Of a stretch of 56,191 nt of DNA, positions 1 through 56,191 are shown piece after piece. The DNA lies in the IMG/VR virus record IMGVR_UViG_3300027608_000002, positions 1-56,191 of that record; one strand, 5' to 3'. The notes beneath the pieces were generated by a model that had not been told where the DNA came from, made no database searches, and saw only the letters and a program-made list of their open reading frames with translations. How positions within the stretch are numbered: the stretch's first letter is position 1; every line of letters starts with the position of its first letter. Made by a program: the position numbers and the translations under genes. This DNA is from a virus. Lineage: Duplodnaviria; Caudoviricetes.

Positions 1-127
1 TCTATCACCCATACGATCCACTCCGGTGTAACCAGTACGTTGGGCTGTTTCATCAGCGCGTCTTTCAGCATTATTTTTCAGACGCATAGCACGGTCAAAT
101 AAAGCAGTTTGAATACGCAAATCCGCA
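1..127. repeat. 127-bp terminal direct repeat, copy 1 (circular assembly overlap)
   Basis: Identical to 56065-56191; one ORF reads through the join. Confidence 0.97.
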
Positions 128-1362
128 TTATTCGTTGAATCTTTCATTCCTTGCCTTGCATTGTAAGCGTCAGCGTACCGATCGTCCATAAGCCGATCAG
201 CCATTGCAGTCTCTGCACTTTCTGAACGTTGAGCATAGCCTCCGCTCTTCAAGCCCTTCATCGACTTCTGCGAGTCGTGCTTGTCATCAGCCTTTGACGC
301 TTCCCACTGCTTCATGGTCATGCCGCGCTTGGCCGCGAGCTTCTTGTCTTGGGCCTGATCCTTTGCAGAACCTTCGAATTTAACCTTGCCGCCACGCTTC
401 TGGCCATTTGGAGGCAAACGACTCAAACCATTGTATTCGTCTCTTCCAAATTGTTCGAATGCGTTCATATCTGCTTGTCGTTTGTCAGAAATACGATTTG
501 CACGCATATCCATCATCGGAGAGGCTTGCGGTTTTGGTTTGGCAAGATCCGTAGAATACATTTTGCCTTTGTACTCAAACGTTTTTGGGCCACCTGAAAG
601 CATTGCGGCACGACCCGCCTTAAATGCTTCGCCGAATGAACCTCCGCCAGCCTTGTGGGCACGACCGCCCTTCTTCAAACCATATCCGGTTTCTTGATGA
701 GCACGACGTTCTGCCGCCTGAGCTGCCAAAGCTGGTCCAATTGTTTTTTTGATGTCTTCTTTAGCCATCTCATAAACAGCAGGGTCTTCACGGCGAGCGT
801 ACATTTTATCAGCAACTTTTTCGGCGTCCGATGTTTTTCTAAACGAATCGTACATTTTGCCTTCGGCTTTAGCGTACTCAGTGCCTTCAGAACGCATTCC
901 GCCATTTGCTTTGCGAACAGCACCACCCTTCTTCATCGCACCCGCGGCCCGACCCATCATTTGGTTCTGCTGACCAATTGGGTTCTCGCCGATCGGGCCA
1001 CCGCCAAACTTCTTGGCCTTTCCGCCGTTTTTCAATCCACCAACGTGAGCCATGCCGCCTTCGCGGACTTCATTCGCCATCTTCTGATCACGGTTGATCA
1101 GATTGTCTGGCGTCAGATACCGCTTTGAACGAGAACTGCGATCCGCACGAAATTCTGCTTTCTCACCATCGGCTTTGCCAACGACTTTGCCACCCTTTTT
1201 ATATGCCCGTCTGCTGAGAGGGCGCATGCCCGTCTTAACATCGGTGTTCAAGGGTTCAGATGGTGACCAAGTTGACGAATCAACTTTCTGGCTTGAGTCA
1301 TTTGCCAAACGCTTTGCCTTTGCCTTCATCGCGGCGCGTGCGGTTTTTGCAGTCTCTGACAT
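1..1362 (-). CDS. 5' part of a 711-aa basic, modular, xxGG-repeat late protein spanning the contig join (continues 56064->55291)
   Basis: Manual translation: ATG at 1362 with [28 protein letters not shown]..., no stop to base 1, in frame with ORF 55291..56184; missing from the ORF track. Confidence 0.9.
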
Positions 1363-1406
1363 GGTATTCTCCAAGGAGTTAGTACGGGCGTCCCCGCTTG
1401 CTGCAA

Positions 1407-4400
1407 TCATGAGGGGGGACGGTGCGTATGCAGCGACACACCGACTTTGCTAAGAGCATGCTTAACAATTTTAGAATTATGAACTTGATTGTACGATTTT
1501 GCAACGCCACCCGATTTCATGCCTCCTTCAAATTCCTTACAGGATCCGTCTGGATTAAAAATTTTGCATTTTGGCTGGAGAGGTTGAACGATTGGGTCTC
1601 GGCGATTGTCACTGGTCATCGGAGCAGGAGGGTTGCCGGAGTTGCCCAAGAAGTCCAACCAACCGCCACCAACAGGGTTCCCGAATTCATCGTTCTTCGC
1701 TTCAAAGCGCGAATTGTCGGGTTGATTGAATTTATTCCCGAGGTACCTTCCGCCAATCGAACCGAGTGGTCCGAACGCAAGTCCGCCCAAAACAGACCCA
1801 ATGTTGCCGCCCATATTGCCAAAGAAGCTATCGTTTCCGCGTTGAGGAGGCATTGGTGCGCCGCCGCCACCAATGTTGAAACGATCATTGCTGTTGTCGG
1901 GACGGTTGTCGGGGCGATTGTTGCTACTTGGTCCCGCGGTCTGTGTGCCGGATCCGGCGTTGTAGTTTCGATTGGCGTCGCGAGAAGTTACCGCAGAGCG
2001 ATTTGCGTCTGCCGCACCGCCTGGGTTATCGCCAGTACGAACATCGCCGCCATAGTCATACCCAATGCGACCGCCGCGAGCTTCTGTGATCTTTGGCTTT
2101 GACGGATCAAAGTTGCCGTTGTTGCCTATTGCAGATTTAATCTGGTGAGGGTGGAAGGCAACCCATTCATAAGGCGTTGTTTTGCCGTCTTCTGTTCGAG
2201 CAGCAATAACACCGTCATGCCCTAATTTTTTAAGCAATTCTGTTTGTGCCGTTGGACTGGTTATATGACCATGACCCAACCGAGCAAGAGAATGTTGCAT
2301 CGCCATCGCACCAGAAGAAGAATCAGGGTGCGTAACAATAAATGGATTTTTCATTGAAAGATGAACTGGCATTACATTTGGGCCAGAACTTTCTTCAGGT
2401 TTTCCATATTCTGAGTATCCGCTTGCAGCATTTGGGCCAGCAAAATAAAATCCTTTTCCAAAAAAACCAACGTCAGTGTGGTCGCGGTTCTCCCCCATTT
2501 GGACGCCACTATCTCCTGCTGGTGGAGCGTTTAAATTAAATGTGTCAAAATTTCTTTTTGTCCCATGATACAGCACATGCGGCACATCAGGATGATTGCC
2601 TTCTTGGAACGCCGCCAAATTCTCTTCACGCTGTGAATCATCATGGGGAAGCACCTCGCCACCCTGCTCATACTTTCGTTTTACGTCCACGTTCTTGGGG
2701 TCGAACACAACGTAGTTGGTGGTGCCTTTGCCTTTATCACGGCTGTTTTCATCACGATACTTGACGCCGTGGACGCCAGAGCGTTGCAAAAATTCACTTG
2801 CGCCTTGGTAGCCGTTTGGGTGTTGAGTTGCCAACGCCTGATAAAAATCCATACCCGTTGAATCTTTTTCAAAATGTGATTTAAACACGTTAAAAAGCGT
2901 TGGATTATCTTTTCGTGAGTCAAATATGCTTTTAACAATATATGGGCTTTGCTCACTCAGCGGCTTGTTCCAATCGAGCATATGATCGGGATGAGCATTG
3001 ATATTGACCTCGTACATGTGGCCTTGTTTTTGAGGTTCAAATTCTTCATTAGAACCTGAAATTCTATACAAATTAAAATCATTTATATTTTTGCTTGCAG
3101 TTGCTCGATCGCGAAAATCAATGGCAGTTGGTTCATGCTCTGTAAAATACAACCCATGTCCATATGCTTGCTCCCCAACACCTTTTCCAATCTTGGCCAT
3201 GTCAAACTGATCAAAGTCGTGCGGTGAGCCGTGATACGCGGTAATGCCGTCATCAACCTCGCCACCGTCCTTATACTTCCGCTTCACGTTTACGTTTTTG
3301 TGGTCAAACACAACGTAATTGTGAGTGCCTTTGCCTGAATCGCGTGATCCTGCATCGAGGTATCGGACGCCTTTAATGCCAGCGTCTTGAAGGAAATTTG
3401 TTGCTTCCTCCAATGAATAATCTTCAGAAAGATCATTGTACACATGACGGCCTTGTGGGTTTGCACCGTGCCTTCCAGAACGATCTTCAATTCTTTCTTT
3501 AGTCCAAGGCCACCACTCTGTTTTATTTAAAGCATTTTTTACATAATCTGACTGCTCATCAATGGTTTTATCCCAATCAAGCATATGATCTTGATGCGCG
3601 TTAATTGAAACCTCATATGTGCGAGGTCCAGCAATCTTTCCACTTCGAAGATGATCTGCCCCTTCTTTATATTCTTCGGCAAGAAGACGATCGCCTTCTT
3701 CAGCGTCAGGACCGTTTGCATAACGACCAGGTATTGCTTGATCAGAGTGATATGCGTGTGATCTATCAAGAGAAGCAATTGCTTTATCGCGATCAAACTT
3801 GTTTGCCCACAATGCTGCAGTAGCGTGACGCTCTGGGCTTGATTTCATTTTATTCATAAACTGGTTATAATATTGACCACCTTGACCGCTTACCTCTGGG
3901 TTTTCAGCAAAATACAACCCATGACCATACATTTGGTTGCCTTCGCCCGTGCCGATCTTGGCCGTGTCAAATTCATCAAAATCATGCGGAGATGAATGGT
4001 ATGCGGTGATGCCGCCGCCGTTGTCTTTGTGGGGTATGGGTTCTATCTGGTCTTGTATGGCGTCAACAATATGTTTCGGTGCCGAACCTTCCCGCCAATC
4101 AGTATTCACTGACCCGTCTGGGTCAACCCAGAAGAACCCCGCGTCACCTTGTTTCATAGCATCTTGAGACTGAGAAGAAACATAATACGAATGATGAAAA
4201 TCGGCGGCTTTAGCCCGTTTGTATGGATGCACTTCACGAATAAATCCATCATTGGCGTCAAACACGCCAGACCAGAATGGTTTACCTTTGTGAATTGCTG
4301 TATCCATCACTCTGCCGCCATCTTCTTTGTGAGGCACGTTGGTAGCATCATTTTTAACCATACCAAGGATATCCTCGGTTGGCGTATCAAGGTCAAACTT

Positions 4401-4931
4401 GCCAATTCTTGTGGCAACTTCTGGATTATGGATTGACGCTTCAGTTAAACCAATCGGCAAGTGTTGAAATTGCACATCTGCAGCCTGTCTGAGCCTTTCA
4501 TACGCACGGTTAGAATATAACCAAGAATCGCCTTCTTCCGGTGTTCCTTTAACTGCTTTATATTTGTCATTAATGGCTCTGTACTCGGCAAGTTCTTTTT
4601 CTGGATATCCGCCTAAGCCTTCTATTTTTCTTGGGTATCTTGGAAATTTTGTGTTGTCGTCATTGTCGCCATTCCATGAAGTTGAAATTGATTTTGGAAT
4701 TTTAAAAACATGAACAGCTTTATCTCCATATCCATATTTCTTGGAATAGTGTTTTGCATAATCAATGGCATATGCCGCACGTTTTGGATCTTCATGGTCG
4801 ATTACAAAACTGTACAAGCCTTTTCCAAGTGGTCGAATGTTGCCTGGTTCTCCAGAACCAAAACGAGATGGGTTGATTTTGTCAAAATCAGACCCCCCAT
4901 GCACGACGTACAAGGAATCATCACTCATCAC
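1407..4931 (-). CDS. Large polyvalent protein with four ADP-ribosyltransferase-like (ART-PolyVal type) domains
   Basis: Repeated [YV]HG[STG]/YHS ... G.G[LF]Y[FS] ... V.[IL] ... G..G[VI] ... [YW]V[VA]F units separated by xxGG linkers; TGATG coupling to upstream gene (ATG at 4928). Confidence 0.75.
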
Positions 4932-7900
4932 AGTCTCCCCGTGAACATAGGTTGGCCAACCTTGCCCGTATCAATGTGGAAACCAGATATTGCACGAACC
5001 GGATGGATAAATCCACCACGGGCTTCGTTCATTCTTGGTTTTGACGGATCAAACGTGCCTTGATTGCCCGACGCAGACTTTATCTGCTCCGGATCAAAGG
5101 CAATGTAGCTGTCTTGCGCCTCGGGATAAACCTTTTTGAACGCATCGTCGCCGAGGTGGCTTAGATTTTCAGGACTTGGTCGTTTGCCTAAATCATTCAA
5201 ACCTTCGCGACGGTTTAAGTAAACAATGCCGTCGTGGCCGTGTTCTTTTAAAGCGTTTTGAAGTGCCTCTTGTGGTTCAGAGTTTTCTAAATATTTAAAA
5301 CTTTTTTCCACTATTTCTTTAGACAATTGAGCCATAACACGCCGAGCAGAAAAAGAACCGTTGTCTTGCAAACGAATTGGATTCTTGATGTTCAGGTGAA
5401 CGGGGTACATGTGCCCACGTTGTTCCGGTTCAGATCCGGTAAAATCATTTCCTTGTTCTTGTGGCCCAAAATGACTGCCCATCTCACTGGATTTGGTATC
5501 AAACGTTTCAAAATCTCGCGTTGGACCGTAAACGTCATTAGAGTCTGTTTCGTCAAGGTATGCATCGGACATAGGTGACAAAGGTTTTCGATATTGGCCG
5601 CGAGTGCCATGATAAAACACCTTCGGAGACCCGTCAGGATTTTTTAAAGATGGGTGCGCGTCTTTGTGAAACTCAGCCAAGCTCTCCCCACGGCGTGGAT
5701 CGTCGTGAGGAATGTAGTTTTCCTGATGCTTGGCGAGCTTCTCGTGTAATGTAGGCTCGACTTCGCCGCCTTCTTTGTAGGCATGCCATACAGAGCCTTC
5801 AGCACCACCGCCAGAAGATTTCTTTTTGGGAAGAGGCGTTCTTAACGGCCCCGTAAACGGTATCCCCGATCGAGACATGCGCTTGGTTGCATCATCAATA
5901 AATTCAGAATGACTATCTTTCACCCTCGACGCTAGGTCTTTGAAGCCTTCCTCGGATGCGGTGAGATAAGTAAGTCTCTGTTTGTAGGTATTCCAAGCTT
6001 TTTTGCCTCCGCCAGTGAGAGCGTTGGATCCTTGGGGTCCGTTGAGGATTTTCCGTGCGTCACTTTGTGAGAGGCCGGAAGCGACCGATTGATCGATGAA
6101 TTCATTTCGTATCCTTTTTAAAAGTTGTTTTTTAAGATCTGTGTATTCTGAAGCCGTATTATACACAGATTTATAATCGTGCGCCATGATTTTTCCAGTT
6201 GGATATAAATTTCCTAATGACTGGTCAGCAGCTTGTCTTAATTTGTTATGGTCAATACCATGAGCTCCGTCATCATCAAAACGAGGAATAGTATCAAACA
6301 TGTATCCATTTGGATGCCGCATAAAACTCATATCATGGCCAATATCTGACAATTTCTGAGCAAGTTTACGAATGTGTTGCGGTTCAATCGTATCGGTTGT
6401 TGGAACAAACAAAGAGTGGCCGCGGATATAACCATTCTGTGGATTTTGGTTAGGATCCGCCATATGAATGGCTGATGTGGCCATTGCATCTTGTTTTAAA
6501 TGTTTGCCGACAATTGCATGCATCATTGCAATCTGTTCATCATCCATATTTTTAAGAGGAACACGGATATTGGGCGATACAGCCCCCTCAAACGTTCCAC
6601 CCGCGTCAAATGGGTTTTCACTGGTGGGTGCCGTAATGCGCGTGATATCCGAATTGCCGCTTACATCCCCCGTAATGGCCTTTTTAAGCATATCCCAAGG
6701 GTGTTTTCCGCGAGATGAATGGAACATCGCGGTTGTTAGACCTTTGAGGTACTGGTCTTGCGATATTTGATCATCATTATCGACCGCATGGCGGTATAAT
6801 TCAGCCGCTTGGGCACCAACAGGCGTTTGGGTCGTGCCAAACTCAACGGTTGATTTAGGCGCGGCTCTGAACCCAGGCGTTGTACGCCGCAAAGCATCGG
6901 CAAACTTCGGATGCATAAAAGCTTCACGAGTTATTTTGTCGCCTTCAATGCCTGGAACACCCGCATTTTGAAGTTTTTTAATAAGTCCGCCCCAAACCTG
7001 ATGATAAGCATCGCCAGATGGTTCATTCCGAAGGTGAACCCACGCAGGGGCTTGAAAATTCCAACTCTGATATTGGAATGGAAGTTCATGACCATGCACA
7101 TTGTTATACAAATCGCGAATTTTGTTAAAATATAACGCCATTGGCTCATGTAAAGACTGGTTTGACGACATAACATCGTCAGGAACGCCAAACATTTTGC
7201 CAACCCAAACGTCATTGACGGAAATTGGAAACCTTGTTGGTACGCCGCCTGTCAAAGCAAGCGTATCAGAGAAGTGCCCCGTCTTGTTCCCAGGCAAAGC
7301 TGACGATCCACCAGAATGCGAACGCGACAAAGCCTGTCTTACGGTTGATGGAATCGTTAAATCAACGTCCGCCGGAACGCCGCGCAAATGTTGGGATAGC
7401 ACGCCAAGACCTCTTTCAAGGTTTTCATCTGGTTCTGCACGAGCAGATGTCGCCCCAACAAGATCCATGCCCTTTAAATATTCTTCTGGCGTCAATTCTG
7501 GCATATTCTCAGCCATTTTTTCACCAGAAAGCTCATACCAAAGGTGGTCACGGAACGGCAATGACATGGATTTGTCCCAGTCTTGCGATCCAAAATGAGG
7601 TTTTACGTCATGTTCCGTCACCGCATTCTTGGCGGCTTGAGAGCTTTCACCAACGGATTGCTCCCAAAGATTTTGCAATACTTCATTGCCACCCTTATGC
7701 GCCTCGGCAAGAGCTTGAGCAGTGCTATTTGCATATGCTTGATGAAACTTACTGTCAGGATCCGCCGCAAGGTTTGACAAAGCAAGCTTGTGCGCACTGT
7801 CTGCTTGCCGGATTTGGGGCGTAATTTTAAACCCAACGCCTGGGCTATCAAGAAATTGTTTTGGTGAATCAGCCCAACGGCCTCCATTAGGAGCTCCCGC

Positions 7901-8872
7901 TGTGTAAGTGCCGCCAACAACTCGATCTGCTTCTGGAACGATGGTGCTCAAACGTTGGTTAACAATATTGCTCCCAACTCGCGTGTCAGCCCGAGCCGCC
8001 GCAACTTCTTGTGGCGTTGGAGGTGCTGTTGTGGGTTGCATCGGTTGCCCACGTTGGAGAATGGAACCAATCGTAACAGGTGGAGTACCACCGCTTGCCA
8101 ATCTAACTTGCTCAACAGGCTTAACTGACTTAGCTAACCCCAACACTCCGCCGCCGTCCGCTTTGACAATGATGTGATGGTACACGGGGTGCTCTTTCTG
8201 CTCTTTTCTTTTCACCAAGATGGATCCGACTTGTGGTCCGAGGTCAATATTGCCTCGAGTTGTCGGGCGGAGCCTTGGCTCGGAAGGCAAGTTTTCATAC
8301 CGCGCCAGATCGACGCCCTTGGGGAAATGAACGTTCAATGCATAGTAATGCTTGCCACGGTGCTCTACAGAGACAATTGTGTTGGTGTCCTCGTGGCCTT
8401 CAGGGGCATCTTGCCACCGCCATCCCGCCTTTTGCTTAAACAGGTTGGTCTTGGCAACCGCGTTGCCCTTGCCGGACGTGCCCGTCTCATCCACTGCATC
8501 CCTCGAAGCTGTGAAATAAGGTTTCCCGCCACTGCCGATGCCGATCGAAGCCGCCGCGGATTTGTGGCCAGTCATGTCTTGCTTGTCGGGCATTGATAGA
8601 TACTGCCCACCCGCCGGACGATCATCCTCGGGGAACATGCGTTGCGGCTTAGGAAACACCGACATCGGGTTCTGGATGTCGGGAGTTACGTCGCCGCCAT
8701 CCGCACGAACCTGACGAGGAACGTTTGGCATGAACTTCGAAGACGGGAGCTCCTGTCCACCAGCTCGTTCCTTCGCCATCTTTGCGCGGCGCAATTCAAG
8801 TTCGCCACCTTCCGACAGCCTTACTCGAGCAACGGGCTTAACACTCTTGGCAAGTCGGATGGCGTCATTCAT
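4928..8872 (-). CDS. Large polyvalent protein: unknown domain, HhH/DUF7178-like domain, C-terminal ART-like domain
   Basis: WYE..ATS..N..GNKTGHF..NDVW..FQAPAW pattern; C-terminal FYHGT..YPVHLNIKNP..GHDGIVY..YIAFDPEQIKSA; ATGA overlap with portal. Confidence 0.7.
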   Translation of the reverse strand: MNDAIRLAKSVKPVARVRLSEGGELELRRAKMAKERAGGQELPSSKFMPNVPRQVRADGGDVTPDIQNPMSVFPKPQRMFPEDDRPAGGQYLSMPDKQDMTGHKSAAASIGIGSGGKPYFTASRDAVDETGTSGKGNAVAKTNLFKQKAGWRWQDAPEGHEDTNTIVSVEHRGKHYYALNVHFPKGVDLARYENLPSEPRLRPTTRGNIDLGPQVGSILVKRKEQKEHPVYHHIIVKADGGGVLGLAKSVKPVEQVRLASGGTPPVTIGSILQRGQPMQPTTAPPTPQEVAAARADTRVGSNIVNQRLSTIVPEADRVVGGTYTAGAPNGGRWADSPKQFLDSPGVGFKITPQIRQADSAHKLALSNLAADPDSKFHQAYANSTAQALAEAHKGGNEVLQNLWEQSVGESSQAAKNAVTEHDVKPHFGSQDWDKSMSLPFRDHLWYELSGEKMAENMPELTPEEYLKGMDLVGATSARAEPDENLERGLGVLSQHLRGVPADVDLTIPSTVRQALSRSHSGGSSALPGNKTGHFSDTLALTGGVPTRFPISVNDVWVGKMFGVPDDVMSSNQSLHEPMALYFNKIRDLYNNVHGHELPFQYQSWNFQAPAWVHLRNEPSGDAYHQVWGGLIKKLQNAGVPGIEGDKITREAFMHPKFADALRRTTPGFRAAPKSTVEFGTTQTPVGAQAAELYRHAVDNDDQISQDQYLKGLTTAMFHSSRGKHPWDMLKKAITGDVSGNSDITRITAPTSENPFDAGGTFEGAVSPNIRVPLKNMDDEQIAMMHAIVGKHLKQDAMATSAIHMADPNQNPQNGYIRGHSLFVPTTDTIEPQHIRKLAQKLSDIGHDMSFMRHPNGYMFDTIPRFDDDGAHGIDHNKLRQAADQSLGNLYPTGKIMAHDYKSVYNTASEYTDLKKQLLKRIRNEFIDQSVASGLSQSDARKILNGPQGSNALTGGGKKAWNTYKQRLTYLTASEEGFKDLASRVKDSHSEFIDDATKRMSRSGIPFTGPLRTPLPKKKSSGGGAEGSVWHAYKEGGEVEPTLHEKLAKHQENYIPHDDPRRGESLAEFHKDAHPSLKNPDGSPKVFYHGTRGQYRKPLSPMSDAYLDETDSNDVYGPTRDFETFDTKSSEMGSHFGPQEQGNDFTGSEPEQRGHMYPVHLNIKNPIRLQDNGSFSARRVMAQLSKEIVEKSFKYLENSEPQEALQNALKEHGHDGIVYLNRREGLNDLGKRPSPENLSHLGDDAFKKVYPEAQDSYIAFDPEQIKSASGNQGTFDPSKPRMNEARGGFIHPVRAISGFHIDTGKVGQPMFTGRL

Positions 8873-11205
8873 TGCGGTTGCTTTCCTGTGATGGCCGGAA
8901 TCACACTGCCGAGGAGCCGGATAACTTCGTCCTCGCTCTCAGGATGAACCGCGAGGTTCTGCGCCAGATCAATCATCTGGATCCGCTCTTTGGCAAGCAT
9001 CTCTTGCTCTTCGACGGCACTGTCGCGCTCATCCTTCTGCATACTGGCCTGAAGCGAAGCGGCTTTCAACTTGGTGTCCATCACCTTGGCGTCGGCCATC
9101 TGCTTCTTGATCTGGAGATCCGCGGCATCCTTTTCAGTCGGCCCTTGCTGTTCACCACCCGCAAGACCTTCTTGCTGTGCCTTGGCCATGTCAAGTTGAA
9201 GACGAGCCTGATCCAACGCAATCCGAGCCTGTGCTGCGCCTTGCTTCGTATCGGCATCTTGCTTCTTGATCTGCATCTCGGCCATTTCCTTCTGCATTTC
9301 AGGAGGAGGAGAGCCTTGCGCCTCTGGCGGAATCATGAACTGCTCAGGGTTCGACCAACCCACCGCCTTCAACGCCGCGGTGTCGATCGCAATCGGATCG
9401 TACAGCGTCGGGTTCGATGCCTGAATTTGCTTCAACGCCATGATCTTCATGAGCCGTTGCGTCTGGCTCGCGGTGTTAGGATCAGCTTGCGGGACGAGAT
9501 CAACTTGGTTCACACCACGTAAGAAGGTTTCTTGATCCCATGCACGCGCAGGCTTGCGGTTCTTTTGCCAGAAGCTCTCAGGGTTTTCCTTAAAGCACTG
9601 GACAAGGAGCGCGAACTCTTCGGCCTGAGAGGCGTGCATCCGCTTATGCACCGCGTTCAGAACCTTGGTGGCCTGATCGATCAGCGCGATTGTCGTGCCC
9701 ACGGGGGCATCCGCCCGACCTTCACCCACGGCGGCTTCGGCTGTGCCGCCAATGCGCATGCCTGTTTGAGCCATGTTTTCGATGAGGGCCATCAATGTTT
9801 GAGATGGTTCCTTGTATGGCAGAGGCATCACGGCCTGACTGATCGGCATGCCGCCCGTCTTGACCAAAGCCCCACCGCCTGGCGGAACGCGGAAGATGTT
9901 GGTGTTCTGGCGTGCGCCAGTGTCGGCATACAGGAAACCTGGGAAGTTGGCATACATTCCCGCATCCAACAGTTCTCTTTGTGCGGCAGTAATGGCGTTG
10001 GTCGTGTTGCCCAAGATGTGGAGCAAGCCGATGTCATAGAAACCCATGCCAGGAACGAAGGTGTACTTCACGAAGTTCTGCCGAGCTTCGGGAAGTTCCT
10101 CGGTATCCTCGTCATAGTTGCGCACGATCGATAGGATCTCGTGCGACGATACATCGATTGTCACCCGATACGGGATCTCGAGGCCAGTCTCTTTGCCTTT
10201 GTGCTTATGCTCGAAGCCGTTGACGTCCAGTTCGCAATAGCACTCGTAGATCTCGCGATCCCGATCGTCAGGGTTTGACTGCCCCGCGCTGATGCCCTGT
10301 TGCGACTTCTTCTCGCGCTGTGTCGCATCAAGATCAACTTGCTTAGGGGTGGAGAGATCCAAGTCCTTGTACGCACCAATGATCTGCATGCGCTTCACCA
10401 CCGATGGCCGCATCATTATGCGATGCGTAACGCGCTTGGCGTTGCTCAGATCGGTGGCCGCGTTGTTGACGATCATATCGTCGGCGTCAACTGATTCGGA
10501 AACAGGACGGCCTCTGAGTGGACAGAAGTAGACTTTCTTGAACGCCGTGCCGCCAAAGCCCAACATGAGAAGCATGCGGTCGGTGTCAGGATAGTACTCT
10601 CTGGCTGTGGAGGTAAGGTAGTGGTTGAGGTCTTTCTCGAGATCGTTGGCAAGCGTATCACTATCAAGGGTGGCATTGTTGTTGTCCTCCCGCACCTTGA
10701 CGGGCCCGTCGGTCGGGAGCAACTCGGAGCGTGCATTGGCTTGGAACCGGAGCACCGCCTCGAGCAACAGAGGATGCCGCACTTTGCTCATGCCCTCGAC
10801 CGGAGCACCGTCTGCCGCACCCGAGATGCCAGGCAACTCGATCCGGAGCCCGAGGAGCTTGATGCCCTGAGCACGATCCTCAATCCACTCCTTGCGGGAG
10901 TCGAGGTCGTCCTGAATGCCGCGCATGAGGTCTTCGGAGATGCGGGACAGTTCCATCGCGGGGATCTCGTCCACCAGATTTTCGAACCATCCGTTGGTGC
11001 CCTCGGCCCCCGCCTTCTCGAGCGGACCACCGTCGAGCTTCAGGGTGATGGAGCCGTCATCGTGCTCGATCGTCAACAGGTTGCCTTTGTCATCGAACTC
11101 GTGCTGATCGCCACCCTCGTCCGCCATCTCGATGATTACGCCATCTTCGATCGAATCTCGATCATCGATCGGGGCAGGTTGGCGAATGTTGGGGACAAGC
11201 GACAT
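8869..11205 (-). CDS. Portal protein
   Basis: 778 aa directly after TerL; HPLLLEAVLRFQA, GTAFKKVYF, YTFVPGMGFYDIGL, Q-rich coiled C-terminus. Confidence 0.85.
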   Translation of the reverse strand: MSLVPNIRQPAPIDDRDSIEDGVIIEMADEGGDQHEFDDKGNLLTIEHDDGSITLKLDGGPLEKAGAEGTNGWFENLVDEIPAMELSRISEDLMRGIQDDLDSRKEWIEDRAQGIKLLGLRIELPGISGAADGAPVEGMSKVRHPLLLEAVLRFQANARSELLPTDGPVKVREDNNNATLDSDTLANDLEKDLNHYLTSTAREYYPDTDRMLLMLGFGGTAFKKVYFCPLRGRPVSESVDADDMIVNNAATDLSNAKRVTHRIMMRPSVVKRMQIIGAYKDLDLSTPKQVDLDATQREKKSQQGISAGQSNPDDRDREIYECYCELDVNGFEHKHKGKETGLEIPYRVTIDVSSHEILSIVRNYDEDTEELPEARQNFVKYTFVPGMGFYDIGLLHILGNTTNAITAAQRELLDAGMYANFPGFLYADTGARQNTNIFRVPPGGGALVKTGGMPISQAVMPLPYKEPSQTLMALIENMAQTGMRIGGTAEAAVGEGRADAPVGTTIALIDQATKVLNAVHKRMHASQAEEFALLVQCFKENPESFWQKNRKPARAWDQETFLRGVNQVDLVPQADPNTASQTQRLMKIMALKQIQASNPTLYDPIAIDTAALKAVGWSNPEQFMIPPEAQGSPPPEMQKEMAEMQIKKQDADTKQGAAQARIALDQARLQLDMAKAQQEGLAGGEQQGPTEKDAADLQIKKQMADAKVMDTKLKAASLQASMQKDERDSAVEEQEMLAKERIQMIDLAQNLAVHPESEDEVIRLLGSVIPAITGKQPQ

Positions 11206-11216
11206 GGTTCAGATCC

Positions 11217-12845
11217 TTAGACCGAGTAAAGCGGAGGTGGTGACGCACCGTGGTGAGTGCGCTCTTGGTTGTAGCTTTCTTGCACTTCCTCGGCGCGTTG
11301 GATCAAGCCCGAGCGGCGTAAATATCTCATAGCCATGCTTACCGTGTCAACGAGATCGTCGTGCTTGGCTTTCGGGAACCGAGCGCACTGTTGGATGACC
11401 TCGTCAGCCCATGCCTTGTCAGGCGCGTAGACCAACTTGTCCTCGAACAGATGTTGCACCGAATAGAGCCGAGCGATCTTGTCGGTGGAACCTGGGTCAT
11501 CAAGCTGAACGCCGAAGTTCTTTCCCGCGTAGAGCCGCCGCAGTTCTTGCGCGACGGGGATTCCCGCGGCCTTGTTCTCGATCAGCACCTTGTCGGTCTT
11601 GAACTTGGAACAGGTGGCGGCAACCTTCTCGACCACCGCGGCCAACTGCAACCGCTCTTGCCATGCGTAGATCAACATGAGCTTTGGGTGAGGCTGTTTG
11701 TAGGTACGCTCGACCTGATAGCTTGTGCCGCGCTTGGACGCTTCGGCCACCGGATCCTCGGAGAAGACGCCCCATACGGACATGGCCGTGTAATCGTTCT
11801 CGGTCTTTTCCGTAAACGCGGTATCGACCGCGGCCACGATGAAGTCGAACGCGGGGAACTGATCCTTGTTCTCCCACAGTTGCCACATCGATTGTTTAAT
11901 GATGCCGGAGCTATCGTCGGTCGGGGTCTGTTGGAACTGCCCCGAGACGGCGTAGGATCCCATGATTTTTTTGTCGCGCTCCACGACGTGCTTTGGAAAC
12001 CGATCGGGGAAGTATAGCTCGCCGAGCTCAGATCGTGGATCTTCGAAGCCGAGCATGGTCGGAGCGGCTCGATCGGGCGAGTACTCCATCGGTATCATGA
12101 TGTGATCCCAGAGATCAGGTTGTTTTGTCAGAGCCACGCCGCTGAGATCCTCCTCGTGGAGCCTCTGCATGATCAGGACGATGGCGGAGCGGTCGGGGTT
12201 GTTTAGGCGGGTTGGCACCGCACGCTCAAACCAGTCAACCGTGGTTTGACGCATGGCCTCGGACGCCGCGCTCTCGACGCTGTGAGGGTCATCGATGATC
12301 ACGCGGTCACCACGAGCACCAGTGATGGAACCCGCCGCTATGGCCTGTCTGAAGCCCGTGGCTGTGGTTTCGAACTTGGTCTTGGCATTCTGGTCGCCTG
12401 TGAGCTTGACGGTATCGCCCCACCGTTCCTGATACCACTCGGACTGGACGAGCCGCCGCATCTTGGTCGAGTCTCTGATGGCGAGATCCATCGAGTGCGA
12501 GGCGCAGACGTAGCGGAGGTTCGGCAACCCCGCCGGACCCCACTCCCACGCAGGCCAGAACACGTTGACGATCAGGCTCTTCATCGCGCCAGGCGGCACG
12601 TTGATCAGGAGCCGATTGTAATAGCGTTCGTCGTCCACCATAACGCCATCGGTGATGGCCTCGAGGCTGTCGCAGATCAGGTCAATGTGCCAGTTGTGGA
12701 CATACTCTTGCCCAGGCTCCACTACGTGCCACGCTTGGGCGATGAACTCGGAGAGGCTTGACGAGCATTCGACCTTCGAGATCTCGCGGAGCGATGCTTT
12801 CACATCGATGCGCTTCCCGTCGATCATGATGTACTCGTGCTTCAC
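11217..12845 (-). CDS. terL: Terminase large subunit
   Basis: Walker A INVPPGAMKS, GARGDRVIIDDPH Walker B, IMQRLHEEDL, nuclease AVDTA..DYTA..HDDLVD. Confidence 0.95.
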   Translation of the reverse strand: MKHEYIMIDGKRIDVKASLREISKVECSSSLSEFIAQAWHVVEPGQEYVHNWHIDLICDSLEAITDGVMVDDERYYNRLLINVPPGAMKSLIVNVFWPAWEWGPAGLPNLRYVCASHSMDLAIRDSTKMRRLVQSEWYQERWGDTVKLTGDQNAKTKFETTATGFRQAIAAGSITGARGDRVIIDDPHSVESAASEAMRQTTVDWFERAVPTRLNNPDRSAIVLIMQRLHEEDLSGVALTKQPDLWDHIMIPMEYSPDRAAPTMLGFEDPRSELGELYFPDRFPKHVVERDKKIMGSYAVSGQFQQTPTDDSSGIIKQSMWQLWENKDQFPAFDFIVAAVDTAFTEKTENDYTAMSVWGVFSEDPVAEASKRGTSYQVERTYKQPHPKLMLIYAWQERLQLAAVVEKVAATCSKFKTDKVLIENKAAGIPVAQELRRLYAGKNFGVQLDDPGSTDKIARLYSVQHLFEDKLVYAPDKAWADEVIQQCARFPKAKHDDLVDTVSMAMRYLRRSGLIQRAEEVQESYNQERTHHGASPPPLYSV

Positions 12846-13276
12846 TGGCCTTCAGCCGCGGCCAACAGAGCCGCCTTGATAGCGTCTCGAGCGTCGGGGT
12901 CGAGATCCTTTACGTCGATCGTAACGGCCTCGATCTGAAGGGCTCCACCGTCGCGACCAGTGACTTCGGTGAGCTTGCGGTCGGCGTAGTCATCGCGGAA
13001 CCGAGACGCCACCATGTGCTTCCAGACGCTCGCGTTGAACTCTCGCATGAGCATGCCGTTTTGCCCCGCGGTTTCCCACCAATCTTGAGCGAGGGTTAGC
13101 GCGTGCGCGACAGCGGTACGAAATTCTGGATGCTCTTCTTGCCATCGATCTAGTGTTATGCGAAATGTTTCACAAGCCACGGCCATTTGCGTGTACGATT
13201 TCCCGAGCTTTCCTTGCTCGATCACCGTTTGGCAATATTTAGGATCGTATGTCGAAGGTCTGCCAACTTTAGCCAT
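12842..13276 (-). CDS. terS: Terminase small subunit
   Basis: GRPSTYDP N-terminus, HTH-like segment, W..EHPEF, EVTGRDGGAL C-terminus; ATGA overlap with terL; start set at ATG 13276. Confidence 0.8.
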   Translation of the reverse strand: MAKVGRPSTYDPKYCQTVIEQGKLGKSYTQMAVACETFRITLDRWQEEHPEFRTAVAHALTLAQDWWETAGQNGMLMREFNASVWKHMVASRFRDDYADRKLTEVTGRDGGALQIEAVTIDVKDLDPDARDAIKAALLAAAEGQ

Positions 13277-13301
13277 GCACCGCCCCTGATTTGTGGTGCG
13301 A

Positions 13302-13330
13302 AGCATACGACAAAAGGAGAATAGCTTCAA
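13302..13330 (-). promoter_or_regulatory. sigma70-like promoter upstream of terS
   Basis: TTGAAG-17 nt-TATGCT on - strand, ~25 nt before terS ATG. Confidence 0.55.
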
Positions 13331-13351
13331 GAGCCACTTCAGTTCGCGAAG

Positions 13352-13582
13352 TTACACCTCAATTCGCGAAGCCGTGGATGCTTTTTCGATTGCCCCGCGT
13401 TTTGTCCTATATCTAATTTTTTTCCCTTCCCCGACTGGATACCACGACCACCATGAAGATCCGGTGGCATGAAAGATAACGCCAATCATGATTTCATCGA
13501 CGTAGACGCCAATCTCTGTGCTCCCATGAGGAAATTTAGTTTCACGGGCAATGGCATGTTCATTGATTTGATATTGTTTCAT
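13352..13582 (-). CDS. Hypothetical protein
   Basis: 76-aa ORF, GGAG SD. Confidence 0.65.
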   Translation of the reverse strand: MKQYQINEHAIARETKFPHGSTEIGVYVDEIMIGVIFHATGSSWWSWYPVGEGKKIRYRTKRGAIEKASTASRIEV

Positions 13583-13596
13583 TCATTTTTCTCCCT

Positions 13597-13848
13597 TTAA
13601 ATGATTGCACCGCTGTACCAAGCGTCTGCGAATTTATGTAAAGCCTCTGTTCTCAAGCATCGGCCATTCTTGATCTCCCCATTGAATACCCGCGCAAAGT
13701 GACGACCTCTGACGTAGAGCCACTCGTCTTGATCAGGCAGATCGTATTTGAAGGGACGCCCTTTACGAACGTCCGCTACACCGAGGTTGAAGAACTTGGA
13801 GTTTAAAACCTTATTGATGGTGACGGCGTGTGTTTTAACTTGACCCAT
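13597..13848 (-). CDS. Hypothetical protein
   Basis: MGQVKTHAV...; ATG at 13848 just after upstream stop. Confidence 0.65.
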   Translation of the reverse strand: MGQVKTHAVTINKVLNSKFFNLGVADVRKGRPFKYDLPDQDEWLYVRGRHFARVFNGEIKNGRCLRTEALHKFADAWYSGAII

Positions 13849-13850
13849 GA

Positions 13851-14018
13851 TTATCCCCAATCCTTGAAATCTGTGTTTTCTGACCAACCCTTGAGGTACT
13901 CCTGATACTCTGGCGTACCCTTTTCGATCTGCACCTGTACACCACCATCGGTGTAATGTGGGCTAAATTTACGTCCGTAGTATGAATCTGCGGATCCACG
14001 ATCATATGCATTTGTCAT
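13851..14018 (-). CDS. Small hypothetical protein (55 aa, YDRGSADSYY motif)
   Basis: Manual translation MTNAYDRGSADSYYGRKF...FKDWG*, GAGG SD; below ORF-track cutoff. Confidence 0.7.
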   Translation of the reverse strand: MTNAYDRGSADSYYGRKFSPHYTDGGVQVQIEKGTPEYQEYLKGWSENTDFKDWG

Positions 14019-14031
14019 TTTAAATCCTCTC

Positions 14032-14652
14032 TCAGATGAAGCTCGCGCCGGATGGGCGAGCGATGATTGTCTGATTTACGCCATCGCGAACGCCGTGTTC
14101 CTTGATGGTTGCGGTCACGCGGATCTTCTCGCCTTTGGCAATTATTTGCCGTGAAGCATCTCCGATCAGGATAGACGAGCCCTTGTGAACAAACACGTTG
14201 CCATCTGCATCCTTGAAGCAGTTGATGTATGTCGTGCCGAACGTGCCATCAAACGACGTCACGAAGGCGACGGTCAAGTCAAACGAGCGGCGTTCGCCAA
14301 CCGTACCAACATGAACTGATAGGGCATCGGCGGCCTTTGCTTCGGCGCGACGTTCTGCTTGCTTTGCAATCGAGTTGCGAACGGCTACGGCTTGCTTTTC
14401 AGTCAAACCACCGAACTCCTCGATGCTTACCCAACATGCGTCGATGAAACTTGCGCCATCGAGCTTACGGCCAAACCGATTGAAAAAATCAACTTGATGA
14501 TCAGAAACACGATCCACAACGAAGTTGATCAAGATCTGCGCATCTTCGTGCGCCGAAAAAAACCGCTTACGACCGCCTATTTTACGGTTTGCCTTAATGT
14601 TGCGCCCGATAGCCGCCTCGTAAGCCGCTTCATTTTGAATAAAACCAACCAT
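14032..14652 (-). CDS. Hypothetical early protein with C-terminal OB-fold-like domain
   Basis: HVGTVGER..FGTT..D.DGN....KG....ATIKEH....QT.I.RP; own promoter and SD. Confidence 0.7.
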   Translation of the reverse strand: MVGFIQNEAAYEAAIGRNIKANRKIGGRKRFFSAHEDAQILINFVVDRVSDHQVDFFNRFGRKLDGASFIDACWVSIEEFGGLTEKQAVAVRNSIAKQAERRAEAKAADALSVHVGTVGERRSFDLTVAFVTSFDGTFGTTYINCFKDADGNVFVHKGSSILIGDASRQIIAKGEKIRVTATIKEHGVRDGVNQTIIARPSGASFI

Positions 14653-14740
14653 TTTAAATCTCCAATTTAGGGGGACACCGCGTCCCGCCCAATCCTTATG
14701 CCACGGTTCGATTACCTATGCAAACACTTTTTTATCTTTA
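14653..14740 (-). promoter_or_regulatory. Early promoter/leader cassette, copy A
   Basis: GATAAAAAA tract, TTGCAT(14723-14718)-17 nt-CATAAG(14700-14695), GC hairpin, AAATTGGAGATT SD. Confidence 0.75.
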
Positions 14741-14998
14741 TTTGAAATTAATTGACACTTTCTCCGCGAACTTTTTGAAGGCGTCCCAAAGCTCAACGGT
14801 TGTCGTCTCCCATATTGGCAACCGCCTCCAATCACCGTGCCCTTCGATTTCATATCTGCTGTGGTCGATTTGGACTTTTGCAATCGGGCGATCATTAAAA
14901 TAGGCATAGATCGGGCCCGACTTGATTGCCGCGGCCAGATCGTCTGCGTTTTGTATCTCATCTTTTGTGATGAACGATTGATATTTGATATTCATCAT
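14738..14998 (-). CDS. Hypothetical protein
   Basis: TAATG coupling at 14998. Confidence 0.6.
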   Translation of the reverse strand: MMNIKYQSFITKDEIQNADDLAAAIKSGPIYAYFNDRPIAKVQIDHSRYEIEGHGDWRRLPIWETTTVELWDAFKKFAEKVSINFK

Positions 14999-15315
14999 TA
15001 CCTCCAAAAATTATTAGGGTCGCTACTATCGCACCCGAGGGCCACCGCTCGCCAATACAAAGCGTCCAAATAAGCCGCGGTATCATCTTCATCGCATTCA
15101 TTTTTACGATCTTCGATATAATCAACAAAATCGTTAATTTCATTAACCAGTTCATCAAACGACGGCGCAGACAGAGTGCGCTCTGACCCATCGACCTTAA
15201 CGGTTGCTATTGGTCCTTCGTTTGGAAAAATCGTAATGCACCCGTGAAAGGCACCATCGATAATGATGTCCCATACTGGCACGCCGTCTTGAACCTGTTT
15301 TGTTGTAACTTGCAT
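14998..15315 (-). CDS. Hypothetical acidic protein
   Basis: GGAGATTGAAAATG SD/start at 15315. Confidence 0.65.
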   Translation of the reverse strand: MQVTTKQVQDGVPVWDIIIDGAFHGCITIFPNEGPIATVKVDGSERTLSAPSFDELVNEINDFVDYIEDRKNECDEDDTAAYLDALYWRAVALGCDSSDPNNFWR

Positions 15316-15345
15316 TTTCAATCTCCGATTAAGGGTGGGGGTAAT

Positions 15346-15363
15346 TGGGGGCCGGAGCCCCCT
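15346..15363 (-). terminator. GC-rich intergenic hairpin GGGGGC-TCCG-GCCCCC
   Basis: 6-bp stem right after a stop; near-identical hairpin at 25342-25357; no U-tract, so possibly a stability or processing element. Confidence 0.4.
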
Positions 15364-15369
15364 CTAATT

Positions 15370-15687
15370 TTAACCGTGCCGCTTCTTTGCGTTGGCGAGG
15401 TAGGTTTCAATGGCTACTTGACGTTCAGCCTCCGTTTTAAAATATTTACGATCCTGACATGCTCCAAACGCTACACCGTTCTTTGAGAGGTGCGGCTTGA
15501 AAGTGAAGTATGTTCCGGCATCCTTATTGCTGAAGTACCAACAATTGTCGCCCTCGACGTACGGGACGTATTCCTCTGTCGAAGTATGAACGAATGCTCC
15601 GATCTTGCGACCTTTTTTGTCAACTGAGCCAAAATCAAAATGAACTTTGTTTGCATCAGTCTCGCTGTGAAATTTAATCTTTGTCAT
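15370..15687 (-). CDS. Hypothetical early protein
   Basis: ATG 15687 after GGAGATTGAAA; own promoter. Confidence 0.7.
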   Translation of the reverse strand: MTKIKFHSETDANKVHFDFGSVDKKGRKIGAFVHTSTEEYVPYVEGDNCWYFSNKDAGTYFTFKPHLSKNGVAFGACQDRKYFKTEAERQVAIETYLANAKKRHG

Positions 15688-15777
15688 TTTCAATCTCCAA
15701 TTTGGGAGGGCGACCACCGCCCCGCCCGATGTTTATGGCATGGCTAAAAATGCTATGCAAGTACTTTTTTATCTTTA
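15688..15777 (-). promoter_or_regulatory. Early promoter/leader cassette, copy B
   Basis: TAAAGATAAAAAAGT, TTGCAT(15760-15755)-17 nt-CATAAA(15737-15732), GC hairpin, AAATTGGAGATT SD. Confidence 0.75.
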
Positions 15778-15778
15778 T

Positions 15779-16042
15779 TTAATTTACTTTTTCTTTTCCA
15801 TCATGCCCCGTGACCTCATCAACATAGTCGTTCATATACTGCCTAGCATTAAACCCCATCGGCCCTGATGCGGTGATAAACAAATACGAATCTAATATGG
15901 CGTCTAAAGCCACATAAATTTTATATTTCTTATCTAGGTTTTTCATCCCATCCACATGTTCGTTCGTAATACCAAGAATTTTAAACATCAAGTCTTCGAC
16001 CTGATCATTATATGTGGACCTTTTAGATTTAACTTCTTCCAT
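15779..16042 (-). CDS. Hypothetical protein
   Basis: 87-aa ORF, AGGAG SD. Confidence 0.6.
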   Translation of the reverse strand: MEEVKSKRSTYNDQVEDLMFKILGITNEHVDGMKNLDKKYKIYVALDAILDSYLFITASGPMGFNARQYMNDYVDEVTGHDGKEKVN

Positions 16043-16086
16043 TTTACTTCTCCTGTTGTGATACTCAAAAACTTCGCCGCATCGGA

Positions 16087-16192
16087 TGACTCTTTGACTC
16101 TCTCCCTAAAGGGAGGAGAGTCAGTGAGAGTCAGTCTCCTCGCGTTTTGCCCCCAGTGACTCTAGAGTCAGTGAGAGTCAGTGAGAGTCAGT
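16087..16192. repeat. Iteron-like cluster, candidate replication origin
   Basis: Five (G/T)AGAGTCAGT direct copies (16116, 16126, 16163, 16173, 16183) plus three inverted TGACTCT (16087, 16095, 16157) at the 3' end of the primase-helicase gene. Confidence 0.7.
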
Positions 16193-18215
16193 TCCTCTCA
16201 CCATTCTTTTTCATCAATAATACGGAGGCCGCAACCTCATTACTGACGACAAAGCCCATCGTTGTTTGGGTAAGATAACCGCCATTTATTAGGACATTAA
16301 TCATACCATTTACCTGACCCGCGTTCATATAATTTCGAATTGTCCTCGGCGCGACGCCATCTTCTTCCAATTTCCCACTAAGATCCTTCCTAGCAATGTA
16401 GGGCAACCCCTCGTGCTCTTGTGCCCCAGTCTCCCACCAATACCTTTCAAGCATTTTGCGAAATGCGTCGAATTTACTATCTTTTTTCTCGGCCTTCGGA
16501 GGCGGCGCAGACGCCGTCACAAACACCGCGCTCGTGACGGGTTCACCGTCCTCATCGAACCATTTTGGTATGGTGACCGACTCGAGCTCGAAGAAGATAT
16601 CATCGGCCTGTTCCGCGTCTTTCGATTTACGCTGAACGATCTGCCCCGCGTGGCCATCCTTGGGCGGTATCACACTGATCTCGATGTCGAGAGCACCCTT
16701 CCACGCCGAAGACCCTCGAGCCCTGTGCTGTGCCTCCTCTGAGACGCCTGTGTGATGGACAAGGAGCACCGAGCAATCGAACTCTTTCATGAGAGCCGCG
16801 CAAGCGTCCAACATGGTCTTTGCATCCTGTGCGCTGTTCTCATCGCCGTTCAGGAAGCGGTGGAGGGTATCAACGACGATCAGGCACGGGACGACAGGCA
16901 AAGCCCTGATGTGTTCGACCACCAGATTGTAACCGCTTGCGATGTTCAGGTCGCATCCGTGCTTTGAAAACCATAGCTCGACATCGTTATGTGGCTTGTT
17001 TTTAAAATCCCACGCCGCACTACGACCTCTGAGACCGTGATGGCCTTCACCCGCCAAATAGACGACGGATCCGCTTCTGACCTTGTGGCCGTTCCATTCG
17101 GCCTTGCTTGACGCGATATGTTTGCAAACATCGAGAACGAAGAAGGTCTTACCGCCGCCTGATGGTCCGTGAACCATGATGAGGGCACTGCTTTGGAGCC
17201 AGTGCTTAACCAACCACGAGATTGGGGCGGGTTTGGCATTAAAATCTTTATCTTTTATGAGAAATTCACTGACCGGAGGATTTAAAAGACTACTTAAATC
17301 GTGCCCTGACTGCTGATAATCGTTCGCATCCCCCAAAACAGGTGGCATGACAACCCTCGCGCCGTGTTTTGCCGATGCCTGATCGGCGTACTTCTGCCCG
17401 ACGCCTGAAGCGTCATTGTCGGCTACAATTACAATATCCTGCCGCGGCCCGTAGATATCGCGGAGGATGCCTGTGACTGGCACGAGGTTGGACGCGCTAT
17501 AGGCGATCGCGCACGGGCGTTGAGTGGCTTCATGTATTGTCGCCGCGGTTGCAAAGCCCTCGGCTATATATAACGTGCCCTCCTCATCCATAGTCCCGAG
17601 CATCCAGAAGCACTGGCTTGTCTGACCGCCTGGGTGATAGAGCTTGCCGCCATCATTATCGATGTATTGGAGCGAGGTGATGTTGCCATCGCGGTCAAAC
17701 AGAGGAAGCGACAACCGCCCATCGCCTGTAACCCGAGCCCCGTGAAGGCCGATGCCCTTGCGCTTGAGGTAAGGGTGCTCTGGATCCGCGTAAGTGCAGC
17801 TCGACCAGATCTTCTCTACATCCAGAGTTGCAATCTGGTGCCGACGTTGAATATCGGCGTCGCGAAGGACTTGAGCCTCTCTCAGCCTACGAGCGTTGAC
17901 GATTTCTTCTGCGTCGGTGAGCTTCCGGCCAATGTCGGCGCGAAAGTGTTGTTCGATACCCGCTCGCCAACATCCGAAGCGTCCCGCGGGGATTCCGTCA
18001 TTAAACGCGATGTACCAACCCGTTTTGTCTCCGAACCCGCCGACGCCTTTTGTCCCCGATCGAAAGCGGTGGATCTTGCCATCGAGAAAAATATCGTCTG
18101 GCGCATTCATTCCGGCGTTTGATATGGCATCGCGGAGTTGGTCTTCAGGTGGCAAGAGCACCTTTGTCGTCGGAGGCGACCACGGCCCCCCGAAAATATT
18201 TGTTAAGTCAGCCAT
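16188..18215 (-). CDS. Primase-helicase (TOPRIM + RepA/AAA_25-type helicase)
   Basis: IAEGFATA..VADND TOPRIM motifs; GPSGGGKT Walker A, YLAGEG, IVVDTL, VHHTG, RGSSA. Confidence 0.9.
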   Translation of the reverse strand: MADLTNIFGGPWSPPTTKVLLPPEDQLRDAISNAGMNAPDDIFLDGKIHRFRSGTKGVGGFGDKTGWYIAFNDGIPAGRFGCWRAGIEQHFRADIGRKLTDAEEIVNARRLREAQVLRDADIQRRHQIATLDVEKIWSSCTYADPEHPYLKRKGIGLHGARVTGDGRLSLPLFDRDGNITSLQYIDNDGGKLYHPGGQTSQCFWMLGTMDEEGTLYIAEGFATAATIHEATQRPCAIAYSASNLVPVTGILRDIYGPRQDIVIVADNDASGVGQKYADQASAKHGARVVMPPVLGDANDYQQSGHDLSSLLNPPVSEFLIKDKDFNAKPAPISWLVKHWLQSSALIMVHGPSGGGKTFFVLDVCKHIASSKAEWNGHKVRSGSVVYLAGEGHHGLRGRSAAWDFKNKPHNDVELWFSKHGCDLNIASGYNLVVEHIRALPVVPCLIVVDTLHRFLNGDENSAQDAKTMLDACAALMKEFDCSVLLVHHTGVSEEAQHRARGSSAWKGALDIEISVIPPKDGHAGQIVQRKSKDAEQADDIFFELESVTIPKWFDEDGEPVTSAVFVTASAPPPKAEKKDSKFDAFRKMLERYWWETGAQEHEGLPYIARKDLSGKLEEDGVAPRTIRNYMNAGQVNGMINVLINGGYLTQTTMGFVVSNEVAASVLLMKKNGERN

Positions 18216-18390
18216 TTTGTTTGAAATCTTTCAGGTATTGCTGAAGACGAGCCACCGTATCAAAAGATGGACGATTGCCGCCGCGAAGGAATCGATAGAT
18301 TGCATTGGCACTTAGACCTGTCTCCCGAGAAACAGCTTGTATGTTGAAAACTCTCAATGTTTTACGAATTTCGTCAATGCCGGATGTCAT
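18208..18390 (-). CDS. Small HTH (Cro/XRE-like) DNA-binding protein
   Basis: IQAVSRETGLSANAIYRFLRGGNRPSFDTV. Confidence 0.8.
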   Translation of the reverse strand: MTSGIDEIRKTLRVFNIQAVSRETGLSANAIYRFLRGGNRPSFDTVARLQQYLKDFKQNG

Positions 18391-18427
18391 TTTTTTGCGT
18401 TTCCCGTTAAATTTCTGCGATCAAGGG

Positions 18428-18460
18428 TTGCAATGTGCACGAATCGATTATAGATTGCAA
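18428..18460. promoter_or_regulatory. Overlapping divergent promoters
   Basis: +: TTGCAA-17-TAGATT; -: TTGCAA-17-CACATT; between the two transcription arms. Confidence 0.5.
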
Positions 18461-18508
18461 GTGTTGTTCGAACGGATTGTCCGACCGAACATAAACAGAG
18501 GTGAGTAA

Positions 18509-19183
18509 ATGGCGATAAATTTAAAGACAACAGGCGGCTTGTCTGCCAACGGCGTTAAACTGCTTGTCTATGGGCAAGCGGGTGCCGGAAAGACTACATT
18601 GATAACGACGTTGCCGAAGCCGATTGTACTTTCGGCTGAAGGCGGTCTTTTATCAATTCAGGATGCAGATCTGCCATATATTGAGATTGGTAGCATGGAT
18701 GATCTCATGGAGGCTTATGAGTGGCTGACTGGTTCCGAGGAAGCCAAAGGCTACGGCTCGGTCGCGCTCGATAGCATTTCCGAGATTGCCGAGGTGGTGC
18801 TCAACGCGGAGAAGAAGATTGCGAAAGATCCACGCCAAGCATACGGGGCAATGCAAGAGAAAATGTCAGACGTGATTCGTGCGTTTCGGGATCTTCCCGA
18901 TCGCCATGTTTACATGTCGGCGAAGTTGGAGAAGACGCAAGACGAGATGGGTCGGGTCACATATGCCCCGAGTTTACCTGGCAACAAAATGGGCCAGTCA
19001 TTGCCTTACTTTTTTGACGAGGTGCTTGCGCTCCGCGTTGAGAAGGATGCCGATGGAGCGTCCCAGAGGGCTCTGATGTGCGACAGCGACGGGCTTTGGC
19101 TTGCCAAGGACCGCAGTGGGAAACTTGGTTTATGGGAATCCCCTGATCTTGGCGAGATCATTGCGAAAATAGGTGGCAAATGA
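18509..19183 (+). CDS. AAA_24 / Sak4-like recombination ATPase
   Basis: YGQAGAGKTT, SAEGG, ALDSISEI, AKDRSG; next to SSB and nuclease. Confidence 0.85.
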   Translation: MAINLKTTGGLSANGVKLLVYGQAGAGKTTLITTLPKPIVLSAEGGLLSIQDADLPYIEIGSMDDLMEAYEWLTGSEEAKGYGSVALDSISEIAEVVLNAEKKIAKDPRQAYGAMQEKMSDVIRAFRDLPDRHVYMSAKLEKTQDEMGRVTYAPSLPGNKMGQSLPYFFDEVLALRVEKDADGASQRALMCDSDGLWLAKDRSGKLGLWESPDLGEIIAKIGGK

Positions 19184-19569
19184 CGTCGAATGTTGAGCCA
19201 TTGGCGCAGAGTTGGATCGAGGCGAAGGAGACCGAGAAGAATGCGGTTGAGGTTCGTCGCGATATTGAAGACCAACTGATTAAGATCCTGTCGATCAAGG
19301 AAGATCAAGAGGGGACTGATTCATATGAGGTTGGAGAGTACTCTGTCAAAATCGTTGGCCGTTTGAACCGCAAGGTTGATGCGGACAAAATTCAAGATCT
19401 TGCCGCGGAGAACGGATTGGTCGAGCACCTGCAAAGCCTGTTCCGGTGGAAGCCTGAAATCAATGTGGCGGTGTGGAAGTCCGCGGATGAGAAGATCACC
19501 CGCATTTTATCGAAGGGTGTTTTGACCACTTCCGGTCGGCCCTCATTCACAATCAGCAAGAAGGGTTAA
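19180..19569 (+). CDS. Conserved phage protein of the Sak4/SSB module
   Basis: Coiled N-terminus, FRWKPEI motif; ATGA overlap. Confidence 0.7.
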   Translation: MTSNVEPLAQSWIEAKETEKNAVEVRRDIEDQLIKILSIKEDQEGTDSYEVGEYSVKIVGRLNRKVDADKIQDLAAENGLVEHLQSLFRWKPEINVAVWKSADEKITRILSKGVLTTSGRPSFTISKKG

Positions 19570-19573
19570 TATC

Positions 19574-20056
19574 ATGCAACTCAACGAAGAATTTTCACTC
19601 GACACACTCCCGAAAAGCACCAGTAGTTTTGACCCACTACCTGCGGGTATTTATGAGGTTACGATTACCAAAGCAGAGTTGAAAGACAACAAAGCGGGTA
19701 CTGGTCAATTAATTAGTATTCGCTATGACATTGTGGGTCCGACTCATCAGGGTCGCGTGGTTTTTGGCAATTTTAACATTAAAAATGCTAATCCGAAGGC
19801 TGAAGAAATTGCTCGCCAACAGCTTGGCGAGTTGATGGTCGCGATTGGCATCAACCGCGTCAACGATACAGATCAATTAATTGGTGCTCGGCTGAAGATC
19901 AAAGTGTCAATTCGATCATCTGAAGAATACGGTCCACAGAACGACATCAAGGGATGGTCGAGCGTAAGCGGCGCATCGATCCCGAAGATTTCAGAGACTT
20001 CTGAGTCCACTCCCGCGGCAACAAGTAAAGCGTCACCGCCGTGGGCTAAGAAGTAA
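19574..20056 (+). CDS. DUF669-like ssDNA-binding protein
   Basis: FDPLPAGIY, GRVVF, NDIKG, C-terminal PPWAKK. Confidence 0.8.
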   Translation: MQLNEEFSLDTLPKSTSSFDPLPAGIYEVTITKAELKDNKAGTGQLISIRYDIVGPTHQGRVVFGNFNIKNANPKAEEIARQQLGELMVAIGINRVNDTDQLIGARLKIKVSIRSSEEYGPQNDIKGWSSVSGASIPKISETSESTPAATSKASPPWAKK

Positions 20057-20066
20057 TCTGAAAAAG

Positions 20067-20102
20067 CCCTCCCGACATGAGGGGTGTTGGGGGGGTATTT
20101 TT
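20067..20102 (+). terminator. Intrinsic terminator
   Basis: CCCTCCCGACA/TGTTGGGGGGG stem followed by TATTTTT after the SSB stop. Confidence 0.6.
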
Positions 20103-20110
20103 AAAAGGGG

Positions 20111-20419
20111 ATGACAATGAACGATAAAGACAAGATTGAATTGGCGTTTTTGAAATTTCACATGGACAACCCTCATGTGTATGAGGAGGTCAAGAAGATT
20201 GCATTAGACATAAAGAGGTCTGGCAGAGACTTCTATGGCATTGGGGCGATCTTTGAGATTATCCGATTTCATCGAGCCATGACAACGAACGATCCGGTGT
20301 TCAAGCTCTGCAACAACCACCGAGCTTTGTACAGTCGGTTGTTAATGAAACAGGTGCCTGAATTGGAAGGATTTTTTCGGATCAAACAGAGGAAATTATC
20401 TGTTGATCACGGTGAATGA
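20111..20419 (+). CDS. Conserved hypothetical phage protein
   Basis: F..FH..NPHVY...IFE.IR....FKL.NN..A.Y.R. Confidence 0.7.
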   Translation: MTMNDKDKIELAFLKFHMDNPHVYEEVKKIALDIKRSGRDFYGIGAIFEIIRFHRAMTTNDPVFKLCNNHRALYSRLLMKQVPELEGFFRIKQRKLSVDHGE

Positions 20420-21020
20420 AATTCAATCGTGGGAATGCGAGCAATGGGTGTTGCACAAGCATTATGCCAAAAGGATGCCGCCTATCAGCCATGCCTACGG
20501 CCTGTTTGACGACCAAACCTTGATTGGCGTTGTGACCTACGGGTCGCCGCCATCTCGCCCGTTGTGCGTTGGTGTGTGCGGCATTGAACACGTTGATAAT
20601 GTTTTGGAGCTAAACCGTTTGGTTCTGGCCGACAACGCAAAGAACCAAGCGAGCATTCTGGTTGGCAGATCGTTGCGATTGCTTCCAAAGCCGCGGATCG
20701 TTGTGTCGTTTGCTGACACGGCTCAAGGGCACGTTGGATATATCTATCAGGCGACGAACTGGCTTTACACGGGCCTGAGCAAGAAGCGTAACGATCGCAT
20801 GAGCGTTGGAGACAATCGCCACCCGCGGACGGGGTTCGATCCAAACGGCATGTTGGTCGAGAGGAGCCGCAAGCATCGATACGTTTTTTTCGTTGGGAAT
20901 AAGAAACAAGTCAAAGAATTAAAATTAGCGTTAAAATACCCCGTTTCGTCCTATCCGAAGGGTGATAGCGCACGATACGATTCGTCCGGCGACGTTGAAA
21001 CGCAAATGAAATTATTGTGA
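20403..21020 (+). CDS. mom: Mom-family (GNAT-fold) DNA adenine-modifying enzyme
   Basis: KHY, GVVTYG, LELNRL, VSFADTAQGHVGYIYQATNWLYTG, KHRY pattern; start codon uncertain. Confidence 0.75.
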   Translation: MITVNEIQSWECEQWVLHKHYAKRMPPISHAYGLFDDQTLIGVVTYGSPPSRPLCVGVCGIEHVDNVLELNRLVLADNAKNQASILVGRSLRLLPKPRIVVSFADTAQGHVGYIYQATNWLYTGLSKKRNDRMSVGDNRHPRTGFDPNGMLVERSRKHRYVFFVGNKKQVKELKLALKYPVSSYPKGDSARYDSSGDVETQMKLL

Positions 21021-21030
21021 GGGGATAAAA

Positions 21031-22065
21031 GTGGTTGAGATTCCAGAATTCACCAACAGACTCATAGAGGCGATTGATGCGGCGCATGAAAGCCGCCAAG
21101 GCAAGCCGCGACCTCACATGGGCGTCTCGATGATAGGCGACCCTTGCGATCGGAGGCTTTGGCTGTCGTTCCGGTGGGCGGTGCAAGAAAAGTTTTCCGG
21201 TCGCCTGTTGCGGTTGTTCCGCCGCGGTCATCAGGAAGAGATCAGCATCATTCAGGATCTTCGCGATGCGGGGCTCGCTGTCATGGGGACGAACGGCTAT
21301 CAAGAGAAGGTAGATTTTGGTTCTCACGTATCTGGTAGCATTGACGGCATCATTACGAGCGGCGTGCCAGAGGCACCGAACAAGAAGCATATTGCAGAGT
21401 TCAAGACGCATAGCCTGAAGTCGTTTAACGATTTGGTTGCGCACGGCGTGCAGAAGTCGAAGCCTCTGCATTACACCCAGATGCAAGGCTACATGCATGG
21501 TACGGGGATCGATCGCGCTCTCTATGTGGCTGTTTGTAAGGACGACGACCGCATCCACACCGAGCGTGTTAAGTACAACAAAGAGGTTGCGGAGAAAGCG
21601 ATCAATCGGGCGAAGAGGATCGCGCTTGAGGATCGTATGCCGCCACCACTGACAACGGACCCAACGTGGTTCCAGTGCCGTTTTTGCCCCGCTCACGAAT
21701 TCTGCCATGAGACCAAACTCACCAAGCATGTGAATTGCCGGACGTGCGCTCACAGCACTGCGAAGGACGATAGCACTTGGCGGTGCGAGCTTAACGACTC
21801 GGCGGAGATCCCGATCGATTTTCAGCACGAGGGATGCGTCGAGCACGTTCTCCACCCTGATCTGGTGCCGTGGCAACGCAAGGCCGGAGAAAATGAGTGG
21901 TCCGCGGTTTACGTGATCGACGGCAAAGACGTTCAAAACGGCTCGCCTGACGTGCGTGTATTTAGCAGTAAGGAGATCCTCGCGAATCCTTCAGGATGCG
22001 CAAGTGACAATCCGATTATCAAGGCGGTGCGAGAAACATTCCCAGGCGCAGAAATTGTAGGATAA
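21031..22065 (+). CDS. Cas4-like / PD-(D/E)XK exonuclease with Cys cluster
   Basis: C.RRLW, G..E, GSIDG, AEFKT, YTQMQGYM, CRFC....C, CRTC. Confidence 0.85.
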   Translation: MVEIPEFTNRLIEAIDAAHESRQGKPRPHMGVSMIGDPCDRRLWLSFRWAVQEKFSGRLLRLFRRGHQEEISIIQDLRDAGLAVMGTNGYQEKVDFGSHVSGSIDGIITSGVPEAPNKKHIAEFKTHSLKSFNDLVAHGVQKSKPLHYTQMQGYMHGTGIDRALYVAVCKDDDRIHTERVKYNKEVAEKAINRAKRIALEDRMPPPLTTDPTWFQCRFCPAHEFCHETKLTKHVNCRTCAHSTAKDDSTWRCELNDSAEIPIDFQHEGCVEHVLHPDLVPWQRKAGENEWSAVYVIDGKDVQNGSPDVRVFSSKEILANPSGCASDNPIIKAVRETFPGAEIVG

Positions 22066-22081
22066 ATTAAGGAGCAAGATT

Positions 22082-23704
22082 ATGGAGTTACGTGATTATC
22101 AACAGAAATCTATCACTGATTTGTATCGGTGGTTTGAGTTGCACGAAGGTAACCCTTGTTTGGTTATGCCCACGGCAAGTGGCAAAAGCCATGTTGTGGC
22201 GGCTTTGTGCAAGGACGCGATCCAGAATTGGCCAGAGACCCGCGTGCTGATGTTGACGCACGTTAAAGAACTGATTGAGCAGAACGCGGATAAGATGCTC
22301 CAGTATTGGCCAGACGCTCCTTTGGGTATTTACTCCGCGGGTATAGGCGTAAAGCAGCTAGGCCAAAACATTACGTTTGCGGGGATCCAATCGATATATA
22401 ATATTCCCGAAAAAGTCGGCCATATCGATTTAGTCGTGATTGACGAATGCCATCTCGTGAACCACGCGCAAACCGGAACATACCGGATGTTTATCCAAGC
22501 CCTTCAGGAGATTAACCCAAGCCTACGTGTGATTGGTCTGACGGCAACCCCGTACCGAATGGGGCATGGTTTAATCACCGATAAGCCTGCCCTGTTCAAT
22601 GCTTTGCTTGAGCCCGTGACAATTTCAGAGTTGGTGTTCAAAAAGTGGCTATCACCCCTGCGAAGCAAGCATACTGTTAAAAATCTTGATGCAAGCGGGG
22701 TTAAGAAACGTGGCGGGGAATATATCGAGGCGGAACTTCAGGCGGCAGTCGATACGGAAGAAAACAATTTAGCCATTGTCAAAGAAACGATTGCTCGTGC
22801 CGGAGATCGAAAAGCATGGTTGTTTTTCTGTACTGGCATCAGCCATGCAGAAAACATTGCAAAAATTTTACAAGAGCACGGGATCTCGTCGGCCTGTATT
22901 GTCGGGAGCACACCTAAAAAAGAACGACAGAGGATTTTGGAAGAGTATAAGGCCGGAAACATTAGAGCTCTTACAAATGCAAACGTTTTGACAACTGGTT
23001 TTGATTATCCGGATATTGATTTGATTGCGATGTTGCGCCCGACGATGTCGCCTGGCTTATATTTACAGATGGCAGGCCGCGGCATGCGGTTAAAATCTCA
23101 CACTGATCATTGCTTGGTGTTGGACTTTGCAGGCGTTGTGCAAAAGCACGGCCCAATCACGGCGGTCGTTCCACCACCAAATTCAAAGTTTCCGCGAGCA
23201 ACAGAAACGCCAATGAAGGCATGCGAGGAGTGTCATGAATTGAACCATTTGGCCGCTCAAAATTGCTCGTGTTGCGGTGCATCATTTAAAATGTCATCTC
23301 AGCAGGGTGAACCTAAAAAATTGCAATTGCACAATCTCGATATCATGGGAATCCAAGGCCAAGAACTTGATGTTACTGGTTGGACTTGGCGTAGGCATAT
23401 CAGTCGGACAAGCGGCAAGGAGATGCTGTCTGTGACTTATTACGGCGGTTATTCGGATCCTCCGGTTACCGAGTATTTCCCTGTCCGCCATGATGGATAC
23501 GCGGGGCAGAAGGCAACGCAAGAGATCCTAACAATTGCTCGATCTGCAGGTGTCCCAACGGATAAATTTATTCATCAAGAATATCTGGAGCAAGTGGCGG
23601 TGGTGCTTGATGGCGGTAAGCCACCGCGAGAACTTGAATATCGAAAGGACGGGAAGTTCTATCGGGTGATCAAACGGAAATGGCCGCATGAAAACCGAGC
23701 ATGA
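22082..23704 (+). CDS. SF2 (DExH, RadD/YejH-like) helicase with Zn finger
   Basis: LRDYQ, PTASGKS, DECH, GLTATP, LTTGFD, QMAGRGMR, CEEC/CSCC. Confidence 0.92.
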   Translation: MELRDYQQKSITDLYRWFELHEGNPCLVMPTASGKSHVVAALCKDAIQNWPETRVLMLTHVKELIEQNADKMLQYWPDAPLGIYSAGIGVKQLGQNITFAGIQSIYNIPEKVGHIDLVVIDECHLVNHAQTGTYRMFIQALQEINPSLRVIGLTATPYRMGHGLITDKPALFNALLEPVTISELVFKKWLSPLRSKHTVKNLDASGVKKRGGEYIEAELQAAVDTEENNLAIVKETIARAGDRKAWLFFCTGISHAENIAKILQEHGISSACIVGSTPKKERQRILEEYKAGNIRALTNANVLTTGFDYPDIDLIAMLRPTMSPGLYLQMAGRGMRLKSHTDHCLVLDFAGVVQKHGPITAVVPPPNSKFPRATETPMKACEECHELNHLAAQNCSCCGASFKMSSQQGEPKKLQLHNLDIMGIQGQELDVTGWTWRRHISRTSGKEMLSVTYYGGYSDPPVTEYFPVRHDGYAGQKATQEILTIARSAGVPTDKFIHQEYLEQVAVVLDGGKPPRELEYRKDGKFYRVIKRKWPHENRA

Positions 23705-24020
23705 GGAACAACGAGAATTTGTGAGTTGGTTTCGAAAAAACAAAGGGGATGTGCGGATCTTTGCCATCCCCAATGGGGGAAGCCGGAGCCTGTCATCAGC
23801 CGCCAGAATGAAAGTCGAAGGCGTCTCCCGCGGCGTCCCAGACCTTTTTATTCCTGAATGGTGGACGTGGATTGAGATGAAGAGGGTGAGCGGCGGCGTG
23901 GTCGCACCGGAACAAAAAAGTTGGCACGAGTATCTCGATCAGATTGGATACATCGTAATCGTTGCTAGAGGATGTGAAGAAGCTATTAAATTATTGGAGG
24001 AATCAAGATGTCAAAAATAA
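23688..24020 (+). CDS. VRR-NUC domain nuclease (putative resolvase)
   Basis: EHEEQ..FAIPNGG..GVPDL..IEMK..EQ. Confidence 0.85.
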   Translation: MKTEHEEQREFVSWFRKNKGDVRIFAIPNGGSRSLSSAARMKVEGVSRGVPDLFIPEWWTWIEMKRVSGGVVAPEQKSWHEYLDQIGYIVIVARGCEEAIKLLEESRCQK

Positions 24021-24802
24021 CAAATAAAGATTTCCAATTGTTTCGGCTTTCGCCAGAAATATGGAAATATACAAATCTAGACGATATTAACCAAACTTTT
24101 AAAGATATGATGGAACTTGATTTGGATTGTGCTCCTTATTCTAACTTTGCCATTGAAATAAAAGTAATTTTTATTAACGGGCTATATCACATGAATTATG
24201 TTAGTGAAAAAGAAAAAAATTGGACAATGTTAATAGAATACGAAATGGAAAAATTTAAAGTTGAAGATTACATTGCAGGTCAAGGAACCGAAGGTTTTCG
24301 TAATTTATTTGTAACAATAATTGATGAGCATAAAAAAGTTTTGACTAAAAAAGCCAACATATCAAATTTTATAAAAAATGGAAAAAAATTTAATATTCCA
24401 AATAATTTGACAGAAGGTGGGGCAGAAGACATGTGGTATATTGCATGTGATTGCCGAGCAATTTTACTTGTGATGCTTGCGACAAAAAATGCAAAACAAG
24501 AAAAATTGGTTAATCGGGATCTTTTGGCTGGAAAACATAACAAAAAAAACGTTTACAGAAAAGATTACCCGTACACGACAACAATTAGCATTGGGAAAAT
24601 TACAGAAAATTATACAAACAATGGGGATGATTCCAAATCTGTCAGGCCGCATTTGAGACGTGGCCACATCAGAACACAAAGTTTTGGTCCTAATCGTTCT
24701 TTTGAAAAAAAGATTTTCATTGAGCCCGTGTTTGTTAATGCAAGTGAAGGATGGATTGGAAAAAGAAGCGCATACAACGTATCGGTTGGAGGTGCCCAAT
24801 GA
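24008..24802 (+). CDS. AT-rich hypothetical protein with C-terminal PHxRRGHxR motif
   Basis: 264 aa; VRPHLRRGHIRTQ..IFIEPVFVN. Confidence 0.7.
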   Translation: MSKITNKDFQLFRLSPEIWKYTNLDDINQTFKDMMELDLDCAPYSNFAIEIKVIFINGLYHMNYVSEKEKNWTMLIEYEMEKFKVEDYIAGQGTEGFRNLFVTIIDEHKKVLTKKANISNFIKNGKKFNIPNNLTEGGAEDMWYIACDCRAILLVMLATKNAKQEKLVNRDLLAGKHNKKNVYRKDYPYTTTISIGKITENYTNNGDDSKSVRPHLRRGHIRTQSFGPNRSFEKKIFIEPVFVNASEGWIGKRSAYNVSVGGAQ

Positions 24803-24951
24803 ACATTGTTATAACCATCAGCACGAACGGCGTGGATCAAATATTTGTATTCCCTTTACAAAAAAAACCATCTTTTTTTAGAAAGATTAAAAAAATGTTT
24901 CAAAAAAACGCCAGAAAACCTTTATATTCCAAAGACTTATTATTATTATAA

Positions 24952-25043
24952 AAAGGATAAAAAAATGCTTGCATAATGAATAAGACATCTTTATACATAT
25001 CTTTGTCGGGGCGAGGTGCTCCGCCTAAATAGGAGATTTTAAG
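24952..25043 (+). promoter_or_regulatory. Early promoter/leader cassette, copy C
   Basis: GATAAAAAAATGC, TTGCAT(24969)-17 nt-TATACA(24992), GC hairpin, AAATAGGAGATT SD. Confidence 0.7.
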
Positions 25044-25337
25044 ATGACCAATTATTCCCTTGCAGACCAGTACGCGACTCTCAAGGCTCAACGCGACGAG
25101 CTTGACGCTCAGATCGAAGCTCTCAAGGCTGAGATCGTTGCCTCCGGTGCAGAGTTGATTGAGGGCGATATTTACAATGTGAAGGTTCACCTTCGCGCCA
25201 CCAAGGTTGTGGACGAGGTCGCTCTCGCCGAGCACGGTGTCACCGTCGAGCAGTTGAAGGTTCTCAACGCTTGCAAGAAGGACGGCAAGATCTACCCAGT
25301 ACTCGACGTGAAGCCTCGTGTGGCACTTGCCGCGTAA
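25044..25337 (+). CDS. Hypothetical early coiled-coil protein
   Basis: Strong SD, own promoter. Confidence 0.75.
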   Translation: MTNYSLADQYATLKAQRDELDAQIEALKAEIVASGAELIEGDIYNVKVHLRATKVVDEVALAEHGVTVEQLKVLNACKKDGKIYPVLDVKPRVALAA

Positions 25338-25341
25338 CAAC

Positions 25342-25357
25342 GGGGGCTTCGGCCCCC
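25342..25357 (+). terminator. UUCG-capped hairpin GGGGGC-TTCG-GCCCCC
   Basis: 6-bp stem with TTCG loop; no U-tract. Confidence 0.4.
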
Positions 25358-25379
25358 ACTCACTCAAAGGAGATTTAAA

Positions 25380-25571
25380 ATGACTATTTCTGAAGCAGTG
25401 CAACTGATTGAAGAGGGTTGCGACGATAACGATTTGTTAGCAGACGCATGGCAGTGTCTGATTGATACAGGGGCCGCATGGTCTCTACAGGGGTGGTATG
25501 GGCGCACAGCGTCATTGTTAATCGAGAGCGGCATTTGTTGGTCGCCATTCAAGGAAGAGGAGGTAGCGTAA
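25380..25571 (+). CDS. Conserved small phage protein (WQ.LIDTG.AW.LQG.YGR motif)
   Basis: 63-aa ORF, AAGGAG SD. Confidence 0.75.
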   Translation: MTISEAVQLIEEGCDDNDLLADAWQCLIDTGAAWSLQGWYGRTASLLIESGICWSPFKEEEVA

Positions 25572-25822
25572 TGGATTTTACATCAATGGCGTTAAAATGC
25601 GCAGGTCTTGAAGATGTTTGGAAAAAAACCGCTTCTAATTTTTTGAAAAAGCAAGTTTCGAATGATTTGGAAAAGGTAATTGTTCTTCAATCGACGGCTC
25701 TTAGCTTTTATGTCACGCTCATGTTGGCCAGTAAAATAGATCCAGATGAAATTATTAGGGTAACCAAAGAGGGTATTATTGCGTGTCGAGAGTACGAACG
25801 AAATAAGGGGAAAACACAATGA
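25571..25822 (+). CDS. Hypothetical protein
   Basis: TAATG coupling; MDFTSMALK... Confidence 0.6.
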   Translation: MDFTSMALKCAGLEDVWKKTASNFLKKQVSNDLEKVIVLQSTALSFYVTLMLASKIDPDEIIRVTKEGIIACREYERNKGKTQ

Positions 25823-26040
25823 CAACGATATGGGCGATACAGATTGAATACAAGGTTAAGGGCAACATTGTGCGTCGATCGCACTTTGTGCCCAACACGG
25901 AATCCATCACCAAGCTAGAAAAGCACTTAAAAGGGTTTGGTGGTGGTGTCGTGCACAAAAGGCTTTACGTGGTTTCTGACTGGGTAGAGGTGCTCGACGA
26001 AGTAGAAAAAGAAATTGAACAAGAGGATGCTTTGATATGA
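25819..26040 (+). CDS. Hypothetical protein
   Basis: ATGA overlaps at both ends. Confidence 0.65.
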   Translation: MTTIWAIQIEYKVKGNIVRRSHFVPNTESITKLEKHLKGFGGGVVHKRLYVVSDWVEVLDEVEKEIEQEDALI

Positions 26041-26465
26041 CAACGACAGAACTACTTAGCCAACGTCAAGATACGCATGGCGATTACCGTAATGTTTCTA
26101 GTATTGCACAGACCTTTCGAGAACTCATGCGTGAAACGAACGGTTGGTCGAAGATGAACGATGAGCAAAGGGAAGCCTTGGATAGCATGGCATCAAAGTT
26201 TGGTCGCCTCGGCTCCGGTGACCCCCACTTCCGTGATCATTGGGACGACATAGCGGGATACGCCACACTTGCTTCACTGCATTGCGACAGTGTCACGGGC
26301 ACCATTACGCGGGACATCGCAACCGTTGTTGAACAGATCAAGGTTGGAGGAGAGCCGACAGGTGTTGATGAGGACGGAGAGAGGTTTCCGGAAGCCGTGA
26401 CCCTACCAAAGGTCGGCGGCAAGAAGGGTTTCTTTGGTGCCAAGAAAGAGGAAGGAGAAGCATGA
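26037..26465 (+). CDS. DUF6378-like protein
   Basis: L..R..THGD...K..R...G.....DHW.DIAGYA. Confidence 0.75.
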   Translation: MTTTELLSQRQDTHGDYRNVSSIAQTFRELMRETNGWSKMNDEQREALDSMASKFGRLGSGDPHFRDHWDDIAGYATLASLHCDSVTGTITRDIATVVEQIKVGGEPTGVDEDGERFPEAVTLPKVGGKKGFFGAKKEEGEA

Positions 26466-26656
26466 TGATTACGATCAATACAATAGACTTTGTAACCATG
26501 GCGTGGATTGGCATGGGCATTTGGGCCGCTGTCACACTCATCCAAGAAGTTAAGTATACGTGGCAACATTGGAGTGATGAGAACATGTACTGGAAGAAGA
26601 AGCATGATGCATTGAGGGAAGAACTTAACAGTAGGGTTGAGAAAAGTGGTAGCTGA
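26462..26656 (+). CDS. Small membrane protein
   Basis: N-terminal hydrophobic helix; ATGA overlap. Confidence 0.6.
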   Translation: MMITINTIDFVTMAWIGMGIWAAVTLIQEVKYTWQHWSDENMYWKKKHDALREELNSRVEKSGS

Positions 26657-26747
26657 AGATAGCACCATTTTCATGTTTTCATTGGCGTCGGTGGTATTTG
26701 CCACCGCCGCTTTTATTTTTCTAAGCACTTTCTGGAGGAAAAAATGA
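26646..26747 (+). CDS. Putative 33-aa single-TM peptide
   Basis: Manual translation MVAEDSTIFMFSLASVVFATAAFIFLSTFWRKK*, fills the gap, ATGA coupling downstream. Confidence 0.4.
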   Translation: MVAEDSTIFMFSLASVVFATAAFIFLSTFWRKK

Positions 26748-26908
26748 GAAGACTGCGGCCAAATTACGTGAACGTCGCTAAATTAGTTGTTGCAAAAGAA
26801 TTTGCCAAAGCGATAAAATTTGACATTCGCGTCAGGAAATTAGATGATATGATCAAGAAAATGATCTATGAAATAAATCAAATTAAGGAAATTCAAAATG
26901 AGTCATGA
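26744..26908 (+). CDS. Small basic hypothetical protein (54 aa)
   Basis: Manual translation MRRLRPNY...QNES*, GGAGG SD. Confidence 0.55.
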   Translation: MRRLRPNYVNVAKLVVAKEFAKAIKFDIRVRKLDDMIKKMIYEINQIKEIQNES

Positions 26909-27194
26909 GATGGCTGTAATTAAATCGAGCAAGCTATCTTCTCCTGAAAAAATTATGTGGCTTGGCCTTTATTATCGATACGGGGGTAGTTGGTTTGAAG
27001 GCACCTATCAGGAGATGGGTGAGATGCTTGGGATGAACGAGCACACCGTGAAATCTCAAATAACAAAATTACGCCGGAACGGCGCAGTTAATATCCTGTC
27101 CACATACTTATCGAAGGAAAGCCACATTGTGGGCAAAGGCAGATCCGGAAGCAGATTTGAATTGGTAATGCCAGAGGCATGGGAGAATGCGTAA
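26898..27194 (+). CDS. Winged-HTH protein
   Basis: LSSPEK..TYQEMGEMLGMNEHTVKSQITKLRRNGAV. Confidence 0.7.
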   Translation: MSHEMAVIKSSKLSSPEKIMWLGLYYRYGGSWFEGTYQEMGEMLGMNEHTVKSQITKLRRNGAVNILSTYLSKESHIVGKGRSGSRFELVMPEAWENA

Positions 27195-27382
27195 TGGAAG
27201 ACATTGTCAGCAGGTTGCGTGTTTTGAATTTTATGGGTCCGTGGCAAGAAGCGGCTGATGAGATTGAGCGGTTGCGGGAAGCGTTGCTTGATACGTTTGC
27301 GTATGTGTCAAGAGCCGATAATTTGTTTTTGAAGGAGTCCACAAAAAATACATTGAAAGGAATACCTGATGGACATTGTTGA
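27194..27382 (+). CDS. Small DIV.RLR/ADEIERLR-motif protein
   Basis: TAATG coupling; MEDIVSRLR...AADEIERLREAL. Confidence 0.65.
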   Translation: MEDIVSRLRVLNFMGPWQEAADEIERLREALLDTFAYVSRADNLFLKESTKNTLKGIPDGHC

Positions 27383-27569
27383 ACGGTTGCGATTATTTGC
27401 CAAAGATACTCCCACCGCTATCATTGCCGATAACGCTGTTAGGAGAGCCGACGAGATCGAGCGGTTGCGGGAAGCATTAGAGTTAGTTGTGGTTTATCAC
27501 GAGGGATTTACTTTGACGATTGAAGAAGTTGTTGAAGCTGCCCGTGACGCACTGAAGGAGAAAGAGTGA
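27369..27569 (+). CDS. Small DIVERLR/ADEIERLR-motif protein
   Basis: Paralogue of the previous gene; ends LKEKE. Confidence 0.65.
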   Translation: MDIVERLRLFAKDTPTAIIADNAVRRADEIERLREALELVVVYHEGFTLTIEEVVEAARDALKEKE

Positions 27570-27572
27570 TAG

Positions 27573-27770
27573 ATGAAAAACATTGATGATCAAATGTGGT
27601 TCACTCTTTGCAATATCAGCATGAACCCAGACAAGTCAGACATTTTGAAAATATGGAAATATTACAAAAATTCTAACGGTAATCATCAACGGGAGTTGTT
27701 GGGTCAAATGAAAATTACGGTGGAAATAATTAAATTGCCAAAGCCGCCAATACTGAAGGAGAAAGAGTGA
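27573..27770 (+). CDS. Hypothetical protein
   Basis: 65 aa, ends LKEKE. Confidence 0.6.
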   Translation: MKNIDDQMWFTLCNISMNPDKSDILKIWKYYKNSNGNHQRELLGQMKITVEIIKLPKPPILKEKE

Positions 27771-28171
27771 TGGATGACACCGAAAAATTAGCTCAAATGA
27801 TGATCCGTTGCGGACTTGCAACGGGTCATGGTGACACTATTGACGATTTGATTTTTGAATTGGAAAAGCAAATCAAGAACACATCGACCGCATTTAGCGA
27901 TGCGCTGAAAGAAATCAAACCGTTGCAGTTGCAACTTAAAATTTTTCAGGATGATGCTATGGGAGACGTAAAAACCATCGATAATCTGTCGAAGATGGCG
28001 GCACGGCTCCACAAGGCGTTAGATAGGATATATAATCTGCACAATAGCGGCGACGAATATAGCGAACGCGAAATTAACGACATGACATATGAGATCGTTG
28101 TTAGCGCGATAACTGGGTACGATGAAGGCCCACGTCGTGATGATCGTGGCGACAACTTGGATGGGAACTGA
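27770..28171 (+). CDS. Hypothetical protein (ATGHGDT..DL motif)
   Basis: TGATG coupling. Confidence 0.65.
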   Translation: MDDTEKLAQMMIRCGLATGHGDTIDDLIFELEKQIKNTSTAFSDALKEIKPLQLQLKIFQDDAMGDVKTIDNLSKMAARLHKALDRIYNLHNSGDEYSEREINDMTYEIVVSAITGYDEGPRRDDRGDNLDGN

Positions 28172-28405
28172 GTGATGGCTTCTCCGCAATTTGATTTACG
28201 GGATAAAACGATGCCGCCGATTGAAGAAGATGATCCGACGGCGACCGGAATGAATTTTCGTCTCACATCCCTCAGCGCGCATCGGGGGCTGTGTGAGAGG
28301 AATCGAAACTTTGACGGACGAAGAGAGCAATATGCCAACCAATACCCGCCGAAGCGTATTCGGTTCAGCAAATCAGGTGTTCCGTTGGTGAAGGAGAAAG
28401 AGTGA
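28172..28405 (+). CDS. Hypothetical protein
   Basis: 77 aa, ends VKEKE. Confidence 0.5.
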   Translation: MMASPQFDLRDKTMPPIEEDDPTATGMNFRLTSLSAHRGLCERNRNFDGRREQYANQYPPKRIRFSKSGVPLVKEKE

Positions 28406-28581
28406 TGACATTGAGTGACCTTTGGACTTTTAAGCTGTTGGCTTTTTCGATTATCTGGATGGCGGGTTCCCTGTTTTACTTCATTTACAAGGACTACGAC
28501 GTGAACGTGAAAACGGTGTCAATTATTTTTTTCCCGCTGATCATGTTTATGGTGTGGTTCTTTGTATTTTGGTGGGGGTGA
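28405..28581 (+). CDS. 58-aa two-TM membrane protein
   Basis: Manual translation MTLSDLWTFKLLAFSIIWMAGSLFYFIY...FFVFWWG*; TGATG coupling. Confidence 0.6.
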   Translation: MTLSDLWTFKLLAFSIIWMAGSLFYFIYKDYDVNVKTVSIIFFPLIMFMVWFFVFWWG

Positions 28582-28779
28582 GTGATGAAAAAATGGACTA
28601 TTTCAGTGGCGTATGATGCAAACAACGAAGACGGCAAAAAGTTTCGCGCCAAAACAGTATTTCAAACGGAAGCAGAAGACATGCTGTCAGCGTACAAAAT
28701 TGCTGAAAAAGCATTCGAAAACAAAAGTGACATAAAATTAGGGGCAATTTTGCTCGGAAACCATATGATTATGCCTTGA
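28582..28779 (+). CDS. Hypothetical protein
   Basis: 65-aa ORF in operon. Confidence 0.6.
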   Translation: MMKKWTISVAYDANNEDGKKFRAKTVFQTEAEDMLSAYKIAEKAFENKSDIKLGAILLGNHMIMP

Positions 28780-28791
28780 AAGGAAAGAGTA

Positions 28792-29025
28792 ATGGGTGAA
28801 AGAAATCCGAATTATGTTACGCCGGAAGAGGCAGAGGAAAAGATTTGCATTAATAGCCAGTATTGTTGCGTCGGGAAAAATTGCATGGCGTGGCATTGGC
28901 ATGAGTACCAAATTCCAATCCTCGGCAACGAAGGCCCTGTCGTTTGGAAAAAAGAGGTAAGCAAGACCTACGGGCGATGCGGGATGGTGCCCATGATGCC
29001 TGTTCTCGAAAGGATGCCGGAATGA
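28792..29025 (+). CDS. Small Cys-containing (putative Zn-binding) protein
   Basis: T.EEA..K.C....C....CMAW.W...G.CG. Confidence 0.65.
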   Translation: MGERNPNYVTPEEAEEKICINSQYCCVGKNCMAWHWHEYQIPILGNEGPVVWKKEVSKTYGRCGMVPMMPVLERMPE

Positions 29026-29222
29026 CTGAACAAGAAATGGAAATAAACTTTCTGAGGGCTGAAGTGATGGGTTTAAGAACCAGAATTTCATTCATGTTGG
29101 AGGCGATAAAAAATCTCACCGAGGAAAGAGAGCGATTAATTAAAGAGTGCGAACGATACATTGAGGAGGTTATGGTGTTGCGGAAAAATTATGGCATCTT
29201 CCCAAAAAAGGTATCAGAATGA
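29022..29222 (+). CDS. Coiled-coil hypothetical protein
   Basis: ATGA overlaps; MTEQEMEINF... Confidence 0.55.
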   Translation: MTEQEMEINFLRAEVMGLRTRISFMLEAIKNLTEERERLIKECERYIEEVMVLRKNYGIFPKKVSE

Positions 29223-29452
29223 GTGATGAAGCATTATTGGCCGACGGGTTTGAAGAAGCCTTGATCGGTATGGGGCGGCAGTTCAATCAGGATGTAGCTG
29301 TATATGATTACGACAGGTGCATTCATATTTTGATGAAGCGCGATGGCATGGATTACCACGACGCCTGTGAATACATGGAATATAATGTCACTGGAGCGTG
29401 GGTTGGGGCGGGAACGCCTGTTTTTGTTGAGGTAGGAAAGGAACCAAAATGA
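29219..29452 (+). CDS. Conserved small phage protein
   Basis: ADGFEEALIG...VYDYD...EYN..GAWVG..TP. Confidence 0.75.
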   Translation: MSDEALLADGFEEALIGMGRQFNQDVAVYDYDRCIHILMKRDGMDYHDACEYMEYNVTGAWVGAGTPVFVEVGKEPK

Positions 29453-29727
29453 TAGAGCTAGACGAAGACACCATATGGGCGATAAATTTTTTACTTAAAA
29501 ACAAATACGCGGAGAAATTAAAAGGAGACGAACAGATAATATCTCGTTGCGTGGATATAATTGAGAGCCTAGTGTTAAACGTCCCTGAAAAGAAGAACAA
29601 AGCACTCATATCTGAAGCAAGAATATTCCTTAATATGTTGGTTGGGCATCTCAGATACGGCCCATCTAGCACGTTCCGAACGCTCGAAGAACAATACGAA
29701 ATGAACAGGAAGTTGATGAAATGGTAA
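29449..29727 (+). CDS. Hypothetical protein
   Basis: ATGA overlap. Confidence 0.55.
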   Translation: MIELDEDTIWAINFLLKNKYAEKLKGDEQIISRCVDIIESLVLNVPEKKNKALISEARIFLNMLVGHLRYGPSSTFRTLEEQYEMNRKLMKW

Positions 29728-30059
29728 AATACAACAGGGTATTCGTACCCAACCCGAGCTTGAAATTTGATACATCACCATTGGACGATTTAGCGGAAAA
29801 TATCGTTTACGTTTGCGATATGCCGATGTTCGACAATTTGACGGAAGACGATAACATTGGAATGTTCGAGAAAAAAATCTCGAGGAAGATGGAAGACTTC
29901 AACCCCGTCAAAGATGTAGTCGGGCATTATGGCGACGGCTTGATCTTCGCTATGATGGTGATGTTTTTGTCTGATCAGTTTGATTCGTTTGACATAGCCA
30001 GATTCTCTCACAAGAAAAATGGCTATGTCGTTCGCAACTTGTCTTACGAAAAATTTTAA
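29721..30059 (+). CDS. Hypothetical protein, last gene of + arm
   Basis: 112 aa; stop overlaps the convergent gene's stop. Confidence 0.65.
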   Translation: MVKYNRVFVPNPSLKFDTSPLDDLAENIVYVCDMPMFDNLTEDDNIGMFEKKISRKMEDFNPVKDVVGHYGDGLIFAMMVMFLSDQFDSFDIARFSHKKNGYVVRNLSYEKF

Positions 30060-30226
30060 TCCTCTTTAACAGGCTCAGGAGCGGCCTTAGAGGCCGCTTC
30101 TACTTGTGGTGCGGCTTGGTCCCTGATTAAAGTGATCACGTCTGCTACGTCCCCGTAGGGAGCCCTAGCGAGGGCTGACAATACAACGTTCACGGCGTTG
30201 ACGTGGAGCTTAAAAGTAATTTCCAT
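30056..30226 (-). CDS. Small conserved protein, last gene of - arm
   Basis: ATG 30226; VN.VL.AL...PY..VA..I..I..QA.PQ. Confidence 0.65.
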   Translation of the reverse strand: MEITFKLHVNAVNVVLSALARAPYGDVADVITLIRDQAAPQVEAASKAAPEPVKED

Positions 30227-30227
30227 T

Positions 30228-32213
30228 TTAGATCCCTCTGTTAGCGACAGCCAGTGCTTTCGCAACGGTTGTGTCATCAAGATTCAGCAAAGACGACGTG
30301 TCCTTGCCTTGCTCTTTTTTAATACGATCGGCCATTGCGATCAAGGCCATTGCCTTGGCGATAGGGTCTTTTGACATGGTGCGACCGCCGGAGGCTCTGT
30401 CAATACGACCGCCTCGAGCGTTCTGTTGTCTATTGTATAGCTCTTCAATTTGATTTCCAGCCTCTTCTTCTGCTTTTTTATCAACAAGCCGATTATAAGC
30501 AGAGTCTAAATTTGATTGGAAAGGAGTTATTACACGCGCCGCGGTAGGAGCGGCGGAAACTAGGCTTTTTGCGGATCCCGTAAGAAGATTCCTGTCCATT
30601 GCGCCAAGCGTCTTGGCGGTTCCTGTTGTCAAACCAGGCGACCCAAGAGCAAATTTACTTGTCTGTCCAGCCAAGGCCGCTGCGCCCAACAATGGTTGAC
30701 CTTGCGCGAATGCAAAACCAGCCCCCACTGGCAAAGCAAAATCTTCAAAGCCACCCTTAAAAACTTTAGAAGGCGAAGCCGCGCCAAGAAGAGCGGCTCC
30801 TATTTCAGGGTTTTGCTCAGACATAAGGTCAAGATAACTTTTCCCAACAGGGTTTCTTCTACTGCTCATTATGCGTTTGTATTGAGCAACTTGATTCATT
30901 TTAGAACCTGTTGCGGCTGTAATCCCACCCATTTCATTTTGGATGTCTTGAAATTCTTGCATCAATTTTGCGTAATCTGGATCCCCGTATTTGGTCAACG
31001 ATTTTACAAGCTCAGTATGAATTGGAACCAATGCATCAGACAACGTGGGGTTTGCTGTTCTGTTTTCAGTAATAAGATCCCACAATTGTTGTTTTTGCTT
31101 GTCCAAGCTCAACAAGTTTTTTTCAGGATGGCCAGGAGGCAAAGCATCAATTTGATGCATTTTCTGAAACAAACCTTCATTTATTGTTGCGCCTGTTTTT
31201 GGATCTTTTGTTCCAACTAAAAAATCAAGAGCAGATTGTGCTTTAGGAGACAATTTATAAGCTGGATCCCCCAGAGCTTGAATCTCATCTGATGTCTTCA
31301 TTAAAACATCTGTTAAAGGAATGTCTTGATTAGCAAGATTTTGTTTTTTTGACGCCCATTCGTTAATTTTGTTTTGGCGGTATTCTTTAACCCAACTGTT
31401 CACATTTTGCATGAGTCCTTGAGGGTCACCTCTGCCAGATGCATACTGTTTAAAAACTTCGCGAAGTTTAGGTGCATTATCACCTGTTTGGGCAAACAGA
31501 TCTTTGATTGCTCCAAAATCGTCAACACCAGATAGGCTTGAAGCTGCGTTAACAAGCCCTTTACCCCCCAAGGAAGTAAGCCCAATAGCAGAAGTTGCAG
31601 GGTCCGCGTATTTTGTTGCTTCTGCAACATTTCCTGCCTTCCTTGCAACATCCAAGGCTTTAGCCACGTTTGGAAGATTAGCGGCTTCAGCAACGCGGCT
31701 TGTTGTGCCAGCAACTTTAGACAGCGTCCCGCCAAAACCGCTAATAGGCAACGCGGCAAGAGATGCTGTTCCTATAGGATCTTCTTTAAAACGTTGGCCA
31801 AATTCTTTCCATTTTTCAGGATCAAACCCCTGATATCCTCCATCCATTGTATATTTGAAAACAGGTGGAAGACCCTTGCCAACATCTGATGCAAGGGCTC
31901 TTTCTTGTTCAATTTGAGCAAGATTTTCGCCATAACCTTGACGACGTGCTTGCATCTTCTGAACAGGTGTAACTGCTGTTTCAGGTATGGGCTTGCCTGC
32001 ATTAGGAGGCAAGTAATCATCTCCCAAAAAATTATATATAGCTCCGCGGCCAAGAGTGCCCAATCCCTCAATTGTTTGAGGAAGATTTCTAAGATCTAGC
32101 CCTTGAACAAGACCTTCACCATATTTTTTTGCAGATGGCCCTATGTTGCTCCAAGTTTCTTTAAGGTACTCAGGCCAAGTTTGATTTTTTGCGTCATCGT
32201 TTTGATCAACCAT
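30228..32213 (-). CDS. Putative internal virion / DNA ejection protein
   Basis: Position at end of virion cluster, helical A/G/L-rich, C-terminal ARGG..ASGG. Confidence 0.6.
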   Translation of the reverse strand: MVDQNDDAKNQTWPEYLKETWSNIGPSAKKYGEGLVQGLDLRNLPQTIEGLGTLGRGAIYNFLGDDYLPPNAGKPIPETAVTPVQKMQARRQGYGENLAQIEQERALASDVGKGLPPVFKYTMDGGYQGFDPEKWKEFGQRFKEDPIGTASLAALPISGFGGTLSKVAGTTSRVAEAANLPNVAKALDVARKAGNVAEATKYADPATSAIGLTSLGGKGLVNAASSLSGVDDFGAIKDLFAQTGDNAPKLREVFKQYASGRGDPQGLMQNVNSWVKEYRQNKINEWASKKQNLANQDIPLTDVLMKTSDEIQALGDPAYKLSPKAQSALDFLVGTKDPKTGATINEGLFQKMHQIDALPPGHPEKNLLSLDKQKQQLWDLITENRTANPTLSDALVPIHTELVKSLTKYGDPDYAKLMQEFQDIQNEMGGITAATGSKMNQVAQYKRIMSSRRNPVGKSYLDLMSEQNPEIGAALLGAASPSKVFKGGFEDFALPVGAGFAFAQGQPLLGAAALAGQTSKFALGSPGLTTGTAKTLGAMDRNLLTGSAKSLVSAAPTAARVITPFQSNLDSAYNRLVDKKAEEEAGNQIEELYNRQQNARGGRIDRASGGRTMSKDPIAKAMALIAMADRIKKEQGKDTSSLLNLDDTTVAKALAVANRGI

Positions 32214-32216
32214 AAC

Positions 32217-35200
32217 TTACTCCTTTGCGCCTTGGATTTCTCGCCCGTCAGGGAGAATAACCATAACACCTTTTGGCGTTTCTCTGATTATTCTAAGAAT
32301 TTCCTTGTTTGGTGTGTTTGGGGGAATAGCAACAGTGTTATCGTCTTGAATAACTGGTTCTTTTGGAGTTCCAAGCCCCATACTTTTAAGTACGTCAGGG
32401 TTAGAACCTGCAAAAGGTTTAATTTCTTTTTTGGCGTTTGAAATAAACAAATTAGCATCGTTTTCAGGATTTTCTCCAAAATTCATATTGAAAACAGAAA
32501 CATCACGAGGTTTATTTTTAATGAACTCAGAAGACCTCTTGTAACCAAGATCTCCATACCCCACTGCGTCTGTAATGTTTTTATACAGAGCATCAGGATT
32601 TTTTTCTGGGTCAGGAACGGTTACCATTGCCATTTCGCCACCTGCTGCGGGGGCTGATTTTGCAAATTCATTTGTTCTTGTAATAGCAATCAACATTGCA
32701 TCTTTTGCTGCCGCATCAAAATTTGGTGCCGCTTCGGCATCAAATCCTTCTATTCCAAAGATATTTCTCATGAAATCATTAAGTTGCGCAAAACCTTGTG
32801 AGCCTCGGCCTGCACCTTTCCATTGTTGATAAATACCAGCAAGGCTTATAAGGCGAGGGCGAAGATCTGATTTCCAAGATCTGACAAAATTATTTGATTC
32901 TTTTAACTGGTCATTAAACATGTCAACATTGGCTTTAGCCGTAGGGTCTTCACCCGTTACAACTTTGCGTCCTTTATATGTAAATTCACCAGGCGTCCCA
33001 CTTTCCGCGGCATCGGCCAACCCTTTGAGATAATCAACGCCAGTAATCCCAATCTTTTGCCCCGTTTGCGGGTCATAAACAGTTTGGATTGTGTTAGCTA
33101 CTGACGCAATTTGAAGTTGCACATTGTTCAGTTTTTCAATTTCTCCTTTAATAACATCTGCTTGTGCTCCTCTTGCAACTCCAAGTTGGCGGTTTAATTT
33201 TTCAATTGTCGATTGGATCACAGCCGGATCTGACAAATAGGAAAGTGGAACAATTTTTCCCTCGCCCAAATCAACTGTCTTTTCTTCCGCAACAGGTTTT
33301 TCTCCAACAGATCCAAGACCACTTTCGTCTATGGTGCCCCCGCCTTCTATTACTTTACCCGCTCCTCCAAGGCCTTCCCCACCAACTTCAGTTGTGCCGG
33401 ATGGAGACGTTTTTTCTGCGCCGCCAAGTCCGGTTATTGAAGAAGACAAATTAAGTTCGTTGGCAGCACTACTCATTATGCGGCCATACTCTTCAACGCT
33501 CACTTCTCCTCCATTCAGATCACGATAGCCAATAATTTTACGGCCAGTCGCATCCATAAGAGGTTCAAAACGATCTTGCAGATATTTAAGAGCTTGGATC
33601 CCTTGGGTCCGCCCAGTAATATCAATTCCCTGTTGCGCAAGGCCGCGCTCGAGAGACTGGCCACGGAGCCCTGCATACGTCTTCGCGCCTCCGCCAAGAC
33701 CTTGCAATAGTGCGGCACCAAGATACGGACTGTTTGACGAAGCCATTGTGCCAACGCCGCCCAAAACTGACAACAGAAGATCGGTGGAATCCGGACCTTC
33801 ACGGTTTTTACTTTTTACGTCTTGTGCGCTTGATTTTGAAAACCCAACTGATTCAGCAAGTCTATCAATCATTGATTGAGATTTAGGTGGGTTCAACCCA
33901 CCTTCGCCTACGTCGGCGGAAGGTGTTGCGTTTTTGGCAGGAAGATCTTTTTCGCCCATAAGTTTCCGAGCAACTGTCCAAGGTTTCCAACCATTTTTTG
34001 CGGCGTAATTATTCGACCAATCAATTGAAGCGCGAATAACGTCTGGGTTTTTTCGAACTTCTGGGTCTCTCAAATCAAAACCTGTTTGCTTGGTAAACTC
34101 ATCTCCAAGACCAGGATTTGAAAATTGTTTTGATGTATTCCCATAATGCAATTGCGCAATGCCGTAAGAAGACTTGTCATCTCCTTCCGCCAAGGGATTA
34201 AACCCGCTTTCCCCATGATAAACTTTTGCCGCAAATTGCGGGTCTTTATGTCCTGCACGTTTGGCAGATTCAATTGCGTAGTTTTTCCAATATTCAGGGT
34301 TTGATTCATCAACTGCGCCATCTGTCGCATAACCCGCACGACCGCCATTCTTCATGAACCCAGAAGCGAGCTTCGCCATGTCCATGATGGCTTTCATCGT
34401 TGGATCTTGCATTGCCCCAGGAAGGTGTTTTTGATCAGGCATTTTAAATTTGGACGTGTCGTCTGGAATGTCGAGCTTTTTTGGGTCGGAGTCCAAATCG
34501 TAAGGCATGCCTCCGGCAGCGTACCCTACAAGGCCACCACGAGCTTCTTCTTTTTTATCCAGATCTTTATAAAATTTATAAAGATCTTTTCCTTTTGTTG
34601 CCAGATCCGCAAAATCTGTTGCGGTCCCAAGACCTTGCTTCAAAAGGCTTTCTGGAATAGGAGGTGCGCTATCGGGAGTCATGAGCCTTCCAACAGGCAA
34701 GCTCGCCTCCGGAACGCGGCCATGCTTGCCAATGCCACCAGACAACCCGCGAGCGGTTGGAACATGGCTACGATCGCCACTGTCAAAGAACCCTTGTTGA
34801 CGGGAAAGGATGTTGTAAATTGAGTATGGGTCGTAAGGATCGTAAGCTCCGCCTCCTGAAGCAAAACCTTGACCCATGTGTTGCATACCAACAGCACCGC
34901 CTTCAGACACCAAACCACCTTCTTCAAAATGTCCGCGGCGAGCGGATTCTTTTGTTGCCGCATCGTAGTCAACAGTCTTGTAACCCTTAGCCAAGCCAAC
35001 GGCTTCGGGGTGGTGCTTTTCAACGTTCTGCGCCGAGAGGCCAATTTGCTTCGGTCCGTCCTCGCCTTTGTAACGGAACTTGATGATGTCCTGACCGTCG
35101 AAGGTCTTACCGATCTTTTCAATGTCGTCTTTGAGCCGCTCATCCGAGAAGAATGGCATTGGCTGAGTTGTGGTTGTGTTCGAGCCGGACAACGCACCAG

Positions 35201-35906
35201 TGCCCATTGCAACGTTCGCAAGGAATTGAGCAACTTGATACGGGTATGCCTGTTCTTGCAAGAACTGGTTGTACAGAGCGGTCTTTCCGGCCTGTTCAGT
35301 CTGTTGACCAAGGGTTCCCGCGCCGATTTGCGCCTGAGATCCCTGTAGCCCCGCCTGTTGGGCGGCAAGGGCTGTTTGACCACGTTGGCCGAGACCTGAC
35401 ATATAATTCTGTGCGGCGTTCTGGAAACCTTGCGATTCCATGCCACCAATCGTCTGACCGAGAGCAAGGTTCTGTTGATTGATCAAGTTCCCCATACCAA
35501 TATTGGCTCGATCGCCGCCGAACGCACCTTGGCCGATCGCGGATCCCTTCATCTGAGCTTGCTGTTGACCCGCAACATTTTGCATCTGATTTCTTGTCGA
35601 GGCGACCGCGCTCTCGAGGTAAGGGTTCATGTAACCCTTTACGCCTTGGCCAAAACCTTCAGTCGTATAACCTTGCTGAACTTGGTTCAAAACAGGTTGC
35701 GCGGCATTGGCATACTGGTTCATGCCAACCTGACCTGTCCTTTGTTGTTCATTCAACGGAGCAACAAATTGTTCCGGAGTTGTGCCGTATTGCTGAAAAG
35801 GCTTTGCGGCAACGCCCTCGGCACGAGTGTTTACGGCATTGTAACGCGCCAAGACTTCGGGAGGAATTGTGGTCGCTGAACTTGTGGTTCCGGTTTTCCC
35901 GCCCAT
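32217..35906 (-). CDS. DNA ejection protein with internal peptidase-S74 chaperone domain and lytic-transglycosylase-like domain
   Basis: MGGK N-terminus, Q-rich GAFGG.R region; FSDERLK.DI..G..AQ.VE...PEAV..VDY; GESGFNP..SYGIAQL. Confidence 0.75.
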   Translation of the reverse strand: MGGKTGTTSSATTIPPEVLARYNAVNTRAEGVAAKPFQQYGTTPEQFVAPLNEQQRTGQVGMNQYANAAQPVLNQVQQGYTTEGFGQGVKGYMNPYLESAVASTRNQMQNVAGQQQAQMKGSAIGQGAFGGDRANIGMGNLINQQNLALGQTIGGMESQGFQNAAQNYMSGLGQRGQTALAAQQAGLQGSQAQIGAGTLGQQTEQAGKTALYNQFLQEQAYPYQVAQFLANVAMGTGALSGSNTTTTQPMPFFSDERLKDDIEKIGKTFDGQDIIKFRYKGEDGPKQIGLSAQNVEKHHPEAVGLAKGYKTVDYDAATKESARRGHFEEGGLVSEGGAVGMQHMGQGFASGGGAYDPYDPYSIYNILSRQQGFFDSGDRSHVPTARGLSGGIGKHGRVPEASLPVGRLMTPDSAPPIPESLLKQGLGTATDFADLATKGKDLYKFYKDLDKKEEARGGLVGYAAGGMPYDLDSDPKKLDIPDDTSKFKMPDQKHLPGAMQDPTMKAIMDMAKLASGFMKNGGRAGYATDGAVDESNPEYWKNYAIESAKRAGHKDPQFAAKVYHGESGFNPLAEGDDKSSYGIAQLHYGNTSKQFSNPGLGDEFTKQTGFDLRDPEVRKNPDVIRASIDWSNNYAAKNGWKPWTVARKLMGEKDLPAKNATPSADVGEGGLNPPKSQSMIDRLAESVGFSKSSAQDVKSKNREGPDSTDLLLSVLGGVGTMASSNSPYLGAALLQGLGGGAKTYAGLRGQSLERGLAQQGIDITGRTQGIQALKYLQDRFEPLMDATGRKIIGYRDLNGGEVSVEEYGRIMSSAANELNLSSSITGLGGAEKTSPSGTTEVGGEGLGGAGKVIEGGGTIDESGLGSVGEKPVAEEKTVDLGEGKIVPLSYLSDPAVIQSTIEKLNRQLGVARGAQADVIKGEIEKLNNVQLQIASVANTIQTVYDPQTGQKIGITGVDYLKGLADAAESGTPGEFTYKGRKVVTGEDPTAKANVDMFNDQLKESNNFVRSWKSDLRPRLISLAGIYQQWKGAGRGSQGFAQLNDFMRNIFGIEGFDAEAAPNFDAAAKDAMLIAITRTNEFAKSAPAAGGEMAMVTVPDPEKNPDALYKNITDAVGYGDLGYKRSSEFIKNKPRDVSVFNMNFGENPENDANLFISNAKKEIKPFAGSNPDVLKSMGLGTPKEPVIQDDNTVAIPPNTPNKEILRIIRETPKGVMVILPDGREIQGAKE

Positions 35907-35907
35907 G

Positions 35908-36420
35908 TTAGTGCTCCGTCAAGTTTTCAGGTTGAGCTTCATCTGCCCATTCACCTGTCTTTTTGCCATAAATCCAATAAGCACCCGACTGTGGGCCAAA
36001 TTGCCGTTCGTAAAGTCTAACCTTGCCTTCAGCCCTATGAGAACTCAAGATCCCAATCACCAATGGCAATTGTAAAACTTCTGCGGCTTGTTTTGCAAAT
36101 TCACAGAGTTTTCTTGCCCGACCACCTTTTGCGCTTCGGTAATCAGGATGAACGAAAATTGCCCGTTCGACAATCGTCAAATCGTCCGAGTACCAAAGAG
36201 ACTCTGTGCGCAACAGGATTGCGGCTTCAAATTGCTCTTCAGGATTGCCAATGATGCCGACAATGCCATGATCCCTTGTCAGCCCCGCCCAAAGCTCGCC
36301 TAAGAGCTTCATAGGATTAGGATTGGTCAACCCGTTCTCTTCGCATGCCGCAGTAGCCAGTTTCATCATCCCATCAATGTCTTCCGGCGTGCCAACACGA
36401 ACGCTGAGTTCTTTTTCCAT
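35908..36420 (-). CDS. GNAT-fold acetyltransferase-like protein
   Basis: VRVGTPEDI; IFVHPDYR..G..RKL; LYER. Confidence 0.7.
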   Translation of the reverse strand: MEKELSVRVGTPEDIDGMMKLATAACEENGLTNPNPMKLLGELWAGLTRDHGIVGIIGNPEEQFEAAILLRTESLWYSDDLTIVERAIFVHPDYRSAKGGRARKLCEFAKQAAEVLQLPLVIGILSSHRAEGKVRLYERQFGPQSGAYWIYGKKTGEWADEAQPENLTEH

Positions 36421-36422
36421 AA

Positions 36423-37211
36423 TCAATCTCTCTTAGGGCCAGGTAACTTTTTCAACGTCTCAATAGTTCTCTTTCGATATTGTTTAACAAAATGATCGAG
36501 AACTTCATGCCCATGATCCATGTCGCCATTGCCAATTTTAACAACATCATCAGGCTTTATAACATATTCTCCACCCGCCGCCACAATCTCTACAGGAGCC
36601 GCCCCGCCGGATGCTCTTGCGCCGTATGGTTTGCCTTCGGCATACGGGCTCGGAGAAGGGTCGTAGGGCTGTTTGTCGTTCTGCATGTAAGGTTGTGAGG
36701 AGAACATCTTTCTGGCGACCTTGAACCCCGCCATTGTGTTGCCTTCGCCCATCGCTGAAATGATATCAGCCGGAATCACATAGGATCCGGAATCAACATT
36801 CATCGGCAAATGATCCGTTCGTCCGGCGACCGGAGAATGAATTGGTCCTTCATGAACTTTATTCATTGGCGAAGTTCCAAAAGTTGGAACAGTTTCTGGA
36901 TAATCAACTTGGCGGGGTTTTGGAAACCCAAAATTTCCACCACCCGCCTTCGCCGTCCGAGCAGAAATTTTAAACGCTTTGGCGGTTGGTGCGCCTTTTG
37001 AATTTGGCTTCCGCATTTTCTCTTTTGAACCGTGGGCAATGCGTTCTCGTTTGGCGTGAATGTTGGCGTACAACCCGCCGCCAATTGCTTTTGTGTTCCG
37101 AGCGGTGTTCAACGCCGCGGCAATGGCCTGATTTTGCGGGTGGCCAGAGTGCATCATCTCCGAAATATTGGAGCTTATGGTCTTTTGGGACGAACCTTTT
37201 GTCAGCGGCAT
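36423..37211 (-). CDS. Modular late protein with duplicated G[ES]YVI domain
   Basis: ATG 37211 with GAGG SD; MPLTKGSS module, GLYANIHAKR module, GRTDHLP..GSYVIPAD and GGEYVIKPDDV. Confidence 0.7.
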   Translation of the reverse strand: MPLTKGSSQKTISSNISEMMHSGHPQNQAIAAALNTARNTKAIGGGLYANIHAKRERIAHGSKEKMRKPNSKGAPTAKAFKISARTAKAGGGNFGFPKPRQVDYPETVPTFGTSPMNKVHEGPIHSPVAGRTDHLPMNVDSGSYVIPADIISAMGEGNTMAGFKVARKMFSSQPYMQNDKQPYDPSPSPYAEGKPYGARASGGAAPVEIVAAGGEYVIKPDDVVKIGNGDMDHGHEVLDHFVKQYRKRTIETLKKLPGPKRD

Positions 37212-37218
37212 AACGACC

Positions 37219-37569
37219 TCACGTATAAGTGACAGAAGCAATCTGTCCTGTTCCAGTGGTGATGACAAGGCCGTCTGCAAACGGGACTTGAATTTGAACC
37301 ACGCCAACTGTGTTGGGGACAATGTAAATCCGCAAACCTGTTAGAGAGTTAATATTTGATGAATCGTAGACGGTTCCGGTTGTTGTTCCCGCTACAATAA
37401 CAGAGATATTGGCGAGCCAACCGCTTCCAACTTTAATTTGGTACGTTGTAGCCGCCGCAATTTCTTTTGTGTTGTTTGTTCCCGCAAACTTGGCCAATGC
37501 GCTTGGATATTCGCCAATTGCAATGACGCCGTTTTTCTGGGTGGTGAGGATGTCGTCAAGACTTGCCAT
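37219..37569 (-). CDS. Small beta-rich virion protein
   Basis: TGATG coupling to nozzle gene. Confidence 0.6.
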   Translation of the reverse strand: MASLDDILTTQKNGVIAIGEYPSALAKFAGTNNTKEIAAATTYQIKVGSGWLANISVIVAGTTTGTVYDSSNINSLTGLRIYIVPNTVGVVQIQVPFADGLVITTGTGQIASVTYT

Positions 37570-40169
37570 CAGAATTTCCCATCAAGTTGAGCACGGTAAC
37601 GCAGTGCGCCAATTCGGAAAAATGTTCCGTTCAACGCAACATCATTTGCGTCTGCCGTGGAGCACGAAATACGAAGCAATCGATTACGAATTCTGACGCT
37701 CAAATACTGCGTGGTTGAATTCATTTCGTATGGGCCATATTGGATAGGAGTATCTCCTGGATAATCCGCCCCATAAAACGTTAGATACATGGTCGCAGAG
37801 GTCGCGGAACTCGTCGATTGCTGCGCGGTTGTTTGCCATTTGAAATCAGGCCAAATTTGATCAATGAAAATCAAATTGTCTGCATCGTTCAATTGCATGT
37901 AACCCGTTTCAAATGATGACACCATTGGCGAAAAACCAGCATCGTATCCGATTTCATGTTGCCAGATGTAGCCATCGTTGTCCGCGCCAAGCGGCGACCC
38001 AAGGACGGATTGATCGCACCAAGCGGCACGATCCAACAAACCGTAATCCCATGCTTGGGTGAGGGTGTTATATTTAACGTATGAATCGTTATACGTTGAA
38101 TTCGTTGATGGGTAATACCACATCACTTCGTCAAAAATAGAATTTGTAGCGCATTGGATCAGGTCGCTATAAGGATAGCCATTCGGGTCCAAACTGGTGT
38201 TCAAATTTTGAAACACTTGATCCCAAACAGGACAAGCCATGTCTTGTGGACCACCTTCGGACAAAACGTTGAATCCTCCAGGAGACATCCAATATGTTGC
38301 TCTCCCAAGAATGCCAACTGCCTTTTGCGCAAGCAATCCAACACCGTCCGCGAGCTTGTTGAACCCGAACACATTTGGGTAGCCAATGTATTGCATCGCC
38401 CAAAGAGCAAGATCGGTCCAAATCAAAGCCTGTTGGGAAGCCTGAATTCCGCCAACAATTTTGCTTCCTTCCGCAAGCCGGAAAGAACCAGCTTGGTTGT
38501 TCGCGGAGGCTTGCCAAACGGTTGCGTCTCCAACCTCCGACCAACGGATCAACAGCGGATCTTGAATGCCTGTCACGGTTGAACCGTAGGCTACGACTTG
38601 CCTCGAAGGCATTGCGATGAAATGACCTGTGTTCGCGGTCGGAGCAGTTTCCAACAAAAACATGGTTGTTGTTTTTGAAGATGGAGACCAATAATAAATT
38701 TCACCGTTTTGAACGTTTGCGGTAAGAATTTCGCCAAAATTGTTAATCGTCCAATTGGTGGTCGTTATTGTTGGAGCAGTCGGATAGCCAATTGGAATAC
38801 CCGCTCCATATCCCCCTGCGCCGTATCCGCCGCCTCCGTAACCTAAAGGAGCAAAGGCGGACGGAATGTTGTAATAATAAGTAAATTGCGCACTGCCCAA
38901 ATTCATAAAAAATGAAGTGCTGCTTGTCGCGGCAGACGAGGCGGTTATTTGATATTGGGTCGAGCTGATATATGTCGTAAAATAATTTCCAAAAATCGTT
39001 ACACCCGCAGAAGTCGTGGACGTGAGAAACGCTGCCGTAAAACCATCCTGATATGGATGGTTTGTCTGAGTAACGGTAATAGTTGAAAATCCATTAGAAA
39101 CAGTAAACTCAGGAATTGTTGAAATGCTTGTCGTTGACGTTGCAACAATCCCGACATCAATCGTATAAACGTTGAAATACAAACTTGAAGTATAATTTTG
39201 AATTGAATAAACCCCGCTCACAATCAAATTTGATATGCTGATTGGCGTTTTAATAAAAACAGAAAACCCTGTTCGCAATTGGTTTGGGGCATAAACCGTG
39301 CCCGTCCCTGTCGATGTCGTGTTGACAAGGGTTAGGGTTCCGCTCGCAAAGGTCGTTGTCGAAATATTGAATGTTGTGGCAGTCAAAGGTTGAGCGTAAT
39401 AAGTTGTTCCCGCAGTGACTCCTGTGGGGAGCGACGTGCCATAAAACACCACGTTTGTGTCGAGGGTTGGCGCAACAGCAGCTGTGACCACGGTCGGCGA
39501 CCCATTGGTAAATGAAACAGACTGAACTCCCAACCCAGTGTCGTAAATGGTGACAGTTGATGATCCGCTCGTGGTCGAGGCAAGCGGAACGGTCACCGTA
39601 TGAACGCCGCTTCCTGCCGTGGTTGTTGCGATGCCAGTCCCGCCAACCGTAGTTGACACGCCAAAAGTGTTCGCTGTTGGCGTTGGAGAGGTTGACGCAA
39701 CATAATAAACTGTATCCACAGCAAGCGGAGAGGGCAAAGTGCCTGTTGTGGAAAATACAATCGGGGTTCCTGGAGGGTAGGAGCTTCCTGTCGCAGTCAC
39801 GACTGCAGGAGTCGCGTTTGTTATTGTTACGGTGTATGTGCTTTTTGGAGAATCAGAAGTTATTTTCTGAGGAGTGATAACGTTTTCGTTTCTGCTCACT
39901 TCATCAATAACCGAAATACTTTCCTCTGCCCCAACAGCAAGAGCCGCATCCCCGACCAAATTTTGCCAAGGATGAATGTCCGTAATAGTGCTTGAAATTG
40001 GACCCTGAGTCGCCCAATCAACCCAACCGCCCATTTTCTGAACAAGGCCCATGCCTGATCTGTCAGGCACAAAACGAATAAGCTGAGACTCCGAAAACGC
40101 CGCCTCGTTCAAAGCAGGTGTTTTGTTGGTATCAATACCAGGTATCAGCTTCATCGTTGCGTGAGGCAT
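37569..40169 (-). CDS. Tail nozzle / head-closure (P22 gp10/T7 gp12-like) protein with long beta-rich insertion
   Basis: 866 aa; IRWS, NQAGSFRL.EGS.I, MQYIG.P.VFGF, EVMWYYPS, QIWPDF. Confidence 0.7.
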   Translation of the reverse strand: MPHATMKLIPGIDTNKTPALNEAAFSESQLIRFVPDRSGMGLVQKMGGWVDWATQGPISSTITDIHPWQNLVGDAALAVGAEESISVIDEVSRNENVITPQKITSDSPKSTYTVTITNATPAVVTATGSSYPPGTPIVFSTTGTLPSPLAVDTVYYVASTSPTPTANTFGVSTTVGGTGIATTTAGSGVHTVTVPLASTTSGSSTVTIYDTGLGVQSVSFTNGSPTVVTAAVAPTLDTNVVFYGTSLPTGVTAGTTYYAQPLTATTFNISTTTFASGTLTLVNTTSTGTGTVYAPNQLRTGFSVFIKTPISISNLIVSGVYSIQNYTSSLYFNVYTIDVGIVATSTTSISTIPEFTVSNGFSTITVTQTNHPYQDGFTAAFLTSTTSAGVTIFGNYFTTYISSTQYQITASSAATSSTSFFMNLGSAQFTYYYNIPSAFAPLGYGGGGYGAGGYGAGIPIGYPTAPTITTTNWTINNFGEILTANVQNGEIYYWSPSSKTTTMFLLETAPTANTGHFIAMPSRQVVAYGSTVTGIQDPLLIRWSEVGDATVWQASANNQAGSFRLAEGSKIVGGIQASQQALIWTDLALWAMQYIGYPNVFGFNKLADGVGLLAQKAVGILGRATYWMSPGGFNVLSEGGPQDMACPVWDQVFQNLNTSLDPNGYPYSDLIQCATNSIFDEVMWYYPSTNSTYNDSYVKYNTLTQAWDYGLLDRAAWCDQSVLGSPLGADNDGYIWQHEIGYDAGFSPMVSSFETGYMQLNDADNLIFIDQIWPDFKWQTTAQQSTSSATSATMYLTFYGADYPGDTPIQYGPYEMNSTTQYLSVRIRNRLLRISCSTADANDVALNGTFFRIGALRYRAQLDGKF

Positions 40170-40175
40170 GGGAGG

Positions 40176-40892
40176 TTACCTCGTTGGTGAAGCGACAGGG
40201 GATGGCGAATAGGCTGTCCAAGCTGCCGCCTCGAACTTCTTGCGGTTTTCTTCGACCAATGCACTTGCCTTGAGGGCTTGATATTGGCTTTCGTAGCTTT
40301 GCGCCATCTGAGGGTCGTCGGACTGACGACCAAAATTGCGTTGATATGCAGAAATGTAAATCATTGAAGCCATGATGAACAAATCCGGCAGATAAACGCT
40401 GATGAACGTTGTGGTGTTTGCGGCAGATAAAGGCGTCGATCGAACTGTTCCAGTCAACCGAACTGAGTATGTTGAGTTGGGCGTTGGGCCAACAATGATA
40501 TTTTGCGACGTTTTTCCTGTCGTTGCAGAATCCCCGCCGAAAACCGCAAAGTATTTCGGCAAACCTGTCGTTGAGCCGCCGCCATAAACGTTTTGAATAT
40601 ATTCTTTCCCAATCGCCAAAAGCGGAGTTGAGTTACCTGATCCGTCAATAACCTCAAACGTCTGCAAAGAAACAAACGACGATGTTGGAATCGTCAGCGT
40701 ATTATTGCTGGAAGTGAACGAATAAGACGAATCGCTGATTTGCGTCGAAAGAAAATCTAAATCGCGTTGCATTCGCAATTCAGCGTAATCAATCATGCTT
40801 GGGACGATGGTGAGGTAATTCACGTCAGTTTCTTGCACAACCGCCATCGTGGCGATTTGTTCAACGTAGGTTGCGTATGTTAATCCGACCAT
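40176..40892 (-). CDS. Head-tail adaptor (gp4/gp11-like)
   Basis: TY..Y...I.YAE.R..R, G.PKYFA, GPTP..Y, PDL...AS. Confidence 0.65.
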   Translation of the reverse strand: MVGLTYATYVEQIATMAVVQETDVNYLTIVPSMIDYAELRMQRDLDFLSTQISDSSYSFTSSNNTLTIPTSSFVSLQTFEVIDGSGNSTPLLAIGKEYIQNVYGGGSTTGLPKYFAVFGGDSATTGKTSQNIIVGPTPNSTYSVRLTGTVRSTPLSAANTTTFISVYLPDLFIMASMIYISAYQRNFGRQSDDPQMAQSYESQYQALKASALVEENRKKFEAAAWTAYSPSPVASPTR

Positions 40893-40893
40893 G

Positions 40894-41406
40894 TCACCCT
40901 ACCATTGAAGTCGATGCCGATTTAACTTCTGCAACTCTCCGGCCCCACCCCTTGCCGAACGTTTCCCAAGTCGGAAGACTCTGCAAAAACTGCAATCTAT
41001 TATCGTTGATTTTTTGCAATAAGGAAAGGGGATCTTGTGAATTAACTAAAGAGAGGGTCGCAGGTCCGATAACCCCATCAGCATTAGCACCACAAGCTGT
41101 CTGAAGATACTTGCTGGCACGAGCAGGACCACTATTAATAGCAAGATCAAAAACAGAAAAGTCCACCCCAAACGGGAGGTCGTCGCAGCGGCACTTGTCC
41201 CAGTACCGCGCTTTGTAGAGGGGAGCGACGTCTGCAATTTTGAGGGCTTTGATGTCATCTTTTGTTACCTCATGGCCTACCCACTCTTCCCAAACCTTTT
41301 TTGTGCAGCCAAGGTTCGTGGCTCCACCAGGATCTTTTGGGTGATCGACGTACCCGCCTTCATGTTTCAAAACGAGAGCTAAACACTGTTCAAAATTGCC
41401 CTTCAT
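40894..41406 (-). CDS. Endolysin, glycoside hydrolase family 108 with peptidoglycan-binding domain
   Basis: LKHEGGYVDHPKDPGGATNLG, FD.A.NSG, ADGVIGPAT, FGKGWGRR. Confidence 0.92.
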   Translation of the reverse strand: MKGNFEQCLALVLKHEGGYVDHPKDPGGATNLGCTKKVWEEWVGHEVTKDDIKALKIADVAPLYKARYWDKCRCDDLPFGVDFSVFDLAINSGPARASKYLQTACGANADGVIGPATLSLVNSQDPLSLLQKINDNRLQFLQSLPTWETFGKGWGRRVAEVKSASTSMVG

Positions 41407-41409
41407 GGC

Positions 41410-41937
41410 TCACTCCTTGGGTGTTGAATTGTAAATCATCTGGTCTTTTTTCTGCGAGCCAGACGACGATCCGAAATAGAAAGCAATGATCCCGCCCCAT
41501 GCCGTTTGCAACGCGCCAAGAAGCAGAAGCAATGCCTCGTTGCCGGAAGTTGGTAACCCATAAACAAGCATATAAATCAGGATGGCAAAAAACCCAAATG
41601 TTACGCTTATTGCCAATGCTCGAGGAATCCAGTCTTTGACTTCTTTTTGCATCTCCCGAGCAGACTTGCGATCGTCCACCGCAAGTGCCTCGAGATCAAT
41701 GTCAAGTTTTTTCATTTGAACTTTGAAATCAGCATCAATCTTTTTGACCGTTGCAAGCTGCTCAGGAGATGCAGTGCGGAGGGCTGCTTGCAAATCATCC
41801 TCGGAGCCTTCCTCGTTGCCAAGCAATGCCAGAGACAATGCCTTCGTCGCCATCCCCGCCAATGGGCCACCCAAGGCCGTTGCGATGCTTGGAGCGACCG
41901 ACCCAAGCAATGGGCCAAATGTTTTAAGCAGATCCAT
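41410..41937 (-). CDS. Holin (3TM/GTA-holin-like)
   Basis: ALGGPLAG N-terminus, DR.SAR, two C-terminal TMs, FYFGSS; adjacent to endolysin. Confidence 0.75.
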   Translation of the reverse strand: MDLLKTFGPLLGSVAPSIATALGGPLAGMATKALSLALLGNEEGSEDDLQAALRTASPEQLATVKKIDADFKVQMKKLDIDLEALAVDDRKSAREMQKEVKDWIPRALAISVTFGFFAILIYMLVYGLPTSGNEALLLLLGALQTAWGGIIAFYFGSSSGSQKKDQMIYNSTPKE

Positions 41938-42181
41938 CGTCCTTACCTCCTGTAGATTTAGAACCCAACATGATACCCGACAACGTCCCTGTCAGAAACG
42001 TAGCGATTGGAGCAATTAATTTGAAGAACTCTTGATCATTCGGTGCTTGTCCATCAATTGGTTGCACGACAAATATCAGGCTGTACAGCACCGCAAATAC
42101 AGTCCCCGTTAACGTCAGGCATAGGCTGATGCCAATGATAAACTGGAGCAGGGCATGAAGTTCGTCTTCCTTGATCCTCAT
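41924..42181 (-). CDS. Two-TM membrane protein in lysis module
   Basis: ATG 42181 (ATGA overlap); two hydrophobic helices. Confidence 0.65.
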   Translation of the reverse strand: MRIKEDELHALLQFIIGISLCLTLTGTVFAVLYSLIFVVQPIDGQAPNDQEFFKLIAPIATFLTGTLSGIMLGSKSTGGKDDGSA

Positions 42182-42366
42182 CGCGCTACGGCTCCGCATG
42201 GATTTTGTTTGAGAGTGTCTGCGGAACAGGTTCCAGAGGCGGTGCAGATGGGCGGGTTGCACTCCGGCGCGTCCCAGTTCTTAGGGTCTTGGCATGGATA
42301 GCGATAACGGTCTTCGCACCCTGACAGAACCAAAAATATTGTTGCAGCCACCAACAGATGCTTCAT
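42178..42366 (-). CDS. Small Cys-rich lipoprotein
   Basis: Signal peptide with lipobox LSG/C; five further Cys. Confidence 0.75.
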   Translation of the reverse strand: MKHLLVAATIFLVLSGCEDRYRYPCQDPKNWDAPECNPPICTASGTCSADTLKQNPCGAVAR

Positions 42367-42438
42367 TTGTGCGCACTCGCTAGCAGCGTAAAAGGATCCA
42401 TTTATGAACTTTTCTGGGCTTTGTCGGCTTCCATAATG

Positions 42439-43605
42439 TTACTCGTACATTATGTTGATTGAACCAGCGTCAAAGGTGTCAGTGCCGTTGACTGTGGTGA
42501 TGCGGACTTGAGTAAGGGTATCGGTTAAAACTTTTGCGCCGCCTGTTACAAGAGTAAGTGGGTTACCAGTTGTGCCACCGACAAAAGAACATATCCAAGT
42601 GTTTGAACCAAAATAAGATATAATGGCTTGACCATATAAAACATTTGTTGCGGCGTTTGTGTATATGCTAAATCCTGTAGAAATAGCAGACCCGCCCGCA
42701 CCAGTATGGATTTGAGCAGAATCTCCAGTATACCCCGTTGCTTCAATACCACCCGCATCACCAAGTTGGATCATTGGCAATGATGAGCCGTTAGTTGATA
42801 CTCCATTGAGCATTACCGTAATACGCTTTACCCAAGACGGTATGCCCGTAAAATCAACAGTAGTTCCAGACGTAGACGCCTGAGCTGTAGCAGACGTAAT
42901 AGTTCCACCTTGAATGGTTTTATTGGTCAGCGTCTGAGTAGCAGCAAGAGTTGCAACCGTGTCTGTCGCAGCAGGGAATGTAATTGTATTGGTCCCCGCT
43001 ACAGCAGGAGCCGCAATCGTGAGAGTCCCAGATGTAGAGCCATTCAATGCTGTTGTGCTATCGAATGTTACCGCCCCATTGAATGTTGCCGCTCCATTGA
43101 ATGTTGCCGCCCCAACTACTGTTAATGTTCCATCAATTGTATCAAGTTGGGTTAATAAATTTGTGTCAGAATATTCTACTTTTGTTCCATCATAAAAGAT
43201 AATAGCTTGTTTTTCAGGTTTAATTATAACTCCAGTCCCGCTCGCTGGTTTCACAGTCAAAGTGTAAATTCCGGCTTGGGCGGTTGTTATGTCATTGATA
43301 ATAACCCAAGAACCTCCCATTGACCCAGAGCCAGTGATGTTTGCAGGGAGAGTTATTATTGCGTTCGCTACTAAATTTCCAGTTGCTGTAACAACAAGCT
43401 GTTGTGCCGAATACCAATAAACGCTTGAAACCACCGCAGTCGCGCTTGTCAAAGCAACAGTTGTTCCAGTCCCAATAGAAATCGGGAAAGAGGATCCTGC
43501 CAATTGGTCCAATTCAGTCCAGTTCGCATTAAGCGGAACGTTCCAATTTACGTCGTTCAAAGCAGGAAGCTGAATGTTTTTGTTTGAGGTGTATGTAATG
43601 GCCAT
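42439..43605 (-). CDS. Tail fibre / spike protein
   Basis: ATG 43605; W...LN.N...LD anchor, ATFNGA repeats, TQTLTNKT, C-terminal FTGIPSWVKRIT head. Confidence 0.7.
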   Translation of the reverse strand: MAITYTSNKNIQLPALNDVNWNVPLNANWTELDQLAGSSFPISIGTGTTVALTSATAVVSSVYWYSAQQLVVTATGNLVANAIITLPANITGSGSMGGSWVIINDITTAQAGIYTLTVKPASGTGVIIKPEKQAIIFYDGTKVEYSDTNLLTQLDTIDGTLTVVGAATFNGAATFNGAVTFDSTTALNGSTSGTLTIAAPAVAGTNTITFPAATDTVATLAATQTLTNKTIQGGTITSATAQASTSGTTVDFTGIPSWVKRITVMLNGVSTNGSSLPMIQLGDAGGIEATGYTGDSAQIHTGAGGSAISTGFSIYTNAATNVLYGQAIISYFGSNTWICSFVGGTTGNPLTLVTGGAKVLTDTLTQVRITTVNGTDTFDAGSINIMYE

Positions 43606-43606
43606 G

Positions 43607-43846
43607 TTATTTATCCACCTTGTTGTCGAGCTTGTCAAAAATCTTATCGAGCATGTTTTCAATTCGGAGCATTTGCTTTGAAAGCTCATCTTTCCGAACA
43701 TAGTTTGTTGGCATGTCCACCTTCATGTCATTGATCGTTGACGAGAGTTTTTGAATATCACTCACCAACTGACGGTAAAAATACCCGATAACTCCGAACA
43801 CCACAATCGCGGCAAGGTTTGCGAGGAATTGAAAATCCACAGTCAT
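43607..43846 (-). CDS. Small TM + coiled-coil protein
   Basis: N-terminal TM, YVRKDE, KIFDKLD.K.DK. Confidence 0.65.
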   Translation of the reverse strand: MTVDFQFLANLAAIVVFGVIGYFYRQLVSDIQKLSSTINDMKVDMPTNYVRKDELSKQMLRIENMLDKIFDKLDNKVDK

Positions 43847-44172
43847 TCAACGCTCCAAGGATTTGGCAGAGTGACGGGGTGATAGAACCGATAGGCAAGC
43901 GTCTGTTCGGCGGCGTTCTGGCGTTCCTGAACGCCCTCTGGGCCAAGGACGCCCTTCACCCACCCCACGACCTGATCCTCTGTGAGGTCAGCGTAGGGAG
44001 TGAATGGAGCGTCTGGGTCGAGTTTTAGGTTGGTCATCCCCGCAACCGCCGCAGAAAATGTTCCGTCCGTCGCCTCGCATGAATAGTTGACCTTCACGAC
44101 AACGTCCGTCTGGCCCTCGGCTTGAGGGTAGGATTCCATTGAGTTGATCGTCCAGATGTATGAAATTGTCAT
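43843..44172 (-). CDS. Tail-fibre-associated protein
   Basis: FTPYADLTEDQV.GWV..LG; C-terminal PW. Confidence 0.65.
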   Translation of the reverse strand: MTISYIWTINSMESYPQAEGQTDVVVKVNYSCEATDGTFSAAVAGMTNLKLDPDAPFTPYADLTEDQVVGWVKGVLGPEGVQERQNAAEQTLAYRFYHPVTLPNPWSVE

Positions 44173-44540
44173 GACTGATTCTCGCTAACCCATGATAAAG
44201 TTAATTCGTCCCATATATACATTTTCCCATCATTTGGATACGGGATAGGTGCTTGCCACTGGCATATGGTCGTGTTCAAAACCCATGACGGATAAGGCTG
44301 CGGCGCAATGAATGCATCCAACACAAGATTGTAGGTGTAGCCAATGCCTGCATAGTTTTTGCGGAAATTGGCGTTGTAACTGGTCTGTTTCCAGAAAGTC
44401 GTTAAGCCAAAGAGCGATTGCAAGAACGCCACGCCAACTGGTTCGCTTTCAGGAAACGGCAAATTATCAATCACGTCATTGCTAACAACGATAACTTGAG
44501 TGACAATATTATTCTCGTTAAGTTGTGCAAAATTCGCCAT
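44169..44540 (-). CDS. Tail-fibre-associated protein
   Basis: WKQTSYN..FRKNYAGIG.TY....DAFI.PQPYPSW; follows Gly-rich fibre. Confidence 0.7.
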   Translation of the reverse strand: MANFAQLNENNIVTQVIVVSNDVIDNLPFPESEPVGVAFLQSLFGLTTFWKQTSYNANFRKNYAGIGYTYNLVLDAFIAPQPYPSWVLNTTICQWQAPIPYPNDGKMYIWDELTLSWVSENQS

Positions 44541-45400
44541 CAGAATGTTATGCTCCCTGATCCGGTAAATTTGTATATTTTATACCCACCCGTGTTGGTG
44601 AACGTCGGTGAACCAGTTGTTGACGCCGCGTCGGGATAAGTGTTGGCATAGCGGATAATTACAATACCGGAACCGCCTGTGCCTCCAGGACCATAAGACC
44701 CGCCAGCATAGCCACCACCACCACCACCACCACCAGTATTTACGGTTCCATTAGTCCCCGCCGCAGTGCCGCCTGCACCGCCGCCGCCAGAACCGCCTGC
44801 CCCAGGAGTACCGCCTTGAGCTCCGTTGCCGCCGCCACCGCCACCCGCATAAGTTACAGAAGAACTGCTAATTGACGAAGCCGTACCGCTACCGCCTGCG
44901 CCGCACTGCGAACCAGAACCAACAGCACCGACTGCCCCTGCGCCGCCACCACCAGCAGACGGATAAGGGTTTCCGGAAGTGCCGTTGCTGCCGCCTGCAT
45001 TTCCTTGCCCTGAGGGGGATGCAGTGCCGCCATTATATACACCTGTTGACGCGCCGCCTGACCCTCCGCCAGAGCCGCCAGAGCCGCCGCCAGCCCCGTT
45101 ATTAACCCCAGTTCCATACCCGCCGCCAGCAGATGTAATACTACCAAAAACAGAACTTGATCCAACGGAACCCTGATTACTTGGGCTTCCTGACGCGCCG
45201 CCTGCGCCACCTGCGCCAACCGTTACTGTGATTGAAGACCCAATTGAAACAGCTAAACCCGTAGCAGTGCGAAAACCACCTGCGCCGCCGCCACCACCGT
45301 AGCCAGACCCACCGCCACCGCCGCCAGCGACAACCAGATATTCAACTGATGTTACCTTTTGAAGACCTGAAATAAAAAAAGAATTTTTGGCTGCAAACAT
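44540..45400 (-). CDS. Glycine-rich tail fibre/spike domain protein
   Basis: ATG 45400 (TAATG); VEYLVVAGGGGG..GGSGIVIIRY. Confidence 0.75.
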   Translation of the reverse strand: MFAAKNSFFISGLQKVTSVEYLVVAGGGGGGSGYGGGGGAGGFRTATGLAVSIGSSITVTVGAGGAGGASGSPSNQGSVGSSSVFGSITSAGGGYGTGVNNGAGGGSGGSGGGSGGASTGVYNGGTASPSGQGNAGGSNGTSGNPYPSAGGGGAGAVGAVGSGSQCGAGGSGTASSISSSSVTYAGGGGGGNGAQGGTPGAGGSGGGGAGGTAAGTNGTVNTGGGGGGGGYAGGSYGPGGTGGSGIVIIRYANTYPDAASTTGSPTFTNTGGYKIYKFTGSGSITF

Positions 45401-47535
45401 TATGGAGTGTACCCTTGTATAATTGAACCGTACCAATTAGTACCGTCAGCGATAAAAGTAAGGATGTCCATTTTGCCTGCGGTTGCAGTGATTGTAGGTG
45501 CGCCAGCAGAACTCCATTTAACAGAAGTAAATGTTGCCGTGCCATTGCCTGTTGTTGCGGCTTGCTTCAGCAATAGCACAAACGATTTACCAGCAGTAGC
45601 TGTTGGCATTGTAAACGTACAAGCTGTTGAGGCCGTCAACGTAGCCGTTTGCACCGTGCCGTTGGTCAACGCGAGAGTGTTAGAGCTAGTTACCGTACCG
45701 ATAGCGACCACGCTTTCAACGTAGTTTGTAACCGTAGGGTTATTGACCGTTGGGCTTGTCGCAAGAACAACCGAGCCTGTGCCTGTCGCGGTGGAGAAGT
45801 CGGTGTAACCCGCTTCCCAACTTGCGGCAGTTGTCCCAGAAGTGAGGATGCATGTACACATTACGGTCGTGCCAGGAAGAACCGTGATGACAAGATTTGC
45901 GCCGGATGAATTGACCGTCAAATTGCCAGTGCTGTTGTTGACAATATGGAACGTCCATCCAGTAGCCAACGTGCTTGTCACAGGCAACGTGATTGTCTGC
46001 GTAGTTGCACCTGTAAAATACTGGAAATAGGTGCTTGTGTTGGTCAGAGTGGTTGTCGCACCCGCAGTCGCGGTGCTTGTGAACGTGGTCAGGTTTGTCA
46101 AGGCGGCGTTGGCGGTTGTTGCGCCTGTGCCGCCGGAAGCAACTGGCAAAGGTGTGCTGAGTGTTACAGTACCGGATGCGGAAATCCGCATACGTTCTAT
46201 GCCATTGGTGTAAAAAGTTTGAACCGCTGCCGCAGGAACGGAGGAGAATCTAAATTCAGTTGGGGAACCTACAATTGTCGCTTGTTGAGTAGTTCCATCA
46301 TTATTATAAAAATACATAAGCCCTAAATTATCAGAAGAACGACCATTGACGGCTATTGCTAAACCAGATGCAGAGGCAGCTACGACATTCAAAGGCCCAG
46401 ACGGCGAGGCTGTACCAATCCCGACATTGCCACCAAAGTAGTTTGTCGCAGTTCCGTTTGCATAAAAATTGTATTTGTTTGCAGCAGAAGCGAGGTCGCT
46501 GTAAAAACCGTAAGAGTTTGTAACAGTTGCCGCGCCATTTGAACCAAGTGTGCTGTTTGCTTTAAAACCATATTGATTTGTTGCCGTAGAACCCGCCCCA
46601 CCCGATGGCGGGTTTGCGAGGAAGTGAACAAGGTCTGTCGTTGTGAAAGAAGCGTTTTCAAGAGCAATATTTGAGAAATAAGCTGCCGCAAGAGTAGTCA
46701 CGTCTGATTGGACGTTGCCATTAATGCGCTGACCGTAAGCAGAGGTTGCGCCTGTTATATCTAACGGAACAGCAAGACCAATGAATGTAGTTGCATTTCC
46801 GCCAAATCCCCAATTCCCTGTTGTTCCGATTGTTCCAGCCGTAACAGCACCATTGTTGCCGACTTTAAAAAGAATTTTATCTGTCGTTCCCGCACCAGAA
46901 GTTGACTGAAGCGTGAGCGTAGAACTTGCTGTCGTCCCACCAATAAGAAGCGGTGTTGTCAGCGAGGTTGTCAGCGTTGGAGAAGCCGAATAAGAAGGCG
47001 CAACACCGACCCCACCAGAGATCAAAATGGACCCGACCGCAACATCAGCAAGTTTTGCCAAAGTTGTTGTGGTGTTCGCATAAAGCAAATCGCCAACGGC
47101 AAAACTTGATTGGCCTGTGCCTCCATTGGCCGCAACAAGCGTTCCCGCAACCGTCACAGCACCAGTTGTTGCTGTGGATGGCGTAAAACCTGTTGTGCCA
47201 AATGTAATAGAAGTTACAGCGGCAGTAGATGGAACAGCACCCCAAGATGGTGCTCCGCTCGTTGTTGCTATAAGCACTTGACCCGTTGTACCAGCCGCAG
47301 TTACTCCCAATGCGCTTGTTGTATTGCCATAAATAACGCCATTGGCTGTAAACGTGGTGTTGCCAGTTCCGCCAATGGAAACCGGAAATGGCAAATTTCC
47401 GCCCTGTCCGTTTGCGAGGCTAACGATCTGGCCAGTCGTGATTGATTTCGAAGTGCCAGATTGAACCCCGAGAAGTTGTTCCGTGCCGTCGATCGAGACC
47501 GCTTGCGGGAGATTTGGAATGGTAATATTGGCCAT
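45400..47535 (-). CDS. Long tail fibre protein
   Basis: T/A/G-rich; V..GGTG repeats, GNVGIGT.SP, ERMRI. Confidence 0.75.
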   Translation of the reverse strand: MANITIPNLPQAVSIDGTEQLLGVQSGTSKSITTGQIVSLANGQGGNLPFPVSIGGTGNTTFTANGVIYGNTTSALGVTAAGTTGQVLIATTSGAPSWGAVPSTAAVTSITFGTTGFTPSTATTGAVTVAGTLVAANGGTGQSSFAVGDLLYANTTTTLAKLADVAVGSILISGGVGVAPSYSASPTLTTSLTTPLLIGGTTASSTLTLQSTSGAGTTDKILFKVGNNGAVTAGTIGTTGNWGFGGNATTFIGLAVPLDITGATSAYGQRINGNVQSDVTTLAAAYFSNIALENASFTTTDLVHFLANPPSGGAGSTATNQYGFKANSTLGSNGAATVTNSYGFYSDLASAANKYNFYANGTATNYFGGNVGIGTASPSGPLNVVAASASGLAIAVNGRSSDNLGLMYFYNNDGTTQQATIVGSPTEFRFSSVPAAAVQTFYTNGIERMRISASGTVTLSTPLPVASGGTGATTANAALTNLTTFTSTATAGATTTLTNTSTYFQYFTGATTQTITLPVTSTLATGWTFHIVNNSTGNLTVNSSGANLVITVLPGTTVMCTCILTSGTTAASWEAGYTDFSTATGTGSVVLATSPTVNNPTVTNYVESVVAIGTVTSSNTLALTNGTVQTATLTASTACTFTMPTATAGKSFVLLLKQAATTGNGTATFTSVKWSSAGAPTITATAGKMDILTFIADGTNWYGSIIQGYTP

Positions 47536-47537
47536 GA

Positions 47538-48263
47538 TTAAATCCCCGTCTGAGGTATTTGAGCGTAGTTGTATGGGAGGCCAACGAGCGCAGTTTTCAC
47601 GAGCGTTGTTGACTGAAGCAAGCTGTCTGCCGGAATGTCAACGTTCGCCTGATAGGAGAACTGCGTGGCAGAGCCCACCGTGACGCTGTAAAAACCATCC
47701 GCGTTATTGTTAGACAGCCCATTGACAGCGACTTGGTCGTCCGTAGCCAATCCGTGAGCTGAAGAAAATGTCATGGTCACGGTGCGCGTCCCTGTTGATA
47801 TAACGGACAACGGAGACAAAATCACTCCGTACTCAACGGTTCCATTTAACGGCATAATTGCGTTTTGATCAAGCCCTATTGGTGGACCGAGAACTTGAGA
47901 AGTTTGAAAATTTCCGTTTTGATCAACGATTTTTGTTGTCGTTGGGATCGGAATGCCCGTGAACGGGTCGTAAACTGTTGGTGCCGAAATCGTGATGAAA
48001 TCAGTTTCCGCCGTCGCATAATCCTGCGTACGAGGGTTCTGGATTGGAACCGGATCCGCAGGAACAATGATCGCACGGAGTTGGTTCTGCGGAGTGTCAT
48101 TGCAAGGGTTGCAAACGAGGATCCGCTTGTTGATCAGGCTCGCGCCAGCGAAGTCGAACTGCCATTGAAGCCGCGAATGATTGTACAAGAAACCGCAACG
48201 ATCGCAAATCGCGAACGCTTGAGGGCTTCTTGACGATACTGCTGCGCGGCCATGAGGTCTCAC
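47538..48263 (-). CDS. Virion-associated protein with N-terminal CxxC..CxxC Zn finger and beta-rich C-terminus
   Basis: GTG at 48263 overlapping upstream TGA; AICDRCGF..VCNPC.D.PQ. Confidence 0.65.
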   Translation of the reverse strand: MRPHGRAAVSSRSPQAFAICDRCGFLYNHSRLQWQFDFAGASLINKRILVCNPCNDTPQNQLRAIIVPADPVPIQNPRTQDYATAETDFITISAPTVYDPFTGIPIPTTTKIVDQNGNFQTSQVLGPPIGLDQNAIMPLNGTVEYGVILSPLSVISTGTRTVTMTFSSAHGLATDDQVAVNGLSNNNADGFYSVTVGSATQFSYQANVDIPADSLLQSTTLVKTALVGLPYNYAQIPQTGI

Positions 48264-48979
48264 CTGAAATACCCTGAAATCATTGGAGAGATGTATTGTT
48301 GAGCCTGTTCGACGTTTTGTTCCGCCGCAACCGCATATGATTCGTCCGCCAATGGCTTCAGCAACATTGCCTTCTGCGGGTTCCAAATGATAGCGAGCCG
48401 TTGCGCAAGAGCGTAGGCATATGCCTCCATCCACAAATAAGGGATCTCGACCGTCTGACCGTTTGTCAATGCGCTGTCCTGAATTTGACGAACGCAATAA
48501 TACTTCAAGTTTTGTGCGCTCGTTCCGTCCGGAACAGGCCAAATAGTGACCGATGGGCCAGCCGATCCGGTCGAGCGGTTTGCCGAGATCAATCGATCGA
48601 ACCAATAAGTCGTCGGGAAACCTTGCTGTTCTTTGTTCGGGTAGGACGCATATTCACTGCGGCTGACAGGGAGGATGATGCGGTCGATCGGGTTGCCGTC
48701 GCCATTGTCAATCTGAACGTAAGCATCCAAAACCATGACGGTGTTTTGATCAACCGCATAAACCGACTGTCCCTCGACCAACGGCTCCGTGATAAGATCA
48801 ACACACCAAAGGTTCACTCCACGGTTCGACCAGTTGCTCAGGACCATGTTGGAGGCCATACGGGCCGATTCCATGTGCTCCTGAGCAATCGCCGTGTTCC
48901 GAACCTCGCAGAGGTTGAACGCATAGAGCGTCAACTCACCGAGCGACGGATTGAATGCGTATGTGCCGCTCGTTGCCAT
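48260..48979 (-). CDS. Head-tail connector / tail tubular-A-like protein
   Basis: MATSGTYAF, W.NRG.NLW, SRSEY...PNK..G.P, WPVPD. Confidence 0.7.
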   Translation of the reverse strand: MATSGTYAFNPSLGELTLYAFNLCEVRNTAIAQEHMESARMASNMVLSNWSNRGVNLWCVDLITEPLVEGQSVYAVDQNTVMVLDAYVQIDNGDGNPIDRIILPVSRSEYASYPNKEQQGFPTTYWFDRLISANRSTGSAGPSVTIWPVPDGTSAQNLKYYCVRQIQDSALTNGQTVEIPYLWMEAYAYALAQRLAIIWNPQKAMLLKPLADESYAVAAEQNVEQAQQYISPMISGYFR

Positions 48980-48996
48980 GACAAACTTGCCTTAAA

Positions 48997-49677
48997 TTAG
49001 AAGGAAACCATGCCAGATTGATTGAAGTTAACATGGACAGAAGCAGATGTATTCGACCCAGCATTGCTGATCAAGCAACGAATCATGTTTGGAACACCTG
49101 CTTGGTTGGCGTTCTGAGCACTTGTCGCGGAAACCAAAGCTGCTGTTCCTGAATTAACCCACCGCGTATCAGCATAATTTTCAGTTCCGATGCCAAGCTG
49201 GGCATTGTTTGGGTTATCGCCGGAAAGCTGAATGGTGTAAGTTATTGCGGCAGATCCGCCAGTATCGGTCTGGATATAAGTGCTGCTGTCGGCGTAAGTA
49301 TCCAAAAACACTGGGCGACTCGATGCAACAGCGTTTGTTCCGATGCTTACGTTCCCCGCAGACGCGCCAGAGGCCACGACTGAAGTAACCGTTTTGAAAT
49401 CATAATCTGTGTAAGCTGTCGTTGCGTTTGCTCCCGTCAGAACTTCGCTCGCTGGCATATTGTTCCAGTCCGTCCCAGTGACGGTAAACGTTATCCCGCT
49501 ATCGTTTCCCGTAGAGGTGAACAATACACGCCGAGGTTGATCCAATGTAGCCGTTCCGCTACTGACCAAAGAACCATTCAAAGTAACTGTTCCAGCCGCT
49601 GAAATGGTCGATGCCGTGCGGATATTTGTTGCGCTTGGGGCGGTATAAGGACCACAAATGATTTTTACAGAACGCAT
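48997..49677 (-). CDS. Beta-rich virion structural protein
   Basis: ATG 49677; FTVTGTD..SEV.....FKTVTSV. Confidence 0.65.
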   Translation of the reverse strand: MRSVKIICGPYTAPSATNIRTASTISAAGTVTLNGSLVSSGTATLDQPRRVLFTSTGNDSGITFTVTGTDWNNMPASEVLTGANATTAYTDYDFKTVTSVVASGASAGNVSIGTNAVASSRPVFLDTYADSSTYIQTDTGGSAAITYTIQLSGDNPNNAQLGIGTENYADTRWVNSGTAALVSATSAQNANQAGVPNMIRCLISNAGSNTSASVHVNFNQSGMVSF

Positions 49678-49678
49678 T

Positions 49679-49921
49679 TTAGCAACCCCATTTCCTGAGA
49701 GATTTATTGATCCTACTATCAGGATCGGCGGCAGTGGCAGCACCTGTCATTTTACGTTTCATGCCAGTCATGCGTTCGCAAAAACTTTTGTGACGCGGGT
49801 TATCCGCATCTTTTGTCGGGGCTTTTAGGTTATGACCTTCGGCTCGAGCAGAGGCTCGACCTTTTTCATTTAGCCCACCAGACGGAGATTTGCCTTCAGA
49901 TCGTGTCCATGCCGCGGTCAT
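49679..49921 (-). CDS. Small basic conserved phage protein (DUF6321-like)
   Basis: AWTRSEGK.PSGGLN.KGRAS..SFC.RM..SRINKSLRKW.C. Confidence 0.7.
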   Translation of the reverse strand: MTAAWTRSEGKSPSGGLNEKGRASARAEGHNLKAPTKDADNPRHKSFCERMTGMKRKMTGAATAADPDSRINKSLRKWGC

Positions 49922-49937
49922 GCAAACCTCCTAATGG

Positions 49938-49961
49938 AAGAAAGGGGAGCCGAAGCTCCCC
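49938..49961 (-). terminator. Intrinsic terminator
   Basis: GGGGAGC-TTCG-GCTCCCC then TTTCTT on - strand. Confidence 0.75.
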
Positions 49962-49968
49962 CGACTTT

Positions 49969-50241
49969 TTAGCATTCAAGACCAGAGCGGCCCTTTGGAG
50001 CCGTTCCGCTAGCAGCAGACGAGAGCGGGTTCATGTTTGAACCTGTGCGCCCACCCGCCTTGCGTGGCATCCGGTCAGCGCGAGGCATTGATTTGCCGCC
50101 CATTGCCTTGCCACCATGCTTCTTGGCTTTGGCTTCTTTCACGACGTTGCTGGATCCGCCAGCATAGGCGTCGGATGGAGCCATATCCATTGCAAAATTC
50201 CCTTTCTTAGGGGAGTTCATTTTACCCTTATGACCCTTCAT
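49969..50241 (-). CDS. Small basic xxGG-containing late protein
   Basis: 90 aa, K/G/M-rich; KHGG, AMGG, KAGG. Confidence 0.7.
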   Translation of the reverse strand: MKGHKGKMNSPKKGNFAMDMAPSDAYAGGSSNVVKEAKAKKHGGKAMGGKSMPRADRMPRKAGGRTGSNMNPLSSAASGTAPKGRSGLEC

Positions 50242-50252
50242 GGCCCTAATCC

Positions 50253-51404
50253 TTATGCTTGAGTTACACCGAACAGGCCCGTGGTGGAACCCATGTTGGC
50301 TGGAAGAACAAACTGGCGAATAGCAAGCCGCTTTGACGCATCCGTTGCAGATTGCACGGCGTAGGTTCCACGAACATCACCTGTGGTTGTTGTTGCAGGA
50401 CTTGTGGTCACTGCCGCAACATATCCCGTGGTCGCTGTAATTGCAGCAGCATTGTAGTTTATGGCTAAATCGCTGAAGAAATTAGAGAGAAGTGGGAGAC
50501 CAAAGATATCCGTTGTGCCAACGCTATAAGTAATTGCATTTGTAACGTTAGGAGTTACAGAAGCAATATACTTAAATGCTTTTTTGCCGTTGGTTGTGGT
50601 AGCTGTCGACGTGCTTGTCGGTACAGTAATTGCTTCACTCATTGGTACGCCATAAATGTCGTAACCAGAAACAGTAAAGATAACTGCCGCCGTTGATGTA
50701 CCAGAAACTGGAACAATGCTAACCGCACGGGAAACAAGAGCCTGTGGGTTCCAAAGATAAACGGAATTAGTATCGCCAAAGGGCTGTCCAAAAGCGTTTG
50801 GCCCCAAGGCGGCTTGTCCCGTTATCGTTGTGGAACCAACAGTGTCGTCCCCAGCAACCGTATAAGTTCCGGCTCCACCAGGAGGACCAGTAAGTTGGTT
50901 CACCACGGTAGTTCCAGAATTTACGCCAGTTCCAGTCAGTGTCATCCCGATCGTAATCGCCCCAGTCACGGACGATGCTGTCAGAATGCTACTTGCCACC
51001 ACACCCGTGAAGGATGTGAAACCATCAAGCAACAAAAGGCCAGTCACCGTTGAACCAGTATTAAAGTTGATGCACGATGCGTTGACTGAAACACCTGTTG
51101 TCGTCGAGTTTGTCGAAACAAGTGTCATCGCCGTACTGGCCGTGGTTGCTGCGGCTGCTGCGATTGCAGCAGCCCCAAGAGCGTAAGGAGCAGAACTGAT
51201 GGTCTGTGTATCCGAGGTTGCAAAACCAGCGGTAAATGCACCGAAGTTTTGGCCTGGGACGTAGTTGAAGTTAGGACGAGGGTCAATTCGGCCTACCCCA
51301 CCCCAAAAGAGGGATGGGCCAAGCTGTGGGTTGTAATCCGTCACGTTTCCAATGGTGTTCTGACCAAAAGAGATTACGGGACCGGAGAATGCTGAAATAG
51401 CCAT
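50253..51404 (-). CDS. Virion structural (decoration-like) protein
   Basis: Directly after MCP; T/A-rich; GKKAFKYI, GDVRGTY. Confidence 0.65.
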   Translation of the reverse strand: MAISAFSGPVISFGQNTIGNVTDYNPQLGPSLFWGGVGRIDPRPNFNYVPGQNFGAFTAGFATSDTQTISSAPYALGAAAIAAAAATTASTAMTLVSTNSTTTGVSVNASCINFNTGSTVTGLLLLDGFTSFTGVVASSILTASSVTGAITIGMTLTGTGVNSGTTVVNQLTGPPGGAGTYTVAGDDTVGSTTITGQAALGPNAFGQPFGDTNSVYLWNPQALVSRAVSIVPVSGTSTAAVIFTVSGYDIYGVPMSEAITVPTSTSTATTTNGKKAFKYIASVTPNVTNAITYSVGTTDIFGLPLLSNFFSDLAINYNAAAITATTGYVAAVTTSPATTTTGDVRGTYAVQSATDASKRLAIRQFVLPANMGSTTGLFGVTQA

Positions 51405-51422
51405 GTTGCAGTCTCCTGTTGA

Positions 51423-52337
51423 TTACGAGGTTGGAAAGGAGCCGAAGATCGAACGCCAGTTGTAGTAACCGAAAGAATAACGCTCGTAACCCTTAACCAA
51501 CAGGTTGTCAGTGACAAAGTCTACCTGAAGATCGGTTTCGAACTTTACACGTTCCATGTACGACAGACCATCGATGTTAGTCAGCAAGAACCAAGCATAA
51601 GCCGAGGTCAAGAAATCGTTGACCATGTAGCCTTCGCTGAGTCCGCCAGCCGTTGAAAGCAGGGCATTAACATCATTATCTGCCGTGCCTGGGCGCAATT
51701 CTGTCTTTGTCAGACGGATTGCAACAGGCTCCAACTGAGGAGGAACAACCAACTTACGACCGCGTGCGAACACCTTCAATCCGGCCTGATCTTTAAAGTT
51801 TGTCCGGATCCCGATCATTGCGTTCAAGAGCGTAGCTTCATTAAGGTCAACTTGAACCGTTGGGGTGTTAGCAACCGTGCTGCCATCGATCGGATGTGCC
51901 GTGGAGCAAAGTGCTACACCGTCACCGCCAATTGAAGCGTTGTAGGTCGTTGCCGTATTCAAGACGTTTGCGCCATAGATTTCCTTGGTCTGGTGGAAAG
52001 ATTCCGTCAGGCCGAGGTTGGATGGTTGGAACTGAGTCTTGTAGAGGTTGTCATCGATCGCCTTGCGGGTGATCGCGTAACCGAGAGCAATTTCAGTGTG
52101 CTCTTGATTGTAGATGAACCGTTCACCAGCTCCCGAATCAAATGCAGTCTGACCACCTTCGGTCTTTAACTGCGCAAGGCCGAGGTAACGCATTTCAGCG
52201 GTACGCTCGAGAGCCATTTTTGAATCGTGCTTAGTGAAGATCTTGTCGTACTGAGATGGGATCATCTCGTACTTGCCTTCTACGCCCCGAAGTCCAGGGA
52301 GGAGAAGGTCTCGGATCTGTGAGAGATTAACAGCCAT
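51423..52337 (-). CDS. Major capsid protein (Mu gpT-like)
   Basis: LLLPGL, K.EG....D, ALGYAIT.KAIDDNLY, GDG.AL.S.AHP, L.VPP.L, ERYSFG..NWR. Confidence 0.88.
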   Translation of the reverse strand: MAVNLSQIRDLLLPGLRGVEGKYEMIPSQYDKIFTKHDSKMALERTAEMRYLGLAQLKTEGGQTAFDSGAGERFIYNQEHTEIALGYAITRKAIDDNLYKTQFQPSNLGLTESFHQTKEIYGANVLNTATTYNASIGGDGVALCSTAHPIDGSTVANTPTVQVDLNEATLLNAMIGIRTNFKDQAGLKVFARGRKLVVPPQLEPVAIRLTKTELRPGTADNDVNALLSTAGGLSEGYMVNDFLTSAYAWFLLTNIDGLSYMERVKFETDLQVDFVTDNLLVKGYERYSFGYYNWRSIFGSFPTS

Positions 52338-52350
52338 GATACCTTACTCC

Positions 52351-52974
52351 TCAGCTAATGCCAGTTGGGCCTGCACCGTTCGACCGGAAGATTTCATTAT
52401 TAAATCCGACGATGACATTGCAGTACTGGGTTGTTGGATCACCGCCGTTGCTACCGCTAATCTGGTAATCAACAACAATGAATGGGAACGTGACGGTTGT
52501 CGCGACGGACGAAAGGTATGCGCCTGAACGACCTGTCGAGGTATTGCCTGAACCGATTGTGAACTGTGCGTACTGACCAATGATGCCCGAAGTCATCGTG
52601 GTAGCTGTGCCAGTCATTGGTGCGCCCGAAAAGCTCGTCTGGACAAGGAACCTTACGCTTGGATCATCAATGACGTAGGCTTCTACGTCACCAGTGGCTC
52701 CAGAACCTGGCCAATAAGACGACCAAACTGTGCGGCCAAGTGAAGTGTTGAGGTATTTGCAACCAACAAAAATACCATCAAGACGGGTTGTACCAGCGGC
52801 ACCCTGAGTGATGTAGCCGTTAGCAGTGCTAACAACAGGCATTACGGGGTCGCCAGTGTAAATGGGTGTCGTGTTACCAGAAGCGATTCGGCGAGCTGAC
52901 TGTGCAAAAGTCGGAGCTCCACCTGCGCCACCCTGATACTGCGTAAAACCGAAATAGGCAGCAGTGTTTGCCAT
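52351..52974 (-). CDS. Capsid decoration/cement protein
   Basis: MAN..A.FGF, IYTGDPV, GIFVGC.Y, V.DDP; immediately upstream of MCP. Confidence 0.65.
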   Translation of the reverse strand: MANTAAYFGFTQYQGGAGGAPTFAQSARRIASGNTTPIYTGDPVMPVVSTANGYITQGAAGTTRLDGIFVGCKYLNTSLGRTVWSSYWPGSGATGDVEAYVIDDPSVRFLVQTSFSGAPMTGTATTMTSGIIGQYAQFTIGSGNTSTGRSGAYLSSVATTVTFPFIVVDYQISGSNGGDPTTQYCNVIVGFNNEIFRSNGAGPTGIS

Positions 52975-53068
52975 GACGGGATTCTCCTCTCAGAGAGTTT
53001 CCATCATCGCACACCGAGGCGACTGTGAAACGGGACAAAATCGAATCTCCCACACCGAGGGGAGAGCA
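52975..53068 (-). promoter_or_regulatory. Structured 5' leader with two hairpins sharing the loop CUCGGUGU
   Basis: Hairpins 53046-53065 and 53006-53023, identical 8-nt loops on different stems. Confidence 0.7.
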
Positions 53069-53090
53069 ACACATACCATAGACTATTTTT

Positions 53091-53121
53091 AAGAAAAGAA
53101 AAGGGGGTAGGTGCCCCCTTT
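53091..53121 (-). terminator. Intrinsic terminator
   Basis: AAAGGGGG-CACCTA-CCCCCTTT then TCTTTTCTT on - strand. Confidence 0.7.
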
Positions 53122-53132
53122 AATTTATGCCG

Positions 53133-53642
53133 TTAATCGTTAGGAATTGGCATAGGTTCATAGGTATTTTTGATCTTTGGAGCAACGCGAGAATCATTGC
53201 GAGCCAATAGACCTTTTGTTGAATCAAGCTGTGTTTCCTTGATCCGAACCTGTTGCCGTGCGTTCTTGTAGTCGATGTTGCGAACTTCTTGCGTAATTTC
53301 AGCCGGACGTTCGCATAACACCATGCCTTCGCGCTCAATTGCACCTGAATGCCCTTTTGGCATCATATGCATGTGCCGACTGACATCAACAGGATCCCAA
53401 CCAGTTCGAGCCATCATGCTCATGTAGGTAGGATCCTCCCAACCCATGACAGTGCGGCGTTTCCACTCGTAAGACCACCCTTCAGGAGCCGGAGGAGTAG
53501 CAAATTTATCTTGCCCTTCATCCAGATCGCCAATGTGGTCGCGCAATTCAACCGCACGCTTGGCGGCGCGAGACCTTGAGTCTTCAGTGCGAATCTCAGG
53601 AGCACGCATGTCCGGACGTTCCAAATCTTTAGCTGTTCTCAT
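53133..53642 (-). CDS. Conserved head-module protein
   Basis: PEGWSYEWKR..G.ED...GW.PV...G..LCERP; between scaffold and capsid genes. Confidence 0.7.
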   Translation of the reverse strand: MRTAKDLERPDMRAPEIRTEDSRSRAAKRAVELRDHIGDLDEGQDKFATPPAPEGWSYEWKRRTVMGWEDPTYMSMMARTGWDPVDVSRHMHMMPKGHSGAIEREGMVLCERPAEITQEVRNIDYKNARQQVRIKETQLDSTKGLLARNDSRVAPKIKNTYEPMPIPND

Positions 53643-53658
53643 AATATCCTCCTAAAAG

Positions 53659-54552
53659 TTACAGTTTGCCTTCTCTGACGAGGGCAAGTTTGTTGTTGGC
53701 GTACTCGCGATCGGTCATTCCCATGTCTCGTGCGTATTCACGCTCGTCTTTTGACAGGCTTACAACGCCAGGTCTTGTTGCCGAAGTGCCTCCAGAACGC
53801 GAAACAGGTGCGGCGGGAGGCGCAGAACGCCGTTGTGTAGGTGCCGCCGCCGCGGACAACGCCGATTCCTGTAAATCGTCACGATATATTGGCGCAATAC
53901 GAAGAGTTTGCTCGACATGCGAGAAATAATCGTCCGTATCAGGCTGTAAACCGTCTGCTATAGCAATGCCGTGAGCCTTCACCATCTTATCGTAGAGGGT
54001 TGGGTTGCGTGCATACTCTGGATGAGACCGAACCCAGTCCGCAGACTTTGGCGTAAGGCTCGAAGCAAGCGATTCCACAGGATCCGCGTGCCGTATTGGC
54101 TCCTGAGCCTGTCTTTGTGCCTCGTATTCGTACCTTTGTTTGCCAGTTTGAAGCTCACGAAGGTCAAATCTAGCCTGATCCATGTTTGTTTGAATGTCAG
54201 CCGCGGAGTCATAGTCACCCGCCGCCATCGCATCTCGAAGATTTTGCTTTAAAATCTCCGAATTGCGCTTAACCGTCTCAATTGCATTGTCAATCAAACG
54301 AACATTTGTGTCTGCAACGTCTGTTTTTGCTTGAAAAGCCTCTTGTGAAGCTGTCCTAAGCCTGTTTTCAGCGTCAATACGGGCATTTTTCTCTGCTTCG
54401 AGCTTTGCTTTAAGGTCTGCAATGCCATCTTCTGCGGACAATTCGTCTTTTTTAGAAACTTCGGGCTCATCGACAATAATTAATTCATTGTCTTTCTCAG
54501 AATCCAAAGGTTCTAAATCAACTTCAAGATCAAGTTCTTGTTGCTTTTGCAT
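53659..54552 (-). CDS. Putative scaffolding protein
   Basis: Acidic N-terminus, coiled coil, C-terminal LS.DE...A..MGMT..EYA. Confidence 0.7.
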   Translation of the reverse strand: MQKQQELDLEVDLEPLDSEKDNELIIVDEPEVSKKDELSAEDGIADLKAKLEAEKNARIDAENRLRTASQEAFQAKTDVADTNVRLIDNAIETVKRNSEILKQNLRDAMAAGDYDSAADIQTNMDQARFDLRELQTGKQRYEYEAQRQAQEPIRHADPVESLASSLTPKSADWVRSHPEYARNPTLYDKMVKAHGIAIADGLQPDTDDYFSHVEQTLRIAPIYRDDLQESALSAAAAPTQRRSAPPAAPVSRSGGTSATRPGVVSLSKDEREYARDMGMTDREYANNKLALVREGKL

Positions 54553-54561
54553 TTTGGCTCC

Positions 54562-54960
54562 TTACCAAATCTTATCAGGCGATTGCGACTTGATGCGCAT
54601 TTTGACGCTCACATCATCGAGGATCCGGCAAGGTTGGCCGTTCACAGACACCGCCCAACCATCGGAAGGACGGAAAACAACCCAGTCTCCCACCGAGAAA
54701 GAAGCGTTCGCAAACCACTTTCCTTCGCTATCAATAAAAGCATCCGGACCTTTTTTAATAATAAGGCCAACTTTACCCTGATAACGATCTTCATCGATCG
54801 TCTTGTCGGTTAAAATAATGCCACTTTTGGTCTTTTGAGGACGAACATAGATTGCAACAAGAACTTGCGTGTTAAACATTTCAATATCCGAAATGTCTCC
54901 TACGTTTTCTATAAGTTCTTGTTTAGGATCCTGATCGTGGTTCATAATCATCGGGGGCAT
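54562..54960 (-). CDS. groES: Co-chaperonin GroES-like protein
   Basis: KTKSGIIL mobile loop, G.IIKKGP, VGDWVVF, RILDD; ATG 54960 with GAGGG SD. Confidence 0.85.
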   Translation of the reverse strand: MPPMIMNHDQDPKQELIENVGDISDIEMFNTQVLVAIYVRPQKTKSGIILTDKTIDEDRYQGKVGLIIKKGPDAFIDSEGKWFANASFSVGDWVVFRPSDGWAVSVNGQPCRILDDVSVKMRIKSQSPDKIW

Positions 54961-54961
54961 T

Positions 54962-55177
54962 TTATAATTCCCTCTTTTTATTGCCATCAACCAAATCTTT
55001 GGCCTCTTCAAGAAATTCAAGTGCTGCCGCCAGACCATGAACTTTGCCAATTGCGCGTTGGTAATCTTCAAAAGACACCGCGGAACCAGTTGCAATATTG
55101 TCTTTCAATCTTTCGTATTCCTCTTTTATAAGTTTTTTAAACTCATGTTGGAATTGACCAGTTGATGTAATAATCAT
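54962..55177 (-). CDS. Small helical protein upstream of GroES
   Basis: G....FEDY....G...GL..A. Confidence 0.7.
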   Translation of the reverse strand: MIITSTGQFQHEFKKLIKEEYERLKDNIATGSAVSFEDYQRAIGKVHGLAAALEFLEEAKDLVDGNKKREL

Positions 55178-55285
55178 CCAGACCCCTCTGGTTTATGAAA
55201 TTCCCCTCTGTTTTATTCAGGATCGGGTGCCCAGAGGGGATGAAGCACCCGACCCTTCTTTACCTAAACGTGGGAGGACGCTCAG
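55178..55285 (-). promoter_or_regulatory. Structured leader / candidate SD-sequestering pseudoknot
   Basis: 11-bp stem 55220-55255 whose loop is complementary to CAGAGGGG at 55202-55210 and at 55183-55191 (the SD). Confidence 0.6.
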
Positions 55286-55290
55286 ATAAA

Positions 55291-56191
55291 TTAGTTGCCG
55301 CCGTAAGCCTTGATCTTTTCCTTGCGGCCAAGACCGCCACCCGCGGCATGATCGATCACATGAATAGTGCGACCACCGTTTTTGCGAGGCATTATACCTG
55401 GAGGCGGCATTGGAGGACCACCCGCGCCTGGAGGCATCATGCCTGGAGGTGGCATAGGAGGCATAGGAGGCCCACCTTCAGGCATAGGAGGCGTTCTTGG
55501 AGACATTGGAGCTGGCACAGGAGCGTTTGGCATCATGCCGCCTCCCGCGGGAGCACCATGCGCACCAATGATAATATTGATGTGCGTCTTGCCCTTACCC
55601 TTGCTCTTTGTCCTACCGCCCTTGGCGTGAGCCTCACGGCCACCAACAACGCCAGGTATCTTGGTCGTTGAGTTGCCTGAGAATACGCCGCCGCCACCGT
55701 ATTTCATGGTACGACCGCCACGGTTCTTGTTGACGAACTCGTTTGCGGTATCGTTCGCTTCATCCATGTCGCTTGCAAAGTAATCGGCTTTCTCAAGATG
55801 CTTGCCGTCCTGATAATGCCTGACACGGTATTCATTGTAATCCATATCCTTGTAAATCTTTGAAGATTTAGCGGGATTTGAACCAGTAACCGTTTTCTTC
55901 AAACGAAGAAGAGGCTTTTCAAAAGCAGAATCATCATTAGAGCGACCGCCTTTGGCATAAGCCGAGCCGCCTTTTTTCATTGTGCGACCGCCACGGTTCT
56001 CATCATTTCCTATAGTAACTGGAGAACGAAGCAAACGTGACGATGGATGCGGACTGTTTTCTGTTCTATCACCCATACGATCCACTCCGGTGTAACCAGT
56101 ACGTTGGGCTGTTTCATCAGCGCGTCTTTCAGCATTATTTTTCAGACGCATAGCACGGTCAAATAAAGCAGTTTGAATACGCAAATCCGCA
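55291..56191 (-). CDS. 3' part of the 711-aa xxGG-repeat protein (Pro/Met-rich C-terminus)
   Basis: ORF track 55291..56184 is the in-frame continuation of 1362->1. Confidence 0.9.
   Translation of the reverse strand, partial: ADLRIQTALFDRAMRLKNNAERRADETAQRTGYTGVDRMGDRTENSPHPSSRLLRSPVTIGNDENRGGRTMKKGGSAYAKGGRSNDDSAFEKPLLRLKKTVTGSNPAKSSKIYKDMDYNEYRVRHYQDGKHLEKADYFASDMDEANDTANEFVNKNRGGRTMKYGGGGVFSGNSTTKIPGVVGGREAHAKGGRTKSKGKGKTHINIIIGAHGAPAGGGMMPNAPVPAPMSPRTPPMPEGGPPMPPMPPPGMMPPGAGGPPMPPPGIMPRKNGGRTIHVIDHAAGGGLGRKEKIKAYGGN
56065..56191. repeat. 127-bp terminal direct repeat, copy 2
   Basis: Identical to 1-127. Confidence 0.97.

Follow-up and report, generated by a model that had tools for sequence, protein, structure and literature searches.

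A conserved seam peptide, built around a Gly-Gly pair, marks nearly every joint between the modules of a group of phage proteins that are probably carried in the head and injected into the host. Injected cargo represents the fast-evolving weapons of phages against host defences, and a shared seam would explain how this cargo is built, shuffled and delivered. The motif is real and conserved, and it may serve for cutting, for docking or only as a hinge. The best reading, to which we assign a probability of about 0.4, is that the seam is a candidate processing site, as suggested by sequence patterns, predicted structures and analogy with known virion proteins. A seam peptide would also give a simple sequence mark for the injected proteins of uncultured phages and a ready-made joint with which to load foreign proteins into phage heads.

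The window, i.e. the whole stretch of DNA analysed, comprises 56,191 nt (IMGVR_UViG_3300027608_000002, positions 1 to 56,191), and seams are numbered by its coordinates. It is a complete circular podophage-like genome whose ends overlap by 127 bp, which confirms the gene that a preliminary description had proposed to span the join; its product, J, has 711 aa counted from the Met common to relatives. Cargo genes follow directly after the portal gene, with G1 and G2 placed immediately after terminase and portal through 4-nt overlaps, including one of 4 nt between the G2 and portal genes. The product of 53659-54552 has the look of a coiled-coil scaffold. The portal gene and the seam-bearing late genes, whose products (G1, G2, J, E, 30228-32213, 36423-37322 and 49969-50241) are built from interchangeable modules, are arranged as follows:

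8869..11205, minus strand: portal gene of SU10 type (Pfam, PHROGs, gene context), 0 motif sites
4928..8872, minus strand: G2, giant polyvalent protein of 1314 aa; leader ends in LSEGG (aa 22); ART-PolyVal at aa 1116-1274 (PF18760)
1407..4931, minus strand: G1, giant polyvalent protein of 1174 aa; ART-PolyVal at aa 784-941 (PF18760), two DUF3990-like modules, Gly/Asn/Pro-rich tail
1..1362, minus strand: 5' part of J, the join-spanning basic protein; profile sites at 1183-1203, 1015-1035, 916-936 and 658-678
55291..56064, minus strand: 3' part of J; profile sites at 55960-55980, 55939-55959, 55708-55728, 55609-55629 and 55366-55386; a small module matches phrog_7884
32217..35906, minus strand: E, ejection protein of 1229 aa; Peptidase_S74 at aa 254-303 and a transglycosylase-like domain (Pfam, PHROGs)
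34335-34928, minus strand: seam cluster of E, GG at aa 330, 336, 351, 457/465 and 521
30228..32213, minus strand: 661-aa protein downstream of E
30378-30422, minus strand: tandem seam of the 661-aa protein, NARGG-RIDRAS-GGRT, GG at aa 601/609
36423..37322, minus strand: mosaic small-module protein; phrog_2423-like and phrog_16028-like modules, conserved C-terminal domain (PHROGs)
49969..50241, minus strand: 90-aa basic protein; three motif copies at 50044-50124, GG at aa 43, 48 and 63

G1 and G2 are polyvalent proteins bearing ADP-ribosyltransferase (ART) modules. The match to PF18760 (ART-PolyVal) reaches 93.6 bits for G1 and 57.5 for G2 (cut-off 31.2), each polypeptide combines this domain with several unrelated effector domains, and both are phage-encoded beside virion genes. 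Their other modules are common piecemeal to relatives, and in genomes with portals 97-99% identical the giant genes differ in module order. In common with the polyvalent proteins of phages and conjugative elements described by Iyer, Burroughs, Anand, de Souza and Aravind in 2017 (PMC5512222), G1 and G2 are giant and multi-module, carry ART-PolyVal, lie among virion genes and are presumably packaged and injected. In contrast to that class, G1, G2 and J show no peptidase or MuF match in Pfam and PHROGs, i.e. no embedded peptidase or MuF/portal anchor (common, although not obligatory, there), and internal proteins that are not polyvalent also carry the seam peptide here. That study proposed that embedded peptidases, zincin-like or other, do the processing; the words 'glycine' and 'linker' are absent from it.

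The seams coincide with the places where homology to close relatives breaks off. GG pairs lie at aa 205, 305, 556, 757, 953/961 and 1141 of G1 and at aa 22, 59, 240, 261, 1021, 1035 and 1286 of G2, and the blocks of DNA homology that the window has in common with relatives (88-96% identity) stop at G1 aa 206, 307, 558 and 953 and at G2 aa 24, 63, 253/262 and 1033-1035. The individual seams are:

8798..8818, minus strand: G2 LSEGGEL, aa 22, leader end; L007/L021 homology block stops at aa 24
8687..8707, minus strand: G2 RADGGDV, aa 59 (L007/L021 comparison)
8144..8164, minus strand: G2 KADGGGV, aa 240 (profile, homology blocks)
8081..8101, minus strand: G2 LASGGTP, aa 261; L007 homology block stops at aa 262
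5759..5779, minus strand: G2 YKEGGEV, aa 1035; L005/L007/L021/L033 homology restarts at aa 1033-1035
5006..5026, minus strand: G2 EARGGFI, aa 1286, between ART module and C-terminal tail
4308..4328, minus strand: G1 KEDGGRV, aa 205; L005/L007/L033 homology block stops at aa 206
4008..4028, minus strand: G1 KDNGGGI, aa 305; homology blocks stop or begin at aa 307
3255..3275, minus strand: G1 YKDGGEV, aa 556; L007 block stops at aa 558
2652..2672, minus strand: G1 YEQGGEV, aa 757, directly upstream of the ART module; flank pLDDT <50
2040..2084, minus strand: G1 [15 protein letters not shown], a tandem pair with GG at aa 953 and 961; flank pLDDT <50
1500..1520, minus strand: G1 MKSGGVA, aa 1141, ahead of the conserved C-terminal tail

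In L007/L021, exactly 38 aa are missing between the G2 GG pairs at aa 22 and aa 59. A stretch x-x-GG, followed by unrelated sequence, comes after 17/17 distinct ends of DUF3990-like modules and after 19/19 ends of ART modules. Members of the 36423 family have 0, 1 or 2 modules inserted at an A-x-GG seam; in the protein of the window (GG at aa 81, 127 and 239), KAIGGG (37071-37091) and AKAGGG (36933-36953) join the small modules to the C-terminal domain. In E, the exchange point of the cell-wall hydrolase domain lies directly behind GGRAGY. Judged from these comparisons, the seam is the point at which modules are swapped, inserted and deleted among close relatives.

What is kept at these points is a peptide. 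Across 19 sequences of the hypervariable E linker, with identities as low as 31%, no column is invariant other than three GG pairs and a V and a P next to them; G22 and G23 are the sole invariant columns of 22 aligned leaders; and G953 and G954 are invariant across 21 ART modules. Because GG codons vary, with no fixed DNA word, while the GG columns stay invariant, selection maintains the seam at the peptide level and not at the DNA level. AlphaFold2 models, calculated from shallow alignments of 19 and 21 rows, place the seam in predicted unstructured flanks between folds: for G1 740-1000 the ART core has a pLDDT of 63-92 and the two seam flanks are <50, and for E 230-660 (a poor model, mean pLDDT 40) the entire seam-bearing linker is <50.

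All motif instances listed in the preliminary description are present where it placed them, and its suggestion to compare the loose pattern [KARE]-x-GG with composition-matched shuffles (2000 each, 42 ORFs) gave a divided result. The pattern is enriched in the two pieces of J (11 vs 2.25 and 9 vs 1.97, with 0 shuffles reaching either count), in 36423-37322 (5 vs 0.70, p=0.001) and weakly in 49969-50241 (p=0.036), whereas G1 (5 vs 3.46, p=0.26) and 30228-32213 (p=0.28) stand at composition level and G2 (6 vs 2.88, p=0.07) and E (9 vs 5.29, p=0.08) are marginal only. To obtain a sharper profile, GG contexts were taken from the post-portal ORFs of relatives whose portals are at most 80% identical, and 41 window proteins were scanned with it, with 1000 shuffles each. 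This seam profile, [R/K/Y/F/M]-[K/A]-x-G-G-[R/K/E]-[V/I/A/T], of which a second copy often follows after 7-8 residues, identified a total of 21 sites in 6 late proteins: J 9 (0.17 expected), G1 4 (0.10), G2 3 (0.05), E 2 (0.09), 30228-32213 1 (0.04) and 49969-50241 2 (0.03). Since J, G1 and G2 are homologous to the training sequences, only E, 30228-32213 and 49969-50241 count as independent tests. The other 35 window proteins, including the portal, terminase, capsid and replication proteins as well as 36423-37322, have 0 profile sites; for the replication proteins, terminase and capsid protein the preliminary description had already noted this absence. Relatives show the same distribution, with 0 sites in ~126,000 aa of portal, terminase, chaperonin-like, scaffold-like, capsid and tail-side proteins and 33 sites in 28 ORFs homologous to E, 22 of which have at least one.

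The residues next to GG are also constrained: modules that are unrelated to each other show biases at positions -3, -2, +1 and +2, and Lys occupies position -2 in roughly half of all sites, Ala in roughly a third. Both acidic (YKDGGEV, FEEGGLV) and basic (KKGGKV, NRGGRT) variants occur, and GGR[IV]GY is found even in a pelagiphage with a portal only 34% identical. The tandem spacing of about 8 residues noticed earlier is genuine: 100 distinct post-portal ORFs from relatives contain 156 GG-GG pairs at distance 8 vs 9.4 in shuffles (16-fold) and 61 at distance 7 vs 9.3, counts that are not independent because these ORFs are interrelated.

How might such a seam be used? The preliminary description regarded it as domain-boundary punctuation serving for cleavage or cargo loading; the punctuation stands, in late and probably internal or injected proteins, but for cutting no protease was found and for loading no partner. 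As a processing site, the seam would be cut at or directly before GG by an endopeptidase, in the head or after injection. Such cutting would take off the ~20-residue leader, set the effector modules free and break J up into small basic peptides. Of 41 distinct first post-portal ORFs, 30 begin with such a leader, its GG end falling at residues 19-29 (4.1 expected), and this fixed length with a GG end matches the layout of cleavable leaders. Searches of the late proteins with Pfam, PHROGs and NCBIfam returned no protease and, in agreement with the earlier impression, no recognisable MuF domain or prohead protease; HExxH is absent from late ORFs and present in only two early-region ORFs. The D-S-G of 36423-37322, considered as a protease clue, is not conserved. 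As a phage-encoded endopeptidase is not recognisable, the enzyme would probably belong to the host or be a virion protein of unfamiliar fold. Among the complete cargo ORFs listed, none ends in GG as a cut product would, and module release fails to account for the spacing of 5-8 residues between motif copies in J and 49969-50241.

The model for seam cutting would be the tape-measure protein pb2 of T5. An unidentified enzyme cuts it after R1127, with two residues left ahead of GG (PMC10038345). In the deposited pb2 sequence the site reads FVPR/AEGGMMYPG (slash, cut) and holds the sole GG after residue 490; it scores 2.7 bits, below the profile threshold of 4, and the cut precedes A-E-G-G instead of following GG. 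Likewise, lambda gpH is converted to gpH* and gpHC by a cut in its glycine-rich C-terminal region, the site and catalyst being given as unknown in PMC12617516. The only two profile hits of gpH, at aa 736 and 781, fall within this region (2 vs 0.05 expected, p=0.002). Both are ejected virion proteins cut beside or within a glycine-rich stretch, but both belong to siphophage tails and are cut only once, compared with many seams here, and share only the short motif, with flanks devoid of detectable homology. The profile of the 36423 C-terminal domain reaches 2.1 bits against gpH (equalled by 86/2000 shuffles, not significant) and does not match pb2, and 14 late proteins of T7, including the internal core proteins, contain 0 profile sites. 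If the seam is a cutting site, the cutter and cut position of gpH and pb2 become testable. It is rather unlikely, though worth stating, that one endopeptidase, most likely of the host, reads [R/K/Y/F/M]-[K/A]-x-G-G-x-[V/I] and cuts phage cargo, T5 pb2 (R1127/AEGG) and lambda gpH alike. In that case the gpH cut would fall on or next to F-A-T-G-G (aa 733-737) and leave a C-fragment of 12.2-12.5 kDa, and the cargo polyproteins would yield separate effectors and small basic peptides.

Other processing systems resemble the seam in part. Phage T4 uses a capsid targeting sequence, and its own prohead protease processes internal proteins and Alt, cutting after Glu. The present phage resembles it in a short N-terminal leader, of putative targeting function here, on presumably head-packaged and injected proteins, including an ADP-ribosyltransferase; unlike T4, the head module here has no T4/P1-type prohead protease gene detectable by Pfam, PHROGs or NCBIfam, and the seam is built on GG. 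Clan CE cysteine proteases, packaged in adenovirus and African swine fever virus, cut core proteins at Gly-Gly-X with a hydrophobic P4. These are also internal virion proteins of dsDNA viruses, in which GG is cut inside the particle, but the viruses are eukaryotic, whereas here no protease was found and K or A stands two residues before GG. Double-glycine leader peptides are cut by C39 peptidase transporters, and they too have ~20 residues ending in GG. However, phage cargo is not an export substrate, the motif is also internal and in many copies, and no scanned protein contains a C39 domain in Pfam or NCBIfam.

Alternatively, the seam may remain uncut and serve as a multivalent handle, an explanation that we consider doubtful. 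Strands of ~8 residues flanked by GG would dock on a repeated site in the particle (the capsid inner face, the portal, DNA or other seam strands), and the long cargo chains and J would thereby be anchored many times over, so that they can be packed and ejected in order. The dense arrays of J and 49969-50241, the enriched 8-residue period, the residue preferences on either side of GG and the restriction to presumed internal proteins are consistent with docking. Furthermore, according to PMC10172136, a cargo domain of phiCrAss001 is bound to the portal wing, and crass-like phages store large proteins in the particle, partly unfolded for ejection, as may be the case here; the words 'glycine' and 'cleav' are absent from that paper. 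The C-terminal half of 36423-37322 gives a weak lead to the crAss_CARG1 family (protein atlas score 0.85), with no Pfam match. Against a handle, acidic and basic variants would need one common partner, no binding partner was found, and the number of seams tracks the number of joints. Two elements that the preliminary description had not set apart from the motif, the leader and a pair of conserved C-terminal tails on cargo proteins, are better candidates for a loading address.

An equally tentative explanation is a passive joint, in which GG is a flexible or turn-forming hinge read by nothing, modules unfold and refold singly while threading the tail, and the pattern persists because only exchanges in neutral linkers give working chimeras. 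The low-confidence flanks, the exchange breakpoints at seams, the variable DNA word and the failure to find a reader or protease (Pfam, PHROGs, NCBIfam, HExxH) all suit a hinge. Yet a plain hinge does not need conserved neighbours, the GG pairs stay invariant where the surrounding linkers are unalignable, and the pelagiphage shares GGR[IV]GY despite its distant portal. Even a mere hinge would document unusually precise module exchange.

Much less probable is a modification site, with the Lys or Ala at -2 as the target of a GNAT-type acetyltransferase encoded between 36423-37322 and E:

35908-36426: GNAT-like gene (phrog_1249, E=0.00022)

Its match to Acetyltransf_7 is weak and falls short of the 27-bit cut-off (20.8 bits, E=0.00053). 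The gene keeps its position in MW202675.1, and 19 distinct GNAT homologues occur in E loci, but the share of Lys at -2, only about half with Ala in about a third, speaks against this function. Finally, an origin by chance or glycine-rich composition, although compatible with the loose-pattern counts in G1, G2 and E, is scarcely credible and is refuted by profile sites far above composition shuffles, 0 sites in the control protein classes of relatives, invariant GG columns and a spacing sharply peaked at 8.

The Gly-Gly peptide [R/K/Y/F/M]-[K/A]-x-G-G-[R/K/E]-[V/I/A/T], here called the seam, confirms the preliminary observation in a sharpened form and is supported as a punctuation mark of the probably injected modular proteins of this phage. 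The same 127-bp repeat stands at both ends of the window (1-127 and 56065-56191), so the contig is circular, about 56.06 kb long and a whole assembly. Its arbitrary start cuts in two the gene of J, a basic 711-aa protein spanning the join. The genes relevant to the seam are the following.

Late genes of the window, in gene order
12842-13330, minus strand, small terminase
11217-12845, minus strand, large terminase
8869-11205, minus strand, SU10-type portal
4928-8872, minus strand, giant protein G2 with an ART-PolyVal domain
1407-4931, minus strand, giant protein G1 with an ART-PolyVal domain
1362..1 plus 56064..55291, minus strand, J, spanning the join
After J, minus strand, chaperonin-10-like protein
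53659-54552, minus strand, coiled-coil, scaffold-like protein
Between the scaffold-like and capsid genes, minus strand, two small proteins
51423-52337, minus strand, capsid protein
After the capsid gene, minus strand, tail-side genes including an SU10-type adaptor
Internal-protein block, minus strand: 36423-37322, a GNAT-like gene, E and 30228-32213
32217-35906, minus strand, ejection protein E (1229 aa), carrying Peptidase_S74 and transglycosylase-like domains

The portal and G2 genes, and likewise the G2 and G1 genes, overlap by 4 nt. The ART-PolyVal (ADP-ribosyltransferase) domains of G1 and G2 score well over the Pfam cut-off, and both proteins belong among the polyvalent proteins (Iyer et al. 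2017). Portal similarity groups the phage with uncultured freshwater phages, the portal of MW202675.1 being 68% identical; farther relatives (27-34% identity) are Pelagibacter phages HTVC027P and HTVC023P, Roseobacter phages CRP-901 and CRP-902, and some Caulobacter phages. A portal relative was encoded in 592 of 598 candidate stretches from IMG/VR, and the best 80 loci were retained.

All motif instances listed in the preliminary description were found in the window. The comparison it suggested, of [KARE]-x-GG counts with composition shuffles, came out mixed over 42 ORFs: enrichment was strong in J and the mosaic protein 36423-37322 and weak in the 90-aa basic protein 49969-50241, and none was found in G1, G2, E or 30228-32213 (p=0.26, 0.07, 0.08 and 0.28, respectively). 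In G1 this loose pattern does no better than chance, and its excess in G2 and E is marginal; it was rejected as the motif definition and replaced by a position profile. The profile was learned from GG contexts in 97 post-portal ORFs of relatives, excluding 13 loci with portals at least 87% identical to the window's, and a two-class mixture assigned 375 of 866 distinct contexts to the motif class. The resulting consensus, with which raw context counts agree, is [R/K/Y/F/M]-[K/A]-[K/S/D]-G-G-[R/K]-[V/A/T/I] with a second GG 8 residues later. This tandem spacing is real, as a GG-GG distance of 8 was observed 156 times against 9.4 in shuffles.

Among 41 window proteins, the profile found 21 sites, distributed over J (9), G1 (4), G2 (3), E (2), 49969-50241 (2) and 30228-32213 (1), each count far exceeding that protein's own shuffles; the remaining 35 proteins had none. 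Homologues of J, G1 and G2 are present in the training set, and those of E, 30228-32213 and 49969-50241 are not. In the relatives, 28 E homologues hold 33 sites. The profile matched nothing there in some 126,000 residues from other protein classes: portals (64 ORFs), large terminases (62) and small ones, chaperonin-like and scaffold-like proteins, capsid proteins and tail-side proteins. J and 49969-50241 carry dense arrays with motifs 5-8 residues apart, and the seams of the 36423-37322 family take the form A-x-G-G-G, below the profile threshold. The 298-aa product of 44540-45436 (phrog_2295, function not assigned) is 35% glycine and has 48 GG pairs, yet no seam-profile site.

The boundaries of exchangeable modules coincide with these GG pairs. 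In DNA comparisons with four loci at 88-96% identity over their common parts, homology blocks end at residues 24, 63, 253/262 and 1033-1035 of G2 and 206, 307, 558 and 953 of G1, matching GGs at 22, 59, 240/261 and 1035 and at 205, 305, 556 and 953, respectively. In one relative, precisely the 38 residues separating two GGs are missing; as an exception, one block begins at G1 926-930 with no motif near. After every one of 17 distinct ends of a DUF3990-like module and 19 of the ART module come two residues, a GG and then unrelated sequence, and in 21 aligned ART modules the downstream GG never varies. In the 36423-37322 family, conserved N- and C-terminal parts are joined directly, via a 45-residue module, or via 45- plus 175-residue modules, with every insertion at an A-x-GG seam. 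The small modules match PHROG families whose profiles span only 50-66 positions, which suggests that they exist elsewhere as separate small proteins. Furthermore, the linker of E that leads from the S74 domain to the cell-wall hydrolase is unalignable among relatives except for three invariant GG pairs with an adjoining V and P, and the hydrolase domain is swapped immediately after GGRAGY. At the hydrolase (window 33900-34300; loci L090, L091, L103 and L108), at least three unrelated sequence forms follow GGRAGY.

As boundary evidence, clusters of protein-level end-points are only modest. A listed motif stands no more than 10 aa away from 5 of 17 clusters in G1 (1.95 by chance, p=0.036) and from 4 of 14 in G2 (1.51 by chance, p=0.058); with profile sites alone the numbers are 3/17 and 1/14, not significant. 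Seven of the eight clusters having at least 10 end-points contain a motif, at a cut-off picked post hoc with the data already seen.

Loci L005, L007 and L021 have portals 97-99% identical to the window's, and their G1/G2 modules differ in number and order from those of 1407-8872, so exchange must have been very recent. In L021 (5470-9841), the G1 homologue is split into two ORFs by a break inside a module, which a frameshift or assembly error may explain. A DNA-level recombination signal was rejected because the GG codons and flanking DNA are not fixed; as the codons vary and the GG residues are invariant, selection acts on the peptide.

Structure prediction places the seams outside folded domains. 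In an AlphaFold2 model of G1 740-1000, covering one module and both its seams (21-row alignment), the ART core has pLDDT 63-92 and both seam flanks fall below 50. For E 230-660 the model, built from 19 rows, is of low overall quality (mean pLDDT 40), with the whole seam-bearing linker below 50 and the motifs lacking regular structure. The possibility raised beforehand, that motifs fall inside folded domains, is thus not borne out in these two models; together with the breakpoints, module ends, insertions and E linker, they support the earlier proposal that the motif delimits modules.

What does the seam do beyond marking joints? Our first-ranked reading, to which we give a probability of roughly 0.4, is that it may be a processing site. 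The cutting enzyme could come from the host, which would fit the result of family-profile and atlas searches: no recognisable protease family among the phage proteins scanned. This fit and two cases from other phages place the reading first. T5 pb2 is cleaved after R1127, according to the main text of PMC10038345. The deposited pb2 sequence reads FVPR/AEGGMMYPG at the cut (slash); its GG is the sole one beyond residue 490, with a profile score of only 2.7 bits. In lambda, gpH is shortened by about 14 kDa through a cut in its glycine-rich C-terminal region; site and catalysis were not known to the authors (main text of PMC12617516). Only two profile matches occur in gpH, at residues 736 and 781, both in that region (p=0.002), and cuts there would give computed fragments of 12.2-12.5 or 7.4-7.7 kDa. 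The title of a 1973 study by Zweig and Cummings, cited in both the T5 and the lambda papers, refers to a part played by the host in cutting the T5 tail protein.

Several observations weigh against processing. None of the complete cargo ORFs among those listed ends at GG, the flanks have no homology to gpH or pb2, and 14 late proteins of T7 contain no profile site. The close spacing in the dense arrays also disfavours cutting and would instead suit an uncut multivalent handle, a reading consistent with the sequence preferences on both sides of the GG but one that we consider rather unlikely. It is likewise doubtful that the seam is a passive hinge: the lack of structure around the seams and the precision of the exchange points agree with this, but the invariant GG pairs with biased neighbours would be left unexplained. 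That the seam is the target of the product of the conserved neighbouring GNAT gene is very improbable.

Head-packaged internal proteins are also found in T4 and P1, which have their own protease; the system in the window is similar but lacks that protease. Adenovirus and ASFV core proteins are processed at GG-X, and double-glycine leaders form another GG-based class; the seam resembles both but lacks their defining features. The main text of the polyvalent-protein paper (PMC5512222) proposes embedded peptidases, which the window proteins lack, and the words 'glycine' and 'linker' are absent from that text. A literature search and word searches in the main texts of PMC5512222, PMC10172136 and PMC8954989 turned up no GG seam in phage cargo; T5 figure S5G, the lambda supplements and the polyvalent-protein supplementary alignments may bear on the seam.

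Evidence for wider spread is limited to GGR[IV]GY, present in three proteins of HTVC027P (gp41, gp42 and gp47), plus the lambda and T5 sites. In Caulobacter phage RW, 21 kb of sequence gave a single regex match, in an out-of-frame ORF within the portal gene. When cultured phages were searched with the E linker by tblastn, MW202675.1 was the only hit, so no cultured relative with proteomics could be linked.

Individual candidates for a protease or reader were also considered. An aspartic protease or reader role for 36423-37322 was rejected, since most relatives have another residue in place of the D of D-S-G and no family matched; the protein atlas gave only viral clusters without a name, plus a weak lead to crAss_CARG1, and homology of its C-terminal domain to lambda gpH or T5 pb2 was rejected as not significant. 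The conserved 169-aa head-module protein 53133-53642, which has no assigned function, was rejected as a hidden protease, its atlas matches being unnamed viral clusters only; its similarity to the T7 core protein 6.7 was not significant (E=0.1).

In addition to seams, the cargo carries other conserved features. The first post-portal ORF opens with an amphipathic leader some 20 residues long. Of 41 distinct such ORFs, 30 have their first GG at residues 19-29 (4.1 expected), 23 of them at 22-23; these counts overstate independence because the sequences share ancestry. In an alignment of 22 diverse leaders, the GG columns alone are invariant. At the end of the cargo ORFs stands either of two conserved tails, with a GG before it. 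Since leader and tails occur once per chain and seams once per joint, the leader and tails are more likely to be the loading address, and the seam something else. Complex prediction of the portal with the 62-residue G2 leader region scored 0.23 against a mark of 0.32, a control-free result that speaks neither for nor against an interaction.

The tail H-P-x3-I-P-G-V-H-I ... G-x-P-V-F-T-G is found at 4928-5020 and in the first cargo ORFs of L014, L022, L030, L054 and L077, and closes the first cargo ORF exactly at the start of the next gene. In E, the Peptidase_S74 self-cleaving chaperone domain lies at residues 254-303, about 250 residues into the 1229-aa protein rather than at its C terminus, with a Ser and a Lys five residues later (SDERLK); if active, it would detach the Gln-rich N-terminal part. 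E homologues (window 35886-35906; L085-L110) start with a nearly invariant M-G-G-K-T-G-T-T, and a GNAT-like gene always precedes E; an N-terminal modification is conceivable. Finally, the window's J lacks a His/Cys cluster, H-H-x-D-C-x-C-x-x-C, that stands between seams in many J homologues (L012-L060, last large post-portal ORF) and may bind metal.

What the first reader, a model, noticed from the sequence alone, without database searches (positions are those of the whole stretch)
36423..37211. Tandem G[ES]YVI-domain protein: candidate reader or protease for the xxGG motif
Seen: the C-terminal half has two related units, GPIHSPVAGRTDHLPMNVDSGSYVIPADIISAMGEGN (~36720-36850) and PVEIVAAGGEYVIKPDDVVKIGNGD (~36500-36595), with RASGG between them. 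The N-terminal half is two short basic modules separated by KAIGG and KAGGG. Known (from memory): siphophage tape-measure C-termini, including lambda gpH, carry [FY]A-x-GG followed by a GE[FY]V domain, and gpH is C-terminally processed. This phage has no tape measure. The GEYV domain stands alone near the ejection genes while AxGG-like motifs are spread over other proteins. Inference: the domain binds or cuts the motif in trans; D/H/E residues (TDH, GEY, DHGH) are possible catalytic or metal ligands.
Basis: partly seen in the sequence, partly recalled or inferred. Interest (0 to 1): 0.8.

Follow-up and report, generated by a model that had tools for sequence, protein, structure and literature searches.

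The report
Modular phage cargo protein, tape-measure-like tail
This small phage protein strings short cargo modules, joined by a repeated Lys/Arg-Ala-x-Gly-Gly motif, onto a conserved duplicated end domain that also occurs at the ends of tail tape-measure proteins, so it probably carries proteins into the host cell rather than cutting them.

Summary
Window 36423-37211 (-) encodes a 262-aa protein. Its C-terminal half is a true tandem duplication: unit 1 vs unit 2 profile comparison gives 95.9% probability, E 6e-9.

The KAIGG, KAGGG and RASGG motifs are real junctions. In 80 related loci the N-terminal helical module and the C-domain are constant. Between them sit 0-4 inserted modules, each ending in [KR]AxGG. 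One insert is an ADP-ribosyltransferase (ART-PolyVal).

The C-domain defines a large, unnamed family: 2268 clusters, 157-1500 aa. The domain always lies at the extreme C-terminus behind variable cargo (ART-PolyVal, NUDIX, pyrophosphatase, GNAT). These are phage 'polyvalent' proteins.

The gene always sits between the nozzle and the ejection-protein genes of a complete SU10-like podovirus genome that has no tape measure.

Each unit matches a C-terminal module (probability 96-97%) that is found in annotated siphophage tape-measure proteins. The direct match to lambda gpH is weaker (76%).

The protease or reader role has no support. There is no peptidase fold or family match, and the DHGH histidines are not invariant.

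Best reading (about 0.55): an ejected cargo carrier whose C-domain docks it in the tail channel. Whether the AxGG junctions are cut remains open.

The parts
36423..37211 (-). Whole CDS, 262 aa plus stop: modular cargo-carrier protein
   Evidence: Searches give the ORF. GAGG lies 7 nt before the ATG. The MPL N-terminus is conserved. The stop overlaps the start of the GNAT gene.
37092..37211 (-). Module 1 (residues 1-40): constant N-terminal helical hairpin, MPLxxGxSQKTISxNIxEMxxxGHPxxQAIAAALNTAR
   Evidence: phrog_2423 E 1.6e-11. AlphaFold2 gives helices 9-21 and 26-39 with pLDDT 80-91. Present in 78 of the 80 related loci; the other two ORFs run off their contig. Median identity 80% in 52 loci.
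37074..37091 (-). Junction 1, KAIGGG (residues 41-46)
   Evidence: [KR]AxGG ends module 1 in the related loci. Codons differ between junctions, so the conservation is at peptide level.
36951..37073 (-). Module 2 (residues 47-87): optional basic cassette LYANIHAKRERIAHGSKEKMRKPNSKGAPTAKAFKISARTA
   Evidence: phrog_16028 E 1.6e-21. Absent from 20 of the 25 sequences in alignment A1. Occurs as a stand-alone ~50-aa ORF, lacking the AxGG tail in the two read, among 85 matching phage records.
36936..36950 (-). Junction 2, KAGGG (residues 88-92)
   Evidence: In 476 GG runs, A at position -2 occurs in 49% (background 12%) and K/R at -3 in 46% (background 12%).
36861..36935 (-). Variable linker (residues 93-117)
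   Evidence: Poorly conserved and of variable length in A1. pLDDT below 50.
36702..36860 (-). GEYV-type unit 1 (residues 118-170): HEGPIHSPVAGRTDHLPMNVDSGSYVIPADIISAMGEGNTMAGFKVARKMF. Beta-hairpin plus two helices.
   Evidence: AlphaFold2 pLDDT 81-95. G130, R131, T132, D133, D149 and N158 are invariant in 119 sequences. Probability 96.7% to the GB2A-type module. Median identity 88% in 52 loci.
36618..36701 (-). Pro/Tyr-rich inter-unit linker (residues 171-198)
   Evidence: Length varies and it tolerates inserted modules, for example in P0132, P0142 and P0225. pLDDT 45-65.
36603..36617 (-). Junction 3, RASGG (residues 199-203), immediately before unit 2
   Evidence: A200, G202 and G203 are conserved at 90% or more. 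xAxGG lies within 40 aa upstream of GGEYV in 225 of 245 family members.
36426..36602 (-). GEYV-type unit 2 plus C-terminal helix and tail (residues 204-262): ..PVEIVAAGGEYVIKPDDVVKIGNGDMDHGHEVLDHFVKQYRKRTIETLKKLPGPKRD
   Evidence: pLDDT 92-97. A212, G213, G214, E215, G234, D239, R246, L256 and P257 are invariant. Probability 96.4% to the GB2A-type module and 76% to the lambda-type TMP motif. GGEYV lies 41-51 residues from the C-terminus in 245 of 269 proteins.
35908..36426 (-). Downstream GNAT acetyltransferase gene, overlapping the carrier's stop codon (context)
   Evidence: Acetyltransf_7 E 5e-4, below Pfam's cut-off; phrog_1249. Adjacent in 67 of 67 loci with room for it.
37219..40169 (-). 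Upstream context: 116-aa protein (37219-37569) and 866-aa nozzle-position protein (37569-40169)
   Evidence: phrog_3287 virion structural protein E 1e-52. Present upstream in 70 of 76 and 73 of 73 loci. The SU10-type adaptor lies next, at 40176-40892.
32217..35906 (-). Downstream context: 1229-aa ejection protein
   Evidence: phrog_4287 DNA ejection protein; Peptidase_S74 at residues 254-303; weak SLT match. Annotated 'internal virion protein D' in MW202675. Present in 50 of 50 loci.

Best explanation
The gene encodes a small member of a very large, unnamed family of phage 'polyvalent' cargo-carrier proteins.

Shown: architecture and family.
- A constant N-terminal helical module and a constant C-terminal domain bracket a slot. 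The slot holds 0-4 interchangeable cargo modules.
- In this phage the slot holds one module, the basic LYANIHAKR cassette. In relatives it holds an ADP-ribosyltransferase or unidentified modules. NUDIX, pyrophosphatase and GNAT-type domains occur in more distant family members.
- Every module ends in a [KR]-A-x-G-G junction.
- The C-terminal domain is a tandem duplication of a ~50-residue beta-hairpin-plus-helix unit. That unit is homologous to one that ends tape-measure and tape-measure-like proteins of other phages.

Inferred: mechanism.
- The protein is packaged with the ejection proteins.
- Its C-domain docks the chain in the conserved portal/adaptor/nozzle channel, much as a tape-measure C-terminus sits at the tail tip.
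- The chain leaves ahead of or with the DNA and carries the small modules into the host as beads on a string.

Open: the AxGG junctions are peptide-level signals. They could be hinge or docking motifs, or processing sites. Which of these they are is not resolved.
For: Architecture.
- In 80 IMG/VR loci the ORF is 191-631 aa (two run off their contig end). Module 1 and the C-domain are constant, with 0-4 inserts, each ending in [KR]AxGG(G).
- In L072 the ART-PolyVal domain (residues 285-421) lies exactly between two junctions.

Family.
- The profile search found 2268 cluster representatives at E <= 1e-3, of which 374 are at E <= 1e-30. Lengths run from 157 to 1500 aa.
- GGEYV lies 41-51 residues from the C-terminus in 245 of 269 proteins.
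- Of 60 long members, ART-PolyVal is in 6, NUDIX in 2, and InPase, DUF7178, DUF6098 and a GNAT in 1 each.

Virion context.
- The gene order adaptor, nozzle-position protein, 116-aa protein, this gene, GNAT, ejection protein is kept wherever the contig allows: 73/73, 70/76, 67/67 and 50/50.
- The portal and adaptor are SU10-type.
- In SU10 the genes after the nozzle and needle (gp20-24) are virion proteins that are lost on genome release (PMC9509320, passages read).

Conservation.
- Median identity in 52 loci: unit 1 88%, module 1 80%, unit 2 79%, adaptor 75%. By contrast GNAT is 53%, the 116-aa protein 50%, the nozzle-position protein 40% and the ejection protein 39%.
- The constant parts therefore evolve like the core channel proteins.

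Junctions.
- The motif is kept with different codons.
- It is absent from the two stand-alone copies of module 2 that were read.
- It is therefore a property of the fusion junction.

Precedent. Polyvalent proteins are predicted to be packaged and injected (PMC5512222, abstract and passages read).
Against: - No experiment or proteome shows that this protein is in virions or is ejected. The role rests on synteny and analogy.
- This copy carries no recognised effector domain. Its two N-terminal modules have unknown function.
- The unusually high conservation and the many invariant polar residues (R131, T132, D133, D149, N158, E215, D239, R246) would also suit an enzyme.
- No partner for the C-domain was identified.
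- The function of the homologous unit in tape-measure proteins is itself unknown. Lambda gpH residues ~690-817 are unresolved in the cryo-EM structures (PMC12617516 and PMC10721106, passages read).
- The loci were selected through the C-domain, so 'always C-terminal and always syntenic' holds only for this phage group and the sequences retrieved.
Confidence: 0.55

Rival explanations
1. The tandem GEYV domain is a protease, or the recognition subunit for one. It cuts at [KR]AxGG junctions, in cis and in trans. This releases the modules of this protein and of the phage's other polyvalent proteins. The same chemistry would process tape-measure proteins.
For: - The genome has one GEYV-domain gene but many basic-x-GG junctions in at least four other large proteins.
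- AxGG precedes the unit in most sequences of all three unit types: 225/245 in this family, 98/120 in the GB2A type, and all 13 sequences fetched via tape-measure hits.
- The motif is conserved at peptide level, not DNA level.
- The domain has many invariant polar residues.
- Lambda gpH is cut in its glycine-rich region by an unknown catalyst at an unknown site (PMC12617516, passages read).
- Cutting after AIGG710, AVGG714 or ASGG721 would give N-fragments of 77.7-78.5 kDa. The reported size of gpH* is ~78 kDa.
Against: - No peptidase family appears at E <= 10.
- There is no structural match to any solved protease: Foldseek best E 3.3, VIA-align best Z 3.0. A missing match is weak evidence.
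- The proposed His ligands are not invariant.
- Only the Glu of GE[YF]V is common to this family, the GB2A type and the lambda type.
- If every AxGG were cut, the two units of the domain would themselves be separated at RASGG.
- T5 pb2 is cut after R1127, not after GG (PMC10038345, passage read).
Confidence: 0.17
2. A purely structural tail-channel plug or pilot protein with no effector role. The basic N-terminal modules bind the leading DNA end or line the channel. The inserted domains in relatives are passengers of little consequence.
For: - The gene lies directly after the nozzle-position gene and the 116-aa gene.
- The N-terminal modules are strongly basic, pI 10.3 and 11.2.
- The C-domain and module 1 are as conserved as the adaptor.
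- The tape-measure C-terminus, which contains the homologous unit, sits in the tail tip bound to the plug protein gpI (PMC10721106).
Against: - The slot repeatedly holds enzymes typical of injected effectors: ART-PolyVal in 6 of 60 long members, and in L072, P0123 and P0135.
- A near-identical relative (P0002/L003, 99% identical in the C-domain) differs only by one extra ~140-aa module. This is the pattern of cargo exchange, not of a fixed structural part.
Confidence: 0.15
3. The AxGG junctions and modularity are only recombination scars or flexible linkers, and the C-domain is an ordinary conserved domain of an early, non-virion protein.
For: Gly-Gly linkers are common between domains. No proteomic data place the protein in virions.
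Against: - Junction DNA differs at synonymous sites, for example AAAGCAATTGGCGGCGGG vs AAGGCGGGTGGTGGA vs AGAGCATCCGGCGGG. Conservation is therefore not due to recombination homology.
- Positions -3 (K/R, 46%) and -2 (A, 49%) are specifically constrained.
- The gene is fixed inside the late tail and ejection block and shares its strand and overlapping stop/start with its neighbours.
Confidence: 0.08

Closest known systems
C-terminal unit of siphophage tape-measure proteins (lambda gpH residues ~729-785; Arthrobacter Kukla, Stenotrophomonas DLP_3, Mycobacterium LeBron and DSL-LC04 TMPs) and the GB2A-type C-terminal module
   Same: Shared composite motif: xAxGG, a short spacer, then a strand-turn-strand carrying GE[YF]V[IVF], then a helix with G.G...L. 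It lies at or near the C-terminus of a protein that leaves through the tail. hhalign probability is 96-97% to the GB2A type and 76% (unit 2) to the lambda type. HMMs of the two units hit the five fetched examples (four tape-measure proteins and one pelagiphage hypothetical protein) with E from 4e-8 to 7e-3, in a 5-sequence search.
   Different: Here the unit is duplicated in tandem. It sits on a 262-aa protein of a podovirus that has no tape measure, with no long helical ruler and no TMP_2 or Tape_meas_lam_C domain. Unit 1 keeps the GRTD part and unit 2 keeps the E...LD...R part of the single GB2A-type unit.
Polyvalent proteins of phages and conjugative elements (Iyer, Burroughs, Anand, de Souza, Aravind 2017, PMC5512222)
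   Same: Multi-module proteins encoded with virion genes. They carry ART-PolyVal and other conflict enzymes and are predicted to be packaged and injected. This phage has two further ART-PolyVal proteins next to its portal gene.
   Different: The words 'glycine', 'linker' and 'tape measure' do not occur in that paper's main text. No Pfam family, including those built from that work, covers the C-domain. The common C-terminal GEYV anchor and the [KR]AxGG junction therefore appear undescribed there. The paper's supplementary files could not be seen.
MuF (SPP1 gp7) carrier domains, and T4 Alt and internal proteins with a capsid-targeting sequence
   Same: A constant virion-targeting part is fused to exchangeable effector domains that are delivered with the DNA. 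The MuF and Alt statements come from PMC5512222 passages. The T4 capsid-targeting sequence is recalled and comes from no call.
   Different: No sequence relation was seen. Here the constant parts sit at both ends with cargo inserted between them. The gene also sits with the tail and ejection genes rather than with the portal or head genes.
Podovirus ejection proteins (SU10 gp20-24; T7 gp14-16)
   Same: Same genomic position, after the nozzle and needle genes and next to a transglycosylase-bearing ejection protein.
   Different: No detectable sequence similarity to named ejection-protein families. PHROG hits for this protein are only to families of unknown function. The protein is much smaller and modular.

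Membership tests
Phage polyvalent proteins (Iyer et al. 2017) | Several unrelated domains in one polypeptide, including known conflict or effector domains such as ART-PolyVal | tested here: met
   Met at family level: ART-PolyVal in 6 of 60 long members and in L072, P0123 and P0135, with NUDIX, InPase and GNAT in others. The window's own copy has only two small modules of unknown function plus the C-domain.
Phage polyvalent proteins (Iyer et al. 2017) | Encoded by a phage with portal-terminase packaging, among late or virion genes | tested here: met
   Terminase, SU10-type portal and adaptor are in the same genome. The gene has a fixed position between the nozzle-position and ejection genes.
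Phage polyvalent proteins (Iyer et al. 2017) | Packaged in the capsid and delivered into the host | not testable with these tools
   No virion proteome or isolate exists for this phage group. The nearest record, MW202675, is an uncultured genome.
Tail tape-measure proteins (lambda gpH type) | Long, mostly helical ruler with TMP_2 or Tape_meas_lam_C or equivalent domains | tested here: not met
   The protein is 262 aa with no Pfam hit at E <= 10. gpH itself scores TMP_2 at 2e-69 and Tape_meas_lam_C at 2e-21.
Tail tape-measure proteins (lambda gpH type) | Encoded in a long-tailed phage between the tail chaperone genes and the distal tail genes | tested here: not met
   This is a complete 56,191-bp genome with SU10-type podovirus portal and adaptor. 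No tube, chaperone or TMP families were found.
Tail tape-measure proteins (lambda gpH type) | C-terminal xAxGG + GE[YF]V unit | tested here: met
   The match is strong to the GB2A/actinophage type and moderate to the lambda type.
Any known peptidase family | Sequence or fold match to a peptidase family | tested here: inconclusive
   Pfam and NCBIfam gave nothing relevant at E <= 10. The PDB profile search gave nothing. Foldseek on PDB gave best E 3.3 and VIA-align wide gave best Z 3.0, using a model with pLDDT 80.5. A missing match does not exclude a new peptidase fold.
   R131, T132, D133, E215 and D239 are invariant, and H134 and H235 are conserved at 90% or more. H233 is not conserved, and H235 is T in P0203 and C in P0222. 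Only the Glu is shared with lambda-type units.
Podovirus ejection / internal virion proteins | Gene in the block after the nozzle and needle genes, next to a muralytic ejection protein | tested here: met
   The SU10 comparison comes from PMC9509320 passages.
DUF6496 / DUF6321 (for module 1) | Match to the Pfam model | tested here: not met
   hmmscan at E <= 10 found nothing. The only hint is ESM Atlas feature scores of 0.79-0.80, a level that chance often reaches.

The most novel reading that the evidence does not exclude
The xAxGG + GE[YF]V unit is a self-contained processing-and-docking cassette shared by tape-measure proteins and podovirus cargo carriers.

In this reading the hairpin unit, alone or as the docking site for a partner, directs cleavage after Gly-Gly. 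In this phage the single GEYV domain would then mature all of the phage's polyvalent proteins at their basic-x-GG junctions, freeing individual effectors.

The same mechanism would explain the 40-year-old unexplained cut of lambda gpH to gpH*. The predicted cut is after G710, G714 or G721.
Probability: 0.2. Interest if true: 0.85.

Novelty: new variant of a known kind. Interest (0 to 1): 0.66.

Why it matters
- It names a very large family that no profile library at hand covers: 2268 clusters at 50% identity, plus 3530 proteins at 90% clustering.
- It gives that family a clear grammar: constant head, exchangeable cargo, [KR]AxGG junctions, constant GEYV tail. That grammar makes it possible to read hundreds of unknown phage effector modules straight from metagenomes.
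- It ties a podovirus protein to a conserved but structurally unresolved and functionally unassigned stretch of tape-measure proteins. This suggests a common way of docking proteins in the tail channel for first exit.
- It yields a concrete, cheap test for an old open point. The site and the catalyst of lambda gpH cleavage are unknown (PMC12617516). The AxGG motifs at 707-721 predict fragments of the reported sizes.
- If the junctions are cut, the carrier would also be a natural scaffold for loading foreign proteins into phage particles.

Tried and rejected
- Megablast of 15 kb of the window against phage records found no match.
- The NCBIfam scan gave only a chance-level RemB hit, E 0.15.
- The PDB profile search gave only ribosomal S3, E 0.43, on module 1.
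- The first AlphaFold2 run, on a shallow 25-sequence alignment, was poor for the C-domain (mean pLDDT 57.7). A 119-sequence alignment fixed this.
- Direct comparisons with lambda gpH as a single sequence always aligned the GE[YF]V register but were not significant: BLASTP E 1.6 and 2.5, hhalign probability 1-4%.
- Two attempts to gather diverse gpH relatives returned only near-identical E. coli sequences and were of no use. I instead fetched 7 diverse tape-measure ends by hand.
- The lambda-type HMM against the window's six-frame ORFs was not significant, E 0.33.
- ESM Atlas: the nearest named cluster for the C-domain was a crAss cargo domain at 0.85. For the N-terminal half it was DUF6321 and DUF6496 at 0.79-0.80. 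These are leads only.
- BFVD fold search found only uncharacterised homologues from uncultured Caudovirales.
- One complex prediction, C-domain with residues 1-50 as partner, returned 'no answer' (score 0.24, mark 0.32, controls not run). It counts neither for nor against binding.
- Recombination homology at the junctions was considered and rejected, because the codons differ.
- A JAB, NlpC or other protease gene elsewhere in the genome was looked for by Pfam. None was found among 47 ORFs at E <= 1e-3 apart from the Peptidase_S74 chaperone domain.
- Paper searches turned up no description of this domain or of the junction motif.
Full report
THE GENE. Window 36423-37211 (-) is a 262-aa ORF. GAGG lies 7 nt before its ATG. 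Its stop codon overlaps the start of the next gene. The window is a complete 56,191-bp virus record with direct terminal repeats. Pfam gives an SU10-type portal (8869-11205) and adaptor (40176-40892). PHROGs give a terminase, primase-helicase, major head protein and endolysin. No tape-measure family appeared among 47 ORFs scanned with Pfam or 26 scanned with PHROGs. The phage is a podovirus of an uncultured freshwater-type group. Its only close record is MW202675 (61 kb), which has the same local gene order.

All quoted strings are present at the stated places. The two G[ES]YVI units are a genuine duplication. Pairwise BLASTP is weak (E 0.001). Family profiles of the two units, however, align with probability 95.9%, E 6e-9. 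A 119-sequence AlphaFold2 model (mean pLDDT 80.5, pTM 0.70) gives both units the same hairpin-helix-helix layout. The N-terminal half is two basic modules that match two different PHROG families of unknown function.

THE ARCHITECTURE IS A GRAMMAR. I collected 3530 metagenomic homologues of the C-terminal half and 80 IMG/VR loci. In 78 of the 80 loci the ORF starts with the same ~40-residue helical module (MPL..QAIAAALNTAR); the other two ORFs run off their contig. In all 80 it ends with the same ~145-residue domain. Between the two sit 0 to 4 inserted modules, and each module ends in [KR]-A-x-G-G(G).
- A relative that is 99% identical in the C-domain (P0002/L003) differs by one extra ~140-aa module.
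- L072 (631 aa) carries three inserts. One is an ART-PolyVal ADP-ribosyltransferase that lies exactly between two junctions.
- Over 198 distinct cargo regions there are 476 GG runs. Of these, 49% have Ala at -2 (background 12%), 46% have Lys/Arg at -3 (background 12%), and 181 are [KRY]AxGG.
- Junction codons differ between junctions.
- The two stand-alone copies of module 2 that were read, from marine podophages, lack the motif.
The motif is therefore a peptide-level property of the fusion junction.

A LARGE FAMILY OF POLYVALENT PROTEINS. A profile of the C-domain found 2268 cluster representatives (50% identity clustering) at E <= 1e-3, with lengths 157-1500 aa. The GGEYV turn lies 41-51 residues from the C-terminus in 245 of 269 retrieved proteins. 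Among 60 long members Pfam found ART-PolyVal in 6, NUDIX in 2, and InPase, DUF7178, DUF6098 and a GNAT in 1 each. These are the 'polyvalent proteins' of Iyer et al. 2017 (PMC5512222; abstract and passages read). That paper's main text does not contain the words glycine, linker or tape measure. No Pfam model covers the C-domain.

This phage also has two more ART-PolyVal proteins just after its portal gene, at 4928-8872 and 1407-4931. In both, the ART domain lies between basic-x-GG motifs. [FYKR]AxGG is over-represented in five virion-block proteins. Only this gene has the GEYV unit.

CONTEXT. Wherever the contig allows, the order is adaptor, 866-aa nozzle-position protein, 116-aa protein, this gene, GNAT, 1229-aa ejection protein. 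The counts are 73/73, 70/76, 67/67 and 50/50. In SU10 the genes after the nozzle and needle encode proteins that are present in virions and lost on genome release (PMC9509320, passages read). In 52 loci that are not near-identical, median identity is 88% for unit 1, 80% for module 1, 79% for unit 2 and 75% for the adaptor. It is 53% for GNAT, 50% for the 116-aa protein, 40% for the nozzle-position protein and 39% for the ejection protein. The constant parts of the carrier thus evolve like the core channel, not like the host-facing parts.

THE TAPE-MEASURE LINK. The gpH motif is shared by 1023 phage records; nearly all of the 40 sampled are siphophages and most are annotated tape measure. Single-sequence comparisons with gpH were not significant, although they always fell in the same register.

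A weak tblastn hit led to a C-terminal module of a Caulobacter phage GB2A protein that is annotated as a tape measure. That module is itself highly conserved at the C-terminus of 1713 metagenomic proteins.
- Profile comparisons with the GB2A-type module give 96.7% (unit 1, E 4e-10) and 96.4% (unit 2, E 1e-9).
- The GB2A-type HMM hits this gene alone in the window (E 8e-11).
- The GB2A module finds annotated tape-measure proteins in 37 of 49 phage records at E <= 1e-3. These are Arthrobacter, Rhodococcus, Mycobacterium, Stenotrophomonas, Morganella and DSL-LC04 phages.
- All five fetched examples (four tape-measure proteins and one pelagiphage hypothetical protein) read xAxGG ... GPGT.TSDSIPA.LS.GE[YF]V....
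- Against an 8-sequence lambda-type profile, unit 2 reaches 76% (E 2e-5, 23 columns) and unit 1 reaches 5.8%.
The homology to a tape-measure C-terminal unit is therefore supported. It is strong through the GB2A/actinophage type and moderate for gpH itself.

The single GB2A-type unit holds both the GR[ST]D part, which unit 1 keeps, and the E..LD..R part, which unit 2 keeps. The tandem thus looks like a sub-functionalised pseudo-dimer. This last point is inference.

WHAT THE UNIT DOES IS NOT KNOWN. The good model has no match in the PDB: Foldseek best E 3.3, VIA-align best Z 3.0. In BFVD it matches only uncharacterised homologues. In lambda, gpH is cut in its glycine-rich region into gpH* (~78 kDa) and gpHC. 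gpHC stays in the tail tip, with residues 818-849 bound to the gpI plug. Residues ~690-817, which hold the unit, are unresolved. The cleavage site and the catalyst are unknown (PMC12617516 and PMC10721106, passages read). AxGG motifs at 707-721 of gpH would give N-fragments of 77.7-78.5 kDa. This is compatible with cutting after AxGG but is no proof of it. T5 pb2 is cut after R1127 (PMC10038345, passage read).

MECHANISM. My best reading (about 0.55) is an ejected cargo carrier. The C-domain docks the chain in the portal/adaptor/nozzle channel, as a tape-measure C-terminus docks at the tail tip. The chain leaves first and takes its small modules into the host. The shown steps are architecture, family, synteny, homology and conservation. 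The inferred steps are packaging, docking and ejection.

It has no positive support. There is no peptidase family or fold. The DHGH histidines are not invariant. Only one Glu is common to all three unit types. Cutting at every AxGG would split the domain itself.

A purely structural plug (about 0.15) fits the position and the basic modules, but not the repeated presence of effector enzymes in the slot. Linker or scar explanations (about 0.08) do not fit the codon data or the residue-specific constraint.

LIMITS.
- There are no proteomic or expression data.
- The loci were chosen through the C-domain.
- E-values are for a 5-sequence search.
- The one complex prediction gave no verdict.
These include the T5 cleavage-site figure and the lambda mass-spectrometry tables, which may bear on the cleavage question.
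- The statement that the domain and the junction are undescribed rests on five keyword searches, on term searches within PMC5512222, and on the lack of any Pfam, NCBIfam or named PHROG family.

Noticed in passing
window 4928-8872 (-) and 1407-4931 (-): Two large polyvalent proteins (1314 and 1174 aa) lie directly after the portal gene. Each has an ART-PolyVal ADP-ribosyltransferase domain (residues 1116-1274 and 784-941). In both, the domain lies between basic-x-GG motifs: YKEGG at 1035 and NEARGG at 1286; KRKYEQGG at 757 and ITEARGG at 953.
   Followed up: partly
window 1-1410 (-): This 470-aa ORF has 12 GG runs, most preceded by Lys/Arg (YKKGG, MKKGG, LKKGG, QKRGG, RKANGG, HKAGGG). It has no Pfam family at E <= 0.1. 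It looks like a chain of very short basic modules.
   Followed up: no
window 32217-35906 (-): The 1229-aa ejection protein carries a Peptidase_S74 intramolecular-chaperone domain at residues 254-303. The domain is therefore internal rather than at the C-terminus, where such self-cleaving domains usually sit. A weak SLT match follows at residues 545-590.
   Followed up: no
window 35908-36426 (-): The start of this GNAT-like gene overlaps the carrier's stop codon, and the gene is adjacent in 67 of 67 loci. A near-identical relative of the carrier (L003/P0002) has an extra internal module whose sequence looked GNAT-like to me, but Pfam did not confirm this.
   Followed up: partly
window 36951-37073 (-); L175 1489-1647; L173 1483-1995: Module 2 (LYANIHAKR...GAPTA..F) matches 85 phage records; in the two read it is a stand-alone ~50-aa ORF or a short N-terminal segment. 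Most are marine T7-like cyanophages, pelagiphages and roseophages. Several copies are labelled 'ribonucleotide reductase A subunit', which looks like a mis-annotation.
   Followed up: partly
L002 (lambda gene H), gpH residues 707-737 and 779-782: gpH has five AxGG motifs. Cutting after those at 707-721 would give N-fragments of 77.7-78.5 kDa and C-fragments of 13.8-14.6 kDa. These match the reported sizes of gpH* (~78 kDa) and the ~14-kDa peptide.
   Followed up: partly
MW202545.1 20125-20460 (hits H45, H122): A second Manatee Spring phage (57 kb) has a protein that matches both this C-domain (28% identity, E 2e-4) and the GB2A-type module (48% identity, E 7e-9), with two places in the record. 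It may be an evolutionary intermediate between single-unit and tandem forms.
   Followed up: no
L083 5335-6219 (Synechococcus phage MinM2): A 294-aa protein annotated 'calcium-binding protein' has a Gly/Ala-rich hydrophobic N-terminal stretch and a single C-terminal YAEGG...GEYVIPADVVSGIGNGS unit. The same gene is labelled 'extracellular solute-binding protein' in Planktothrix phage Pag-Yong1.
   Followed up: no
window, whole genome: Other Pfam families seen in the genome are Mom, Cpn10, VRR_NUC, AAA_24, DUF669, Gly_rich_2, DUF7936 and DUF7173. The endolysin at 40894-41406 is GH108 plus PG_binding_3 and sits inside the structural block, next to the adaptor gene.
   Followed up: no
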